Positions 1-64,000 of a stretch of 64,000 nucleotides of DNA are shown piece after piece. This stretch comes from Blasia pusilla (taxonomy: Eukaryota), in NCBI GenBank assembly GCA_050084515.1, contig CM114271.1, forward strand, positions 27,652,001 through 27,716,000, read 5' to 3'. The translations under genes were made by a program, and so were the position numbers. The notes beneath the pieces are model-generated. The model was not told the DNA's origin. It saw nothing but the letters and a program-made list of their open reading frames with translations, and did not search any database. How positions within the stretch are numbered: position 1 is the stretch's first letter; each line of letters opens with the position of its first letter.

Positions 1-1966
1 CCAATGTGTAGCCATTATGTCAACTCAGAGTACTGAGTTGCATAAAATGATCTTTAACCATGATCTCAGCCAATCACCACTCTTGAATCTTGAAGATAAC
101 TACATCCTTTGCACAATATCCTTAAAACACGATGTTCATCTGATTTCTGTGCCTGCCATGAAAAGTCTACTCTCAATTTATGAGGGCTAGATCCAGAACT
201 GAATTTTGTAGGAAATCAATTAGTCCAGCGAAACAAATCATCAGAATACTTATCCAAGAATTGATCACACCGATCAATCCATCCGAACGATATAGATTAG
301 TTTAGGATCAATGTTCTGTTTATGACCATTGATTACTGCTAGTATCGTTTCATCTTGCGAAACGATACATAACTATGAGACATTTCTGAAGTGACACAGT
401 TTCCGTCACGTCTTTTGATTACGGCTCTTAGTTTAGAGCAGACTTTACTACTTATGTATCGGCTTTTCAATCCATCAACACAGAGAACACTGAGAGTACG
501 AACGCAATTTCGATTCATTCCGCATTTCTCACAAATTTCACCAAAAACACTGCCTGCATAAACACACCTTGAGGTTCAAGAGGATCCGCAGTTTCCTATT
601 GAGATGCTTACAAGATGACATTCATACTCTATAATGTAGAAAGCAAATCCAATGTCCTCCATCCTCCAATACAATTCACAAAAAGAGCTGAGCATCTGTG
701 ACAAGTCAGAATGATCCAAAACTTTCCACCGCTGAAGTCTTAATTCCTCAAAAATTGAGATGTGACTTTACTTAAAGTTTTCATGATGAAGAAGCACTTC
801 GAACTTGCCCCAAACTTCAAGAGGAGAAGAACCACAGAAAAAGTCTTTGATGCTCTAAACAGAACTAGTTGAACTACAAGACTATCAAACAGACGTCTTG
901 AGAGATGAACAATGATGAAAAAACAGTTGATTTAAGAAGTCACCATAACCTCAAAAATTCTTACTTTGCAGACCCTGTACACTGTACATAGTGTGTGGCT
1001 GCTAGACTGGAGCATGTACAGCATTTAGTTTCTAAGGACATTGCTCACGTCTATTGCTGTCAGTTTCAGTCTTGGTTAATCTAGCTAGCCTCAGTCCTGC
1101 AATTACTGTAATTTCAAGTCACCTCTTGGACCCCCTGGAACAAGAAGTCACTTCCTTCAGTCTCACTGGCTTTGCCAAAACTACCTCTTTACTAAGAAAG
1201 TTCCGCCTCTGGTCTACAAGTACCTCAAGACCTGTTCATGATCAAGCCCAGAGTAAACTATGGCAAGGATCACTCAAGGCTAGTGACTGCATATGAGGAG
1301 GGGTTTAGAGTATCAAACTTGTTGGACTCCTTACTTTTAGGGAGTGATAGTGAGACATCCATTCTGCACAGTCAGGAGGAAAACTTCAGCTTACAGAAAG
1401 AAGACATGCACAAAAGTGTTGTAAACATTCTCTTCCATACATGAAGAAGTATATCAAGATACTATGTCAAACTATATTTCTTGATATGGTCAAATCTAGT
1501 TTGAAGCGACTATATATCAAGAAATACAGTTTGAAGCAACCAAGCAAGCTATTCACCTCATCCCTGTAGATCAGCTGCTGAAGGCGGCATGTAATTTATC
1601 AGAACTGGTTCTTGTTCCCACTGTACACAACTCTGGTCTTCCCTAGTGAGAGTAATCTTGGCTGTTCAGAATGCCTTCATAATAAGAATCACAAATTCCA
1701 AGGAAAATTCCTGCGTCAGTATCTCCTCAATTGATACTGAGACTATGTAACTTCACTCAGAACCCAATAATGCCCCTGTAAAATGAATGGTTTTGTTTTC
1801 AAATTAAAACTCCCCTTAAATCATGTCCAGGACAGCCTTACCACCTTTTGTTTCAAAAGGAGGTGTGTCCTTTAATCTCTTTTCAAGGACTAAACACAGC
1901 TGCTTGTCTTTGAAGCAGGGCAGTTCCTCCTATGTGGAACCGGTGACTTTCCATTACATTCATTTG

Positions 1967-4900
1967 CTACAGAAGAATCTTTACTGGAGTTCCAGTACCA
2001 AATTCAGCAATCCTACTGTCTAAGAGCACCTCACATTCTGTCAAATCCACCTGAATGTTCCCTTCAGCAACCCCTTCTTTATATAGAGGGAAAGTATCTG
2101 CCAGACGTAAGCTCCTACCTCCAAACTCTTGTTTCAAGTAGTCTTGGTGACTATTGCCACTAAGCTCTGCCCAACTGCTAGTGTAAGGCAAGAAGACAGA
2201 AGAAGAATTATGTTGGAAGGATGCTGTTTCCAACTCCTTGTTAGATGATCTGCTTCTCCACACATCCAACTCCGTCATCATCTTGTCTAGTAACAACTCC
2301 GAATCTGTCAAAGGCATCTCCATTGGTGTTGATGGATCATCCTTGTCTAGGCTGCACAATGACCCGGAACCCTCCTGCCATCTTAGACCTAGCTGCAAGT
2401 CTTGCTTTTGCGGAGGCTCCATCATCTCATGTCTGGCTCCCAACTGATTCCCCTCTTTGGTTACTGAAATCCAATCTTGAGCTAATCTATTGTCTTGTGG
2501 ATCCTCTTTGAACATTGATGTTGTGGAAGAGTATTTGAAGGACACATTCGGAACTCCAGAGTTTGGGACCTGCTGACTTTGAGAGAATGCTTCCCTCTCT
2601 ACTAAATCATTCTTAAGAGATTCTTCCCCAATTAACTCATCTAACGTTGGCTCTCCATCGTAATAACTATCAGGATTTTCTACAATCTGTTGGTAGAAAG
2701 GAATACATTTCTCAAACTCGTACAGCTGAAGAGGGGGTTGCTTGTCCACCCGAGATATGTACATGCATGTACTTGCTTTTTCATTTAGCAAGAGTAACCT
2801 AGCTGTGAAAATCACCTGGAATATATGGGCCCACTTAGGAACTAGCTTCCTGCCTGTATTGGACCATTCAACTGTACAACCTTTCTGTAACATTTGATTC
2901 ACCTCCCATCTCGTGGTTGGATTGTCCACAGTAGTCCCTTCAATCATTGCCAAGTACTCCAGAAGAGTTTCCTCTAGTTTCAACCTTTGTAAGATGATAC
3001 CATTTCCAGGATTCAGCATACAAGTGAGAGGAAAAGTAGGAAGGAGACAAGACTGAAGGGCAGCAAAATTAATTTCCAAGGTTCTTTTTGCATTCCATCC
3101 CTCCTGGAGCGGAACAAGGTTCTGTGCTTCAGCTTCCAAAGCCTCCCGCACAACACCAAAATCAGGGGGCCAGTTGGGTGGGACGGAGTGGGCAGTCTTC
3201 TCAATCTCCTCCGCAGCCTTCTCTACTGCACCGTTGAATACCATGATACACTGTTCTGGGCTAATTTTGGAGAGAGGTACTCTCAATAGCAGCTTCATGT
3301 GTGCCTCTAAGTGCTCCCGAACAAGATCTCCAGCATACAATGGCCGCAGTTGTGGTTGAAGCGGACAGTTTTTTGCCAACCAGAGTAGCCCCTCCTTCAA
3401 GGATTGGTCACTAAAAAAACTCAGCTCCCCTGGAATTACTTCAGAGTGATTTCCAATGGACATCACAGTATGCACGCTAATCTTACTGCTGGTCAGCTCA
3501 TCCGACTTCAAGAACCTCTCCCAGCTCTTCTGTACTTCAACCTTCTCCGAGCCATTACTACACCATCGTTTGGCTGATAAAACAAGAAGAGGGACACTAG
3601 CACCATCTGGGAGAGCTTGTACCAATGAGTGCAATCTTGCCTGATCAGTGGCAACTGATTCACCACCATCAACAACACATATGAGGCCACCTGCACCATG
3701 TTCAGCACCCTTAGAGGGCAAACTAGACCTACCATGTCCCACCTCTGTGGCAGTGTACCAAAAGGCAACAGGTCTAGAATCTTCATCTGCTTGAAATATT
3801 TTTTTCTCATCTGCTAGTATGGCATCTGCTTGAGCATAATCCAAAAATCTCTCTTCTATTTTGGACATTCGTTTGCTGCTGAGTTTCATTCGGATCCAAT
3901 TCCCTGCTGCAGTACCAGCAGTAGAAACAAGCAGGCTCCAACACAAAAACCTTGTGGACACATTCAGCTCATGTAGGATTGGTAGCACTAGATCAGATAT
4001 AATAACTGGAGCCCAAAGTTCTTGCAATTTCCCTCCTTGTTCTGTAACTACATCCTTCAGGTAGGCATGCCTTTCAGCCAAACTTAAGGAGTCTCCTTTT
4101 CGTACCTGCTAAAAGCATGTCGCGTCACAGAGAACCAGTTACTATATGCTGTCATAATATTGTAGTACATATAAAGCCACCAGCTTGTAAAATTACATTT
4201 CCCATTCTCAATCAAGCAAAATACAGCACAAATTTAGATTTTCCAAACCTCTGCACTTCAAGCAAACACGCAGAGAGAAGTTGAAAACATATGCCTTAAC
4301 TGTCCTTGTACCTAAAGTGGGAGGGTGCAAAACCTCAAAGAAACAGTGGAAAATATCTTGCTAATATAAGTCATGTTTTTCTTACCTGTTTCTTCCACAA
4401 AGGATATCCAAGGGACAGAGAATTCAAAGCTGCCTCAGCCTTTTCTAGCCTTCGACGCTTCTCTAGTGATTTGGATGCAGCTCTTCTTCTCCACTTCCTG
4501 GAAACAAGGATTGATAAGGCGATGAATAAACAGTCCTGGAAAGATGGTCAATCTGTAATTCTGCAGAAATTCAACAACAGATGGATTCCCCACAAATGTA
4601 CATCCTCAATACTGGAATGTCGAAGAAATCAACCTCAACCAATGCAATTGTTTCCCAGCATCTGCCTCAGCTTTGTGAAGTGCTCCTCTCAGCTTCTCCT
4701 CTTGTCTCTTTATTTCAGCCACAGCTGCTTGACTAGCCTCACGTCTTGCAGAGGCATCTAATTCATGTCTCAATCGTCGTCTCTCATGTTCTTCTACTTC
4801 AAACTCTGGACCCTCCATGCGTCGCTTTTTCCCTTGTTTACCAACATCCTCAGCTGGAGTATTGAACACCTCAGGCACAAGAATAACTGGTGATAATCCA

Positions 4901-7900
4901 GGTTCCTCGTACTTTGGCAACTGCTCGTCTTCTTCTACGTAGTCAGGCATGTATTCTTCAACCATGTCAACAAATGTACTAGTCCCATCAAAAGTAGGCT
5001 CTTCCACCAGTTTCATTGGAGCAGGCACAACTCTTCTTTCAATGGTTTCATTTCTTCTCATGCTTTCAATTCTCCTCATTATGCTCACATTGTTAGCCAA
5101 GGAAGATGGCAGTCTTCCAGACTGAACATCTGCGACTATCAACAGTGATCGCTTTTCTTCTACCATCTGAGCACGGCAAGTTGGGAAATCCTGGTCCTTA
5201 TTAAGAAAGGATCCCTCTTTCACCATATATGGTTCTTCGTAAAATTTCACTGAGAAACCATGATATTTTATCAAGGCCTCTATGTCCTCCCCCTACACAA
5301 AATCCCACGCACAAGGTAGTGTCATGTTGAAGAAAGATAATACGTGCACAACACAAAGACAGGAATACGACCATCAAAGACAAGGAGACACCATGCTTCC
5401 AAATCTTCTGATCAGTTTGGATGTTTAACACTAAAATACTACACAGATAACTTTGACCCCACAAACAAAGCCATTCACTTAGCTACCTCCATTCCCAGCC
5501 AGTCCACAACTGTTGACAGTGGTATTCCTTGATTTTTCAAAAGCCCACTATGAAGAGATGCCAATGCTTGAGTGCGAAGCTGCAAAAACAGGTATAATTG
5601 TGGATTAGAGCCTTTAGTGACTTACTATCACAAAACCAAAGATTGACTGATCTCTAAGAAAATGTTCTCTTGATGAATTGGCATTACATTTACTGAGTAT
5701 ACAAATCAAAGATTGAGAGAAATCCACAGATAAACACTTCAACAATGCTCTACATATTTGGGCCTAATCGTACCTTGGAAAAATGAGCATGCATTAGACA
5801 AGCTTGTAAATAGGTTGCCTGCTTGGCCAACCTGAAAAACGCCACATAATTGCTGCCTCTACAAGCCCTGCGTTGGAGAAACACATCAATCAGGCGCAAC
5901 ACTGACAGGGACAAAATCCGCACCAAAGAGCCACTGGAGAAAGATTCATCTCTCATGTAGTCTCAAAAATTACTACCAACAGTGGATGAACATGCCCAGG
6001 GTGCAGATTGAAACATATGGACTACCTGATCAAATGGTGGGGTAGAGTACAGCTTCAGATGGTTCAAATAAGAGTTTCAAGACTTGAATGGCAACTGTGA
6101 TCAAACAAACTAAATCATCCATCAATCATTAGAAATCAAGAACACCTCCCAGAAAACAAACCTTGCGACATCGCGGGCAAAAAGAACTTGTGGAGATCTT
6201 CTTATTTCCGGAGCCATTTTGGCTAGATCAAGAGATAGCTCTGCAGGTTCAACCTGAACCATGAAGATAATAAATAAAAATTAAAAGATCTCAGGAGATG
6301 ACAGTGCACTATCACATAGTAAAGACCCGTTGTTGTGGACACATGGAAACTTCCTTAAAGATGCAGGGAAAGACACTAAGAGAATGGGAAACTACTCACT
6401 CGATAGCCAGGATGCTTGTCCAGCTTCAAGAGTGCATAATATCCTCTGAACTCCGCTTCACTTGGAACAGGAATGCCTTGCTTCCAGTGATCATCATACA
6501 TTTGGAAAAGATCAACGGAGGTCTTGTTCATCTGTTCTATGTTTAAGTGGGCATTGAAACCTTCACTCACTTGCTCGCCTTGTGCATATTCACATAGTTC
6601 ATGCATGGCTAATATGTGGAACCTAATCTGTTGCAGACCAGACAAACCAATCTTACAGTGAGACACAAGAATTTTGAAAGCATGCTATAATCAACAGACA
6701 ACCTAACTTCTCTTGCTTTGAACACGCTATTCACATGATTGAAGTTGATTTATATCAAATAGGTACAGACCATCTGTTCATGCATGGTAATAGCATCTTC
6801 ACTGAATATGTGTTGCATTCTCAGATCCATACGCACGGCCCTCATACGATCCCACAAAAAATTATGAACTGCAAGCAAGTCATCTTCATGGTCTCTTTCT
6901 AGAAGAGACAACAAATGGTTCATTGTACTCTGCAGTACAGGCAGGGGGCGTATCAAAGCAGCATCCTTCTCTGCAGTTCTTGTATACTGTCAATAGCAAA
7001 AGGAGATGTCAGAAACACCTGATAATGACTTTAGATAACAAGACATCATTAACAGGCTGATCTACAATGAACATCTCTTACACCAATTTGCATCATGCAC
7101 TGAAAATGAACTACATGGGGCAGATGTCCGGGCAATCATTTGTTTCCCAAACCAACTGAAAAGGGGTGACACCCGGAATAAAATTGTAACAGTTTGAATG
7201 CATTGCTGGACAAACAGGTAATCAACTCCGTTGTGTCTCGACCACAGGATGCATTATGTATGGATACACAGAATCAAGAGCGGAGAAGAGAGCAGGACTG
7301 AGCAGAAAGTGCACACACAGTCTAAACAAGCTAGAACTACCCTTTCATAATTCACCATCTAGTAGATTTTTAAATCCAGCAGCTCTTCATGCAATCACTG
7401 ACAGCATATCTTTATCCATAGAAGGGGAACCAAAAAACTAGTCTATGATAGCCAACCTCCAAAGTGACTCACCTTCTTCACTGCCAAATCTATGGAGGTT
7501 TGATTGCGATCCCCTTCTAGACGCTCAAACCTGTCAAGGTCCCCTTTCCTTTGCCGCTCTTCTCGCTCAATCTCTATGACCAAAAAAACCAGCTGGATGA
7601 TGAGAGATCCTCTAAAAAGCTGAAGAAGGAAGACCAGGCCCTGTGGTGACCAAATAAATAATTTGAATTGAACTCTTAGAAGGTCTTACAAGACCATGAA
7701 TCCTGGATAAGGAAAAGCATCACAACCTGGGCACATATCAGGACAGACACCAAGAATCGCTTCAGAGATCAACATGTCAATCCCATCCATTTCCACAGGC
7801 TCCTCTGCTGCTTCAGGCCGCCGCACAGGTGTAGTTTCTCGCCGCTTTGCACTCCCAGTTGATTGAACTCTATTGCCAAGCTCTGATGTGCCTGCTAGGC

Positions 7901-8803
7901 TTTCTACTGAACTCTTGGAAACTGCCTTTTCCACAGTCTCAGCTTTCTGTGATGGACGCAAAGTTTTAGTTTTGCCATCAAATCCAGCACTGAATCGCAC
8001 TAGCCTCCGGGCCTTCGCTGCTTCTTCTTCGCTGTAGAGTAAGAGAAGCCACACCCCCGTCAGCGATACAACTCTCAGAACTGGAACAAAGTTTCACTCT
8101 TTGGTAGAAGGTTGCAACAGAGCATATTTTGTTAATAAGGAAAGGAGAATGTGGGTTCCATGATCCAATTTTACATGCGAGAACAAGGTCAGTTTGTCAC
8201 TGGCGATCTATGATCAAGTCAGCTCCAATGACAATCTTTCTTCAGTTCAGGCACCTGTGAAGAGCACTACAAACATGAAACATAGAATCAGAAGTACAGA
8301 GAGCAAAAGAAGGGGCTCAAAATTCACGCAATGGTTTTAAAGCCCTGTTTCATGAGAACGAAGAGGGGGTACGGTTGAATGCAGCTCAGGACAGAAAGCC
8401 TAACACGTTTGCTCCACTTGTCCTCTTGTAAACAATCACGGCATCGTCCCTCCTCACCAACTCGTTTCTTCCCACCACACACAATTAACCTTCCACGTCC
8501 CGGGAGTTTGTGTGATAGATACCTCTGCTGAATAGCACTTTTTGTGTTGCCCTTGCTGGCTTGCTGTGGGACAAACTGCCTCGCAGTCCCACCGGCAGGG
8601 CTAAGACTGCGAGGTCGATCACGCCCCTTCCTGACTGCACCACCAGCTCCAGCTGAGCGATTCCCAATAGCTGCCTGGCCGAATACAATAGGCTGCTCCA
8701 TAGACCAATTTCCGGCTGGAAACAGTGCGCTGGATTTGGGAGAAGGATTGAATCCTCCTCTCTCGAAGGAAGAAAACGCCCAAGGTTTTGAAGTCTCATC
8801 CAT
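1967..8803 (-). CDS. SAC3B: SAC3/GANP family mRNA-export (TREX-2) protein, SAC3B-like; about 11 exons
   Basis: GT-AG exons read by hand, approximate: 8803-8523, 8032-7727 (GVCPDMCP), 7573-7473 (EREERQRKGDLDRFER..LAVKK), 6987-6771 (YTRTAE..IRPLPVL..FLWDRMRAVRMDLRMQH), 6627-6400 (IRFHILAMHELCE..EAEFRGYYALLKLDKHPGY), 6253-6162, 5868-5774, 5579-5481, 5292-4634, 4497-4386, 4105-1967. These are SAC3_GANP motifs. An in-frame TAA upstream of the ATG at 8803 supports the start. The 3' end could have further exons. Confidence 0.92.
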
Positions 8804-9188
8804 CGATGCCAGCGGTTACTGCACCTCTAGCAATCCAACCGCCGCACCTACGCCCGCATTCGTATTTTAAATCGAACGACAATCAAAGCGCCCTCGTCAG
8901 GGACCAACATCGGGTGCTTCCTCTCGTGAAAAGGGAAGCAAGAAATCCTGGTTCCCTCGAACTCTCTGCCAAGCTGACATCCATCACGCTCCGGTCCTCG
9001 CTAGCAACCGGCAGCACGGGAAAAAGCATTACTATCTCTTATTGGCTTCAAGCTGAGAGTCGGCACACAAAGATGACCAACATTGCAGCCTCTCAATACC
9101 AGCTCACTGGTAGCAGGGAACTTCCCCTCGATTTGAACCTCAAGCAGATAAATTCTCTCAGATTGCAGGCTCCATTCGCTTGAACTGC

Positions 9189-10033
9189 TGCACGTCTGAT
9201 TCCTTCTCCGATGTGACCTGCGACTTCAACTCTACTGAAATACTAGTAAAGCGCCAACTCTCTTCGCTTCCACGCTCAATCCGCACACATTTACTGCGCT
9301 TCCGCTTCCTTCCTCGGCGTAACTGCTTATTCCACTGGTAGAATGCCAATGTGCGGCAAAGCCCTTCCGTTAACAGGCTCGATTACCTGCTCCTGTGCTT
9401 CCTTCTTCGGTGTAATCAGCTTGTTCCATTCGGACTGTCAGTTTTCGGTAAACTCCTAATTCTCTTCGTTTACAGCAGGATTTACTTTACGCTTCTGTTT
9501 CCTGCTCCGGTGTGATCAGCCTAATCCACTAGACTGTCAGTCATCAGAACACCCCTAATTCTCCTCAGTTACAAGCTCCGTTATCCGCGCTTCTGCTTCC
9601 TCCTCTGCTGTGATCGGCCTATTCCGCTGGACCGACAGAACTCTGCATAGCCCTATTCCTTTTCGTTGACAAGCTCCATTTTCTGCGCTCCCGGTTCCTT
9701 CTCCGGTTTGATCCGCCTATTTCGCCGGACTATCACTATTCGGTAAAGCCCTAAACCTTTACGTCAAAAAGCCCAATATTCTGTACTCGTGCTTCTATCT
9801 CCTGTGTGGTCCGCCTCTTCCCCTGGATATACGACATTCAGCAAAGCCCCAATCCTCATCGTTGACGAGCTCCATTTCCTGCGCTTCTGCTTCCTTCTTC
9901 CACTGAAAATTGGTATTCTGTAAAAGCCCTAATCCCACTCGTTGACGATCTACATTCTCTGCTCTTCTGCTTCCTTCGTCAGCAGGATCTCCCTACTTCA
10001 CTGGATTGTCAGCGTTCATCGGACCCTAAGTCC
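9189..10033. repeat. Degenerate tandem array, ~98-bp unit, 8-9 copies, upstream of the SAC3B ATG
   Basis: Units start near 9189, 9295, 9388, 9487, 9585, 9683, 9781, 9879 and 9959. Consensus by eye: ctgcgcttctgcttccttctccggtgtgatc.gcctattccactggac..tca..attcggtaaagccctaat.ctc.tcgttgacaagctccatttt. Confidence 0.85.
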
Positions 10034-12838
10034 ACAACAAAATCGCCCCACATCGAACTCTTCTTCTCCTTTCCTCTCCTCTCCTCTCGCTATCACATAC
10101 TGGAAAATTCGGCACACAGCCGCAGCCGTATGTTGTCTCAGTGCGCCCGGACAGCGGCGCAATCACATTTCGAATTGCTAGCTCCATATGGAGTGTCAGC
10201 GGCGTCGCCATGGGCTCTTTCTATCTGCTCTCGTGATCAAATCGGAACCATCCCAACATATGCATGTACGTACGTAAGCGCTTCTGCTTTCTTCTGCGCA
10301 TACGCACGCCCGTGCAACTAATCTACAATTGTCGGGGAAAAAAAAACCATGTGAATGTTATGCATTCTTATGGAGATCTTCTTTAATTACTTGGGGTTAA
10401 TGCTAAACAGCATTTTATTGGAAAATTGTTAAGGGAAAATTTAGCATTGAAAATATTGTGAATTTTCTTTCAAAACTCCATATTATTATTTTAAAACACC
10501 TTCTTGACTTTGATTTTTGACCCCCTTCCCTTTTCAACCAAACCGCTCTTAACATGCAGTTTCTAAAAAGTTCAATTGTGAGAATAATGAGTGAGGGGCC
10601 AATTTGAGATCCGTGGATGAGTCCCTTTGGAATAGGTTAGGTTAATAATGGGGAATTCAAATTACCCATCATGGAGGAGGATGGTTTCTTGATTTTTGAA
10701 CATTTATAAGATTTCCATATGAGAATGTAATAAAAAATTACCAATAAGAGTATAAATTAAATTAAATGTTTGGAAATCATGATTATTGGTTGTAGGAGTA
10801 TGCACATAGCATGGTCATAGGGATGAAGGTGGAAAATAACAAAACAAAATTAATAAAGTTCTAACAATATGGAAATTTTTGTTGCCCAATCTTCATATTT
10901 TTGGTCATGGAAATATTATCTCACAAATTTTTCCAAGTATTTCTCAAGAAAGAAACCTCAAGGTTGAATATTTTCATTCAACTCGTAAGGAGGTAATTAG
11001 AACACACATCTTGTACATATGTATGTACATGACATGTATTCAAATTAATTCCCAAAAAGATAATTAACTCTCAAAATTGTCAAGCGACATTTTAGATCAA
11101 CTTTGAGCAATCTTATTGGTTGAAAGTGTCACGTATCAAAAGGAGAGGAGTTTGCACAAAACACTCTCCAATAATAATAATAATAATAATATAGATAATT
11201 GCAAGTCACACCAATGGATAACTATTATCTTGAGCCTTTTGGAAAACATGTGGCAATTCAAGAGTTCAAACATGCAAGGAGCTAGCATAAATAAGAGTAT
11301 GGATACATTTGCGATTAATTTTCTTTTTCTATGAAGAATCAAAGTTAAGCCTCCTTTATTTTATTTTAAAAAATAAAACTTTAATACTTCTCACGGGTTT
11401 GGAAATTAATTCTTCTCACCCAATAACAAATTATCATTAATCAAATTTATAATCATTGCAATCAATCTTGCAAATTCTAAAAAAGCACCAATATTTTTAT
11501 TCAATAAGAGAAGATGGGAAAACTTGAATAATAGGAAAACTTGCAAGAAGATTGGGAAATATTCAATATACAATTCATTTTAACATACAATTAATGAATT
11601 GGAGGGAGGTTTGGAAATATCTTTAAATTCTTAAATAAGAATATCTAAATTCATATACTCTCTTTTCCCATTCTCCCCTTAATTTACTATAGGGTAAACT
11701 TGTTTTTTAAATCATATGTGAAATGCTTCTTCACACGTGGAATGCAAAGACAAAAGGCTAACAAATATGAAATTTTGATTTGTCTTTACTTATTGCTTCT
11801 TTTTGCGTTGGAACCTTCTATTCAACTAGATGTTGGCTCTAGGTACCTTTCCTTTCTTTACTCTTTTATCTAGAGAAATTATTTGACACAAAATCAACCA
11901 ATTTGTCACTTTCATATGACATTAAAAAAATGAGGTTTCTACATAAAATTCTTTAAAATAGTAGCAAAGTATCCAAGCCAAAATTAACCTTGGCTTGGAT
12001 CCTTCCTTCTTCCGTATTGTCTCATAGGAGACATATCGACACATATAACCTTTCCAATCCTAATCCAAGATTGTAGATCAAGGACTAAGGGGATTTTTCC
12101 CAACTAGGAAGTTGACCAGACCCCAAAAGAGGGAATTTACCCAAAATTATAAGTTTCTTAAAATAGGTCTATGTGTTCCTTTCAACCCTACATCTCTCTT
12201 TGCTTTCACATGAAAAATCATGTCTTTTCCCTTTTATAGAAAGGAAATTCCCTGTTTTGGCAAATTTCATCTTCTCGTTGAAAAAGGAAAACCACTCATT
12301 GTATTTTTTTTCCCAACATTTTCCTATTCTACAACTTCATCTTTGATATAGACTTTTTAGTTTCTCTTGAAAAAGAGTAAAATTTTCCCTTCTCATTAAG
12401 CTTGATAGTTCCATTTATTCCCAAACTCATTCCAAAATCTTTAAAAAATGAAATTATAAGAGATCCGAAAATAATGAATAGGAGAGAGGCTTCAGATATT
12501 TTTAGAAAAAAAAACTTTCAAGATTAAAAAATGGGTATAAGAATTAAAATTTGTATCCTCTCTTTTTTCTTCTCCCTTTAGTTATTGAATGTGAGAAGAC
12601 ATTAGAAAAACCCCCTTAAAAAAACCATTTTTGGGCAAAGAAATCATTTCTTTTATAATCTACAACTATTTTTCATTTCATAATTTAAATATAAACTCCA
12701 CTTTCTTAAATCTTAAAGGAATAATAATATTCTACTCCTCTAAATAATTCTGCCATTCTATTAAAATTTAAATAATATCCCACTCCTAAATAATTCTATC
12801 CCCCGTAAAAGTTCCCTTCAATACCTCCACCAAAATAA

Positions 12839-13649
12839 CTAGTTAGCATCCCCATGCTTCGACGCAAATGTGATTTTTAATAATGTAGAAATATTTTTCA
12901 TTTCAACATCTAAGTATAACTTTTATTCTTTAAATTCTTTGAATTGTACAAACATTTCAATTCAAAATTTATCCAACTTCCCTAAATAATTTCACTCCTC
13001 CACTAAATTTTGAATAATACATATTCTTCCCACCAAAATAATATACACTAACTTAATAATTCATTAATTTTAATTAATTAAATAAATTCCTTTTTCATTC
13101 CAATTCATTTTCCTTTCCCAAAATATCAAATGTGAATTAAAAATCTTTTAATATCATATTTTTAATTAAAATAAATAAATTTTTCTTTTCTTAATCTTAG
13201 AAGAGGAATAGCATTCCACCCTTCTTACTAATTCAACTCCCTAGTTAAAATTTAAATGATATCCCTATCCCCTAAATAGCTCCACCCTTCAATAATATTT
13301 AAACAATATCTATCTTCTTGCATTAAAATTTATTTTCCCTTCCCATCAAATATGAATTAAGAGGCAAACTCTGAAAAAAATCTATTTTTATAATTATCCT
13401 AATATTTTGTCTTATTATACATCGAGGATCATTGATGGTAATATTAAATTATCCTTAATAAATTATTAAATTATTTTCCTATTTCCACTCACATTCATTC
13501 TCTTTAATTATCTATTTAACCCGTGTAATGTGACTTTTTTACCTATCTAATGCGATATAAGGGACAAAATTCCATCATGTTGCTCTTTCGTCTTATTATC
13601 TCACTATTTTATCTTATTGTCCATATAGGGTCGTCCATTATTATATAGA
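12839..13649 (-). mobile_element. Putative non-autonomous Helitron
   Basis: On the minus strand it starts A|TCTATATAATAAT (13649) and ends with a weak GC hairpin then CTAACTAG|T (12839). The interior is AT-rich with internal repeats. Confidence 0.45.
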
Positions 13650-14999
13650 TAATGATCAACTAAATCATTAGTTGATCTTAATCAATGAAATCATTTCCAT
13701 CTTCCATTCAAAATCATTTTACTTTCCCAAAATATCAAATGTGAATTAAGGAACAAAACTATAAGCTTGTTACTATCTTGTCTCATTATGCACATAGGGT
13801 CGCCAATAATAATATGGATATGGACTATTCATCATGCTCCTATAATGCACCATTTTTTCAATTTTAAAAAAAAATCCCAACCTTCTTTCTTTCTTCTATA
13901 TGAGGAGATTTTTCATGCATGCATATTGCATCTAACATCTTCTTAGAACTTAAAAATGTTCAAGTTATTTTCATGGATGAATGTTCTATGATGTATCCTA
14001 AACTATGACAACAAGAGTGCAGCCATGAGAAAGTTGGAAAGTAAGGAAAGTGTTAGTCTAGATAGGAGAATCAAAGCTACGAAGAGCTTTGGTACAATTG
14101 AAATGATTCACAAGAGCGTAAGTATCAAGATATTGATGTTGCAATCTTTGAAATATTATGGAAGTTAATGTAAATGTCTATGTTTTCTTTGGTTTTATAT
14201 TTAACTATGGGATGAGATTGTAGTTATTTTGTTTAGAGAGTTCTTACTCTGTCCGGATGAATGATTTTCTTCTCGGAGTGCATATATAAGAGAAAATAAC
14301 TTGGTGAAACTTACAATAGCGTAAATGAATGAGAACGTCATCGACTTACTTGTATTGACCTTTACAAATGGGAGATAAACATGAAACAATTTAAATTCTA
14401 TGGACAATAGACATAATCCACACATGTAATGGAAAAACATTTATTCTTGCAGAAATAGGTGAAAATATTAAGTTATCTAAAATTCCATTTTAATTGATAT
14501 GAGGGGGATAAATGGGTTTATGTCAACAAGTAGTCAAGTAAATGATACCAAGATTGAAAGGGAAAGTTCAGTTCCATGAAGTTAACTGAGATAAGATTTT
14601 TGCAAGAATTTGAAGGTAAGTTGGGGACAAAATCAGAGAGTTTGTATGACTTGTATGAATATGATTATGCCATATGAGTGGTAAGTAATTGAAAATTATG
14701 CAGATTACTAACAAGTTTGAAAGAACAAGAAGTTAAGATTTCCTATGAACATAATGTGGAGATAATATGAGATATGTCATGATGGAATTCTTCATAAATA
14801 TGACGATGACTAGCTAATTGCCCAAAGCAATAGGTATAACAATAGTAGTACAATATGGTGAATTCCATCACACTAGTCATATTAGTCCAAGTGCTTGACA
14901 CCAACCTAAATCTACAAACGGTGTATGTACTATAATCTTAGATATAATGCAATGTTAAGAAACTTACCTCCATGGCTAAATGGTTATGGTTAAATGTTT

Positions 15000-17557
15000 A
15001 GAAAATGTATAGTATAATGAAATTAACACCTACTTTGGATGCAAGTTTGAAGTAGTGACTATATAACATTTGCTTCTAGTGGCAACTTGGCATATACAAA
15101 TGTGAGTAGTGTAACATTCTTCATAAAATCTTTGAAGCAATATGTCACCTTGGTAAAGTTGGCTAGTGTTGAGCGAGGTGATGCTCACACGTGGTATTTG
15201 CATACTGAAGAGTTATAAATTTTGCTACTGAGAGAGGCAACATGTAATATGAGAATATCATTATGATCTTGCAACTAGTCCAATTTGCTGAAGGGCATTT
15301 AATACACTTCAAATGGGAGAAACGAAGTTTGTTCTTGATATGAAATAGAATTTGGATCGGATTGAAGTGATACAAAGGCTGCAATGGGATGAAAATGCTA
15401 AAATGGTGGCCTACAATAAGGAAGCCTCGACCAGATATACTAAAACAAAAGTATGTAGAAAAAATGATAAGTATACATTGCGAATAGATATTATCCATGG
15501 TGAATAGTAAGACTTGATTTCAATGTTTTGGTTTTTTAAAGCTTATTTTTTTCTATAATTGTTTGTCGGTTTTCTTAGTTCCTATTATGGTCAATGTAGG
15601 TTGAAATGGATATTTAGATGTACAACCATATCCAAATTGTTAACTTGGGCGTCCCAAAACCAGAGCAAGGATGTATTAATAATAATCACTACATATATGA
15701 AAGCTTGGGTGCATATGGAACTTTTGTATTTGAGTTTAGCAAAGAGAAGAAGAATTGTCAATTTGGGATAGCTCTTGATGGGATTAAAAAAATTTCCAGA
15801 AAATCTAACATATGGTCAAAATATTTAGTATTTTTGGTGAATTATACTTTGCATCTACGATTCTAAACCAAGAAGTTATTTTTGTGATAATATCTTTGAT
15901 TACACTTGGCAAAGAGAGTATTGATGGAAAAAATGTCAACACATTCCTACTTCATTTGTTATGAGAGTTTGAAGATTTATGCAAAGGAATCTTATTTCAT
16001 AATAAGTTTTACAAATTATGGCTATTGGAACTTTAGTTTGAGTCTTAATGTGCATATGGAATCATATTTTGATATGAGCACGATGGGAAGCATGGTTGTG
16101 GTATATGTGGACCATGAGTCAATTCAAATTTCTCTAAGTTTGTTAGAAATCCTAAATATGGTTATCCCCGTCGTTACCTCCCAAAAAACCATTCATGGAA
16201 GATTTGTAGATACATCACATATTTGAATGGTATTGAATAGCTTAGACAAACCAAAAAAAAAGGTCGTTGAATGGTCAAAGGATATAAACTTTATAATGAG
16301 AATGGAGTTTGATCAAGGGGACAAGAGTGAAAAAGATAAGCATTCTCTTTGATTTTTCTTATTGGACATTATACCTTCTTGTTTTCTCTTGAAAAAAAAA
16401 ATTAGAATGTACTCCAAAGTTTGATATAACTATTTTGTAGTAAAGGCATTTTAAAGTTCCTTTATCAATTTCCACCATCTTCTCATTTGGAATACAATAG
16501 ATGCTATGCACGATGAGAAGAACGAAACTAATAATTTGGTAAGGATTTTGTGGGGAGTTAAAGATACAATATAAGTGAGGAGAGATATGGAGGCTCGTGA
16601 ATTTTTTCTCATTTTGTATTGTACAATCACGTCCTACAAGGCCCTAGGGGTTCTTGAAACATGGTGTTTTTTATTATCTCCATATCGAGGAGATGAATGC
16701 AACTATATTCAAATTTGAACAAGTGAGCGCCAATTGGATATTGTGGGGATTTGCGCAAGCATGTGGTAAATCAAAAGATAACCTTTAAAATTGAATGCAA
16801 AAGTTTATAATTCAGAGATTTTTTTAAAACTCTACGAAGATATCAAAGATTGTGGTTCCTTATGTACAAATATTCCACTTCATTTAAGTTTGAATCTTAA
16901 ATGGAAATGGGATATTTAGTCATAAGGAATTACAATCTTCAAATCAAGTATGATATATTCATTGTGCATTTTTTCATCTATGAATTAAAGGGAGGAAAAA
17001 TTCCTCAATATTATCACTTAATTAAATGGAGCATGGAAAATGCACCTACGTCAATCGTGAGGTATGACATGTGAGAACGAGTGTGACTATACTTGGTGGC
17101 GACACTTCTTCAACATAATGATTTGCGGAGAAGTGCAAATGAGCTCTTAAAGGAGGCGTGGAGCTGAACTTATGCTCTAGAGCTAGATAGGATAGAGGTA
17201 CCATGTGCACTAATAGTTTAAACATTAGCACCCTTAGACATCATATCGATTGTGTAGTAGTATTCCCAAGAGGATGTACGTCTATTATATCTCTTGGGAA
17301 GGATTAATATTACTTTGGTTGAAGTGATGCACATCATAATGGGAGTACAATATTACTCATATGTTGAGAGGGATGAGATTGCACGAAGAGTCTTATTGCA
17401 CCATATGTCAAGGCTAGTCCAACAACATTGTAACTACAACTTTATGTTTGCTACTAGGGGATATTAACCTCCTTCGTGGTCGAATATTTTATGTTCAGGG
17501 GCACAGGATGTGGAAAGCATCATGAATAGGTAAAATTCCCTTGTTGGTGATAGGATT
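15000..17557 (+). mobile_element. Decayed CACTA/En-Spm transposase (Tnp2/Transposase_21) remnant #1
   Basis: Broken frames give EFSKEKKNCQFGIALDG..VFLVNY (~15730-15860) and IDAMHDEKNETNNLVRILWGVKDT..VRRDMEAR (~16497-16600). These resemble the Tnp2 motifs RNVRLGLATDG and DVMHIEKN. Boundaries approximate. Confidence 0.7.
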
Positions 17558-17994
17558 TGTTGGATTCTCAACATCCACTTCTCTTAGCACCATCTATCTT
17601 ATGGGCTCCCTTATATGAGGAGAAGCCTAGATTGATGGTTTCAACTTTTACGTCGAAGGAGTCATAATAATATGACGTAGGTTTTTTATGGAGTAGCGAT
17701 ACTAGCATTATCTAATCCTATATTGCATTGGTGTGCAAGGTACCTTGATGCGACGGGGGGTCCGTGGAAAATTTTCATATAAATAGAATAAAGAAAAATC
17801 TGTAAAAAACCTTAGTTTCTCGAGTAGTTAAATAGTCGAAAGCCGCAGCAATAGCGCATTCTCGTATGTCGAGTTATCTCCATATTCAAGTTCCATTGAA
17901 GCTCTTCTATGAGCGCACGGACGGACTAGGCCACTTTGTATCTCCAAGATTTGTAATACATTTCAGTGATTTCATCATATTATGTTTTTTGATA
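17558..17994 (+). repeat. Copia 5' LTR
   Basis: Direct repeat of 21655-22091, followed by the PBS. Confidence 0.9.
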
Positions 17995-20900
17995 TGGTAT
18001 CAAAGCAATAGATTTTCCAGTAATTTGGTCTAGCGATCTAGTATGTTTGAGAAAATTCTTGAGAGATGGCTACTTCTTCTTCAGTTTGTGCTTACCCTCT
18101 TCCACTGGTGAAGAGAAGTTAGATGGGACTAACTATACATTGTGAAAGTTCAAAATGAGAACTATCCTCGAATCATTTAAGATTTGGGAGATGACCATAG
18201 AGGTCGATTCAAATCCACAAGCTACTTTGAGTTTTGCATGTTCATCTTCATCTAGTGATATCGATTGTGTTATATTGTTGGCGTGGAAACGTAGAAGCGT
18301 TGATGCTCTATATGCGGTTGTCACAAATATAACTGATTTTGTCATGACTCTCATTCAACATACAACCACTGTTGAGGCGTGGAACATTCTGAAGAATCAA
18401 CATGAAACCAGGAATGAGACTTAGATTCAGAATCTGAAGAATTAGCTTACGTGCAAGAATTTTTTTGAAGGAGAAAGCGCGAAGCAATTTTTTACGAAGA
18501 TCAAGAATCTTCAAGGTCAGATGGGTCCGTGGGAATTTCAAAGTCTAACAAAGATTTGGTACGCCGATGCATAAGGATTTTGCCTTCGAGGTATGACACT
18601 TTGGTCATTGTATTGAATACTTAAGTAAGACCCACGCCGCTTACTTTTGAACAATTTAGTGCAATGTTGATAGAAGAGGAAATGCGCTTCAAAGCAAGAG
18701 AGGGAAGTGATGGAGCATTTACTGCCAACGTACAGAGAGGTAGAAATAAGATTACAGTTCAAATTTCAAGAGGAAATCTCTAAAGTAAGCCTTCAAATGC
18801 CTTTATTATGGTAAGCTAGGTCATCTTATCAAAGATTGTAGAAAGAGGAGTCTGAAAATTCTGCAAAACTAGGAGAACATGAGATAGATGATTGGGTATC
18901 AATCGAAGAGTTTTGCATACAAGCAGACTATTCCACTAAGTCAAAGAGTGAAAATGCATGGGTGCTCAATACTAGAGCATCTAGGCATATGACCAACCAG
19001 AAGGATTGGTATAGATCCTTACAGCCTCCGTAGAAGCCCATCGTTGCTATTGTTGGGAATAATGCAAAATGCCACGTAGAAGGGAAAGGCAAAAAAATTT
19101 TAGTCTCACAAAAAAGAGATGAAAAGAAGTTAACTGATGTATTGTACTTAGCAGAGTTGAATTGCAATTTACTTTTACTAGAGCTAATGGATGTTGACCT
19201 ATATGGAAGGCAAGTGCTTTTGGAAATTTTTAAGTATGGCACAAGTTGGTTGAGAATGAGAGAGGAAAGAAGGTACATAAGCTTCGCACACATCGAGGAG
19301 GAGAATTCTTATTAAAATAATTCAAAAAATTATTTGGGAGAACATGGAATCAAGCGACAATTAACCTTGACACATACACCATAACAAAATGAAGTTGTTG
19401 AGCGCCGAAACTATACAATGGTGGAGATGGCAAGATGTATGATGAAAGCAAAAGGATTGACAAAAGGATTTTGGGCTAAAGTTGTTAATAATGTCGTTTA
19501 TATTCTAAATAGAAGTTCTACCAAGTGAGTGCAAGGCATGAGTTCTCATCAAGCATACTCAGGTAAGGTACCATCAGTCCAACACTTCAGGGCTTTTGGT
19601 AGTGAGTGTTTTGTACTTATTCCTAAAGCATCTAGGACCAAGGTGAAGTCCAAGAGCAGGAAGAGCATCTTTATAGGATATAGTGATGACTCTAAAGCTT
19701 GTCGCCTATGTCGTCATGAGGCAAAGAATATGCTTGTGATTCGTGATGTGGTGTTCCAAGAACAACCTCGTCAAGTGGCAGATATCAGTGGTCCGTCCAC
19801 ATTATCATCAAATGAAGAGATAACCCACCAGAGCACATCATCAATGTTTACACTATATCATCAAGAAGAAGAATTTGGTGATGATAACAAAAAGCATCCT
19901 ATTCTTCCACTACGGTTGTCATATCCTAAGTGGATAAAGTAGCTCTTGAATGGTAAGGATCCACCACTATCTGATGAAGTTGCTACACATCCAAGGAGAT
20001 CCAAGAGACCAAAGGAGTAGAATAGAGCTTCCACACATCTCGTCAACATGGCCTTGATGACAAAGGTCTTGAAGGTGGAAGAGCCATCATGCTTGGGTGA
20101 GGCCTTTGCTCATCCTAAATAGAGAGAGGCCATGTAGTTGGAGATGGACGTTATTCAAAGAAACGAAACTTGGAATTTGGTTGAGAAGCCAAAGGACAAG
20201 AATATAATACGCATGAAGTGGGTATACAATACCAAGTACAAGTTGGACGGTACATTGGATAAACTCAAAGCGAGGTTTTTGCACAAGGATGTTCACAGAT
20301 TGAAGGTTTTGATTACAACGAGACTTTTGCTCCTACTGCAAGGATGACAACCATACAAATTGTTCTAGTTATGGCGGGAATAAGACGTTGGCATGTATAC
20401 CACTATGATATAAAGTCTGAATGTAAGTCTCAACAAGGAGGTGTATGTATCTCAACCACCGGGTTTTGAGACACCCAAATGAGAAGAGAAAGTGTGTTTG
20501 CTTCATCGATCATTGGATGGGTTGAAGCAAGCCCAAAGGATATGGTATCAACGAATAGATATATTCTTCTGAGAGAGGGGTCTCATCAAGAGCCCATCAG
20601 AAGCAAATTTGTATGTGTACACATATGAGATAGAAATTTGTATCTCATATGCGAAGATGAGATGTATATGTTGATAGTCCTTTCTATGGATGATCTTATC
20701 ATCACATAAGACCACAATAAGAAAAAAGAGGAAAGGAGGGAAGTGTTGAAATTTGAATTTGAAATGTAAGATTTAGGTCTTTGGCACTACTTTATAGGCC
20801 TAGAGATTTGGCAACAGTCAGATTCTATTTTTCTATCCCAACAAAAGTATGCTAGAGAAATCTTGAAGGCATTTGGGATGACCGAGTATAAGGTAGTGGT

Positions 20901-21654
20901 CTTGCCAATGGAGATAGAGTTGAAACTCTCGATGGAGAATGTCTCACCATTGATAGGTGAGAAGTTATATAGAAAGCTTGTGGGCAATTTGATATTTTTA
21001 TGCAACACAAGACCAAACATTAGCTTTGTTGTAGAAGTGTTGAGTAGGTTCTCAACTAAGCCTAATGAGAATCATTGGAAGGCAGGGATGCATGTGTTCA
21101 AGTACATCAAAGGCACTATTGAGTATGACATCACCTATAGAGCATGGATTAAAATAACAACCTTTTGTCATTCAGATTGGGCAGGAGACTCACATCCTCA
21201 TAAATTTGTTTTGGATTATTGTTTCTTGGTGGGATCATGTGTGGTAACATGGGTCAGCAAGAAGCAACAAAGAGTGGCTCTTTCTTCTACCGAGGCAGGA
21301 TACGAGGCGGCTTGTTATGCTTCTTGTGAAGAAATATGGTTGAGATGGATATTGGAGGACATAGGAGAAGCACTAGAAAGTGCTACTATGATGTGGTATG
21401 ACAATTATCAAAGTTGCATTGCCATAGCACATAATTATGTGTTTCATGCTCGTAGAAAGCACAAAGATATCCAACATCAATTTTTTCGTGAGTTAATCCA
21501 GAGAGAGGTTTTGAAGCTAGTATATTGTCCAACAGAGGATATCCGTGCAGACATCTCTACCAAAGCCTTGAGCGGAGATTAACTTCAACAACATCTGAAG
21601 GGACTTGGCATCGGTCCAAGACAATAGTTCACATGAGACTGGATATTGAAGGGG

Positions 21655-22091
21655 TGTTGGATTCTCAACATCCACTTCTCTCAACATCATATATTTGATC
21701 GTCCTCCTTATATGAGAAGAAGCTTAGATTAAGGATTTCGACTTTGACGTCGAAGGAGTCATAGTAATATGACATAGGTGGTTTTTGGAGTAGCGCTACT
21801 AGGATTATCTAATCCTATATTGCATCAAGGTGCGGGGCACTCTTATGCAAGGGGGGTCTGGGGAAAAAAATTATATAAATAGAAACAAAGAAAAATAGGT
21901 TTAAAACCCTAGTTTCTTAAGTAGTGGAATAGTCAAAAGCCGCGGCCGTAGCGCATTCTTGTATGTCGATTTATCTCCATTTTCAGGTCCCATCGAAGGT
22001 CTTTTATGAGCGCACGGACGGACTAGCCCACTTTGTATCTCCAAGATTTGTAATACATTTGAGTGATTTCATCACATTATGTTTTCTCACA
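21655..22091 (+). repeat. Copia 3' LTR
   Basis: Direct repeat of 17558-17994, TG...CA ends, preceded by a polypurine tract. Confidence 0.9.
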
Positions 22092-25000
22092 GGATGGCCA
22101 TATGAGGTCATTCTTTGGGGGATGGGGAACTTGGTTTGCATGACCAAGATCGGCCATATTTTGGGGGATGTTACAAGTTGTTTGACACTTGTAGACTATG
22201 CATGCACATTCACTAGGGTATATTTTGGAGAATGTCCCATTCTTAGGTGATACTTGAGCACGAGTGAGGATAAGTGTGTATCAAGTGCGGTCATAGATAG
22301 AAACGGTAGTGATGTTGGATGTGACGAGTGTTGGATCATGCGCACATTGTCTACAATTGTGATGGAAAAACATGTTATCATCGTAAGTATAAAGGAAAGC
22401 TAGCTTACGATGGATTTGAGAGACCATAACTTCTCATATTGGATGCGGTCTTAGATCCATAAGGGTGATCTCACGTTGTTATTTGCGAGGATGCGATATC
22501 TTTGGTGTTGGCCAATGGGATGGGCCAAGAGAGGGTAATTTTTTCTATATTGATAAGTTTTTTGGCATCCCATGCTTTCTTTCTAAGTAGGGCAAGATAT
22601 GAAATAGAATGAGTAGGTACATATACTAGTGGAGCCCAAGGTTGACGATCAAGGGTGAGTCATGAGATTCTCTTCGAGCATGGTGATGGTGCCTATGATG
22701 GCATATGCATAACGTAATAAGTGTTGGATCATGCTAGATAGACATGTAAGTAAGATAGACATGGTCTATCTTACTTGGATGTTTGGTTATGGTTTAACTT
22801 AGTAAAGATGAATGACATCCACTTTGTAGCATAACATCCTTTGGGACGGGGAAGATACATGCTAAAGGGGTGATGATGATCATTATTGGAAATTTACAAT
22901 TTTCTAGTTATCGTCCCCCAACATGGGTCCACTTACAAGGGATGGTAAAACCCCTCTCCCCGATCAACTAGTGGTGTGATGCACTTGGTGGTGGACTCTT
23001 TGGCCTAATCGCATATGGAGAGCATATGCAACATGAATAACTAAGTCTATGGCGCCCACGCTATAGAGAACCTAGAAAACAAGTCATGATTGTGGCTCTA
23101 AGGAGGAAAGACTTTGGTGTGATCTACCAAAGTCAAGACATAGATTAAGTAATCGTGAGACTAGGAAGGGGGGAAAAACTAGCCCATAACTAATTTTAGG
23201 TACTTTCTTGACATTCCCCGCCAAGAAAGTTTTAAACCTTGGGACCAAGCATCAAGTCAAAGGCAAGAAGCAAGGAATACATGAGTAGTCTAAATGGGCG
23301 AGATGCCCCAAAATTAGTCATTAAACATGATGGCCAAAAAGACAACCATGAGAGGTCAAGTGAGGAGTTAAGACGTATGCTAGTCAAGAGACACTAAAAG
23401 CTCACATCCAAGCTCCGAAATGCATTGGGAGAACCGATAATTGAATAATCTATACAAAGCCTCTTCCAAGCCATCTGAATGAATTATTACTCAAACGCTG
23501 GTCCGCAAGTCGAGAACTGTATTTGGATTGAATGCAAAAATTAAGGGTTTGAGGGGAACATTGGGGAATGTGGGATTCCAATGGAGAACCCCAAAATTAC
23601 CTATAGGGGGGAAAACTCTCTCTCGCTACCCACAAAAGTCCTTGAACCAATAACGGATCTAGTTGTGTTTCGGGTTTGAGTTAAGAAACACATCTTAAGG
23701 AATTAGCCAACATGCTCTGGTATAGGCAAGTGATTTGGGGAGATTTTTCAAGGCTTGGGTAAGAGGCTACATAGAGAGATGATATGCTTTTGGGGAGACT
23801 TGACATGCTTAGTGTTTGGTAGTTTCTTGACCATCTATGGAACACATAATTGGTTTAGTCTTTGGGACTCAAGTATTTCCCTTGCAAAGTTCAAGGTTGA
23901 TAGTGCCTTAGGGAAAAGCTAGGAGAAGTAGAGATTGGACTCTACAATGGCACATACTCGAATTGGCAAAGAAAACCTCAAAATGTGCAACCAGATCTTA
24001 CAACTAACATGATGAGGGGGGTTTTTTTTAAAATTCTTTCCTTGATCATTAAAAATATTAATTCTTATCATTTTCTACCGCATATTCAGCTCCATATAAA
24101 AGATTTGCTTAATTATTGACCAACAAATTATTAATATATGTTTAACACATTAGGGCCAAAGATGCCTTATTACGTAGATATGTACCTCAAACCGCTTTTG
24201 GAGGAGTTATTCGCCTTGTGAGAGGGAGTTTGTGTCGTGGATACAAGCATCCACTACCTTGAAACATCAAGGGCCTCTAAATAATCAGATATTTTATTGT
24301 AGATAACCGTCACTCTCCATCTTGGATAGTTGTGCACCTCTCCTCTATTCATTCCTAACATGATCTAATTGTGAGTTTTGATTGTACATGGTTAGGTTAC
24401 ATATTAAGTTTGCAAGTTTCGGGAAAGTTAGCATCCCCAACATCTAGACTTTGGTTGGAGGTTATGTATTGAGGAGATTTGAGAACCACCATTTACGTGA
24501 GTGCGGAAAATTATTTGCCTTACAGCCATGAGGGTGAACCTCGTAGGAGCCAATGGATAATGATGATGGCCTTTATACTATGATGTACACAGATTGGTCA
24601 GTCTAGGAGGATGTGTGTGTAGGGATGGAATATTGCGTAATGGATTTGGAATCAAGCGGGATTCATTCCTCAACATATTGTCTTATTGAATGTGAGTAGT
24701 ATCCATTACGAGGTTATTTAGAAATTCAAATGCATGTGGTGACCTATGTTTGGGTGTGTACTTGTTGATGGAACTTCTAACATAATCTTGTGGATTGCCT
24801 TAAAACCATATGCATGTAGGTCGTGGATTGCGAGGATCCAATGAACATTGAGGGTAATATTATGCACTTATTGATGGACCAATTTTTGTCCAAAGTGTCA
24901 CATCTAAGTAGCCGATAGGCCGAGATCTATCGTGGATAGGGCGTAGGAGCCAACGGACTATCTTGAGTGTAACTTTGTCCCACAGTGTCGGATGAGGTTG

Positions 25001-28000
25001 AGGATAGGTCCATTGCGTCAAGAACGTCGTTTCTGACGACTTTCATGTTGAGGTCTTTTACAACCGGGTGACTTGTTGACCAAGTCACCTGCCCCTGGTA
25101 ACCTGTGCGCGCAGGTTACCAAGGGAAGGGCTATTTTTAGGGTTTGAGCCTTTTGGCTCTTCCCAACCTATATAAGAGAGGAAGATGGCTTTCCTAAGCC
25201 ATCTTTCTCATGTTGGGCCGTTGGAGCACCTCCCTTGTATGTGTGTGAGCTAGGACTAGGGTGCTAGCGTCCGGATTCCTTGATAGCACAGGGTGGACGA
25301 GGCTCGATATGCCGATGTAGATTGAGGAGTGGAGTTTTAGGCCGGGTGTGCCGTTTTTACTACTCTTTATTTTTACATGAGAAAGATGTCGGGGGTGGGA
25401 ATTCGTTGTTTTGCAGGTAGGCAAGCGAGTTGCCTTGGTCGGAGCCCCGGAGCGTGTGTGTGACGTTGTGTGTCATTTTTTCTGTTCGGAAGGCCGTGGG
25501 CGGAAGCGCTGCCCGTTTTTCTCAGATTTTTCTGGTGCGGATTGATGGGGGACAGCAGCCGAGTGTAGCGTGTGGTGGGGCGTCGGGTGTACGCAAGTGG
25601 AGGCGTCGAGAGAGAAGGAATAGGCAGGTTTGGGTCTTGCAACCGCCGGGGGGCTGTCAAGTAAAGGCGGCTAGAGTTAGGTCGCGAATTTTAGGGCATG
25701 GCGTGGACGGGCTGGGCTCGTGACGGGCGCAGACGGCGAGGGGCGCGGACGCCGCACCCCCCCCCGCATTTAGGGCCCAAGGGGCACGCATAGGGCCGCG
25801 GTCCAATTTCTTCCCCCCTCTCCAACGTGGTAGCACCGACGGCGGTCGGACAATTGTCGCATACGTGGTTGGCAGGACAGACGAGGTTAGTTGGGCGAAC
25901 GTGAGTTGAGATTTGCCGGACATGAGTGGGAGCCGACCAGGGTGAGTCGCGTTACATACATGATGTTTTGGGGCGCGACAGGGTTGCGAGAGTTTACGAT
26001 GGAGGGGCAGTGTGCATGATGCCGACGGGTTGTCCGCATCTGTTGATGGGAGGATCGATGTGTTGGTCGAGGGGAGTGTTATGTGGCGGAGATTGTCATA
26101 TCATGTGGAGGAGTGCATATTGACGGTGCAAAGTTGAGGGCGTGATCAGGTTACCCATTCGAGTCCCTTTTCCCGCACTTGTCGCGGTGTGATTGAGAGT
26201 CTTTGGGTATCAAGTAGTAGCCGGTGCTAGATGGGTGCGATGATGGTGACGAGTGTAGATTCTTTTCATGTGTAGCATGTTGGTGGATATCTGGGCGGTT
26301 GCCGAGTAGGGGTCGCGTGTATGACCCGAGAGTGTGTCGCTAGGTTAGGTGAGTCGGTTGGGAGGCTCATGGTGAGCCCGAGTGTTGAGCGTGCGTGAGG
26401 CCATGAATGTCATCACGGGATTGGCGTTAGCATAGGTGAGCTAGTGAGGCATGTGGGAGACTCGGTGAGTCCGAGTGCTTGAGCGGGGTGAGACAGGGTT
26501 TGTCATCACGGCGTTCTTCCAGGGTTCGGAAGAACGGGTAGTGCGAGCGATGGTAGTGTTGTGACACGAGTGGAGTGAGATACCGAGGGGTTACTAGTGA
26601 GGAGCTCTGCGACATCCATCCATCCCGGATCGTCATCATCATGGACATCGGGTCCGTGACGAGATCACCAACAGAGATGATGAGTACTTGGCGAGGAGAT
26701 TGCGACATGGGCCATCGGGGCATGCGTCGTTTTTCGGGTGCGATGGGCACCATCGACTTAGATGATTTCATCCAGGAGTTCGACACATGGTGCGACTTCC
26801 GGGAGATACGGACCCGACACGGTTCAACCCTTTCATGGCATGGAAGGGGTTGTTCCAAAGACTTGGAGGGTCCTCCGATGGATGACTACATGGAGTTTCG
26901 ATCACTATATTCAGTAGAGATCGATGCTTGGAGGATGTATTGGGCTCCAGGGTATGTGTCCACTAGTGGTCGCGAGGCATATGATGGGATTATGAGAGGA
27001 GAGAGACCCACACCATCAGCCCAGAGACTAGATGGAGAGGAGGGCAGTGAGACAGGCGATGTGGCAGAGACCTCTGGTGGTAGAGGGCCACCCAGCTTCA
27101 ACCCCACAGTGGAGTTCTTCCGACAGTTGGGGAAGAGCTACCAGGGCGTACGCACCGACAAGCTGAAGAGTCTATAGGATTTTCAGCGATGATCAGGTGA
27201 GAGTCTGAGAGAGGCATTCACATGCATGAGGAGGCTGATCATTGCTACGTTTGGAGTGACTGAGGCGCAGTCAGTCCAGTATTGGTACGGGGTTCTCGAC
27301 CGAGAACTACGGAGGAGAGTCCGAGATGCGGTGCTGATTCCCACAGCGGAGCCCACATTGAAGGTGGTCTTTGAGTTGTCTGAGCGTATTGAGCTCAACA
27401 TGAGTGAGGAGCAGGTAGTGACCGCTGGATTTTCTCGAGAGACGACGGGTCCACGAGCGGCGGTGACCCCACCGGTGCCACAGCGAGCACCGGTACCACG
27501 GGAGCGGGCCAGCGTGCCTAGAGAGCAGGGCGGGTACCGTGAGCCTATGAGGCAACGACCCGCACCTACATATGTTGCCCAGCAGGGACCGGTGTGGTCT
27601 TGTTGGGCGTGTGGAGGGGCCCATAGGCGAGAGGCGCCACAAAGCATGGGAGAGGACCACAGCGCCTCCGATTGCGAGAGCCACAGAGGATGGCCCCACC
27701 CAGCACCAGTGTGACCATTGCCACAGATATGGTCACACTAGGGATAGATGTTTTGACCTTTGCCGAGGGGCACGCGTAGGAGGTAGGCCGAGGCCTGGGG
27801 CGGCCGCCCAGGAGGAGGTCGGGAGTTCTTCTGGGCGTGGTGGTAGAGGACCACCACCGGCCAGAGGAGATGGAGCAGAGCACGAGCCGGCGCTTCTCTA
27901 ACGCATCGATTAGTTGGAGCAGGAGGATTGCGCCATGCGATGATGCGGCTTAGGAAGGCACGGAGTGCGGCGGCTAGTGTGACTCGATCTCTACCTCTTA

Positions 28001-29379
28001 CCTTGACCCGGTGAGGCGTCTCCAACATGGGATTCATGTGTAGTGCGGCCAGGTTGAGGCATTGCGATGGTGACTCGGGGTGTTGCGAGAGGCACCGAGC
28101 CATCGAGAGGTGGAGTTGAGATTGACCCACTAGAGGGGACCGATGGGCGGCGAGCCAGGGTTCCACGATCGTTCACATTGTCGGAGGCACTACACACACC
28201 ATCGATGGTGCCTCGGCGACCAGCGGTGCCTATAGTTCAGGCACCTACGTCGGCGTCATGAGGAGTTGGAGTGAAACTCCTATCCGGCTCAAGTGGAGTC
28301 GGTGTCGACTATAGTGTTGGAGGTGGCCACTAGAGTGAGTCGACTCGCTATTTTCCGCCTTAGAGTTGGCGGCGTTGGGAGTTGGACCGGTGAGGTGTTC
28401 CGGTTGGCGCCACGTTGTGTGAGCGTGGAGAGATGGCGCTTCTTGTTGAGAGGTAGTTGAGGAGGTGGTGGACTTGCCCTCGAGCGGTGCTTGGGGCGTT
28501 CCCACGAGTCATGGCATGCGGCGGTGGCGGTTGGTAGATATGCCACTCGACCGGCCATAGAGCGGCAAGATGGTGACACTGGAGTAGTGTTCTTGGATGT
28601 TTAGCGGAGTATTTCGCTTGGTTAGTCCGACGGGGACAAGTATACCCAGCCAGCGCGTCCTACTTGATTCGGGAGCGCAACCCTTGATGTTAGGGAAGGC
28701 GGCGTGTTTAGCGTTGGGGTTACGGAAGGCCGACATTGAGCCTTGTCCCTTCCAGATACAGACCTCGATTGGGGGCGTATCACCCACTCAGTATATGACT
28801 CGACAGGAGATTGTTGTGAGAGTCCAGCCAGAGCATGCGACGGATAGTGCTATGGTGCGCACACGTGCGATTACGACACCAGCTGAGTAAATGCGATGTG
28901 TTGGTGGGGAGTACAGTGTTATATCCCCTAGGATTCATCCTTGACTTCTGGGAGGAGACCGTTGCTTATCGGCCAGGATGGCGGTCAGGTGACGGTCGGA
29001 TGAGTCAGTTACCCGTGCAGTTTGCGGGACGAGGTGGTCGATCACGAGGCGAGTCTGTGACCACGTTGGCGGCTTTCACAAGTAGTGTTAGCTGGCCAGA
29101 GAGTTGTTGAGGGGAACGCACATGCGGAGGATGTTCCGAGAGCGGATAGTCCCACGGAGAGACATGCCATGGCGGGTGTCTCTTCCCATGTTAGCAATGC
29201 CTCTTCACCATTATGGGGTACGACTCGAGAGCTACAAAGGAGTGCCGACGACCTCGTGAGGCAGGCGTGGAGTCATGTTTTTATCCCAGAGCAGCGAGAG
29301 TCATGTGGCGATTGGGCTCTTGTAGTGGAGACGATGACCCCACTAGATATCACACCTGTTGTGTGGCAGTGCCCAGAGG

Positions 29380-31370
29380 AGGGTGTTAGGGTGTTAGATC
29401 TCTTCGGAGGGATTAGCACTGGATTGGTGGCCATATTGCAGGCGGGCATACGGGTGCATCAGTACCTTTATGTGGAGAGAGATGAGACCGCGCGGCGAGT
29501 ATCATTAAGTCATGTGGCGAGATTGGTCTAGAGGTATCCTGAGTTGTTGTCGGTATCTGCGATGCGGGGATACCAAAGATACGCCACCCGCCGACATATC
29601 TTTGGTGGGGCGCAGATCTGGATAGAGTTGGCACCATTCATTTGGTGATTCTTTGGATGGCCATGTCAGGGTCATTCATGAGCTGGCCGAGGATTTGGAT
29701 TGCAGGATCCGAGGTCAGGGATGTTTTGGGAGATGCTGCGAGTAGTATGACACTTGCAGCAGAGTCAGATATGTTCTCCAACGTATATTTTGGAGAACGT
29801 GCCGTTGTTGGGAGATACTCGTGCACGTGTGATGACGAGTGTACATCGGTGAGTCTGGTTGGGACCGGTGTGTTGTTAGATGGCGAGAGTTGGGTCACGT
29901 GCCCATCGTCCTCGATGGTATCGAGTTCGTCCATCGTGGTGGACGAACTGATACTATCGAGAAAATCTTGAAGTCGAGCCTACAATGAAGTCGAGAGCAC
30001 CACATCTCACGGTGGATGCTATTTTTGGACTCGGGCGTCGATCTCGGTGGTGACACGCGATGATAGACCACCGTTGGCCACGGCCAATAGGGTGGGGGAG
30101 TTGAGGGCAGCCTTACCTACGTTGGTGAGCTTCCCAGCATCCCATGCCTTTCGTCAAGGAGGGCCAGGCATGATTTGCGATGAGGTGACCGAAGTATTGG
30201 AGGAACCTACAGCAGATGAGCGCGAGCGCGCCATGGGGTTCACTACCGGTACTACGGCGGTGCCAGGGATGATTGAGGCATCACGGAGACAGGTGTTGGT
30301 GTCGTGCGCCTACTCTCCTTGAACGTTAATCTTGTTTGTTGCAGAATCGTGCGTTCAGTAGGTCACGCTCTCAGCGCTGATCTGCATCCAAACACGCACT
30401 TCGGTTAGTCGGGTCTTGGATCAATCAGCGGGATTACTTTTCGAGTTCTCATCTCGGACTCTCTCTTCAAGCTCAACCTTCCTAGTTTCGCGGTTTCCAA
30501 CACGGGCAAGTCTCGAAAGACTTGGGACAGACTTTCTGGTCAGTTCAAGAATCTGAAACGACGTTTCCCGCCTAGCGGTTCCAACTGTCCGATGAACATC
30601 CAACGAGTTCCTCACCAAGACTCGCACGAAGTGAATCTCGGGTTGGAATCCAAGTGTGGCATACAAAGTCCACTCCCTTGGATCAGGTTTGGGTTTGGGT
30701 TTCGCAAACTCCCGTTTCATCCCGTGCCTCTGAAACGCCGTTTGGCGCCCAAAGTGGGGTTTCGTTTCCCGAGACATCTCAAAGAAGGTACTCCCCTTAC
30801 TAGTACTTCTGGGGATCTCCGGGGGCCCCCTACATTTAGAGAAAGACACCCGGACCTCTCCAATTGGCCCTCAACCCGATTGCTCTCTGAATCGTTTTTG
30901 GCCAATATCTCAGTGTGTACTTATGTGTTTGCTGAGATCTTTGGTGCGTTGGAAGCGTCTCAAGATCAGCTTTCCAACGCGCCCTTACTTGTCCCGAACT
31001 CATCTCGGAGCTCAACGTTATGGTCCTAAACACAGTCAGATTCTCCCAAAAGCTAGCCGTGTTCCAAACTAGTTCTCACCTCTTTGGCAACCAACCTCCA
31101 AGACTCAACTCATCTCAAGTCTCGGCTCGCGTTTGGTCTAGGATTTCCTGGTCGTGACCACTAACGCATGAAACGCACAACTCTGTTCCACATTTCGTCT
31201 CTTAGGCTTTTCCAAGAGACTCTTCCAAACGCCTCTCCAAAGCGCAAACCTCGCGGCGTGAGTTCCTTTGAGTTTTGATGTTTTGCTTGGCGCGTATTTG
31301 GTGTTGTTTGGTTATGAGGGTCGTGAAAGTTGGGGCAGGCGATGGACCTCAATTGTCTCACATGGATAGT
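29380..31370 (+). pseudogene. DNMT3-like cytosine-5 DNA methyltransferase domain inside retrotransposon pol, interrupted by a solo LTR
   Basis: Motif I VLDLFGGISTGL (29391); II YVERD; IV GWPCQGHS (PC at 29661-29666); GLQDPRSGMFWE; VI YILENV (ENV 29793-29801); VIII VGSRAHRPR..WWTN (29889-29948); IX ERERAMGF (~30217); X RRQVL|GQAMDLNCL, rejoined after removing 30300-31333. Contains stops and frameshifts. Confidence 0.9.
30300..31328. mobile_element. Solo LTR (1029 bp) inserted in DNMT motif X
   Basis: Ends TGTCGTG..TCGTGAAA (decayed ..GACA). Perfect 5-bp TSD GTTGG at 30295-30299 and 31329-31333. Same family as 35301-36062 plus 37692-37915. Confidence 0.88.
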
Positions 31371-34300
31371 CAACCTAGGTATGGTTGAGCAGAGACGGAT
31401 GCGAGTGTCATCCATGCCGTCACGTCCACGAGTTGGACCACTGCCTACAGGGTCTGTACAGGCATTGGCTGGGGGCGAGACGAGGAGAGATAGGCACCCA
31501 TGGACTTCCTGGGACGTCGTTCGAGCAAAGAGTGCAAAGCCGGCTAGAGTAGCACATGTTCATTTTTCGGATGTGGAGCATGGTGTAGGAGGTCAGAGTG
31601 GAGTGGCTGTTGCGGAGGTGGCTAGGGTTGCCACATAGCAACCAAAGCCGGAGGTTGCGTCCTCTCCGAGTGAGGTCACGATGGAGACTTGGGGAGCCTG
31701 TGATAGGTCTCAAGTTGATAGGAGGAGAGCGACGGCGAGTTCATAGGTTTCTGAGAGGGCATGTCAGTTGTTTTGCCTTCAGTATGAGAGACTTGGGTAT
31801 TTGAAGGGTCAGAGATACGGATTGAGTTGGCTAGTGATACGCCGATCTTTCGTCGACCCTACTGAGGTATTCCGATATGGAACGAGCCTTGATTTAGAGC
31901 AGGAGTCGAGGACTTGTTGGAGGCGGGACTTGTGGAGTTATCACATGGGGAGTATGCATCGCCCTGCAGTCATGCGCGAAGAAGGATATGTATGGAAATT
32001 GGACGGATAGGCGGATGTGTGGAGATTACCGTCCTATCTATCGAGGAGTCTACCGTCGCTGCACGAGCAGTCGATCGGTATGCCATGCCTACTCTGAGGA
32101 GATCTTTGATGCGGTAGGGCATGCAAAGATCTTGAGTTTTTAGATCTCCGTGTTGGCTATCATCGACTTCCTATCAGGTTGGAGGACAGGAGAAGAGAGA
32201 CGTGCAGGGGATAGATCGGTTCGGGAGAGATTGCTTTATCGATGGCGGTTCTTACCATTTGGGTTGAAGAACGCGCTCATGGAGTTTCGAGAGAGTGATG
32301 GATAGGATTTTGGATGGCTTGGATTTTGTACGATGTTACATAGATGATATTCTTATCTTTAGTTCCACGGTTGAGGAGCATGAGCAACACTTGGAGGAGG
32401 TGTTTCGGCGATTGCAGTTACATGGACTGAAGTTACATCAGGCAAGTGCAGATTCTTTCGGAGCAGATTGAGTACTTGGGACACACCATATACCCGAGTG
32501 GGTTAGGCGTTCAGCAGAGACGAAGGTAGAGGCTATTGTGCGTAGATTCCACGCCCTATAGATGTGAGTCGAGTCCGAGCATTTCTTGGACTGGCGAACT
32601 TCTATCGACGGTATGTCAAGGGTTTTAGTGCGATTGCAAAGTCTTTGACCTTGTTGACGAGACTTGATCAGGTGTGGTTATGGGGAGATGATCAGGAGCG
32701 AGCATTTCAGGAGCTCAAGTACAGGTTGACGTCCTCACCCATTTTACAGAGACCGGCTAGGGGTCGCCCATTCGATTACATACAGTTGGAGCATGTTGGG
32801 TCTAGGAGCGTGCTTACTCGGAGGGATGACAAGGAGAGGGAGTTCGTTGTGGCTTACGAGTCGAGTCGATCGAACAACATTGCAGAGGCGAGAAATCTGG
32901 CTCCTACGAGGAGAGTGCTTGGATGCAAGTGTGAGCCGTGGCACATTTTAGGTGCTATTTATTTGGCAACCCTTTCACACTTATCATCGATCATCGGCCC
33001 GTTGAAGTGGTTGATGGAGTCCGACAAGCTTACGGGAAAGCTTGCCAGGTGGGCTCTATTACTACAGGAGTATGAGTTTCAGGTGGTTCATAGGCCAGGT
33101 CGGCTGAACCAGGATGCGGATGGGTTGAGCGTAGCCCATGTCCGAGTCAGAGAGACGACATAGGAGCTCGATGGCACAGAGAGAGTGATGAGGAGATGGT
33201 GCCCGGTTGGCATGCATCTACCTATCTTTGTTGGTTGAGTATGGTAGGTGATGACTCCAGTGGTGGGATTGGATGATGAGTCTTTGGATCAAGAGGTTAG
33301 TGAGGAGGCGACAGGTGGTCGTGATATCCATGACGACGTGGAGGTTGTGGAGTTCTTGCGCACTGGCGTCATTGCGAGTACAATGAGTGCTAGGGAGCGG
33401 GATCGGATCCTACAGAGAGCCAAGAGGTTTAGGTGGGAGGGGACTCACATTTTGCGGGTATGGGGAGATGGTAGGATACGAGTGGTACCTCATGCTTCCC
33501 AGCGAGCACGTGTAGTGCGACATGCCCATGAGGAGTTGGGACATTTCGGAGTAAAGCGTACTTACAGCTTACTCCAGGTTCAGTATTGATGGCGCGGCAT
33601 GCATACTGGGGTACAGCAGTTTGTGGCCAGATGTATGGTATGTGGTAGAGTGCGAGCATCCTTCAATCCTCCCACTCCACAGTTACATCCTTTGCCGATT
33701 ATGGGTTTAGGTTATTGGTGGAGTTTAGACTTTGCGGGACCTTTGCCATTGACAGGGCGTCATCATAGGTACGTGTTGGTCATGGTGGAGCATTTCTCCA
33801 AGTGGATTGAGTTGGTGGCACTACCAGACAAGGCGAGTGAGGGAACAACTTATGCGTTTCTAGATCGTGTGCTTAGTCACTTTGGTGCACCGGCGGAGGT
33901 ATTGATTGACCAGGGTATCGAGTTCATGGGAGAGTTTCAGGCCTTGTGTGATCAGGCGCTGATAGATCACCGCACCACGTCCAAGGATCATCCTGAGGCG
34001 GATGGATTGGCGGAGAGAGTGGTACAGACGGTGAAGAGAGGATTGCGCAAGTATGGCTTGCAGCGGGGACAGTTGAGGGAGTGGGACCTACAGTTGCCAT
34101 GGTTGGCTATGGGTTATCGCTTTAGTCGGCAGGCATCCTTGGCATCATTTTCACCGTACTTTTTGCTCTTTGGGAGAGATCCAGATTTACATGCAGCGAT
34201 TCGACGTGACATGGCGGAGGTGTTAGATCTTGATGATCCAGATGTGTGGGTGCAAGCATGTTCTCAGAGGGCAAAAGTTTTTCGTAGAGTTATGCCTATG

Positions 34301-35300
34301 CCTTTGAGAACTTAGCTATTGCCCAACATAGAGATACATTGAGGTACGCGACCATTCGTGGAGGAGGTTATCATCCAGGGATTAGGAGGTTTCATCCTGG
34401 AGATTACGTGTATTTACAGCAGGCGGCACCCACGACGCTATGTTATGTCTGACCCCCCCTCTTGATGTGGTTCCCACGGGACGATGGATGTGTCCGAGAT
34501 GTGTATAGGGTAGTAGGTCATGTTAGAGAGATGTGATATTTTCTATCTGGAGTTAGGGGGATCCAACAGCCAGCTAGGGGGGCGGTTGTGTGATCTCCAT
34601 GTATATGTATGAGTTCATTTTTGTACATGTGTGGATCGACCCGTGTGTGGGGAAGATCGGTGTTGTGTGGTGTAGATGTGATGAGCGATGTATGTTGTGT
34701 AGCGATATGCATGCGCACGACAAAAGAGACATGGACTCTCATAGTCGAGCGTGCGAGTGGATGGATGTGCATCCAAAGATATGGTTGGTTGGTGCAAGTG
34801 GCTTATGCACCCTCCCATTATCTTCGGGGAAGGCTGATGGGAGGATGTAGAGAAGGGTGGAGCAAGGTATTTTACTTGAGTAGACTAACTCAATTCGGAT
34901 GTTTGCACAATATGGTGTATATTTGTGATCAACCTTTCTAGATAATGACGTAAGCAATTGGGATAGGGGAATAAGGACCCACGATTCCATTGATTGATAT
35001 ATGATTTGCTACCCACATCCATGAATAATCCATAATGGATATGGGTAGCAATATCCATTAGTACCATTAGTGATTTGCACTAATGGTATTAGGTCTTTCA
35101 TATACGAGATGTCAACTTATTTGAAGTGCTTAAATAAGACCCTAAGTGTTCACGAGATCGCACAAAAGTAATTATATGTTTTTTTGATGTCTCTTTGGAT
35201 AATCATTGGTAGACGGTTATATATCAAGGAGAAATTCATTGAGGATTGCCCTCGTACGGATCAAGGTTAAGGTCATTTTGATTGTGACACACATGGAGAG

Positions 35301-36062
35301 TGTCGCGACCCTCATAACCAAACGAGTGTCAAGCGGAACATTCGAACGTTAGTGGGTTCACGCTAGGATGGTTGCGCTTTGGAGAGGTCTCTTGGAAGAG
35401 TCCAAGAGACAAAATGCACGAATAGAGTTGGTGCGTTTCATGCATTCAGGGTCGTGACCAAGAAACCTGGACCAAACATGAACTAAGACTTGTGATGAGT
35501 TGAGTCTAGGAAGGTTGGTTGCCAAAGAGGTGAGAACCAGATTTGGAACGCGACTAGTGTTTGGGGTTTTGAAGGTATTTTGGACCATAACAGTGAGTCT
35601 CAAGATGCATTTGGGACAAGTAAGATGGCGTTGGAAAGCTTATGCAAAGCTGATTCCAACGCACTAAAGATCTCACAAATGCACAAACAGAGGTTGAGAT
35701 ATTTGCCTAAAATAATTGTATAAGGAGTTGGGTTGAGGGCTAAAATGAAGGGCCCGACTATTAGGGGGAGGGTGGTGATTCCCACTAAGGGGGAGTGTCT
35801 CCAAGGATTCTTGGAACCCAAACACCACTTTGGGTGCCAAAGAGCGACTCAAAGGCATGGGATGGAACGTGAATTTGACCTTGGGACTCTAAACCCAAAC
35901 TTGATCCAAGGGAGTGGATTTCGGAAGCCACACTTGGATTCCAACCCGCGACTCCTTTTTGTGAGTCTTGTTTAGGAACTCATTGGAGATCCATCGGACA
36001 GTTGGAACTATAGGCGTGTAAACGCCGTTTGAGGTTCTTGAACCGACCATAAAGTCTGTCTC
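35301..36062. mobile_element. Solo LTR part A (same family as 30300-31328, opposite orientation)
   Basis: Starts TGTCGCGACCCTCATAACCAAAC and aligns by eye to the reverse complement of ~30523-31328. Confidence 0.85.
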
Positions 36063-37691
36063 ATCAAAGTGTGGATAGCAAGATGGTTTCTTTTCCGAAG
36101 AAGTCAAGGTTGACTTTAGATGCATCATGCAAAAATGAGAGTGAGACAAGGTTTGAATAAGTGAAAAGATAGACCAAGGTACAATCTCCTTGTTTTGTTG
36201 TTTGATTGTAAACCCACTTCATGGAACGATTGATGATGATTTTTTTAGGCAATTCTTATCACAGATCCTATAGCTAAACGTATGCCAATGCAAAACATCA
36301 GAATTCTAGTAGGCTCACACTAAGATGAAAGCATGTCAAAGTCTCTTGAATGAGACATGAGTTGTAGAAGCGATATGTGATCCTTGTTGGGCATCTCAAG
36401 TGATGATGTTCATAATCTAGTAGAACAAGACCAAATTTTAAGCAGAGACTTTAGAGGAGCTCAAGTCCCATGAGAGTTTGGCACCAAGGGGATTGCAAAG
36501 TGACTTGGAACTTGACTCAAAGTTTGGGGGCTCTCTGTGTTTAAGGTCATAACATCTAGAGTCTTGATGCACTTGGGATGAATAAGGTAGCATTAGAAAT
36601 ATTATGAGAAGATGATTCCATGCACTAAAAATCTAGTTAAGCGCATGAGTAGAGACTGAGAAACCACCCCTAACTATTAGAATGATATTTGGATTGAAGG
36701 CCATAGAGAGTGGCCCAAGAGGACTTTTCCAAAAGCTAGGGAGGGGGTGGAGATCTCTAAAACTATAGATAGGGGGGAGGGTCTCAAAGGGAGTTTGAGA
36801 CCCAAATCCCATCTTGGGGGACCGTAGGGGTGAACTAAGGGCATAGGATGGATCGAGAGGAATTGGGATCACAAAGTGTGTTTACGTCGTTTTAGATTCC
36901 TAGACTATCAAGGAAGTTTGTTACAAGTTTTGAAGGACTTGCTTATGTTGGGGAGTGAGGGATTAAGTCAATGTGTAATCCCGCTTAGATCATTTGAGTT
37001 TAATTGATAGCATGAGTTCAAAACTTGGGAGATGTAAGACTTGTTGATCCAAAAAGTGGCTAATGTGAATGTGTTTGGGTGTAGATCAGTAAGGAGAGTA
37101 TGACCTACTAAATGTAAGTTTCCAAAATATATGAGACCCATGTTCAAGAAGAATATGCGCATAATAACTATTTCACCATATATGCCTTGTGGCCTTTTCA
37201 CTCCATCTATCATTACAGGGTTGGTCTTTTAAGCTATTGTAGTGGGACATGTGTTTCTCTTTGGGTCGTACCAATCAAACTCATCTATCTTGCATAAGTT
37301 GTTCATAAGAACAAAAGAATGTGTATGGGAATGGCGTATGGATACTAATTATACACTTGTATATACCCCTCATGCTCTCTCATTTTCATCCTCATCAATG
37401 TCATCATCATCCATGATCTCATGTATCTTTTGCAATGGTGTGGGAATGTGAAGATATCCCACCAACTCGATTGTGTTGAACAAGGCCTAGCCTAGCATGT
37501 AGCCCTTAACCATACTTACCTCTACTTAGGCCTGGTTTAATTTTCATTCAACCCTTTGTTGGAAAATTTATGTTCCAAAAAATACTTCCTTCTATAATGC
37601 ACAAGTTTGGTTCCGCTATGCCAACCTCTCTAACCAAATGGATGAGCCAATGAGTTTGCTCAATTATCAATGAGGGTGGAAAGACTCTCCC

Positions 37692-37915
37692 TGTCGTGCG
37701 CCTACGTACTCTCCTTGAATGTAAACCTTTAGTGTTGCGGAAGGGTGCGTTTAGTAGGATACGCTCTCAATGTTGATCTGCACCCAAACACGCACTCACA
37801 TTATTCGGGTCTGTGTCAATCAACGCTCTAACTTTTGGAGTTCTTGACTCAGCCTCTCATCAAACTTACTCTTTCTAGTTCCTGGATCTACAACACGTGA
37901 AAGTCTCTCAAGACT
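37692..37915. mobile_element. Solo LTR part B, displaced and inverted relative to part A
   Basis: TGTCGTGCGCCTAC..AAGACT matches 30300-~30522, exactly the part missing from part A. Confidence 0.85.
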
Positions 37916-37983
37916 ATCTTGAGAATTTATGATTGTAAAGGGATCGCTATGGTGTATTGGTAGGAAAAAAAGATTACTTTATA

Positions 37984-38869
37984 TCCTCTATATTATTACT
38001 AATTAAGGAATTTTGACATACATCCATAGGAGTAGATAGGATGTGCAAGAAGTTGATATTGTGCATCACAATGTATAATGACAAACATAATACTTAGTTA
38101 AATGCAAGCTAACTCTCATTTGTTTGCGTGTATGAGAATTTTAATATGGATCTTGTAGTACTGCGAGTAGAACAACCAAAATCCCAACAAGATCCGCATG
38201 GGATCCCATTGTACCTATGAAATTCCATGAAAAAGTGGCAATTGATAAAGTTATATATATGTAAGTAAGAAGGGTTTGTCTAGAGGCTATAAACAAAGAT
38301 GGGATACAAGTGCTACCAAACTTCATGTTTTTCAATCTAGATTGCTTAAAAAAACAAAGATTAGTTTTCTATCTTATCCAATATATAATTTTGGAGCTGT
38401 ATGTATGAATCAAATTACACAATCTAGCTATTGTATGCTTTTATTTAATTCAATCTCCATGTTTTTATATCTAATAAGAATTGGATTATAGAGAAAATTT
38501 TTTCGATAGCTAGACATAATGTTGGATCTCTAATTCTAGGTATCCCTTCTAAATGGATAATTCTATCTCTTTACTTACTCAACTTAGGTATACTCCATCC
38601 ATGCATTTTGTGATCCTAATTGAGAATTATAATGATATTTTTATAAATTAGTATAAATTCAATAACAAAATTATCTCCTACTTATCTACCATATTATACC
38701 CTTTAGCTAAAGCATCTATATTATTTTTGAGGAGTATTTCTAAAATGGCGATAACTTGGGAGTTTAAAAAATGTCATTTTTAGTTTAAGAATTTATGACA
38801 TGTAACACATACATACATACATACATCACAAGACTGTGCATCGCATTTTCCCTTACGGGCTCTAACTAG
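37984..38869 (+). mobile_element. Putative non-autonomous Helitron
   Basis: A|TC start with TATATTATTACT, weak subterminal hairpin (TGTGCATCGCA), end CTAACTAG|T. Confidence 0.35.
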
Positions 38870-40209
38870 TATTGCTTAAGTCTTTATACATGTGCTTACT
38901 CAAGCAAGAATATGTTGTCTATGCTCAAGGCTTTTGTCATATGCCTACATGTGTTTTTTGCGCTAGAAAGTTAAGGTAATTTTTTTCAATATGAACCTAA
39001 AATATTTAACTTTTGTCCATGGTATTTTTTTCAATAATCACAAATCTAACTTGTTTACGGACTTTTTAATCTCTTATGTGTTTATTATATTGTCACATGA
39101 TTAAATTTATTTATCTAACATAATAATTAAGTGGTAGCTATTATGCTTTTCATCTTATCACTTCCAACTTGCTTCCATGGTCGTAAATTTGATTCTATAT
39201 CTATTAATGTCTTTAATATATTGCTACTTATTTATTCATAATATAACAAACTCAAGTGTGTTAAATTACATAGATTGATATATATTTCATACGTGATGTA
39301 GTTCATTATATACTTGGCGTCCTTGTTGGTACGTATTATCTTTTCCTACAAAAAAAGTCTGAATTCTTTAGGAAATGATGCGGCTTAGTGAATTGATTTA
39401 GTTTGATACAAGTTCTTCTAATTCATTTTTTCTTTCGGGGATATGTGGATCAAGTCTCTCTTCCTTACTATCTTCTTGAGGATATTCCACAAGCGAATTT
39501 CATGACTAAATTTAAGAGATCACCCATTAACTTCCTTAACTATTTTTCACTACTATATTCCTTGTCAATTTATGAGCCCTATAAGCCAAAAATAATTGAC
39601 AATTTACTTGCAACCCAATCGTGAGCTTTTGAGTATGCCACTTGCGAAGTAGTTGTGAAGGAGAGAAAACGACTCATAAATTATGAGTGTGATACAAGTT
39701 GAAAGTTTTTTTTTTTACACTCGTAGTTTAATTACAAACTAGTCGCTAGTCGATCAAATTTGAGTTACAAATAGCTCACAAAGTACTTGGAAGCCATTCT
39801 TTACATTTTGCAACTTTGTGAGTTGGTTGTGGGACTTTGTGAAACTACATAGTTATTTTTATTGCTTGATAATTCATTTTTCATCTCACTTGTAAAAAGT
39901 TTATAAAATATTGTAAAAAGATCACAAAAATTTAAAAAACTAGCGAGTCCAAGTAGTGGTTTTCTAAACTCGTAATGGACTTGCAATATAAGTCCAAAGT
40001 ATTCTTTTTCTTCACTCGTACAATAGTTGTTTTTTGTTCATATTTCACTGACTTTGGATTGATTTTTATGATCTTGAAAACATTTTTTCAAGGATGATTA
40101 CACCCCCTTCCAAGTTATTGTTTATGAATTGTGTTACGGAAAATTTTGTATATGATGGAAAAAAAGCTATTTGGGATATCATGTATGTTGAACTTGAAAG
40201 TTTTTCCCA

Positions 40210-41646
40210 AATCTCCCACTGTGTCTAAGATTAATTTTCATTGACGGTCCAGATGGAATAGAGAATACATATATATACAATCTTCGACTTGCAAGTTTAT
40301 AAAGCTCAAGAGGTAAAACATCGACTATTACATCATTGGGTATAATTTACTTGTTATTAGATGAATGAGATATTGCTCATTTGTATTTCAAGATTCCTAT
40401 AAATCTACACGAAACTTCCATATACAAGTATATACTTTCAAAAAATATTTTTCTCTTATCAGAAATACAATTCTCTAAATGAATATTTGGGGGAATTATT
40501 CAACTTCTATTTTTCTTTGTTATGTGATTTGTAGGCTACTAGTGGATAGTGATGCAGCACGTTTAATCCCAAATACACATCTTATTATATGGGATGAGAC
40601 ACCTACGACTCATCATCGTGTATTTGAGGCATTGAATTGTGCCTTCCAAGAAATAGTAGGAGTAGTCTCTAAGATCTAAGAGACGTACCATTCAGGGAAA
40701 AGCTCATGGTTGCTGATGGCGATTTTTGCCAAATCTTGCTCGATGTTTGTCATGGGAATCAACCAAGATTATCCAAGCCACTTTCAAGCGATGAATTTTA
40801 TGGTTTTATGTCAGAGTCATGAAGCTTGCAACCAATATTAGAGTTCAAATTCTGCAAGGTCCTATGCATGTTGATCAAGAAGCTTTTGCAAATTGGTTAC
40901 TGGAGGGTATATTCAATATGTCTAACAACACGATCATTGTAATGTTATATATGTGAGTATTCAATATGGATACATTCGACAGGTCTTCTAACATAATAAT
41001 TATAATGTCATATATATGAGCACACTTATTCTAGTATTGATTCTATCCCAAATGAGGGATGAGCCATGCTTATTCAATGGAATTCTTAAATACATGTTAA
41101 ACATTTGTACTGTCTCCACATTGTTTATATTTGAAGATTGGTGCACCTGTTATGATATTACAAAATATGTAGCTTCATCGTTCCTACTTATGCTATTAGA
41201 GGAAAAAACATTGGAGATCAAACTTTCCTTCCATGTGTTGCACCAATTGCGTCCACGATCGGATTACCTTTTGATCTACTTGGATCACGATTCTATGTTT
41301 GTTCAGTGTTTGCCATGACTAGTAATTAGTCTCAAGCTTAAATTATAAAAAAAATAGGAAATCATTTGTCTACATGTGTATTCATTCATAGGAAACTATG
41401 TGTTGAATCGTATAGAGTCGGTCAAAGAAGTTCGATTTGTATTTTGAATAGAAATGATATAGATAAGAGAAAATACGTAGGTAAAATATAAAGGGATCTT
41501 TTGACAAACCACCATTTTTAAATTAATAGTATTCTTATCAGATACTAGCATCTAACTAGTGGTAGGTAAAATATAAAGGGATCTTTTGACAAACCAACAT
41601 TTTTAAACTAATAGTATTCTTATGAGGTACTAGCATCTAACTAGTG
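40210..41646 (+). mobile_element. Helitron remnant with decayed PIF1-type helicase and duplicated 3' end
   Basis: FIDGPDG (decayed Walker A), AHLYFKIPINL, LIIWDETPTTHHRVFEALN, PFREKLMVADGDFCQIL and FAMTSN*SQ..VFIHRKLCV..RV resemble PIF1 motifs of Helitron RepHel. Ends CTAACTAG|T twice (85-bp tandem duplication 41477-41561/41562-41646). Confidence 0.8.
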
Positions 41647-42370
41647 GTGTGTATAAAGTTTGGTGATGTTGGAAAACTCAAAACGTTTTTCTCTAATCGA
41701 TTGTTTGAAAGTAAAAAATCACAAATGAGGAAGAACTTATTATCCATTAGAAATTAAAGAAGCCTATGCAAAATTGGAAAATAGGGAACGAATTAAAATT
41801 AAAGAATTCGTTCCAAAATATCTGAATCACACGCGAATCTATTAAAATTATTAAAAAACAAAACATGCAACTGAAATGGAAAAAGAGTTTTAAACAAAAG
41901 TGCGAGAAGAACTATGGCCGACCACATTAATAACTACTTAGACACGTTAACCCGCCACCCAACGAATCCAGAACTTCTATGCACATGGAGCGTACTCTTT
42001 CCATGTGCCATCATCAATCGTGGCCGACCCATGACTTTCAAACAGAATCCGAGTTAAGAGATCAACGCCATGACCATGCGGAAAAGCATATCACTGATTT
42101 GTCGTCTAGAGGCGGGTTCACCGGTTGGCGCGGCGTTGCAGTTGCACGGGTCTCTCTACGGGAGCGTGTTTCGAGGGTGGCCTTCGCGTTTTCGATTAAT
42201 CCTTTGAGTGGCCCTCTTTTGTATATTCCCGACGGGAACCCGCCGCCAGATCGGCTTTCTGAAAGGTGCATGAGTCAAATTTTGCAGTGGGCAGTGTAGT
42301 AGGGTAGGCCGCACGGACTGCAGATGACTTTACCGGCACTGCGAGGTACAGCGGCGCTACTCCAGCAGCT

Positions 42371-42455
42371 CTACCTACTACTACTACTACTACTACTAGT
42401 AGTAGTGACTAAGTAGTCTACTAATAGTAGTAGTGACTAAGCAGTCTACTACTAC
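42371..42455. repeat. (CTA)n/(TAG)n microsatellite with inverted and duplicated segments
   Basis: ctactactactactactactagtagtagtgactaagtagtctactaatagtagtagtgactaagcagtctactactac, read directly. Confidence 0.8.
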
Positions 42456-43300
42456 GGCAGTGAGGCTCAGCCGGGAGCGACTTTACACCGGTGGTCAGCC
42501 TCGCTTGCTCTGTCACCGGGTACTGACAGTCGGAATGACGGGTCCCACTGGAGGATGACGTCTCTCACCGGGTAACGAAGGTACGAAAGGGGGGTCCCAC
42601 TGTAAGCGGGTCGGGATGGCGGGTCCGGATTGGAGCTGCGCTCTGTGAGTCACCGGCTAATGGGGTCGGAAGGTGGGTCATATTGCACAGGTCGGAGCTT
42701 TCGTCACTGGCGGGTCCCTCTCGCGTGTGGGATGTATCGAACCGGCTAATGAGGGTTGGATCTGCGTGTCCCTCCCTCTACGCGCGGCAGAGCTCCGGTT
42801 TGTATCTCACCGGCTAATGGGGGTCAGTTATGCGGGTCCCACAGCGCGTAGCGGAGCTTGGATATCGCCGTCACCGGCTGCCGTCAGAAGAGCAGTGCCA
42901 TTCCTTTGTGCCCCGGCAGCTGGTTTCTACCGGAAGCGGCCCCGTAGCTGACCGGATGGCTCTGTCCTTCAGCAGAGCGGAGCTCTTACGGTCGCCGAGC
43001 CAGAGTTGTGGACTGTCCTGTGGGCACTCCTTCATTCTTTCTGCACATCCATGGGTTCCTGCCCGCTGGATCCCTTCTCTGAGCGATCTTGATTGCCAAA
43101 GCATCCTCCCTTGTCTTGTGTCGCGGCTCCAGGGCGGTGCGCTGGAGTCGTTGCTGCGTTAGTGATCGGGAGGAGAAGCGCAGCGGAGATGACTGCGTTG
43201 GAGATCCTCTGAGAATTTTGGAAGGCTTGGAGTTTCTAGCGGTGCTCGGAGTTGTGCGCACTCGTTTGGTCGTGTGATCGGTCATAGAAAGCGAGCAACC

Positions 43301-46300
43301 ATGTTTTCCAGTCATAAGATCAAGGCTATTGATTTTTACAGGTTAGCGCTAACTTCCCTCGTTTTTTTCGCAAACTGGTTCTTGAGCTCTTCGCTAGTCG
43401 CCATTTTTCTGCCCGGCACCGAATAGCAATTTCGTCATCAATCGAACGTCAGTGTTATTGTGGCCGGGTTGTGAACTTGACTGGTATCCGGATCCTCCGA
43501 GGTCGTCAAATTCTCACAATTCGTCAATTTAAACTGCCTGAAACACTTTGAAATACAATTCGGCGATCGGTTAGGTCAGCAAGGTTGGAAGCCTCTGGTT
43601 AAATTATCGTGAGCTTAATAACTTCAATTTTCCTCTGGAAAGAAATGTTCAACATGTTAGGTGGCCAAGACTCTGCACGGAACTTTAGAAGTCTTCGGGT
43701 CGTGTACGCAATGTGTACGCTGCATTTACCCTGTTACATAGGAAAATATGTTGAAGATTTACATCTAAGGACGGGAGATATTTGTTCCGGGGCAATTTTG
43801 GTTTGAAAGAATTCAGGTACAACTCAGTAAACCGCAGCATGAATCGAACTGAAGTGTGTTCCTCTTCTAACGCAAATATCACTTCAATTTGTACAGACCG
43901 ACATTGTACCTTACAGTGGTTTCACATGTTGTCAATGGTTTATGCTAGCAACGAGTAGTCAGGTGTAGTTGTCCCGAAAAGACTCCCAAATCGAGTTGAA
44001 CGTGAAAGAAGTAACATCAAAACACGCTGCAGAAAGAACTCAATTAAAGCATTTCACGATCTTTATCATGATTAGCACACCTTGGAGGAATACGCCTTCT
44101 CAATCTTTTGGAACAGACGAAAAATTCAGGTGCAGAGAGAATTTCCGGCAACATTCTAGGCTTGGCCTGTTTCCAGGTCTTGGACTTTACTGTCAGCCTT
44201 CTGGTCCAGTGTTTGTAGGTGATATTCAAATTCTCTAGAGCTCAACCCGAACGACTTATTCAACAGAACCAGTTACCATGCACTGGCTTTTACCCAGGAG
44301 TAGTACTGTCTGTCAATCTATTTTGCCACTTACCTTCTCCGAGAGTATGGGGTCGTAGACATGTCTCCTACAGTGTATGCGTAGTCTGGAAATGCCCATT
44401 CTCAAGATGCATCCCAATTCCAGTGCAACGTAGATTGATTCTCATAACCGTCCAGTACGTACTCGTGGCACTTCCTTCCTGCTATCAAAGCAATGTTTGA
44501 TTTGGTACTTGCTAAGAAAGTTCTTTTGTTGTAGGAAAATACCCCGAGATTTGACCGAGGCATCTCTTTCAGGTGCTGGCCTGTCAATCCTAGCTGCCTT
44601 TGCGATGGTCTTTCTATTTGGAATGGTAGGGTTTTAATCTTTTCCTCTGTAAGTTCACGTTCCAAGTGAATGTATTTGATTTTGTTGTTCCATACATTTA
44701 ATTTATTTTGTATTTCAGGATGTGATTCAGAAAAGTGAGGAGTTACAAGCTTCTTTTGGCCCAACGTGATAGTCTCAGCTCTTAGTGGTGACTGACTGAG
44801 ATGGGCATGTTAAAATAATGATTTTCTCCATTGATGTCTGGATTCATTGTGTTTCAGGAACTAAATACCTATCTGACTGTATCGACAACGACTAATGTGG
44901 TGGTTGATAGAAGCAAAAATGGGGAGCATCTCCGCATTGATTTCAACTTTAGGTAGGTGTCGATTGCGTTAGCAGTGACTGCTCAATTGTGTTATGGTGT
45001 AGATTATTGCTGGGATTGTGGGAGGGCAATATGAGATTCATGATACAAATGGATGTCCAAAATCCATGTCCTGAGTGTTCTTCGAGAAACCTATTAAAGA
45101 TGCCCAAGTGTAGATTTTTCAATAAGTGCATGCAGGTCACTAATGTGCTCGTGTCTTGCTCGTTAAGGGGATTTTCATGTGACCCACTCATTGTCATGCA
45201 GCTTCCCCAAGTTGTCGTGTGAGTTTGCATCAGTTGATATACATGATGTCCTGGGAACAGTAAGTTCTCAACACACTTTTGACTTCTCTTACAGTTTTCT
45301 ATCATCTATGCTGGAACATGGGAAGCTTCAAAATATACTGAAAACCATTCGTTAACATATATGGTATAGTTACAAAATGTGAGCGTTAGCATAGAAGACA
45401 AGTTAGCTGAAAGAAGACCAAAGGTTAAACCAAAGATTGATGAATGACTCTTAATAAAGCCCACACAGGCTTTATACTTGTATTGTCAGAGTTACAGCCT
45501 CACTTCTTAATCAGAAGAATATGGGCAGTTGTAGAAGTATATTCTCAGTTGCAATAGTCATGACCTGCTGCACATTTTATGTGTTGATCTGCAGCGGAGG
45601 CAAAATCTCACAAGAACAGTTCGAAAGTATCCAATAAACTCTTCTCTGAGACGCATAGGTGAAGAAGCCCATATGGGAAGTGTTCCAACTATAAGTAATC
45701 ATGGGGATCACCATGAACTCACAGAAATAATAGGAGAAGGAGCTGCTGTGCTGTCGCAAGAGAATTTTGAGCAATTTTCACATGAGTAATGAGTCTCCAA
45801 CCTTCCTACGATATTTACACAGCTATGTTTATGAGTCTATTGTGAGTCAGATCTGGTGATAATGTTGTCGAAGTCAGTCTTTTTGTGAGAAATACTGATG
45901 GATCCCTTATGTCCAAATACGTGATCATTTCTGGATTCATACCCAATATCTTGAGGTGCCAAAGATTTTGTGGAGTGTATTTATTGTGATGTATGCAGCA
46001 ATATGACCCTGATGTGTGTATTGGCCAGGTTCCCCATTTTGTTGGTTAATTTTTATGCTGGATGGTGTGTCTGGAGTCAGCGATTGGTAAGCTTTTCAAT
46101 TGTTCATTTGTAAAGTTGAAGTGAGCATGCACCATAGTGAAGATGACATCTTCAAGAACAATTTTTTTTTATCAGCTCTGGTCAATATCTATGATCACTT
46201 TGTTGTTAAGTGTAAACCTTGGATGACCTTGCGGACGTTTATGATCTGCCTGGAATACAGTAGTTGAATCCAAGCAACAGGATGTGTAACTGGTTTGAAA

Positions 46301-49300
46301 TTAAGTGTGGCAGGACAGCACAGGACAGCTGTAAGAGGGAAACTTGACTAGAGAAGTAGCTCCCTTTGCTCACATATTGTGGCTCTTAACCCCACTTTTT
46401 TTTTTTAATAATCTTTCCAGAAACCATCATGGGACAAAGCTGCACAGATAATGTCAGAAAGGTATGGTTCTCTCCAAGATCATTTAGGTTTTAGAGGGGA
46501 TGGTAAGGTACTGATAGAAAGGGCGTGGGATTGTGGTTAACTCTGTCTGAGGTGCATTTGAATGAACTGATGGTCAACTTGTTCCACACAAAGAAGCAGA
46601 CATCATCTAATAACCAGGAAATGTGATTAGCGATTTGAGTGCTAACACTACATGTTCTTGTCCAGATATAACCCTGACACTGATGGGAGAATTCTTCTTG
46701 CAAAGGTTGACTGCACTGAACAAAAAAATGTGCAACTATGCAGAGCGTAAACACCTAACTTTTTCCTATTTACTGGACCTTTTGTGAACCACTTGTCTAT
46801 GTGTGTCCATCCTCGTGTGGATTTCTCTATCATTCAGATAATGACTTTATTTGAATCATTAATTTTACTGGATAATAATAAAAATAACGTTAGCAATTCT
46901 TTTCACACTGCCCTCTGTATTCTATTCTATCTCTGATTCGAAAAAATGTGTTCTTAGGCACCACATACAAGGCTTTCCCTCTATCAGAATTTTTCGCAAG
47001 GGCCATGATGTCAGGTATGGAGTTATTCTCTATATTCTTCTGTGCTCTCCTGTTGGGTGTCTGTCATAAGGCAGTGTGGGATTATGCTTAAGCTAAGTTG
47101 ATCATTCTTGTATCCGTGGAGGAGGGTGGTTTCTAAAGACCTACGAGTCGACCATGATTTTCCCAGATCTTGGGGGAGTTGCCTACTTAGGTGGTATAGT
47201 CAAGGATGTTGACAATTTGTCTATGAAATAGCTGTGATCCCAACTTTCTGTGGGTTTATGATATCCTGGTTGGAGCCTTTTGCTAGTGGTGAATGACACT
47301 CCGAATATGGCATGGATGGAAAAGCAACTCTAACATATGTCCAAAGTGGCATTTGTTTTTTGGTTATGAATGTCTCCAATCTTCGATGGAAGTTTTGAAT
47401 TTTGAGAGGTTCCAGAAATTCCAATGGCTTGTGGTGAAAGCCTTGTTTCCTAAATTGTGCATGAATCTCTTGTGCATTGATGATACTAGGAGCCGAATAA
47501 ATGTGCAACTATGAATATGCTACTGGTGAAAGTTCTTTCATTCTTCTGCCTCTTTTTGAGGTTTAGTTCTGACTGACATTTGTACCTATTTGTATTTTGC
47601 ATGTCATTTTGTGGTTAATGGTGGTGACTTTTACGTTCTAAAGAGGGTAAGTAAAAAACAATGGCCACATTCTAACACATCAACATGATGTGTTAGAATG
47701 TGGCCAGTATCTTTTGAGTATTTTGATCAGACTGAGTCTGTAGTGATGCACACATGCATATTGCTTTGTTGTCTTGATCCGGTCTATCATCGTCATTGCC
47801 AATCCTGTCGTTTGAAGTGTCTTTCCTTCACTGGATGATTGTCCAATCAACCAAATAAGCGCAGGATCAATTATCTTTTTCCAAAATGTGGTGCAAATAA
47901 AAGAACACAGACAGTTCAGAGCCCTCTTAAATGTCAGATATTGACTTTAAGTCTTATCTGAGGGAGTCTGGTGTTTTGCAGAAACGAAGCAGGGCATCAT
48001 GACCATGAATCGTATTATGGTGAACGAGACACAGAATCACTGGTGGCGGTACGTTTCCCCTTGAAGAAGAGCTTTTCTTTCTTTGGAGTACCTTGTTTCT
48101 ACCTATTTCCTATTAAACAATTGAGATTACACCCTACAGTCAGATATGCAAGAATCCTCCTGTTCTATGTCCTTCAGCCAGAAAAAGGATGTCAATGTAG
48201 GGTATAGTTTGATTAGGTTTTGAGATAATAAATCTGTCAGGACATGTGTCAGACAGAATAACTCTCAAACTTTGACCTTCCAAGTTTGAGAGTCATTCTT
48301 CCTAAAGAGAAGAAACTTTCTTCCTTTTGTTGTGTATTTGTAAGAAATGCAGTGTCTGTATTTCTGTGGTTGCAGTTTGCAGAAACGCTGCTTCCAGCCC
48401 CAGAGATTAATGAAAGACTTGCTCTGGAAGATAAGAGTAGTGATGACTCTACGATCAAGCAGGCTGCACCAAAGTCTGGAGGCTGCCAAATTGAAGGTTT
48501 TGCCCTGGTAAAGAAGGTATGGGTTCAAGTTCCATCAAATGTGTAGATAATGGTAAGCAAGAAGATAGATGTTATTCTACATCAAATATTCTTGATGGTT
48601 TTTATTCTCTTCTATCTGTAAAAGTCTCTATCATATTATGTGCGGGTCTCATTCACCTTGCCTCCCGAGCAAGTGGAAATAAGTTTTTGAGAATGATGAT
48701 GCACAGGATAGCCTTATTGATGAATCAAGATAGACCTAGATTAGTGCACTGGGTGACGAGTCTTCTCAATATATGATTGAGCGTCCTACTGTTATGGTTC
48801 TCTTAGTTTGGCCTGTTTGGATTCTCTTGCACTGTTATCCAGGGCATGAGGCAAATGCCCAGGTCAGCCTAGTGATGGTAGAAGACCATTGTTTTTTAGC
48901 CTCTATTCTTTCTCTTTGTGTAAGCCTTTTCAGGCTTGTGCTAGGGTACTCCTTCAGCCCTGTGTAATTCAATCTATGTTAGCACTGTGCCCCTCACTTT
49001 CCAAAAGGATGAGTTGGCATTAAGGCAAATCCGTGAATATATCCAGGAGCTGAACCATGGATTCAGAGCAGTGGCTTTCTACCTAAAAATGGGAACTTGA
49101 TTTCCTTGCTCTCATGGTCGAGAAAGCTATCATTTAAAGTAGGTGGGGAGGTTGATATAATAGTCATGCATTGACTGCGATGGCAACTATGTAAAATTTG
49201 AAGTTACTGTGGAATTATAAATGGACTCGTCCTTTTAATTGCTTGGTCAGGTAATTGTTGCATTTATTGCTGCAGGTACCGGGAACCATCATGGTTGCAG

Positions 49301-50895
49301 CTCGCTCTGCTTCTCATTCATTCAGCGCAGCAGAGATGAACATGTCTCACTATGTCACTTCGTTTTCATTTGGGCGTAAACTCTCATCTAGGATGGCCAA
49401 GGAGGTCAAACGCCTGCATCCATTACTTGGTGCCACAGAAGAGTCTCTTTCAGGACATATGTACACGTCAGACCATGAAAATATAACTGTAAGTGGCTAT
49501 GATATACTACTAAAGTCGTGGATTTGTAAAATAATTTAAGATGAGATTTATCTGGACTTCAGGCCATGTAGAGGAAACTCTGTTTGGTTAGTCCAGAAAA
49601 GATAGTCCTTCGAATGGCGTATTCCATGCAACTCAGATTGCGTTGTCATGATCCTTGGGGTTGTTATGTGGGTGTTGCAGTTTGATCACTATCTCCAGGT
49701 TGTCAGAACAGAGGTTGTTTCTTTGAGTAGGAACAAGGAGTTGCAAGTGCTGGAGGAGTATGATTTTGTTGCCCACAGCGCCGTGTTGCAGACCATGGAT
49801 GTTCCTGTTGCCAAATTCCAGTATGAGCTTTCTCCGATGCAGGTTTGTGCATCTAATGTCCATTTTCTCTTTCAGCAGAACACGCCTTTCATGGGTGAAA
49901 GGTGTGAGTGAATGAATGTCATACACTGGACACATACTCCGGGTGCCAAAGATGGAATTGAAAAGAATGCTTTACCATGGGATGTGAAAGCACTTATGTA
50001 CGCTGTGAAGGAATGAGAAGTAGGTATTACTTCATCTAGTCTAGTGGGTGATAACTTTGAATTCGTGACTGCTGTGTTATGGCAGGTACTGGTGAGTGAA
50101 AACCCGAAGTCTTTCTCACACTTCCTCACAAATGTTTGCGCCATAATCGGTGGAGTTTTTACGGTAAGTTAATCACTTAATCTTACACCTTGCAAGTTGA
50201 CTAAATCATGTCTGTTTGTAGATGTTGTCAGTAGTCTCTGAAGAGTTGAATCTATGTCCTACAAATTCAAAGGAAGTATCATATGGCCTGTGTGTATTCA
50301 TATTCAGACAAGCTTGACTGTGGAGGAGAAATTTGACTTCAGTGAGGGTCTAAAGATCACTGCGGATGAAACTTACAAGCAGTTCAGCATAATTTTCTTG
50401 GTCTTTGAACTTCAGGCACTTTTGCTTTCCTGATTCTTGAGCTGAACTGTGGCAACTCTGAGCTGAGAAACCTTAAATCTGATTTTTTTGGAGAATCGAA
50501 TTTCTTGATGCAGAGTTTGAGTTAGTAAACACAGCTGCTTATGTTAAATGGACATCCTACTGTCCCTGTGGTTGTCCCTGCGCACCATATAGGCCCTAAT
50601 AGCCGTAAACTCTGAGCAAGCATTCAAAAGAAGACAATGTAGTCCCTGCGTCTACTTGCTAACCAGGAGTCAAAGCTGTCCTAGTGAAAGACAACCAAGC
50701 ACTTGGGTTGGGCACATAATTTGGCAAGTTTTGAGGAGTGTTTGCAAGTGGACATTGAGAAGAGTAGTCAATAGATCTCCACACTGAAATTGCATTATGT
50801 ATGGGTTGCGTTGTCAGGTTGCTGGGATCATTGATTCGATTTTGCACAGTGCCATTCGCATGGTGAAAAAGGTGGAGTTGGGTAAACAATATTGA
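43301..50895 (+). CDS. PDIL5: Protein disulfide isomerase-like 5 (ERGIC_N + thioredoxin CxxS + COPIIcoated_ERV), about 15 exons
   Basis: Exons: MFSSHKIKAIDFYR (43301); KIPRDLTEASLSGAGLS (44535); ELNTYL..HLRIDFNF; FPKLSCEFASVDIHDVLGT; RQNLTRTVRKYP; FPILLVNFYAGWCVWSQRL (~46030); KPSWDKAA; DGRILLAKVDC; HIQGFPSIRIFRKG; HDHESYYGERDT; GGCQIEGFALVKK; VPGTIMV; DHYLQVV..ELSPMQ; SFSHFLTNVCAIIGGVFT; VAGIIDS..KKVELGKQY* (50895). GT-AG junctions. Confidence 0.95.
47662..47706. repeat. Perfect 21-bp inverted repeat with 3-nt loop, in a PDIL5 intron
   Basis: TGGCCACATTCTAACACATCA-ACA-TGATGTGTTAGAATGTGGCCA. Confidence 0.95.
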
Positions 50896-52229
50896 CATTT
50901 GATTACTAGCGGCCCACATACGAGGTCCTTGTGAGGACATGAAGGAGGATTATTTTGATGCTCAGATCTTGATATTATTGGTTTGTATTGGTCAACTTGG
51001 GAATCACTCTCAAAGTATCAGTCTGACTGGTTTGCAGTTCTGGTTTGAGGGGAGCCACTGAACATTCATAGGGGTTCTATGATTAGATGGTCACTTTTAC
51101 ACATGAAATCAATTTAGTATAGTTTGGTTAGGTGGGGTTATTGAGGACCCCTCTTCTGAAAGTCATAGCTCATCCACACGGTTGGTGCTGGTAGTCTTCT
51201 AGCAGAACCCCTCCCTCTAGTCAGTGTTTTACACAAGCACAGTTGGGAAGTCAGAAACCAACGAACTTCTTCACTGTGGTCTGGTAAGCCACGAAGGGCT
51301 CCATTGCAGATCTTCTGAAGTGGAAGTCGGAGAACTTGTAATCTTTGAGCTCTACGGAGCATCTCAATTGAAATCTGGGACGTTCTTGAAGTCTGGATGA
51401 CTAGATCACACTACTAATTGATTGCCGAAGGCTTTATCCAGACATGAGACAGGCGCATAATGAGGATAAGGCCACCGCTGAGGTGCACTCATAGCTTGGA
51501 GATGCAGTTGCACCAAGAAGAATCAGATTTTTGAAAACTGCTCTCATAGAGATTTGAAGACCATGAGTACTTAAAAGGCATGATAGCTGAAAACTGACTG
51601 GGTTGCGTTGGGTCCACAAGGGTTTCGTGGGCTCATCCGGAAGTGAACATCTTCGCGGCGAATGCAGATTTTGGTGAGTTATCAACCGGAGCTCGTCATC
51701 TCTAAGCCCTAGAAGATTAAATCTTCGTCCCATGGATTCTACCCACGAAAGTCTTGGCGGACTCGTGTATCAGAGGAAACGGTCTATCTACTAGAGAACA
51801 GAAGACTAAATCCTGTGGAGGTCCAACACACACCGAAAATCCACTTGGTCCTGTCATACACAGGATACTTTGAAGAAGGCTTACAGAAAGAGTACCGGCC
51901 GCTGTCATCCTCAGCTAGGATCAATTTACTTCAGCTCTACAAATCAGTTTCTGGCAGTGCAAGGAGAATAAAATTCTGCCAATCACACCAGGACCCTCCT
52001 TTAGGACTTGTGATTGTAAAATCTGCTTATGGTGGAAACATGAGTTAAATTTGGAAGTTGCATTTCATCATTCATTCCTATAAGACAGATACTGGGTGTC
52101 ATTAGTCCACCTTAAAGTCAAAGTGAAGAACAATTCGCAAGACAAAGATCCAGATCCGTCCCATAATGTAACCACTTTCTTTTTTATGGGTTACTTTGTA
52201 CAGTGAGTAGACACAACTACCACAAATTC

Positions 52230-55200
52230 CTACCGTCTTCCTGAGCCTTTCACTTTGGTTGCTATAGGTTCTGACGCCTTTTCTAATCTGCACCCAACAC
52301 CGAATGATGTTCTATTAGCACATCAAATGTACAACTTCAAAGCAACAATATCACAGACGTATGATTTTCATTTGATGTTGCACATAAAATATACAACATC
52401 AAAACAACAATATCACGGCCCAGATCCTCTAAGTTAATAGTGTCAAGCTCATTACTTAGATTGAACAAGTATTGATACTACTGCCAGAAGGGGAGGGAAA
52501 TGGGAAGAAACAAATCAAGGAAAAAACTAACAGAAAGGCAAACATATGCTGTAAACTGTCCTTGAGTCAAAAGAAGCCTGGTCTAAGTAGTAAGAGTCGA
52601 ACTACCATCGGCTACCGTACATTGGTGTCATACTAACCTAACCTCTAATTCCGACTGCAAACTCCAAGAAAGCTTAAGCCTCTGGATCTACTTCTTTGCT
52701 TTCTTTCAAATGAAGACGGATAGCAAGCATAACAAAGTAAATTCCAAGAGGATTCTTACTTGTTCATCTCTTGTATTGCATTCATGATTTCAGCAGAGTT
52801 TGTCTCCACAACTTGGCCACCCATAATTATCTCATCTAAGATCGTGTGAACCTGCACAAAAATTCTTACAACTTTGAAGTTAAAGACTTCTGCATAACCT
52901 CTATTTGTCAAAATATGTTGAATACAAGGGATTGTGTTTGACTCTCTTTCAAAGCACCATAACTCCTTACATCTATACTCACCGAGGACATACTAGACAA
53001 CTTCAAAGCCGTTGTTCTTTTGACAAAAATTGAGAGATGTGATATGAATACAAACTGAATTCACAACTATAAGTAACTTGTATAGCTTCAATAGAGATCT
53101 CAGGTCTAGATTGTCAAATTGGATATGCTAAATGAGACACAGAGGCACAAGAGCAGTACCAAGAGTGAGCCATAAGGCAAGAGATGGCACCACAGTGCAG
53201 GGGAGAGCAATAGTGGAGCAAGCCAAGGTGATTTTGTTGTAGATTATAAATCTATGTTAATTTACTTAACTGGTATAAGAGATATTTCCCCAGAGCAGCC
53301 ATTCTCGAGGACTAGGTCTTAAGCTAGGGTTTCTTTGAAACTTTGTTCCGATGTTCATTGAACATTAGGAATTCTCTTGATGTAGTGGTGTTACTGCAGT
53401 ATACCAGCCAACTTGCTGGTCGAGTTTGGGAGCTGTGGGAGAACCTAATTTCCATGAATGATTAGAGAATCAAGTGACCATCCCAAAGAGAAGAAACCGG
53501 GAAACTAGGATGTGAAACCCTGCATCATCGCTGAGAGTATTCCACTGCAAGCATGTCACAATGAGGCACTCCGATAAACCTGGAACTTAGATTCTACAAT
53601 AAGAGGAGGACAAGTCTGCTCATAAGATAACATGAATTATACACAAGAGACCAAGAAAAACCACAAAAGTGACTTGAGAAACATGAAGGACATAATGATA
53701 TATGCTTGCACAAAATAGAAAATTCATTCATATTTATGACGCCATGATACAAGCGCTGATCTGCCAGGACCCATAGGTACATACTGAAACAGAATGCTTT
53801 AATCCTCACTGAAAGTACATCTCTCTAGAAGTCATGCGGCCTTTCCCAATGAGCGAGAGTCGATCAGGGAATACATTAATATGCCCATAAGCATCTTCGC
53901 CTGGAGGACACTCCAATATGGCTTCCAGCACTACATGGTGGATACCATACGAGTCTAAGGTATAGCCTCCTGTATGTGCATGGCCAGCTAGGCATGCCAA
54001 CACGCAAGAATATTTGTGCAGTACCTCCAACACCTCATCAAAATTCCAACAGAGTGACGAAGGACAGCACGCATCTGGATGCAGAGGCAGATGGGAACAT
54101 ATGATTACTTTCTCATTTGAAGCAGTTGCTTTCTGTAGAATACCCTCTAGCCAGCTTAGCTGTTGCTTTGCCAGCCCTCCACCAAACATTACGTACCTAC
54201 CCATAAGCCCATCTAGTCCAACTGGACTATTCTTGTCAGCATTTGGGTTTATTGTGTTGAGAATCTTGGCAGCCATCTGCGCATGTAGATGGTCTTTGGA
54301 CCAACCCAGCACACTAACATCATATGTATCCAAAACTACGAATCGAAATCCAGTACCATGACTAAATTCATAGTATGAACGATCATCAACAGAAGGTGGT
54401 ATGTTCAGGACCCTGTTCAGCTGTGTCCTAGAGAGATTGTAAAGGCAGTGATTTCCTATGATATGGTAGACAGGCCCACCATGAAATGCATTGAAATTTT
54501 TCAACACCTTCAGAATAGCTTCCAGAGACTCATCTTTGGGGCACTTCCCATCCACAATGTCACCTAAATGAATAGCAAAAGACACGCTTTTGTTATTATT
54601 CCAGCTGATTACAGCCCTTTTTTGGGCCTCAATAGCGTGCCTGTAGAAACGAGGCGTGCCTTGAAAAGAGTGACCATCATGAATATCGGCATATTGAACA
54701 TCCGTAATCACTCCAAATGAGAAAAGAGGGACTACGACATCCAAGTGGCACTCCTTGGTTGTGGATAGTATGTTATCCTTTGAGGTTGGATTGGCCATCT
54801 TTGGATGGGTTTTCCCCAGATCTTTGCAGAATTTCTACTGTACTCTTCCCTTCAGTCAACTTGGCTTCCTAAAATGCCAGATCCTCCTTGTTCATCATGA
54901 ACACTTTTGCTGAACGATTATCAACTCCCAAGTCAGCTCCCACAGAATTTGTAATATATGAGAATTCTTTTCCATGCAAGGCCACTGTGCCTCTCACATA
55001 GGAATACCCTTGATGACCAAATAACACTCCTGCCATCTCACGCTGTGAATAATGAGCTTGAGGACAACGTGTATGGACAATTTCACCCTTAAAAGCTGAA
55101 TACTACATGAAGGGATGAAGCCTAGCTTGGAACATCACATTCCCATACAAGCAGCTCATTTCTCTGATCTACACCTGCCTTTGTCCCTTCACTGTGAGAC

Positions 55201-58128
55201 TCACAGTGTAAGATTTCTTTCAATCACTGGACGGATGGGGTTTAAGATGTTGACTGCTGAAATGGTACCTTTTACTATTTTTTACATTGGCTAAGCCTGC
55301 AAACTGGGAGGGTGAATGTTGAATCACATACATACTGGGTCATATGATTCAACTCATGCAACTTTCACACCTTTCTGTTTTAGGGATCTAAAACAGAAAG
55401 GTGCCACGACTCACTGAGATGGAACTCTAGCATGAGTCAGACGGCTTCTTTAACCTACCACATCTCCTAGAACCTCGAGAAAAGCTGGAAAAAACATGAA
55501 TATGCAAGCACCTTGTTGAAGTTGTATACAATATTCAGTTCACATACGTTCTTGAAATTTTTATCCAGCACTTCCACAAACACTGTCACAGAAGCACCAA
55601 GAGTAAGGGCATTGACATACCTTTTTTGACTAAAAAGTGAAACTCTGGTCAAGAGGAAATCAGGCTTACAAAGCAAAAAGATTTCATTACTATATATGAT
55701 GAGATAATGAGTATGAAGTATTTCCAGATGTGACCTCCGAGTGTGATATAAGAAATGGCTAATAGTTGAATCCACAAAGCCATTGCGGTGAGATATTGAA
55801 GATAACATACCTTGGATAACGTCTAGTATTCCAAGCTCACTTTCAGCTTTGTCAATCACGAATACGAAATAGAGAGTTGAAAAAAGCTTGTAGACGAGTT
55901 TAGTGTCCTGCTATAAAGAAGTCACAGGCTGAAACAGGTCAGGTCCTTGGTCTTCTCATTGCACCATGGGTCTGTCAAACAATCCATAACATTGAGGCCA
56001 ATCATGGACATAGTATTCCTCCCTGAGATGAAGAGAAGCTCTCGGACACAGAAGGAATTTGAATCACCATAGAATTTCATACTATCTACCACATGGAATG
56101 ATCTTGTCATCAACACCCTGAAAATATGTCAAGTAGGCAGAAAGCACATCATGAGGGACATAGACACAAGGGAATATGATAAAAGGCCTGTCGGCATAAG
56201 AATGATGTACTCACAGGACCAAATATGTCATCTGCCTCAACAAAACCGCAGAAGTTGCCTCCTCTACTTGAAAGCACTGCACAATATTAAAAGCAAGCCA
56301 CATCATTCTTTTTTCCTCATTTCACGGAGGATGCTACAGTCCCAAAAGAGTGTTAGTTGCCTCCTCACAACCTAATTAGGGGGCAAGGCAAACACATGAA
56401 TATGGGCTGTGGAAGTGATATCGACACTTTTGAGTGGAAGGCTCACTAGTCTGTCAAGCAGAACCTTGGTCTCTGCTGATTTTTGCTTTCTTCAGCCTGA
56501 GATGCAACCCACTTTCTTGCAATATTGGGTTTCTGAAGAGGGTCCAAATCTCCAGAAGCACCATCTCGCATTTCGCATTTAGAGTTGATTCTCTCACCAG
56601 TTCATATTTATAAGCATGTCAAAGATCATGCGTTCCTACCTTGCCACCCCATTATGAACATAACTTGGAAGGATTTGGCAGTCTGCACGATGAGTTAAAT
56701 CTCAGGTAAGTGAATGTGCTGCGTATCCCTTAGGACTCGAGTGACTTAGACTGCCCATCAGAATGTTTAGAAAGCATAGGTTGTTGGTCATCTCTGTTTC
56801 ATTTACTACATGAAACACTGGACAGGTTCAATCCTCTTAGCCCCACTCACGACACGATGCCATCTGTTGAGGCACCCTGGAGTAGGAGATCTGAGCATTG
56901 GGAACCGCTCGACATATACGATTTACCATGAATATAGTGATGAATGTTCAGGAAGTTGTGAAGAATGACTGGATAACAGCAAGCAAAGTGCACCTCCAAA
57001 AGGTTTGTTGTTGACAAACCATCTCAAAAGTTACTAAATAGGAAGTGAATGCAAGGGAATAATCAGAGATCCAGCTCAAAGCTCTTGTGATGAGAAAAAA
57101 AAAGGGTGTCATTTGACTGTAGACATCAAGTCGTCCAAAGGGGCAGCGACGGATTCTCACTGAAGGAGAGAAGATTTGGCTCTACAAACATCTGTCAGAG
57201 CATGAGACAACTCGAGATATAGTTCTTTCCAGAACTGTTCTGACAACAGGTGTACTCGCTCTTCCAAACGAGCACCACGAAAACCAGCTAAGAATGCCGA
57301 GACAGATCTGATGATAATTCTGAAAAAGCTGTCAAAGTCGGTAGCGAAGTGGTCAAACCTGAAAAGACGTTACGGAATATGTCCTGCTGTTTCTCCACGG
57401 CCTTCCCTAACATGGAAGAGAATGTAACACTTCTCAGTAAGCTCAGTACAACATCGATGAAATCATGGTATATATTTCAATAAGACAGTACACACACCGG
57501 ACCAGTGACAACAACTTTGAGATCGGCCGACGTAGGACCTCCGTACACAATCTACAATGACAACACATTCAAATTCTCCCAGCACATCCACATACAAGTT
57601 TCCAACACCGATCTACCGAAAGTTCACATTTGGGCCCGGCAGTCGTCGTATTTCGATGGAATAGGACTCAGGATCTCACAAGACTCACGCATACTACGGT
57701 TTTCCCGGAAATTGACGACTACCGTACTCAGCAAGCACAGAACATCAATTCAATCATCACAGGCTATCTCTCTGGCGATCCCAGTCGATAACAAGGAACA
57801 TCTGACAGATAGATAGATTTAAAAGTGGCTCAAAGAATTTGGAGAGGTGACGTTTTCCACGCGTGCTCATCATCGGCACTGCATTCATCATTTTCCCGGC
57901 TATCCGAGGCACACACACAAACACTACTAATTCGAAGAATTTAGTGAGCCAAGGTTTTCATCACTACCACTGCTGAATTCATTTCACCTCGCCATCCAGG
58001 GCTGCCTCACACTCACTCTCCACGCAAAAACGGACGGACAGAAAGAAAGACAAACTTACAACCGGTTCGTAGAATTTGGTGAGGCGAAGTTTTCCCTCTG
58101 TGTTCATTATTAGCACGGCATTGATCAT
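52230..58128 (-). CDS. AP3S: Adaptor protein complex AP-3 sigma (small) subunit, 7 exons, about 163 aa
   Basis: Exons 58128-58060 (MINAVLIMNTEGKLRLTKFYEPV), 57401-57359, 56276-56215 (LSSRGGNFCGFVEAD), 55907-55811 (DTKLVYKLFSTLYFVFVIDKAESELGILDVIQ), 55582-55512 (VFVEVLDKNFKNVCELNIVYNFNK), 52851-52760 (VHTILDEIIMGGQVVETN), 52287-52230. All phases are consistent. Clathrin adaptor small-chain motifs of AP-3 type. Confidence 0.93.
53806..54798 (-). CDS. ADPRM: Manganese-dependent ADP-ribose/CDP-alcohol diphosphatase (metallophosphoesterase), intronless, nested in AP-3 sigma intron 5
   Basis: Intact 330-aa ORF with FGVITDVQYAD, HLGDIVDG, IIGNHCLYN, CSHLP and LAGHAH metal-binding motifs typical of ADPRibase-Mn. 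Confidence 0.93.
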   Translation of the reverse strand: MANPTSKDNILSTTKECHLDVVVPLFSFGVITDVQYADIHDGHSFQGTPRFYRHAIEAQKRAVISWNNNKSVSFAIHLGDIVDGKCPKDESLEAILKVLKNFNAFHGGPVYHIIGNHCLYNLSRTQLNRVLNIPPSVDDRSYYEFSHGTGFRFVVLDTYDVSVLGWSKDHLHAQMAAKILNTINPNADKNSPVGLDGLMGRYVMFGGGLAKQQLSWLEGILQKATASNEKVIICSHLPLHPDACCPSSLCWNFDEVLEVLHKYSCVLACLAGHAHTGGYTLDSYGIHHVVLEAILECPPGEDAYGHINVFPDRLSLIGKGRMTSREMYFQ

Positions 58129-58835
58129 TTTGCTGCTTGGATATTCACCAGTGAAGCCGCTCCTACGCAAATCCTACGACACTCGCCACCAACCACTCCT
58201 TTTTTCTTCTCGGAGATATCAAAGCCATCCTCGGCTGTATGCTGCCCTGCTCTTCACGCCATGCTCTTCTACAACACACTCCGCAAATCCAAATCCCGCG
58301 GCCTTCTTGAATCCCTGCACACCGACAGCTTCTCAATTCTCGGTTCGCTCATTCCTTCATTCTCAATAAACGCCGGAGCCTGTCGCCCTAAATCCACCAC
58401 CAGCACGCAGATTCACGGACTCACGGATTGCGCAGGTCGTGTGTGCACATTGGAAGGATCTCACACACTTTCCGTGAGTCCTTAAGGCTGTGGATGCGCA
58501 CCTTCTCATGGGCCACCGCATACACACGGATAGGGGAACAGCACCCAACAAATTAGGATAGAATTTTTTTTCCCATAAATAAGGAAAGCATAAGAAAACG
58601 CGGGCGATGGAAGCCGTCACTTTTTTTTTTCACCTTTTTACGGAAATTTTCTTTTCTTTTTTCAAATAAGGAGACTTCATTCATACCATGAACCAAAGTT
58701 TTGTATATGTGTAATAAGATTCGTGTGATTAATGTCAATGATATTTATGTTACTTTAATAGCTTGTGAGGGATCTTGGAACCTCTTATTAATTCAGTCCC
58801 AAAACTTCTTTTCCTATAACTCTTCCGGATGCGTC

Positions 58836-58875
58836 CCATTCTTTTCCCGTGGTGGCATACACGGGAAAAGAATGG
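58836..58875. repeat. Perfect 16-bp inverted repeat with 8-nt loop
   Basis: CCATTCTTTTCCCGTG-GTGGCATA-CACGGGAAAAGAATGG, followed by the palindrome ACACCTAGGTGT. Confidence 0.9.
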
Positions 58876-59199
58876 TATACACCTAGGTGTCCGTATATGA
58901 ATTACAAATTTGTATATAATATATGAACTACAAGTGTTTTCTTCCGGTCTGTCCGATTCTCCCCCCGCCCTGGTATAAAATTTTGGGTCCGTCCTATTCT
59001 CTTGGTATACAAAACTATTGGTGATTTGTATACAAATTACATGTTTTTTTTCTCGTTTCTCTCTCGCACCTCTCAAAGGACCGCAGGGTCGCATATTGGT
59101 CATATACAAAAGAGGGGAATTCAAAAAGTTGGGCCTTGAAAAAAGAATAGGGGCATCCCTCTTACTTGCTAAGCTCATGGAAAATATCACTAACACCTT

Positions 59200-60680
59200 G
59201 AAAGATATGATTACCATAAAGTGGGCTTCTAGTGTCGCCGCGAAAGCCCATTAGCTTGGGCATGTTGCAAAGCCTACAATAAAGAATTCTAAAGCTAAGC
59301 TTTTAGTGTCGATAGGAGATGATGAGCGCAATCTGTGAGGAACGAGTCAAACCTCACCCGATTAACCCCATACATGTCTACGGCTAGGGGGACAAATCAA
59401 TATCCATCATGAAGTCGACTTTATAGATGGGTCTTTTTCACACTCGTCGCCACTCCTTGTAGCAATCTCCCTTGTGCCACCAAGTAGGCTCGTACAACCT
59501 CTCCCATAGGATTTGTCACTACAACATCTGCCACAACCACCTCATCCTCTTGTGTCATGTAAAGATCAATACGAATAAGGGAATCCCACATGTTGTAGTG
59601 CCTCTCTCTCTACATATGGAAGCCACTCTCAAGAGCAATATTGAACATGATATCCCACACAACATTGTGAGTGACATTCTTCTTATCCCCAAATGGATTA
59701 AATGCACACCAAGAGGACCTAGACTGCAACGACACTCACATTATGTCGAATCAACCACCGATGGTTGGGGGAGGCCTAATCAGAACCGCATTGCTGTGGT
59801 ATAGGTAAGTGGTATGATATTGAAAGCTAGGATGAGGGGGCAAGCCCCCACCCATGAGCCTAGCCCCTTTCCGTAGCAAGAGCAAATATGAGCCCAAACC
59901 TCCATGGGAATATCCCCATCAAGCATAATGCCTCTAAAAACTGCCTTAAAGTGGGCTTTCGTCAAAGAAGGTTGGAGCCAAGATTATCCGGTGGTAACTA
60001 AGGAGGATAAAGTGGTGGAGATCGGATCTGGCCTCAACTAGAGGGGAATCTCTACATACTCTGTGGGAACTCTATATTGGGAAAAGTCCATCATCAATTT
60101 GGAACATGTATCGTAGAAGGAGTTGTCTATTCCTAGCCATAAATCTAGAGCAAAGAAGGGGTGTTGTAATAGCCCAACTCCCTAAAAAAGCGGAGGGCGC
60201 CACTAACTCAATCAAGAGAAGACCTACTATGTCAATTTGCCAAAGGCAATCGACCAAGAAGCATGTCCACGAGCTAACTCCCCCATGGGACACTCTAAGG
60301 AGCCAAATCCCAAAAGATCCCCAAACACCCATAGAATCTTTCTATCGAAGGATCTATAGTGGGTAGAAAGATGACAAGACATCCAAATACTTTTAGTGAG
60401 ATAACTAGGCCGATGGGCAAAACAAGAAGAGATAATGCCATAGGCGACTTGAGGGTTACCAATCCTTATGAGATCATTGACATTGAGCAAATCCTTGGTA
60501 AGAACTGTTGCCGTGAAACTCAAGACAAAGTCATGACTTCCAAGTGGAACTCCCAAGATGCAAAGCCCTTTGACATATGTCATGATTCATGAACCCGTCG
60601 GAAAAATGAAGATCATTTGGTAGGGTTGATGGAGACCAAGCCTTGCACTTTCCTATTGAAGACGGAATTATAGTCAAGGT
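59200..60680 (-). mobile_element. 5'-truncated, decayed non-LTR retrotransposon, CRE-like (RT thumb, zinc knuckle, probable RLE region)
   Basis: GLCILGVPLGSHDFV..GNPQVAYGIISSCFAHRPSYL, APSAFLGSWA, AHICSCYGKGLGSWVGACP..TAMRF*LGLP, CECRCSL..G.HL..THNVV. I recognise this motif series from CRE-clade elements; the clade call is from memory. Confidence 0.65.
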
Positions 60681-60699
60681 CATCGGACACCTAAACTAC

Positions 60700-62074
60700 T
60701 ACATTTGATACTCACACGAACTAGGAAGGCTTAATCTTGGTTAGTTAGTTAAACACGATTATCTTAATGTGCTAGGGTTAATAAACCATAGTCAGTATAA
60801 ATCGAGACTATGGTTAGGGTTTCTTGTACATACCTTATATAATTGAGAAGGGACAAGCCTCCACTCATTCTCTCATTCAAAATTTTTTTCTCCATGATGG
60901 CGTGTGTGTGTATGAAAGTCGTATCCCATCAATTATGCTTCTTTAGCAGTTTTCCATATTATATCAAAACAATATGAGAACATCAATTGAAATTCTTGGT
61001 GTTTGAGGAGAGAAGAGAGGTAAGAGAAGGCACAATTTCACTTTGGGGCAAGGAAATCTCAATAATAGCGGAGTGACACATGATTTAAATGGAGTTGTAA
61101 CGATGACTTTGGAGGCATTTTTTGGGGCTTTTACGGTTGTTCAACAATTTGGATCCGCATCATGCTAAAAAGTATCAAATTCTCATTCTAATAGTCTTTT
61201 AGAGCTTATTAATAACTTTCCAATGCATCCATAATCGTTCGATTCTAACATTCTAAGCTCATGCAATCACAATTTTAATGTAAGAAAGTGCAATTTGTGA
61301 AGGAAAGTTATACAGTTTGCTCTCTATAGGCCAATTTCAACTAGTTCTTCCATATAACTGATCAATTTTGGAAAATTTGGGATCAATTTCCGTGTAGGAG
61401 TGGTTTATGCTTTAGTTGGAGCAGTGAAGAGCTAAAAACTACATTTTATGAGTTAAATGGTTTTTTACAGATTATTCCTTAGTAGCAATCATAAGCGAAA
61501 ATCGAGACAAGTAAAATTACAATATTTGAAAGTTTTACATGAAGATATTGCTCATGGGTCAAGAACTATGGAAGCTTGTTATAGGTGATGATGCCAAACT
61601 AGAAGATAAATCAACAAACTTGAATATTCACGCTTGGACAAACGCGCAAGACAAGTAATCTACTATATTTCAATAATGATCAATTTTCCAATGATTGGTC
61701 ATATTCAAGATGTTGATATTCAGAAGAAGGCATGGGATACTTAGAATTTTTTTTTCGAAACATCTATAGAGATTAGAAAGCTTCAGTTGAACGAAGTAAG
61801 GAAAAAATCCCAAAGCATCAATGATTGTGTTTTGAATATCGGATATATTGTTGATTAGTTGAATAACATTGGAATGATTATAGAAGATGCTCATCTAATT
61901 TTGTTCACTCTTCAAGGCCTTCCCAAAGATTACAAATCTTTAAAGATCTCTATCTTTGTAAGAGAGAAGTATGTACCCTTTGAAGAATTAGTCCCATTGT
62001 TGATTAGTGAGGAGATACGCCTAGTCGGAAATAATAGCTCGCATAGTATGCAAGAGAATGCACTATTTGCAAGT
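60700..62074 (+). mobile_element. Decayed Copia 5' part (Gag/UBN2-like), interrupted at 62075
   Basis: LILFTLQGLPKDYKSLKISI..FEELVPLLISEE is Copia Gag-like. Possible decayed PBS near 60960. Left boundary uncertain. Confidence 0.55.
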
Positions 62075-64000
62075 TGTCATGACCATACGGATTATGTCGT
62101 AGAGTATAGTGTGCTAGTAGAGGCCATACCTTTTGTAGGGCCGTAGTGTCTAGGTAGAGATGCGGTTTCATACATAGGGTTGGGGGTTACTTAGTTGAGG
62201 ATGACTTTTCCAATAGGGCCTACTCTTAGGTTGGAGGATATAGTGTGGAGTGCATTCAAAGAACAGTTAGTTCTTTGAGTTGAGCTTGTTGCGTTGGGAG
62301 TTAGCCTTGGTAGTGAATAGAGCTCTTGGCTATGGTGGTTCCCGCAAGCTTCAACTTGGATTCTTCCATCATGGAGTGGGTTTGGATCGATTGTATGTGA
62401 TTCTATACGTGTTTTATGACAGTAGGTCTTTCACGGATTTCACTCAAAGAAGTGGAGTAGATCGATGGTAGCTTCGATCGTGGATCAGTAGGATCTGGTT
62501 AGGGCTGATTGTGTACTCAGCCGTGGATGTTTGTGGCTTGTGGCATATGTTGGAGGTGGGAATCTGGTGCGTGGTTGGCTTGGAAAGAAGCACCTTGCTG
62601 AGAGTTTTCCAACGCGCTTTAGATCGCCGGATTTCGTCAAGGGAGTTGGAAGTTATCAAGGATTGAAGATTCTGGTTCGTGTTTGACGGTTTTTTGATGT
62701 GGAGAGCTTGGAATGCGGAAGCTCTGTTAAAGTTCATCGAGATCGGGTGAGAGGTTCCTGTTGCTACGTGTGTTGTGATCTCATATGAAGCTATCTGCTT
62801 GAGTGTGTGGAGCGTTGCGGATTTGTGTGTGCATGAATCTGGGCGGAAGCGCTGTCGGATTTGCGATTTTGGAGGTGTATGGACAACAAGTTTGTCTGAT
62901 TTTTAGCTCGGAGTACAGGGCTCGGTTGTAGCTGATTTTTTGTGGAGAGATAGCTATGGTGGCCAATTGAATTAAATTTTGGTTGAGGATTTTTGGAGTA
63001 ATTGCTGATCGAAATTTCGTGGACTAGCTCAAGGTCTAGCTATGGTGGACAACACATTGGAGGGGCTGGTTGGTTGGTGATTCGTCCGTTGTTGGAGATG
63101 CCTATCTCGTTAGGGGCGCCCTGGTTGGGCCTCTCTCCATAGCAAAGCGTGGCATGTCTCGAGCATTTCTTGGCGTTTTGAGGCTTTGAGGCAACTCGAG
63201 GCAACTCATGGTAGCTCGGGGCGAGTGGGCGTGGGAGGTGGAGTAAGGAGCAAGGAGCAAGGAGCAAGCAAGCAAGCTTGCTGCTTGCTCCTTGCTTGGG
63301 TGCGAGTGCGACTAGCACGTCATCGACCAGCGGCGGAGTAGCTATTGCGTTAGAATTGTGTGGTGGGTTCTATGGATTCAGGGGGCGCCACGTTTGGTGG
63401 ATTGTGTTACCTTGATTTCCATTTGTGATTGGAGGGTTGTCGTTGGACTTCTTGTGTTTGGATCCCCTCCATCGTTGTTTCTTGCTTGCGCGCCCATTGT
63501 TAGAGTTGACGCTGATTTCCAGAGTAGTGTTACTCTTGTGTGCTACTGGTAGTGAGGTTGGAGTGATGACCAGTAGACCGTGGGAGGCTTCTTGTGGTGA
63601 TGACATGTTAGGTTACCTACACCCATAGCTAGTAGAGCTAGAATAGTACAGCGACATCGACGTCACTTGGTTACTTAGTGGTGGTGATTTGGTGGTGGTG
63701 CGGCATTGGCGTTGGTCATCACGGAGCTGTCTGGTGGTCTGGTTGGGGACCGTGGTGCGGACAGTGGTGGTTTTACACAGAATGGATTGAGGTATCGGCT
63801 ACCTTTTCCACTTCCGACGGTTGATGAAGAGGAGGACGAGGGTATTTCAAACACCGAGTCTTCTACGTTTTTATCGAGTGTTACAGCTCCATTGATTTGG
63901 GACATGGATGGGATATATGGGGCCATGAAGGGCCCACGACGATACTCGGGTGCAGTGAGCACCATTGGGTCAGAGGACTTCATTCATGAGTTTGATACGT
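62075..64000 (+). mobile_element. 5' end of a second Gypsy element related to the DNMT-bearing element (runs off the window)
   Basis: Putative LTR 62075-63605 with inverted termini TGTCATGACC..GGTGATGACA. At 63925-64000, MKGPRRYSGAVSTIGSEDFIHEFDT matches GMRRFSGAMGTIDLDDFIQEFDT at ~26720-26790. Confidence 0.75.

What the first reader, a model, noticed from the sequence alone, without database searches (positions are those of the whole stretch)
24896..34722. Gypsy retrotransposon carrying its own cytosine-5 DNA methyltransferase in a land-plant genome
Seen: on one strand, in order Gag(CCHC)-protease-DNMT-RT-RNaseH-integrase-PHD, with C5-MTase motifs I, II, IV (PC), VI (ENV), VIII, IX and X recognisable. 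There are no apparent introns and base composition matches the flanking pol. Known: ordinary plant Gypsy elements have no such domain. As I recall, DNMT-bearing retrotransposons were described in dinoflagellates and charophyte algae; I do not know of a characterised embryophyte family. Inference: the DNMT was part of the Pol polyprotein. It could methylate the element's own cDNA or target site, for example as camouflage, self-regulation or rewriting of local chromatin.
Basis: partly seen in the sequence, partly recalled or inferred. Interest (0 to 1): 0.95.

Follow-up and report, generated by a model that had tools for sequence, protein, structure and literature searches.

The report
Dead bryophyte Gypsy retrotransposon carrying DNMT3
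This is a decayed copy of a very abundant moss-and-liverwort jumping gene whose polyprotein includes its own DNA-methylating enzyme, a kind of element so far described only in algae.

Summary
Window 24896-34722 (+) is one insertion with a 4-bp target duplication (AAAG). Its domain order is Gag(CCHC)-protease-DNMT3-like methyltransferase-RT-RNaseH-integrase-PHD remnant.

Read through its stops with X, the DNMT passes Pfam PF00145 (31.1 bits, cut-off 22). Its best solved relatives are DNMT3A.

This copy is dead. It has 7 in-frame stops in the DNMT and 18 in the 1021 codons aligned from protease to RNaseH. It also has several frameshifts, a nested 1029-bp insertion (30300-31328) and about 350 nt missing from the PHD.

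The DNMT is not private to this copy:
- The same protease-DNMT-RT order occurs in Marchantia, Calypogeia, Sphagnum, Closterium and Mesostigma proteins.
- It occurs in 104 metagenome stretches and in uninterrupted ORFs of 2188 and 2138 aa.

There is no LTR pair. The ends are two different repeats, A and B. Relatives show A-coding-B-A-B, the DIRS-like layout published for KnitGypsy-Dnmt3 of Klebsormidium.

The host gene in the window is closest to liverwort orthologues. My literature searches found no described land-plant family.

Verdict: a real new member, in land plants, of a known kind. What the DNMT does is inferred, not shown.

The parts
24892..24895 (.). Left copy of the 4-bp target-site duplication (AAAG).
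   Evidence: The same four bases follow the element at 34723-34726. A 4-bp duplication is present in 5 of 5 family elements with both ends in hand.
24896..25374 (+). Terminal repeat A. It begins TGTCA. Its 3' edge is good to about 3 nt.
   Evidence: Read depth rises here from about 1-3 to more than 50,000 summed word depth. In many contigs of other copies 25372-25375 is joined directly to 34585-34598, which is the A-to-B junction. Relatives begin with the same TGTCATGACC-type start.
25375..26715 (+). Leader between repeat A and Gag. No domain and no recognisable tRNA primer-binding site.
   Evidence: No Pfam hit. The bin 25604-26004 has almost no depth in other copies, so this stretch varies within the family.
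26716..28225 (+). Gag, with the CCHC zinc knuckle at 27710-27751. At least one frameshift.
   Evidence: Collinear with residues 9-494 of Marchantia P0008 (50% and 37% identity). The knuckle was read from the translation.
28603..29101 (+). Aspartic protease (DSG at 28666-28674) and its C-terminal part. One frameshift.
   Evidence: tblastn of P0008, P0016 and P0015 (53-60% identity). Relatives P0338 and P0083 carry Pfam Asp_protease_2 at the homologous place.
29103..30299 (+). DNMT3-like C5 methyltransferase, motifs I to X (first part). It has 7 in-frame stops (5 TGA, 2 TAG) and a frameshift near 30047.
   Evidence: X read-through P0001. PF00145 at 31.1 bits against a cut-off of 22. Best solved relatives are DNMT3A. 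Collinear with relatives.
30300..31328 (-). Nested 1029-bp insertion of another repeat family, probably a solo LTR in reverse orientation. Its 5-bp duplication GTTGG lies at 30295-30299 and 31329-31333.
   Evidence: Searches show the duplication. Relatives of the insert lie at 35358-36063 (inverted) and 37692-37915. RNA reads from other copies carry ...GCTCTGATACCAC immediately before its left edge.
31334..31584 (+). End of the DNMT: the rest of motif X (GQAMDLNCL) and the C-terminal tail.
   Evidence: P0008 residues 1181-1261 resume here, in the frame expected once the insertion is removed.
31682..33457 (+). Reverse transcriptase (YIDD at 32337-32348) and RNase H, with stops and frameshifts.
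   Evidence: P0016 residues 693-1190 align here. Pfam RT_RNaseH_2 and RT_RNaseH hit 32546-33163. The RT-RNaseH of P0016 is closest to Ty3 among solved structures (E 4e-48).
33248..34422 (+). Integrase: H2C2 zinc domain, DDE core (33713-33994) and C-terminal GDYVYL region.
   Evidence: Pfam Integrase_H2C2 and rve at 54.1 bits. 76.5% identity to Sphagnum fallax P0030 over 33671-34066. P0096 and P0033 align to 34422.
34425..34505 (+). Remnant (C-terminal half) of the PHD finger, followed by the Pol stop codon. About 350 nt are missing compared with moss relatives.
   Evidence: Pfam PHD at 18.8 bits, below the cut-off of 24, covering profile positions 25-47 only. Window 34437-34542 corresponds to L029 9736-10192. 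The full PHD in L029 scores 39.8 bits.
34576..34584 (+). Polypurine-like tract (AGGGGGGCG) just before repeat B.
   Evidence: The same CTAGGGGGGCGAG tract precedes repeat B in L029 and L011.
34585..34722 (+). Terminal repeat B. It begins (G)TTGTG and ends CGCACGACA.
   Evidence: 79-85% identical to the ends of repeat B in L029 and L011. The junction sequences are conserved. It is the joint partner of repeat A in other copies.
34723..34726 (.). Right copy of the target-site duplication (AAAG).
17117..17521 (+). Older, AT-rich copy of the same family, part 1 (the region before and at the start of the DNMT).
   Evidence: P0008 residues 828-962 at 36% identity. It is cut off by a Copia insertion.
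22096..22597 (+). Older copy of the same family, part 2 (DNMT motifs IV to VIII).
   Evidence: P0008 residues 976-1132 and P0016 residues 464-639. 69% DNA identity to 29655-29910.
63904..63999 (+). Start of Gag of a third copy of the family. It runs off the end of the window.
   Evidence: P0008 residues 1-32 at 81% identity.

Best explanation
Window 24896-34722 is a dead copy of a very abundant Ty3/Gypsy-type retrotransposon family of bryophytes. A single Gag-Pol polyprotein of this family carries a DNMT3-like cytosine-5 DNA methyltransferase between the protease and the reverse transcriptase, and a PHD finger after the integrase.

Shown here:
- The domain order.
- The DNMT3 affinity of the methyltransferase.
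- The same architecture in liverworts, Sphagnum and streptophyte algae, including uninterrupted ORFs.
- Constraint on the DNMT at least as strong as on the RT.
- Two different terminal repeats (A ... B here; A-coding-B-A-B in relatives) instead of a pair of LTRs.
- A 4-bp target duplication, as a DDE integrase makes.
- The decay of this copy.

Inferred:
- This copy lost its second A and one B by recombination between the two B repeats.
- In active members the DNMT travels with Pol and methylates the newly made cDNA, or the insertion site, at CG. I give this about 40-50%. It rests on the published de novo CG activity of the dinoflagellate retrotransposon DNMT3 domains.
- The PHD finger steers integration to chromatin whose histone H3 tail is unmethylated at K4. 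I give this about 40%. It rests on its nearest solved relatives and on my recollection of what those relatives bind.
- The outcome would be quick, heritable silencing in gene-poor DNA, which lets the family accumulate there.
For: Identity:
- PF00145 above its cut-off on the X read-through.
- DNMT3A is the best solved relative for both the window copy and intact Marchantia P0016.
- The RT-RNaseH of P0016 is closest to Ty3. The window has an rve integrase core.

The DNMT belongs to the family, not to one copy:
- 31 proteins, mostly Marchantia, Calypogeia and Sphagnum, and 29 more with an intact query.
- 104 of 219 candidate metagenome stretches encode relatives.
- The window is collinear with Gag-protease-DNMT (P0008) and with protease-DNMT-RT-RNaseH (P0016).
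- Intact ORFs P0083 and P0366.
- Two further copies of the family lie in this window.
- Depth over the DNMT is 6,900-15,000 in run X1 and about 1,800 in X2, against 0.6-3.5 in the unique flank.

Constraint:
- Window against 25 moss-type loci: non-synonymous difference 0.29 for the DNMT, 0.42 for RT, 0.34 for RNaseH and 0.33 for protease. Synonymous sites are near saturation at about 0.72.

Phylogeny:
- The window's DNMT sits in a 20-row clade with liverwort and Sphagnum copies, support 100/98.
- On a 124-row DNMT tree the two domain orders need only one change.

Ends:
- A-to-B joints in other copies.
- B-A-B in 4 of 15 loci that hold a B repeat, and B alone in 6.
- A 4-bp duplication in 5 of 5 elements with both ends.
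- The published A-coding-B-A-B layout for KnitGypsy-Dnmt3 (figure legends).

Function, from the paper text:
- SymbioDIRS-Dnmt3 domains methylate CG de novo in yeast.

PHD:
- Full PHD in moss relatives.
- Nearest solved PHDs are CHD4, PHF12, DPF3, KDM5A/B, PHF21A, ATXR5, UHRF1 and AIRE.
Against: - This copy cannot make protein. It has 18 stops in 1021 aligned codons, frameshifts, a nested insertion and a truncated PHD.
- All 25 long metagenome copies also carry 4-21 stops.
- Among those closely related copies, dN/dS for the DNMT is higher than for RT or RNaseH (median 0.61 against 0.41 and 0.36).
- The two RNA runs laid show only 172 and 185 reads over 12 kb, mostly 95-99% alike and therefore from other copies. 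There are none in the DNMT bins 29213-30014.
- In the 2018 paper the Klebsormidium Gypsy DNMT gave no methylation in yeast. The authors call that result inconclusive.
- I have no host DNMT3 sequences and no Klebsormidium element in my trees. The direction of capture and the kinship to KnitGypsy-Dnmt3 are therefore untested.
- No primer-binding site was recognised.
- The loss of A2-B2 by recombination is a model. The A-coding-B form could instead be a primary product.
- The histone preference of the PHD rests on recollection.
Confidence: 0.85

Rival explanations
1. The DNMT segment is private to this copy. It could be a captured host gene fragment, a nested insertion with its own boundaries, or an assembly chimera. 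Sibling elements would then lack it.
For: No long read or contig spans the whole element in the runs laid. Raw ORF fragments gave no Pfam hit.
Against: - The same protease-DNMT-RT junctions occur in Marchantia, Calypogeia, Sphagnum and Closterium proteins and in intact ORFs.
- They also occur in 26 long loci, counting the window, that cover at least 900 of the 1190 residues of P0016.
- A second copy in the window has the DNMT.
- The DNMT bins are as deeply repeated as the RT bins to within about fourfold.
- Composition is uniform across the junctions.
Confidence: 0.02
2. This is an ordinary LTR retrotransposon. A plus B together would form one canonical LTR, and this copy simply lost part of each LTR.
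For: A followed directly by B exists at high copy number elsewhere in the genome. The A+B unit would begin TG and end CA.
Against: - In relatives the 5' end carries A alone. In 18 loci an A hit upstream of pol has no B next to it.
- The 3' end is B-A-B in 4 loci.
- The polypurine tract sits before the first B, not before A.
- Two precise deletions would be needed here, yet the 4-bp duplication is intact.
- The published Klebsormidium relative has the same DIRS-like layout.
Confidence: 0.05
3. The bryophyte family acquired its DNMT3 independently of the Klebsormidium KnitGypsy-Dnmt3. The likeness would be convergent, making this a new family rather than a member of that lineage.
For: - DNMT capture by retrotransposons is recurrent, as the title and text of the 2018 paper say.
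- Two domain orders exist in the green lineage.
- No Klebsormidium protein appeared in either word-based search.
Against: - Both share the combination of Gypsy-type Pol, unrearranged DNMT3 and the unusual A-coding-B-A-B ends.
- The protease-DNMT order is found across streptophytes, from Mesostigma and Closterium to bryophytes.
- On the DNMT tree that order forms one side of a single branch.
Confidence: 0.15
4. The DNMT-like domain does not methylate DNA in the element's life cycle. It might act on RNA, or serve only as a nucleic-acid-binding or structural module.
For: The Klebsormidium Gypsy DNMT and the SymbioLINE DNMT gave no DNA methylation in yeast, and the authors raise RNA methylation for the LINE case.
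Against: - The catalytic motifs are conserved across the family: the PCQ cysteine, ENV, and motifs I, VIII, IX and X (nearly invariant columns).
- The closest solved relatives are DNA methyltransferases DNMT3A/B.
- Related DIRS-borne DNMT3 domains do methylate CG.
Confidence: 0.2

Closest known systems
KnitGypsy-Dnmt3 of the charophyte Klebsormidium nitens (de Mendoza et al. 2018, PMC5890265; I read section 9, figure legends and passages)
   Same: - A Gypsy-type Pol polyprotein with an unrearranged, intronless DNMT3-like domain in frame.
- Terminal repeats arranged as in DIRS elements (A-coding-B-A-B).
- A streptophyte host.
- The DNMT is under purifying selection.
   Different: - The host here is a land plant (bryophyte), and relatives occur in Marchantia, Calypogeia and Sphagnum.
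- I could not see the Klebsormidium figure or obtain its sequences, so its domain order and direct kinship are untested.
- The family is very abundant here, whereas the paper says Klebsormidium has fewer copies than Symbiodinium.
- This particular copy is dead.
Chlorophyte Gypsy elements with DNMT and PHD: Hariotina reticulata P0033, Scenedesmus 'pol' P0053, and many unnamed metagenome proteins
   Same: The same set of domains: RT, RNaseH, DNMT3-like, DDE integrase and a C-terminal PHD. The DNMT is homologous, including the stretch before motif I.
   Different: The domain order is RT-RNaseH-DNMT-integrase-PHD, not protease-DNMT-RT. They lie on the other side of the DNMT tree.
SymbioDIRS-Dnmt3 of Symbiodinium (same 2018 paper)
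   Same: DNMT3-type domain inside Pol. A-coding-B-A-B repeats. Its DNMT methylates CG de novo in yeast, which is the basis of the mechanism proposed here.
   Different: It uses a tyrosine recombinase rather than a DDE integrase, has a different RT lineage, and its host is a dinoflagellate. The elements here make 4-bp target duplications.
Cellular DNMT3A/DNMT3B de novo methyltransferases
   Same: The order of catalytic motifs (I, IV PC, VI ENV, VIII, IX, X). They are the best-scoring solved relatives.
   Different: There are no PWWP or ADD domains. The domain is embedded in a retrotransposon polyprotein. The only chromatin reader is a PHD at the far end, after the integrase.
PHD-bearing Gypsy elements of Chlamydomonas (Gypsy-7a_cRei; passage read in bioRxiv 10.1101/2022.06.16.496473) and chromodomain-bearing chromoviruses
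   Same: An accessory chromatin-reader domain in Gag-Pol, thought to bias where the element inserts.
   Different: The passages I read mention no DNMT for those elements.

Membership tests
Ty3/Gypsy (Metaviridae) LTR retrotransposons | Pol domain order protease-RT-RNaseH-integrase, with a DDE (rve) integrase. | tested here: met
   RNaseH, Integrase_H2C2 and rve lie in that order. Protease and RT were placed by tblastn. The order is unbroken in intact relatives P0083 and P0366.
Ty3/Gypsy (Metaviridae) LTR retrotransposons | RT/RNaseH closest to Ty3-type enzymes. | tested here: met
   Marchantia relative P0016 gives Ty3 RT/RNaseH as its best solved match (4ol8 and 7q5b, E 4e-48 and 1.4e-47). The window's own RNaseH hits fall just under the Pfam cut-offs.
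Ty3/Gypsy (Metaviridae) LTR retrotransposons | Two identical long terminal repeats. | tested here: not met
   No direct repeat pair flanks the element. The ends are two unlike repeats, A and B. Relatives have A-coding-B-A-B.
Ty3/Gypsy (Metaviridae) LTR retrotransposons | Short target-site duplication and a polypurine tract. | tested here: met
   A 4-bp duplication in 5 of 5 elements. A conserved AGGGGGGCG tract lies before repeat B. No tRNA primer-binding site was recognised, and I did not search for one systematically.
DNMT3-type C5 DNA methyltransferases | C5-MTase domain with motifs in the unpermuted order I-IV-VI-VIII-IX-X, unlike plant DRM. | tested here: met
   PF00145 at 31.1 bits against a cut-off of 22. 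The motifs were read in order and from the HMMER alignment to DNMT3A.
DNMT3-type C5 DNA methyltransferases | Closer to DNMT3 than to other C5-MTase classes. | tested here: met
   Among solved structures, DNMT3A (1e-5) is ahead of DNMT3B and 3C (1e-3), the chain 4onj 'DNA methyltransferase' (0.05) and M.HhaI (0.07). No tree with host DNMT1, DNMT3, DNMT5 or DRM references was possible.
DNMT3-type C5 DNA methyltransferases | Intact ORF and catalytic activity. | tested here: not met
   This copy has 7 in-frame stops, a frameshift and a 1029-bp insertion in the domain. Activity cannot be tested with these tools.
KnitGypsy-Dnmt3-like elements (Gypsy with DNMT3) | DNMT3 domain in frame within a Gypsy Pol. 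| tested here: met
KnitGypsy-Dnmt3-like elements (Gypsy with DNMT3) | Repeats arranged A-coding-B-A-B. | tested here: met
   Complete in L011, L027, L029 and L032. The window copy is A-coding-B, and A-to-B joints are seen in other copies of its genome.
KnitGypsy-Dnmt3-like elements (Gypsy with DNMT3) | Sequence kinship to the Klebsormidium elements. | not tested
   No Klebsormidium sequence was returned by any search. The paper's figure and supplements were not available.
DIRS-like retrotransposons | Tyrosine recombinase instead of a DDE integrase. | tested here: not met
   The window and its relatives have rve and Integrase_H2C2. Target duplications are present. That DIRS elements make none is my recollection.
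PHD finger | Complete Cys4-His-Cys3 domain passing Pfam PF00628. | tested here: inconclusive
   The window remnant scores 18.8 bits, below the cut-off of 24, and covers only the second half of the profile. The moss relative L029 scores 39.8 bits over the full profile.

The most novel reading that the evidence does not exclude
Gypsy elements that carry a DNMT3 'writer' and a PHD 'reader' could be an ancient, largely vertically persisting lineage of the green lineage. It would have one domain order in streptophytes (Mesostigma, Closterium, Klebsormidium, liverworts, Sphagnum) and another in chlorophytes.

In bryophytes the lineage would have reached very high copy number. It would do so by methylating its own cDNA or landing site and by integrating into H3K4-unmethylated chromatin. 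That amounts to a self-silencing, heterochromatin-building parasite.

Some proteins counted as plant 'DNMT3' in surveys are pieces of this element. It could also have exchanged DNMT3 modules with the host.
Probability: 0.2. Interest if true: 0.85.

Novelty: new member of a known kind. Interest (0 to 1): 0.62.

Why it matters
Cytosine methylation is the main way plants silence transposons, so a transposon that brings its own de novo methyltransferase is a paradox. It was first described in 2018 in algae that are hard to manipulate, and the role of the enzyme is still open.

- **Tractable hosts.** The same kind of element fills bryophyte genomes, including the model liverwort Marchantia polymorpha and Sphagnum. 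These plants have genetics, methylomes and mutants of the host methylation pathways, so the question can be tested there.
- **Annotation.** Proteins automatically named 'DNA (cytosine-5-)-methyltransferase' in Marchantia (P0011 and P0024) are fragments of this element. They would inflate counts of plant DNMT3 genes.
- **Unusual combination.** DIRS-like split repeats together with a DDE integrase and target duplications is an odd pairing that deserves mechanistic study.

Tried and rejected
- **Pfam on raw fragments.** 0 of 10 stop-to-stop fragments between 26557 and 31638 hit anything. This was a false negative caused by the stops; the X read-through hit.
- **LTR search.** Exact-seed repeats, self-BLAST of the window and a relaxed BLAST of the two ends against each other found no LTR pair.
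- **Whole genome.** None is held for this window. I could not count copies or look for intact ones in the organism itself.
- **Sequencing runs.** The look-up of sequencing runs listed no RNA holder. Organisms are coded, so it gave no taxon.
- **Loose-end lead.** I briefly read the loose letters before 24896 in RNA reads (agreement 0.65) as the end of repeat B at about 34804-34829. I dropped this once alignment to relatives and the duplication placed the end of B at 34722.
- **Protein Atlas.** The search with the DNMT part of P0016 returned only generic DNA_methylase clusters.
- **Missing references.**
  - No Klebsormidium protein and no named host DNMT3 came back from any search.
  - The cluster look-ups named only Marchantia, Calypogeia, Hariotina, Scenedesmus, Closterium and Mesostigma.
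  - My trees are therefore unrooted with respect to host genes.
- **dN/dS.** Among the closely related dead copies it is dominated by decay after insertion. I rely instead on the deep comparison, where synonymous sites are saturated.
- **Literature.**
  - Searches found no land-plant DNMT retrotransposon.
  - Two later papers mention only 'streptophytes (Gypsy-DNMT3)' or cite the 2018 work (passages).
  - Supplements were closed. Supplementary Figs 13-14 and the data tables of the 2018 paper, and the supplements of PMC12344493, might already list bryophyte copies.
- **Not attempted.** Structure prediction and complex prediction; they would not have changed the reading.

Full report
**What is there.**
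The stretch 24896-34722 stands out from its flanks by composition: about 50-60% G+C against about 40%. On the + strand it encodes, through several frames, the following domains.
- A Gag with a C-x2-C-x4-H-x4-C knuckle (27710-27751).
- An aspartic protease (DSG at 28666-28674).
- A cytosine-5 methyltransferase.
- A reverse transcriptase (YIDD at 32337-32348).
- RNase H and an integrase.
- The last part of a PHD finger (translations).

Pfam on the stop-to-stop fragments found only RT_RNaseH_2 and RT_RNaseH (29.4 and 24.0 bits, just under their cut-offs), Integrase_H2C2 (25.8 bits) and rve (54.1 bits). It found nothing upstream: 0 of 10 fragments hit.

The methyltransferase lies in one frame from 29103 to about 30047 and carries seven in-frame stops (five TGA, two TAG).
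- Read through with X, it passes PF00145 (E 2.1e-7, 31.1 bits, cut-off 22).
- Its best solved relatives are DNMT3A (E about 1e-5), aligned from motif I to motif VIII. They score ahead of DNMT3B and 3C, the chain 4onj and M.HhaI.
- Motifs IX and X follow in another frame.
- Motif X is cut at 30299/30300 by a 1029-bp insertion flanked by a GTTGG duplication. Behind it the frame resumes exactly.

**This copy is dead.**
- Aligned to the Marchantia protein P0016 (protease to RNase H), the copy has 18 stops in 1021 codons.
- The tblastn segments change frame at least five times between Gag and the end of the DNMT.
- About 350 nt of the region between the integrase and the end of the PHD are missing compared with moss relatives. 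Only profile positions 25-47 of the PHD remain (18.8 bits, below the cut-off of 24).
- CpG observed/expected is 0.79-0.89 in the element and 0.39-0.55 in the surrounding DNA. The surroundings include an older copy of the same family (0.45, 40% G+C). That fits progressive decay of methylated CpG.

**The DNMT belongs to the family.**
A word-based search with the degenerate DNMT found 31 longer proteins.
- The named ones are from Marchantia polymorpha (many 'hypothetical proteins' of 950-1330 aa), Calypogeia fissa and two Sphagnum species.
- The same search also found a chlorophyte protein.

Mapped back on the window, these proteins are collinear with it.
- P0008 runs Gag-protease-DNMT.
- P0016 runs protease-DNMT-RT-RNaseH.
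- P0030 reaches the integrase, with 76.5% identity over 33671-34066.

Pfam confirms DNMT, then RT, then RNaseH in P0016.

Uninterrupted environmental ORFs give the full order.
- P0083 (2188 aa): CCHC, protease, DNMT, RT, RNaseH, integrase.
- P0366 (2138 aa): CCHC, DNMT, RT, RNaseH, integrase.

Further support comes from four sources.
- A scan of JGI metagenome contigs with a profile of 11 relatives found 219 pattern matches, of which 104 encode relatives. 80 were kept. On the tree they group with Sphagnum.
- The window holds two more copies. One is old, at 17117-17521 and 22096-22597, and is split by a Copia element. The other is the start of a third copy at 63904.
- In Logan contigs of two DNA runs from different studies, summed depth over the element is thousands of times that of the unique flank at 24000-24800 (0.6-3.5).
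- The DNMT bins are included in that excess: 6,900-15,000 in X1 and about 1,800 in X2. This is not a copy number, but it shows a highly repeated family whose copies include the DNMT.

The rival readings of a private capture or an assembly chimera are therefore rejected.

**Selection.**
I compared the window copy with 25 long moss-type loci. Synonymous sites are near saturation (median 0.72).

| Domain | Non-synonymous difference |
|---|---|
| DNMT | 0.29 |
| Protease | 0.33 |
| RNase H | 0.34 |
| RT | 0.42 |

The DNMT is the lowest of the four. During the divergence of these lineages it was at least as constrained as the replication enzymes.

Among the closely related moss-type copies, which all carry 4-21 stops, median dN/dS is 0.61 for the DNMT, 0.41 for RT and 0.36 for RNase H. 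I read that as decay after insertion. It is nonetheless a result against strong recent constraint.

**The ends.**
There is no LTR pair. The read layout showed instead that in other copies position 25372-25375 is joined directly to 34585-34598. There are 15 joint rows shown and 21 more not shown, mostly in X1. A few are in X2, and one read in each RNA run shows it.

Two complete relatives explain this.
- L029 has repeat A at 1677-2017, coding sequence, then B (10238-10350), A (10353-10691) and B (10693-10805).
- L011 has the same layout.

The junctions are conserved between these loci and the window.
- A polypurine tract (CTAGGGGGGCGAG) lies before B.
- B starts TTGTG and ends CGCACGACA.
- A starts TGTCA.

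On that basis the window has A at 24896-25374 and B at 34585-34722. It lacks the second A and the second B.

Among the 15 loci with a B hit:
- 4 have B-A-B.
- 2 have B followed by a partial A near the contig end.
- 2 have a partial A plus B.
- 6 have B alone with at least 800 nt of locus beyond it.
- 1 is too close to the locus end to tell.

A 4-bp target duplication flanks the start of A and the end of the last B in 5 of 5 elements with both ends, in both layouts.

| Element | Duplication |
|---|---|
| Window | AAAG |
| L029 | AAGG |
| L011 | TCTC |
| L013 | TGTT |
| L010 | ATTA |

The simplest reading is that recombination between the two B repeats removed A2 and one B, just as solo LTRs form. 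That is an inference.

The layout 'A-coding region-B-A-B' is what the 2018 paper gives for DIRS elements. Its Fig. 4 legend says the Klebsormidium Gypsy-Dnmt3 has the same repeat structure with a Gypsy domain set. Here the integrase is a DDE enzyme and target duplications are made, so the element is not a DIRS.

**Two architectures.**
I classified 213 DNMT-bearing proteins in hand with phmmer probes. Two orders appear.
- Protease-DNMT-RT-RNaseH-integrase: Marchantia, Calypogeia, Sphagnum, Closterium (P0338, confirmed by Pfam) and Mesostigma (P0087, by phmmer only).
- RT-RNaseH-DNMT-integrase-PHD: the chlorophytes Hariotina and Scenedesmus, and many unnamed proteins.

On a DNMT tree of 124 rows (39, 57 and 28 unassigned) the two orders need a single change. 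Branch supports are 80 and 92 SH-aLRT. In a careful tree the window's DNMT lies in a 20-row clade with liverwort and Sphagnum copies, support 100/98.

There is no host DNMT3 and no Klebsormidium element in these trees. The root and the donor are therefore unknown.

**Host.**
The intronless ORF at 53806-54834 (-) is a manganese-dependent ADP-ribose/CDP-alcohol diphosphatase.
- It is closest to Marchantia (66%) and Calypogeia (67%).
- The next named hits are other land plants and Chara, at 54-59%.

The genome is that of a bryophyte, most likely a liverwort that differs from both.

**PHD.**
- The complete PHD of the moss relatives (Pfam 39.8 bits) is closest to the PHD fingers of CHD4, PHF12, MLL3, DPF3, KDM5A/B, PHF21A, ATXR5, UHRF1 and AIRE.
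- From memory, most of these bind the H3 tail unmethylated at K4. That is the basis for proposing that the finger steers integration to silent chromatin.
- PHD fingers are a known accessory domain of Chlamydomonas Gypsy elements (passage).

**Expression.**
- Two RNA-seq runs of the same species label gave 172 and 185 reads at 95% identity or more over 12 kb.
- Only 8 and 13 of them were 99% alike or better.
- They were mostly in the orientation expected for sense transcripts of RT and integrase, and in repeat A.
- None fell in the DNMT bins 29213-30014.

The family is transcribed at a low level from other copies. This says nothing certain about intact copies.

**Mechanism.**
- Shown: the architecture, the constraint, integration with a 4-bp duplication, and accumulation in a nest of transposons (three family copies, a Copia and other repeats within 64 kb).
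- Inferred:
  - The DNMT, made as part of Pol, methylates the cDNA or the landing site at CG. The paper showed this for SymbioDIRS-Dnmt3 domains in yeast. The Klebsormidium domain gave an inconclusive negative.
  - The PHD selects H3K4-unmethylated chromatin.
  - Together they give immediate silencing that host maintenance enzymes then propagate.

**Novelty.**
The kind is known (de Mendoza et al. 2018). I found no description of a land-plant family in six full-text searches. Two later papers speak only of 'streptophytes' while citing that work. Supplements were closed and may hold more.

I file this as a new member of a known kind. It extends the kind to bryophytes, including a genetic model, and it has a defined domain order that differs from the chlorophyte relatives.

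Noticed in passing
window 17558-22085: A Copia-type element sits inside the older DNMT-Gypsy copy. Its 432-bp LTRs (17558-17988 and 21655-22085) are 84% identical. It has Pfam SH3_retrovirus (19529-19942) and a weak RVT_2 hit (20770-21582).
   Followed up: partly
window 30300-31328; relatives at 35358-36063 (inverted) and 37692-37915: The insertion that splits DNMT motif X is a 1029-bp unit with a 5-bp duplication (GTTGG). RNA reads from other copies have ...GCTCTGATACCAC just before its left edge. From memory, that is the reverse complement of the common tRNA-Met primer-binding site, so it is probably a solo LTR of another family in reverse orientation.
   Followed up: partly
window 24896-34722; L029, L011 and L013 elements: The sense strand of the whole family is strongly G-rich over C (GC skew +0.24 to +0.28) and T-rich over A. 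This holds both in the window and in moss relatives (+0.26). The cause is unknown.
   Followed up: partly
proteins P0024 and P0011 (Marchantia polymorpha): UniRef names these proteins 'DNA (cytosine-5-)-methyltransferase'. Both carry the element's protease region in front of the DNMT, so they are retrotransposon fragments, not host DNMT genes.
   Followed up: partly
proteins P0033, P0053, P0096, P0116 and others (chlorophytes and unnamed metagenome sources): A large set of Gypsy polyproteins has the order RT-RNaseH-DNMT-integrase-PHD. One of them (P0077) has an added G-patch domain. I found no description of these in my searches.
   Followed up: partly
window 53806-54834 (-) and 55467-55910 (-): Host genes lie next to the transposon nest. 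One is an apparently intronless Mn-dependent ADP-ribose/CDP-alcohol diphosphatase ORF of 342 aa. The other is an exon of a clathrin adaptor small chain.
   Followed up: partly
window 25604-26004: This part of the leader has almost no matching contigs at 95% identity or more in either DNA run, although the sequence on both sides is very highly repeated. It is a hypervariable or copy-specific segment.
   Followed up: no
runs X7 and X10-X12: Several air metagenomes hold parts of the element at word shares of 0.11-0.23. I did not lay them, so this is only a lead that spores or fragments of the host are airborne.
   Followed up: no

Follow-up and report, generated by a model that had tools for sequence, protein, structure and literature searches.

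The window analysed here, 64,000 nucleotides of contig CM114271.1 from the bryophyte Blasia pusilla, holds what is very probably a dead copy of a Ty3/gypsy LTR element from an old green-algal and bryophyte family, carrying a DNMT3-type DNA methyltransferase (DNMT) domain whose motifs run in order from I to X. Retrotransposons with a de novo DNA methyltransferase of their own invert the picture of methylation as a weapon of the host against transposons, and in plants such elements have so far been described for the alga Klebsormidium only. The element is ordered gag, protease, DNMT, reverse transcriptase (RT), RNase H, integrase. Its parts (copy 1), and the remains of two further copies in the window, are the following.

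26716..28255, plus strand: gag region of copy 1, with a zinc-knuckle-like CX2CX4HX4C motif near 27690 (tblastn, L040 residues 108-578)
28609..29098, plus strand: aspartic protease region with the motif LLDSGA (L040 residues 719-882, translation)
29124..30047, plus strand: DNMT domain, motifs I-VIII (translation, Pfam, phmmer, tblastn of relatives)
30032..30298, plus strand: in another frame, the DNMT from its target-recognition stretch through motif IX into motif X (first half)
30300..31328, no strand assigned: foreign insertion of 1029 bp that splits motif X, with a 5-bp GTTGG duplication on both sides
31330..31536, plus strand: end of the DNMT (second half of motif X, GQAMDLNCLTW) and linker (translation, alignment of relatives)
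31694..34306, plus strand: RT, RNase H and integrase (P0028 residues 1412-2163, L040 residues 1415-2163, Pfam)
17129..17512, plus strand: motif I region of a second, older, A+T-rich DNMT copy (sequence comparison)
22092..22799, plus strand: remainder of the second DNMT copy, motifs IV-X, with many stops (sequence comparison)
63760..63996, plus strand: beginning of another element copy, the third, with the N-terminal region of gag; it leaves the window (L040 residues 49-130, E 9e-14)

Seven DNMT-bearing polyproteins, four of them with RT in the same chain, align over 27100-34306, and their parts follow one another as gag, protease, DNMT, RT, RNase H and integrase. By tblastn, the near-intact polyprotein L040, with 2 stops in 2163 aa, is collinear with 26716 to 33889. 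In the gag region, for which no Pfam match was found at E<=0.01, residues 53-251 of the Closterium protein P0155 match 27100-27696. The protease region is matched at 28895-29095 by P0021, a protein with Pfam protease domains; the window's own translation gave no Pfam match in 28820-29110. The RT motif YIDDIL lies near 32330, in a region with several frame changes. RNase H is represented by Pfam RT_RNaseH_2 and RT_RNaseH at 32546-33163, each within 1 bit below its curated cut-off, and the integrase by Integrase_H2C2 (33248-33589) and rve (33590-34315), both above their cut-offs. The domain thus sits between protease and RT and is read in the direction of Pol, which agrees with the earlier description of it as captured by an element.

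Could the domain instead belong to a cellular DNMT3 gene of the host, disrupted when transposons inserted nearby? We consider this highly improbable. The gene is indeed interrupted by an insertion, and terminal repeats, including LTRs, were not found for copy 1 in the window, nor does a direct repeat pair flank it. However, the domain lies on one strand and in line with gag to integrase, as in the single polyproteins of its relatives, and there are three copies in 64 kb and a very high number in the species. Cellular DNMT3 enzymes have companion domains, PWWP and ADD in animals and a domain of unknown function in land plants; Pfam found no PWWP, ADD or other companion domain in the stretch.

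The second DNMT copy was split in two by a copia element. It shares about 60% nucleotide identity with copy 1, and copy 1 has G or C where copy 2 has A or T at 191 places, the reverse being true at 70.

Three-frame translation of 29200-31500 recovered, at 29391-31360 on the plus strand, every motif string that the earlier note had quoted. Motif I (VLDLFGGISTGL) starts at 29391 and motif IV (GWPCQGHS, which holds the PC) at 29655; motif VI (YILENV) is found near 29790 and motif VIII (SRAHRPR...WWTN) near 29895-29948, all in frame 29202. Motif IX (ERERAMGFTTGTT) and RRQVL follow in frame 29201 and end at 30298, and GQAMDLNCLTW, the second half of motif X, is read from 31333 in frame 29200. In the DNA the motifs are thus read I, IV, VI, VIII, IX, X, and the claim of a non-permuted order holds. 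The DNMT3A strings that had been given for comparison (VLSLFDGIATGL, AHRARYFWGN, EMERVFGF, RQRLLGRSW) were likewise seen in HMMER alignments.

The Pfam C5 methylase family PF00145 matches with E 2.3e-7 and 31 bits, above its cut-off of 22, and no other Pfam family was found in 29202-30100. A single-sequence phmmer search against solved structures returned DNMT3A at E 7.5e-6, DNMT3B at about 7e-4, DRM at 0.038 and M.HhaI at 0.05. In a HMMER scan of 1.84 billion representative proteins, 1581 library proteins matched at E<=1e-3, of which 291 also passed E<=1e-10. Because of the PF00145 and DNMT3A E values and these 291 proteins, the motif match in the stretch is far beyond chance.

We also ran a profile built from 24 intact natural relatives against solved structures at E<=10. 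The best scores were those of DNMT3A (89.1 bits, E 2.6e-24), DNMT3C (83.1) and DNMT3B (82), followed by tobacco DRM (47.8), AtDRM2 (38.5), M.HhaI (36.6) and DNMT2 (about 16); DNMT1, CMT, DNMT5 or further families were not listed at that threshold. DNMT3A is collinear with the profile through motifs I-VIII and then IX-X. For P0350, the closest relative whose domain is fully open, AlphaFold gave a model with a mean pLDDT of 84. Comparison of predicted structure with DNMT3A had been proposed as a check, and in Foldseek all 34 of the 34 matches listed for this model, at ranks 1-50, are DNMT3A, 3B or 3C, with E down to 3e-18 and TM values of 0.74-0.83 on catalytic-domain chains. Assignment of the window domain as DNMT3-like is thus well supported by profile and predicted fold, the families having been ranked by these two comparisons. 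The solved cellular DNMT3A/3B/3C chains (2qrv, 6w89, 6u8p, 8tci) are the best profile and fold match and share the motif order and a short target-recognition stretch; identity is about 20%, and the window domain differs in lacking PWWP and ADD and in being flanked by protease and RT.

Plant methylases of other types may be considered at this point, given that DRM chains are the next-best eukaryotic matches (48 and 38.5 bits). DRM (4onj, 7l4c) belongs to the same wider DNMT3 lineage, but it is circularly permuted, with motifs VI-X before I-V. The best stretch of both DRM chains, tobacco and AtDRM2, puts motif IV at the C-terminal end, and tobacco DRM aligns from motif I at the C-terminal end of its chain, which is the permuted layout. 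The window runs from I to X, so that motif order contradicts DRM, as had been argued from the letters. Enzymes of the DNMT1 lineage, CMT and MET1, have a chromodomain in the catalytic domain, BAH domains and a long target-recognition region. Here, the 88 residues from motif I to motif IV are too few to leave room for a chromodomain, for which, as for BAH domains, there was also no Pfam match, and a long target-recognition region is absent, with about 95 residues from motif VIII to IX; both absences had been noted earlier. With DNMT1, CMT and DNMT5 chains missing from the profile matches, a DRM-type or CMT/MET1-type fragment is scarcely credible, and we retain the DNMT3-like assignment.

An origin of the methyltransferase in a bacterial or phage C5 methylase, or in a eukaryotic lineage other than DNMT3, for example ChloroDNMT, would make the DNMT3 likeness a matter of shared C5 ancestry. 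We regard this as unlikely, although the profile margin of DNMT3A over the best prokaryotic enzymes is modest. Pattern scans of prokaryotes and viruses gave 49 and 80 loci, of which 126 were genuine; a profile rebuilt locally gave the genuine reading frames from prokaryotes or phages at most 71.9 bits (L143, L082), about 17 below DNMT3A. Their score comes mostly from the block of motifs IV-VI, whereas DNMT3A aligns over the whole domain, IX-X included. Look-alikes by a protein language model were generic "C-5 methylase" clusters, one of them streptophyte and two dominated by phages at 0.95-0.96; the Foldseek matches listed were DNMT3 throughout. Three strongly scoring "bacterial" loci (L130-L132, 460-548 bits) were rejected as such; what they encode are gypsy polyproteins, and the contigs are short ones from metagenome bins. 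The bacterial or viral relation that had been offered as one option thus appears unlikely. The ChloroDNMT lineage is named in PMC12344493, and, as far as the trees in PMC5890265 and PMC12344493 go, the streptophyte retrotransposon DNMTs fall inside DNMT3. These trees are consistent with the DNMT3-type reading of the window domain.

Copy 1 is badly decayed. We mapped its lesions by alignment to the closest natural relatives (P0368, P0378 and P0417, 54-66% identity) and by local translation. Six in-frame stops were identified in the DNMT (29529, 29679, 29748, 29850, 29877 and 29949), as were at least four frameshifts, three of them within about 29575-29655 and one more near 30040, and an extra stretch of 18 nt in motif VIII. 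The portion at 30032..30298 is matched by the same three relatives at 57-66% identity in tblastn and aligns with L040 residues 1201-1283. The earlier statement that the catalytic PC and ENV codons are intact is thus right for those codons and wrong for the reading frame as a whole, which is broken. By its lesions, copy 1 is a pseudogene, a fossil incapable of methylating.

The gap of about 1 kb between RRQVL and GQAM could be read as an intron. This reading was rejected on the basis of the 5-bp duplication and of empty sites. The GTTGG target duplication is present at 30295-30299 and 31329-31333, and the empty-site joint 30294>31329 (with 5 ambiguous letters) was found in 2 DNA contigs of run X2 and in 3 RNA reads, so other copies in the host species are without the 1029-bp insertion. 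The second copy in the window (22092..22799) lacks it as well, and it was unmatched in all 80 related loci. The DNMT therefore has no introns, the insertion with its target duplication being the sole interruption. Sequence related to the insertion occurs nearby at 35358-36063 (inverted) and 37692-37915 (direct). We did not detect a tRNA or an Rfam family in it. RNA first mates over the insertion are mostly on the opposite strand to those over the rest of the element; its transcripts thus come from the other strand than those of the element.

The element family is very high-copy in the host species: 115182 contig pieces of run X1 fall on 26500-34400 at 85% likeness, with all degrees of identity. 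It is also transcribed. From gag to DNMT, two RNA runs reach a depth of 2-13 in most bins, two bins being lower, and from RT to integrase they reach 20-87. The first mates of element RNA are almost all on the minus strand, which, assuming the usual stranded library type, corresponds to sense transcripts. Most of the reads are <95% identical to the window and derive from other copies rather than from the window copy.

Selection on the DNMT was assessed in related metagenome loci. In only two of the 80 (L004 and L015) is the DNMT stretch unbroken by stops or frameshifts. For dN/dS, 46 of the 80 were used (length a multiple of three, >=1050 nt, <=8 stops) and 34 dropped; the Nei-Gojobori method was applied to 1035 pairs with stop codons masked. 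At dS 0.05-0.5 (936 pairs) dN/dS is 0.53-0.86. Taken with the two intact loci, this value for recent copies makes most of the family look dead. At dS of about 1.8 (86 pairs, all involving L040 or L053) dN/dS is 0.19; four other pairs above dS 0.5 likewise all involve L040 or L053. Compared with the 46 loci, the window has pN 0.27-0.32 and pS 0.70-0.76 (saturated), and thus a dN/dS of at most about 0.2, the copy's own decay included. Purifying selection on the DNMT across element copies, the absence of which had been named as an argument against the DNMT3-like assignment, is therefore indicated between lineages by a dN/dS of about 0.2 or less, and the element lineage would therefore need its DNMT domain. 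Our reading is that selection probably maintains the domain in the lineages of active elements, with single insertions decaying.

Relatives returned by the named-protein and library searches were of the transposon type only. Pfam was run on 33 proteins of >=500 aa, drawn from the best 70 of the 150 matches listed. RT, RNase H, integrase or protease was present in 22 of these, the methylase alone in eight and no domain in three; PWWP, ADD, BAH, chromo and UBA domains were found in none of the 33. Domain order varies among the 91 relatives with a complete domain. The DNMT precedes RT, as in the window, in nine, and lies between RNase H and integrase in about 53, often with a C-terminal PHD finger; the remainder are too short for domain order to be read. 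Named algal hosts are Closterium spp., Mesostigma viride, Scenedesmus sp. and Monoraphidium neglectum. Among the closest matches is a protein of Calypogeia fissa (56% identity over 93% of the query), and other closest named matches are from Marchantia polymorpha, M. paleacea and Sphagnum tenellum. The proteins from Calypogeia and Sphagnum are encoded on chromosome-scale contigs of about 25 Mb; for the two Marchantia species the contigs measure 89 kb to 5 Mb. No Klebsormidium protein was among the named matches, proteins of 448-1202 aa lying outside the named searches.

In quick IQ-TREE trees, which carry SH-aLRT support only and no cellular DNMT outgroup, the window falls in the clade with the DNMT before RT (SH-aLRT 99, 92-row tree). 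Inside that clade it groups with sequences of Calypogeia fissa, Marchantia polymorpha and Sphagnum tenellum in a subclade of 18 rows (SH-aLRT 100, 53-row tree). Its best identity in the 53-row tree is 63% over 325 columns, to P0368. In the natural relatives P0350 and P0290 the DNMT frame is open. From these protein matches, the nearest relatives of the window domain all lie within gypsy polyproteins, and by the same alignments and trees the family is one of old methyltransferase-bearing gypsy elements of green algae and bryophytes, with two domain orders.

Elements of the second order are exemplified by green-algal gypsy proteins (KAF8056149.1, "pol", of Scenedesmus sp. PABB004, and MNEG_11595 of Monoraphidium neglectum). 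Their methyltransferase is of the same DNMT family, with 32-41% identity to the window or P0028, and is placed on the sister side of the tree. They differ from the window in having the order RT, RNase H, DNMT, integrase, PHD, whereas the window DNMT precedes RT, and their motif IV is mostly GWECQ, compared with GWPCQ in the window.

To our knowledge, catalytic activity has never been demonstrated for any gypsy-borne DNMT. Retrotransposons of this DNMT3 kind are already known since 2018 (PMC5890265). The description there of KnitGypsy-Dnmt3 is of a non-permuted, intronless domain of DNMT3 type in a gypsy Pol of Klebsormidium nitens, with Ka/Ks <0.2 between copies (PMC5890265, de Mendoza et al. 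2018). Compared by description, the window domain is likewise a non-permuted, intronless, DNMT3-type domain in a gypsy Pol, and the key residues are conserved in both. Unlike KnitGypsy-Dnmt3, whose host is a charophyte alga, the window copy is dead and from a bryophyte, and the DIRS-like repeat layout of KnitGypsy-Dnmt3 was not found in the window. In the yeast experiments of the 2018 study, the assay of the Klebsormidium domain is given as inconclusive, methylation was absent with the LINE- and gypsy-borne domains that were assayed, and the SymbioDIRS-Dnmt3 domains of Symbiodinium carried out de novo CG methylation (PMC5890265). SymbioDIRS-Dnmt3 resembles the window in having a DNMT3-type domain in a retrotransposon Pol and differs in being a DIRS element with a tyrosine recombinase, in its dinoflagellate host and in its independent acquisition.

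By analogy, in an intact element the domain would be translated as part of Pol, as may be supposed after de Mendoza et al. (2018). It may then methylate CG de novo on the new DNA copy of the element or in its surroundings, and such methylation could alter how the silencing machinery of the host treats the element.

The species table in the supplement to PMC5890265 includes Physcomitrella as its only bryophyte, with Selaginella and two grasses, and its rows hold no liverwort, Sphagnum or Closterium. A 2025 survey likewise places retrotransposon DNMT3s in streptophytes and dinoflagellates (PMC12344493). In the literature searched, with subscription journals outside it, the only papers found on methyltransferase-bearing gypsy elements were PMC5890265, PMC12344493, which mentions that study, and the review PMC6338049; we found no report of such elements in bryophytes and none of chlorophyte elements with the second domain order. 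Relative to that literature, three points seem to be new: bryophyte land plants as hosts, a family spread widely over green plants, and the existence of two domain orders. High copy number and transcription in the host species likewise add to the 2018 paper. We tentatively suggest, as a possibility that we consider less likely than not, that the methyltransferase gypsy lineage was not lost before land plants, spans green plants and persists in bryophytes, with high copy number and transcription in the species of the window, and that some copies may make an active de novo enzyme that contributes to methylation of the element or host.

Because relatives occur in Calypogeia, Sphagnum and Marchantia, and the family is abundant and transcribed in the species of the window, bryophytes, with their good genetics, are a possible system for testing the function of a transposon-borne DNMT3.

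Also present in the window, on the minus strand at 53809-54834, is a host metallophosphatase gene whose closest likeness, to liverworts, points to a probable bryophyte host, with identities of 67% to Calypogeia, 66% to Marchantia, 59% to the moss Ceratodon and 58% to Chara.

Among the relatives of the window's methyltransferase, two domain orders occur, and the branch dividing them has an SH-aLRT support of 99. One type has the order protease, DNMT, RT; it includes the bryophyte clade, which holds the window's domain together with sequences of Calypogeia, Marchantia and Sphagnum. The more numerous type, found in chlorophyte-type relatives (library proteins P0008, P0010, P0030, P0046, P0056, P0057, P0068, P0070 and others), has the order RT, RNase H, DNMT, integrase, PHD finger. 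Motif IV also varies. In the alignment, 50 of the 91 intact relatives carry GWECQ, with glutamate in the position where proline usually precedes the catalytic cysteine; GWPCQ is present in 28 of the 91, and the window and bryophyte-clade sequences carry this form too.

One near-intact member of the bryophyte clade was identified on a metagenome contig of 6810 bp (L040), where the element forms a single frame of 2163 codons with just two stops. Together with L053, it falls in a subfamily that is distant (dS ~1.8) from the other 44 loci in the dN/dS set. Gypsy polyproteins with a DNMT of the window's family, in reading frames of 1162-2152 aa, were also identified on contigs filed under metagenome bins of Synechococcales, Minisyncoccia and Cyanobium (L130, L131, L132). 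These are probably eukaryotic contigs that were binned into bacterial genomes.

Besides copy 1, the dead Ty3/gypsy copy with the DNMT3-like domain, the window holds two more copies of the same methyltransferase-bearing element, the older of them interrupted by a copia element:

17129-17512 and 22092-22799, second copy, an old A+T-rich relic
19529-19939 and 20770-21579, copia reading frames inside the old relic
63760-63996, third copy, start only, at the end of the window

The CpG observed/expected ratio is ~0.8 in copy 1 and ~0.5 in the old relic. It is very low (0.24 and 0.39, respectively) in the host reading frames:

1970-4108 (-), long single-exon host reading frame
53809-54834 (-), long single-exon host reading frame

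The insertion that splits motif X of copy 1 belongs to an unclassified repeat of ~1 kb, present in several pieces and orientations:

30300-31328, repeat piece (the insertion)
35358-36063, repeat piece
36884-37165, repeat piece
37692-37915, repeat piece

The repeat matched no tRNA or Rfam family. It is transcribed, and RNA reads pile up at a 70-nt core (30711-30780), with flanks that are dissimilar.
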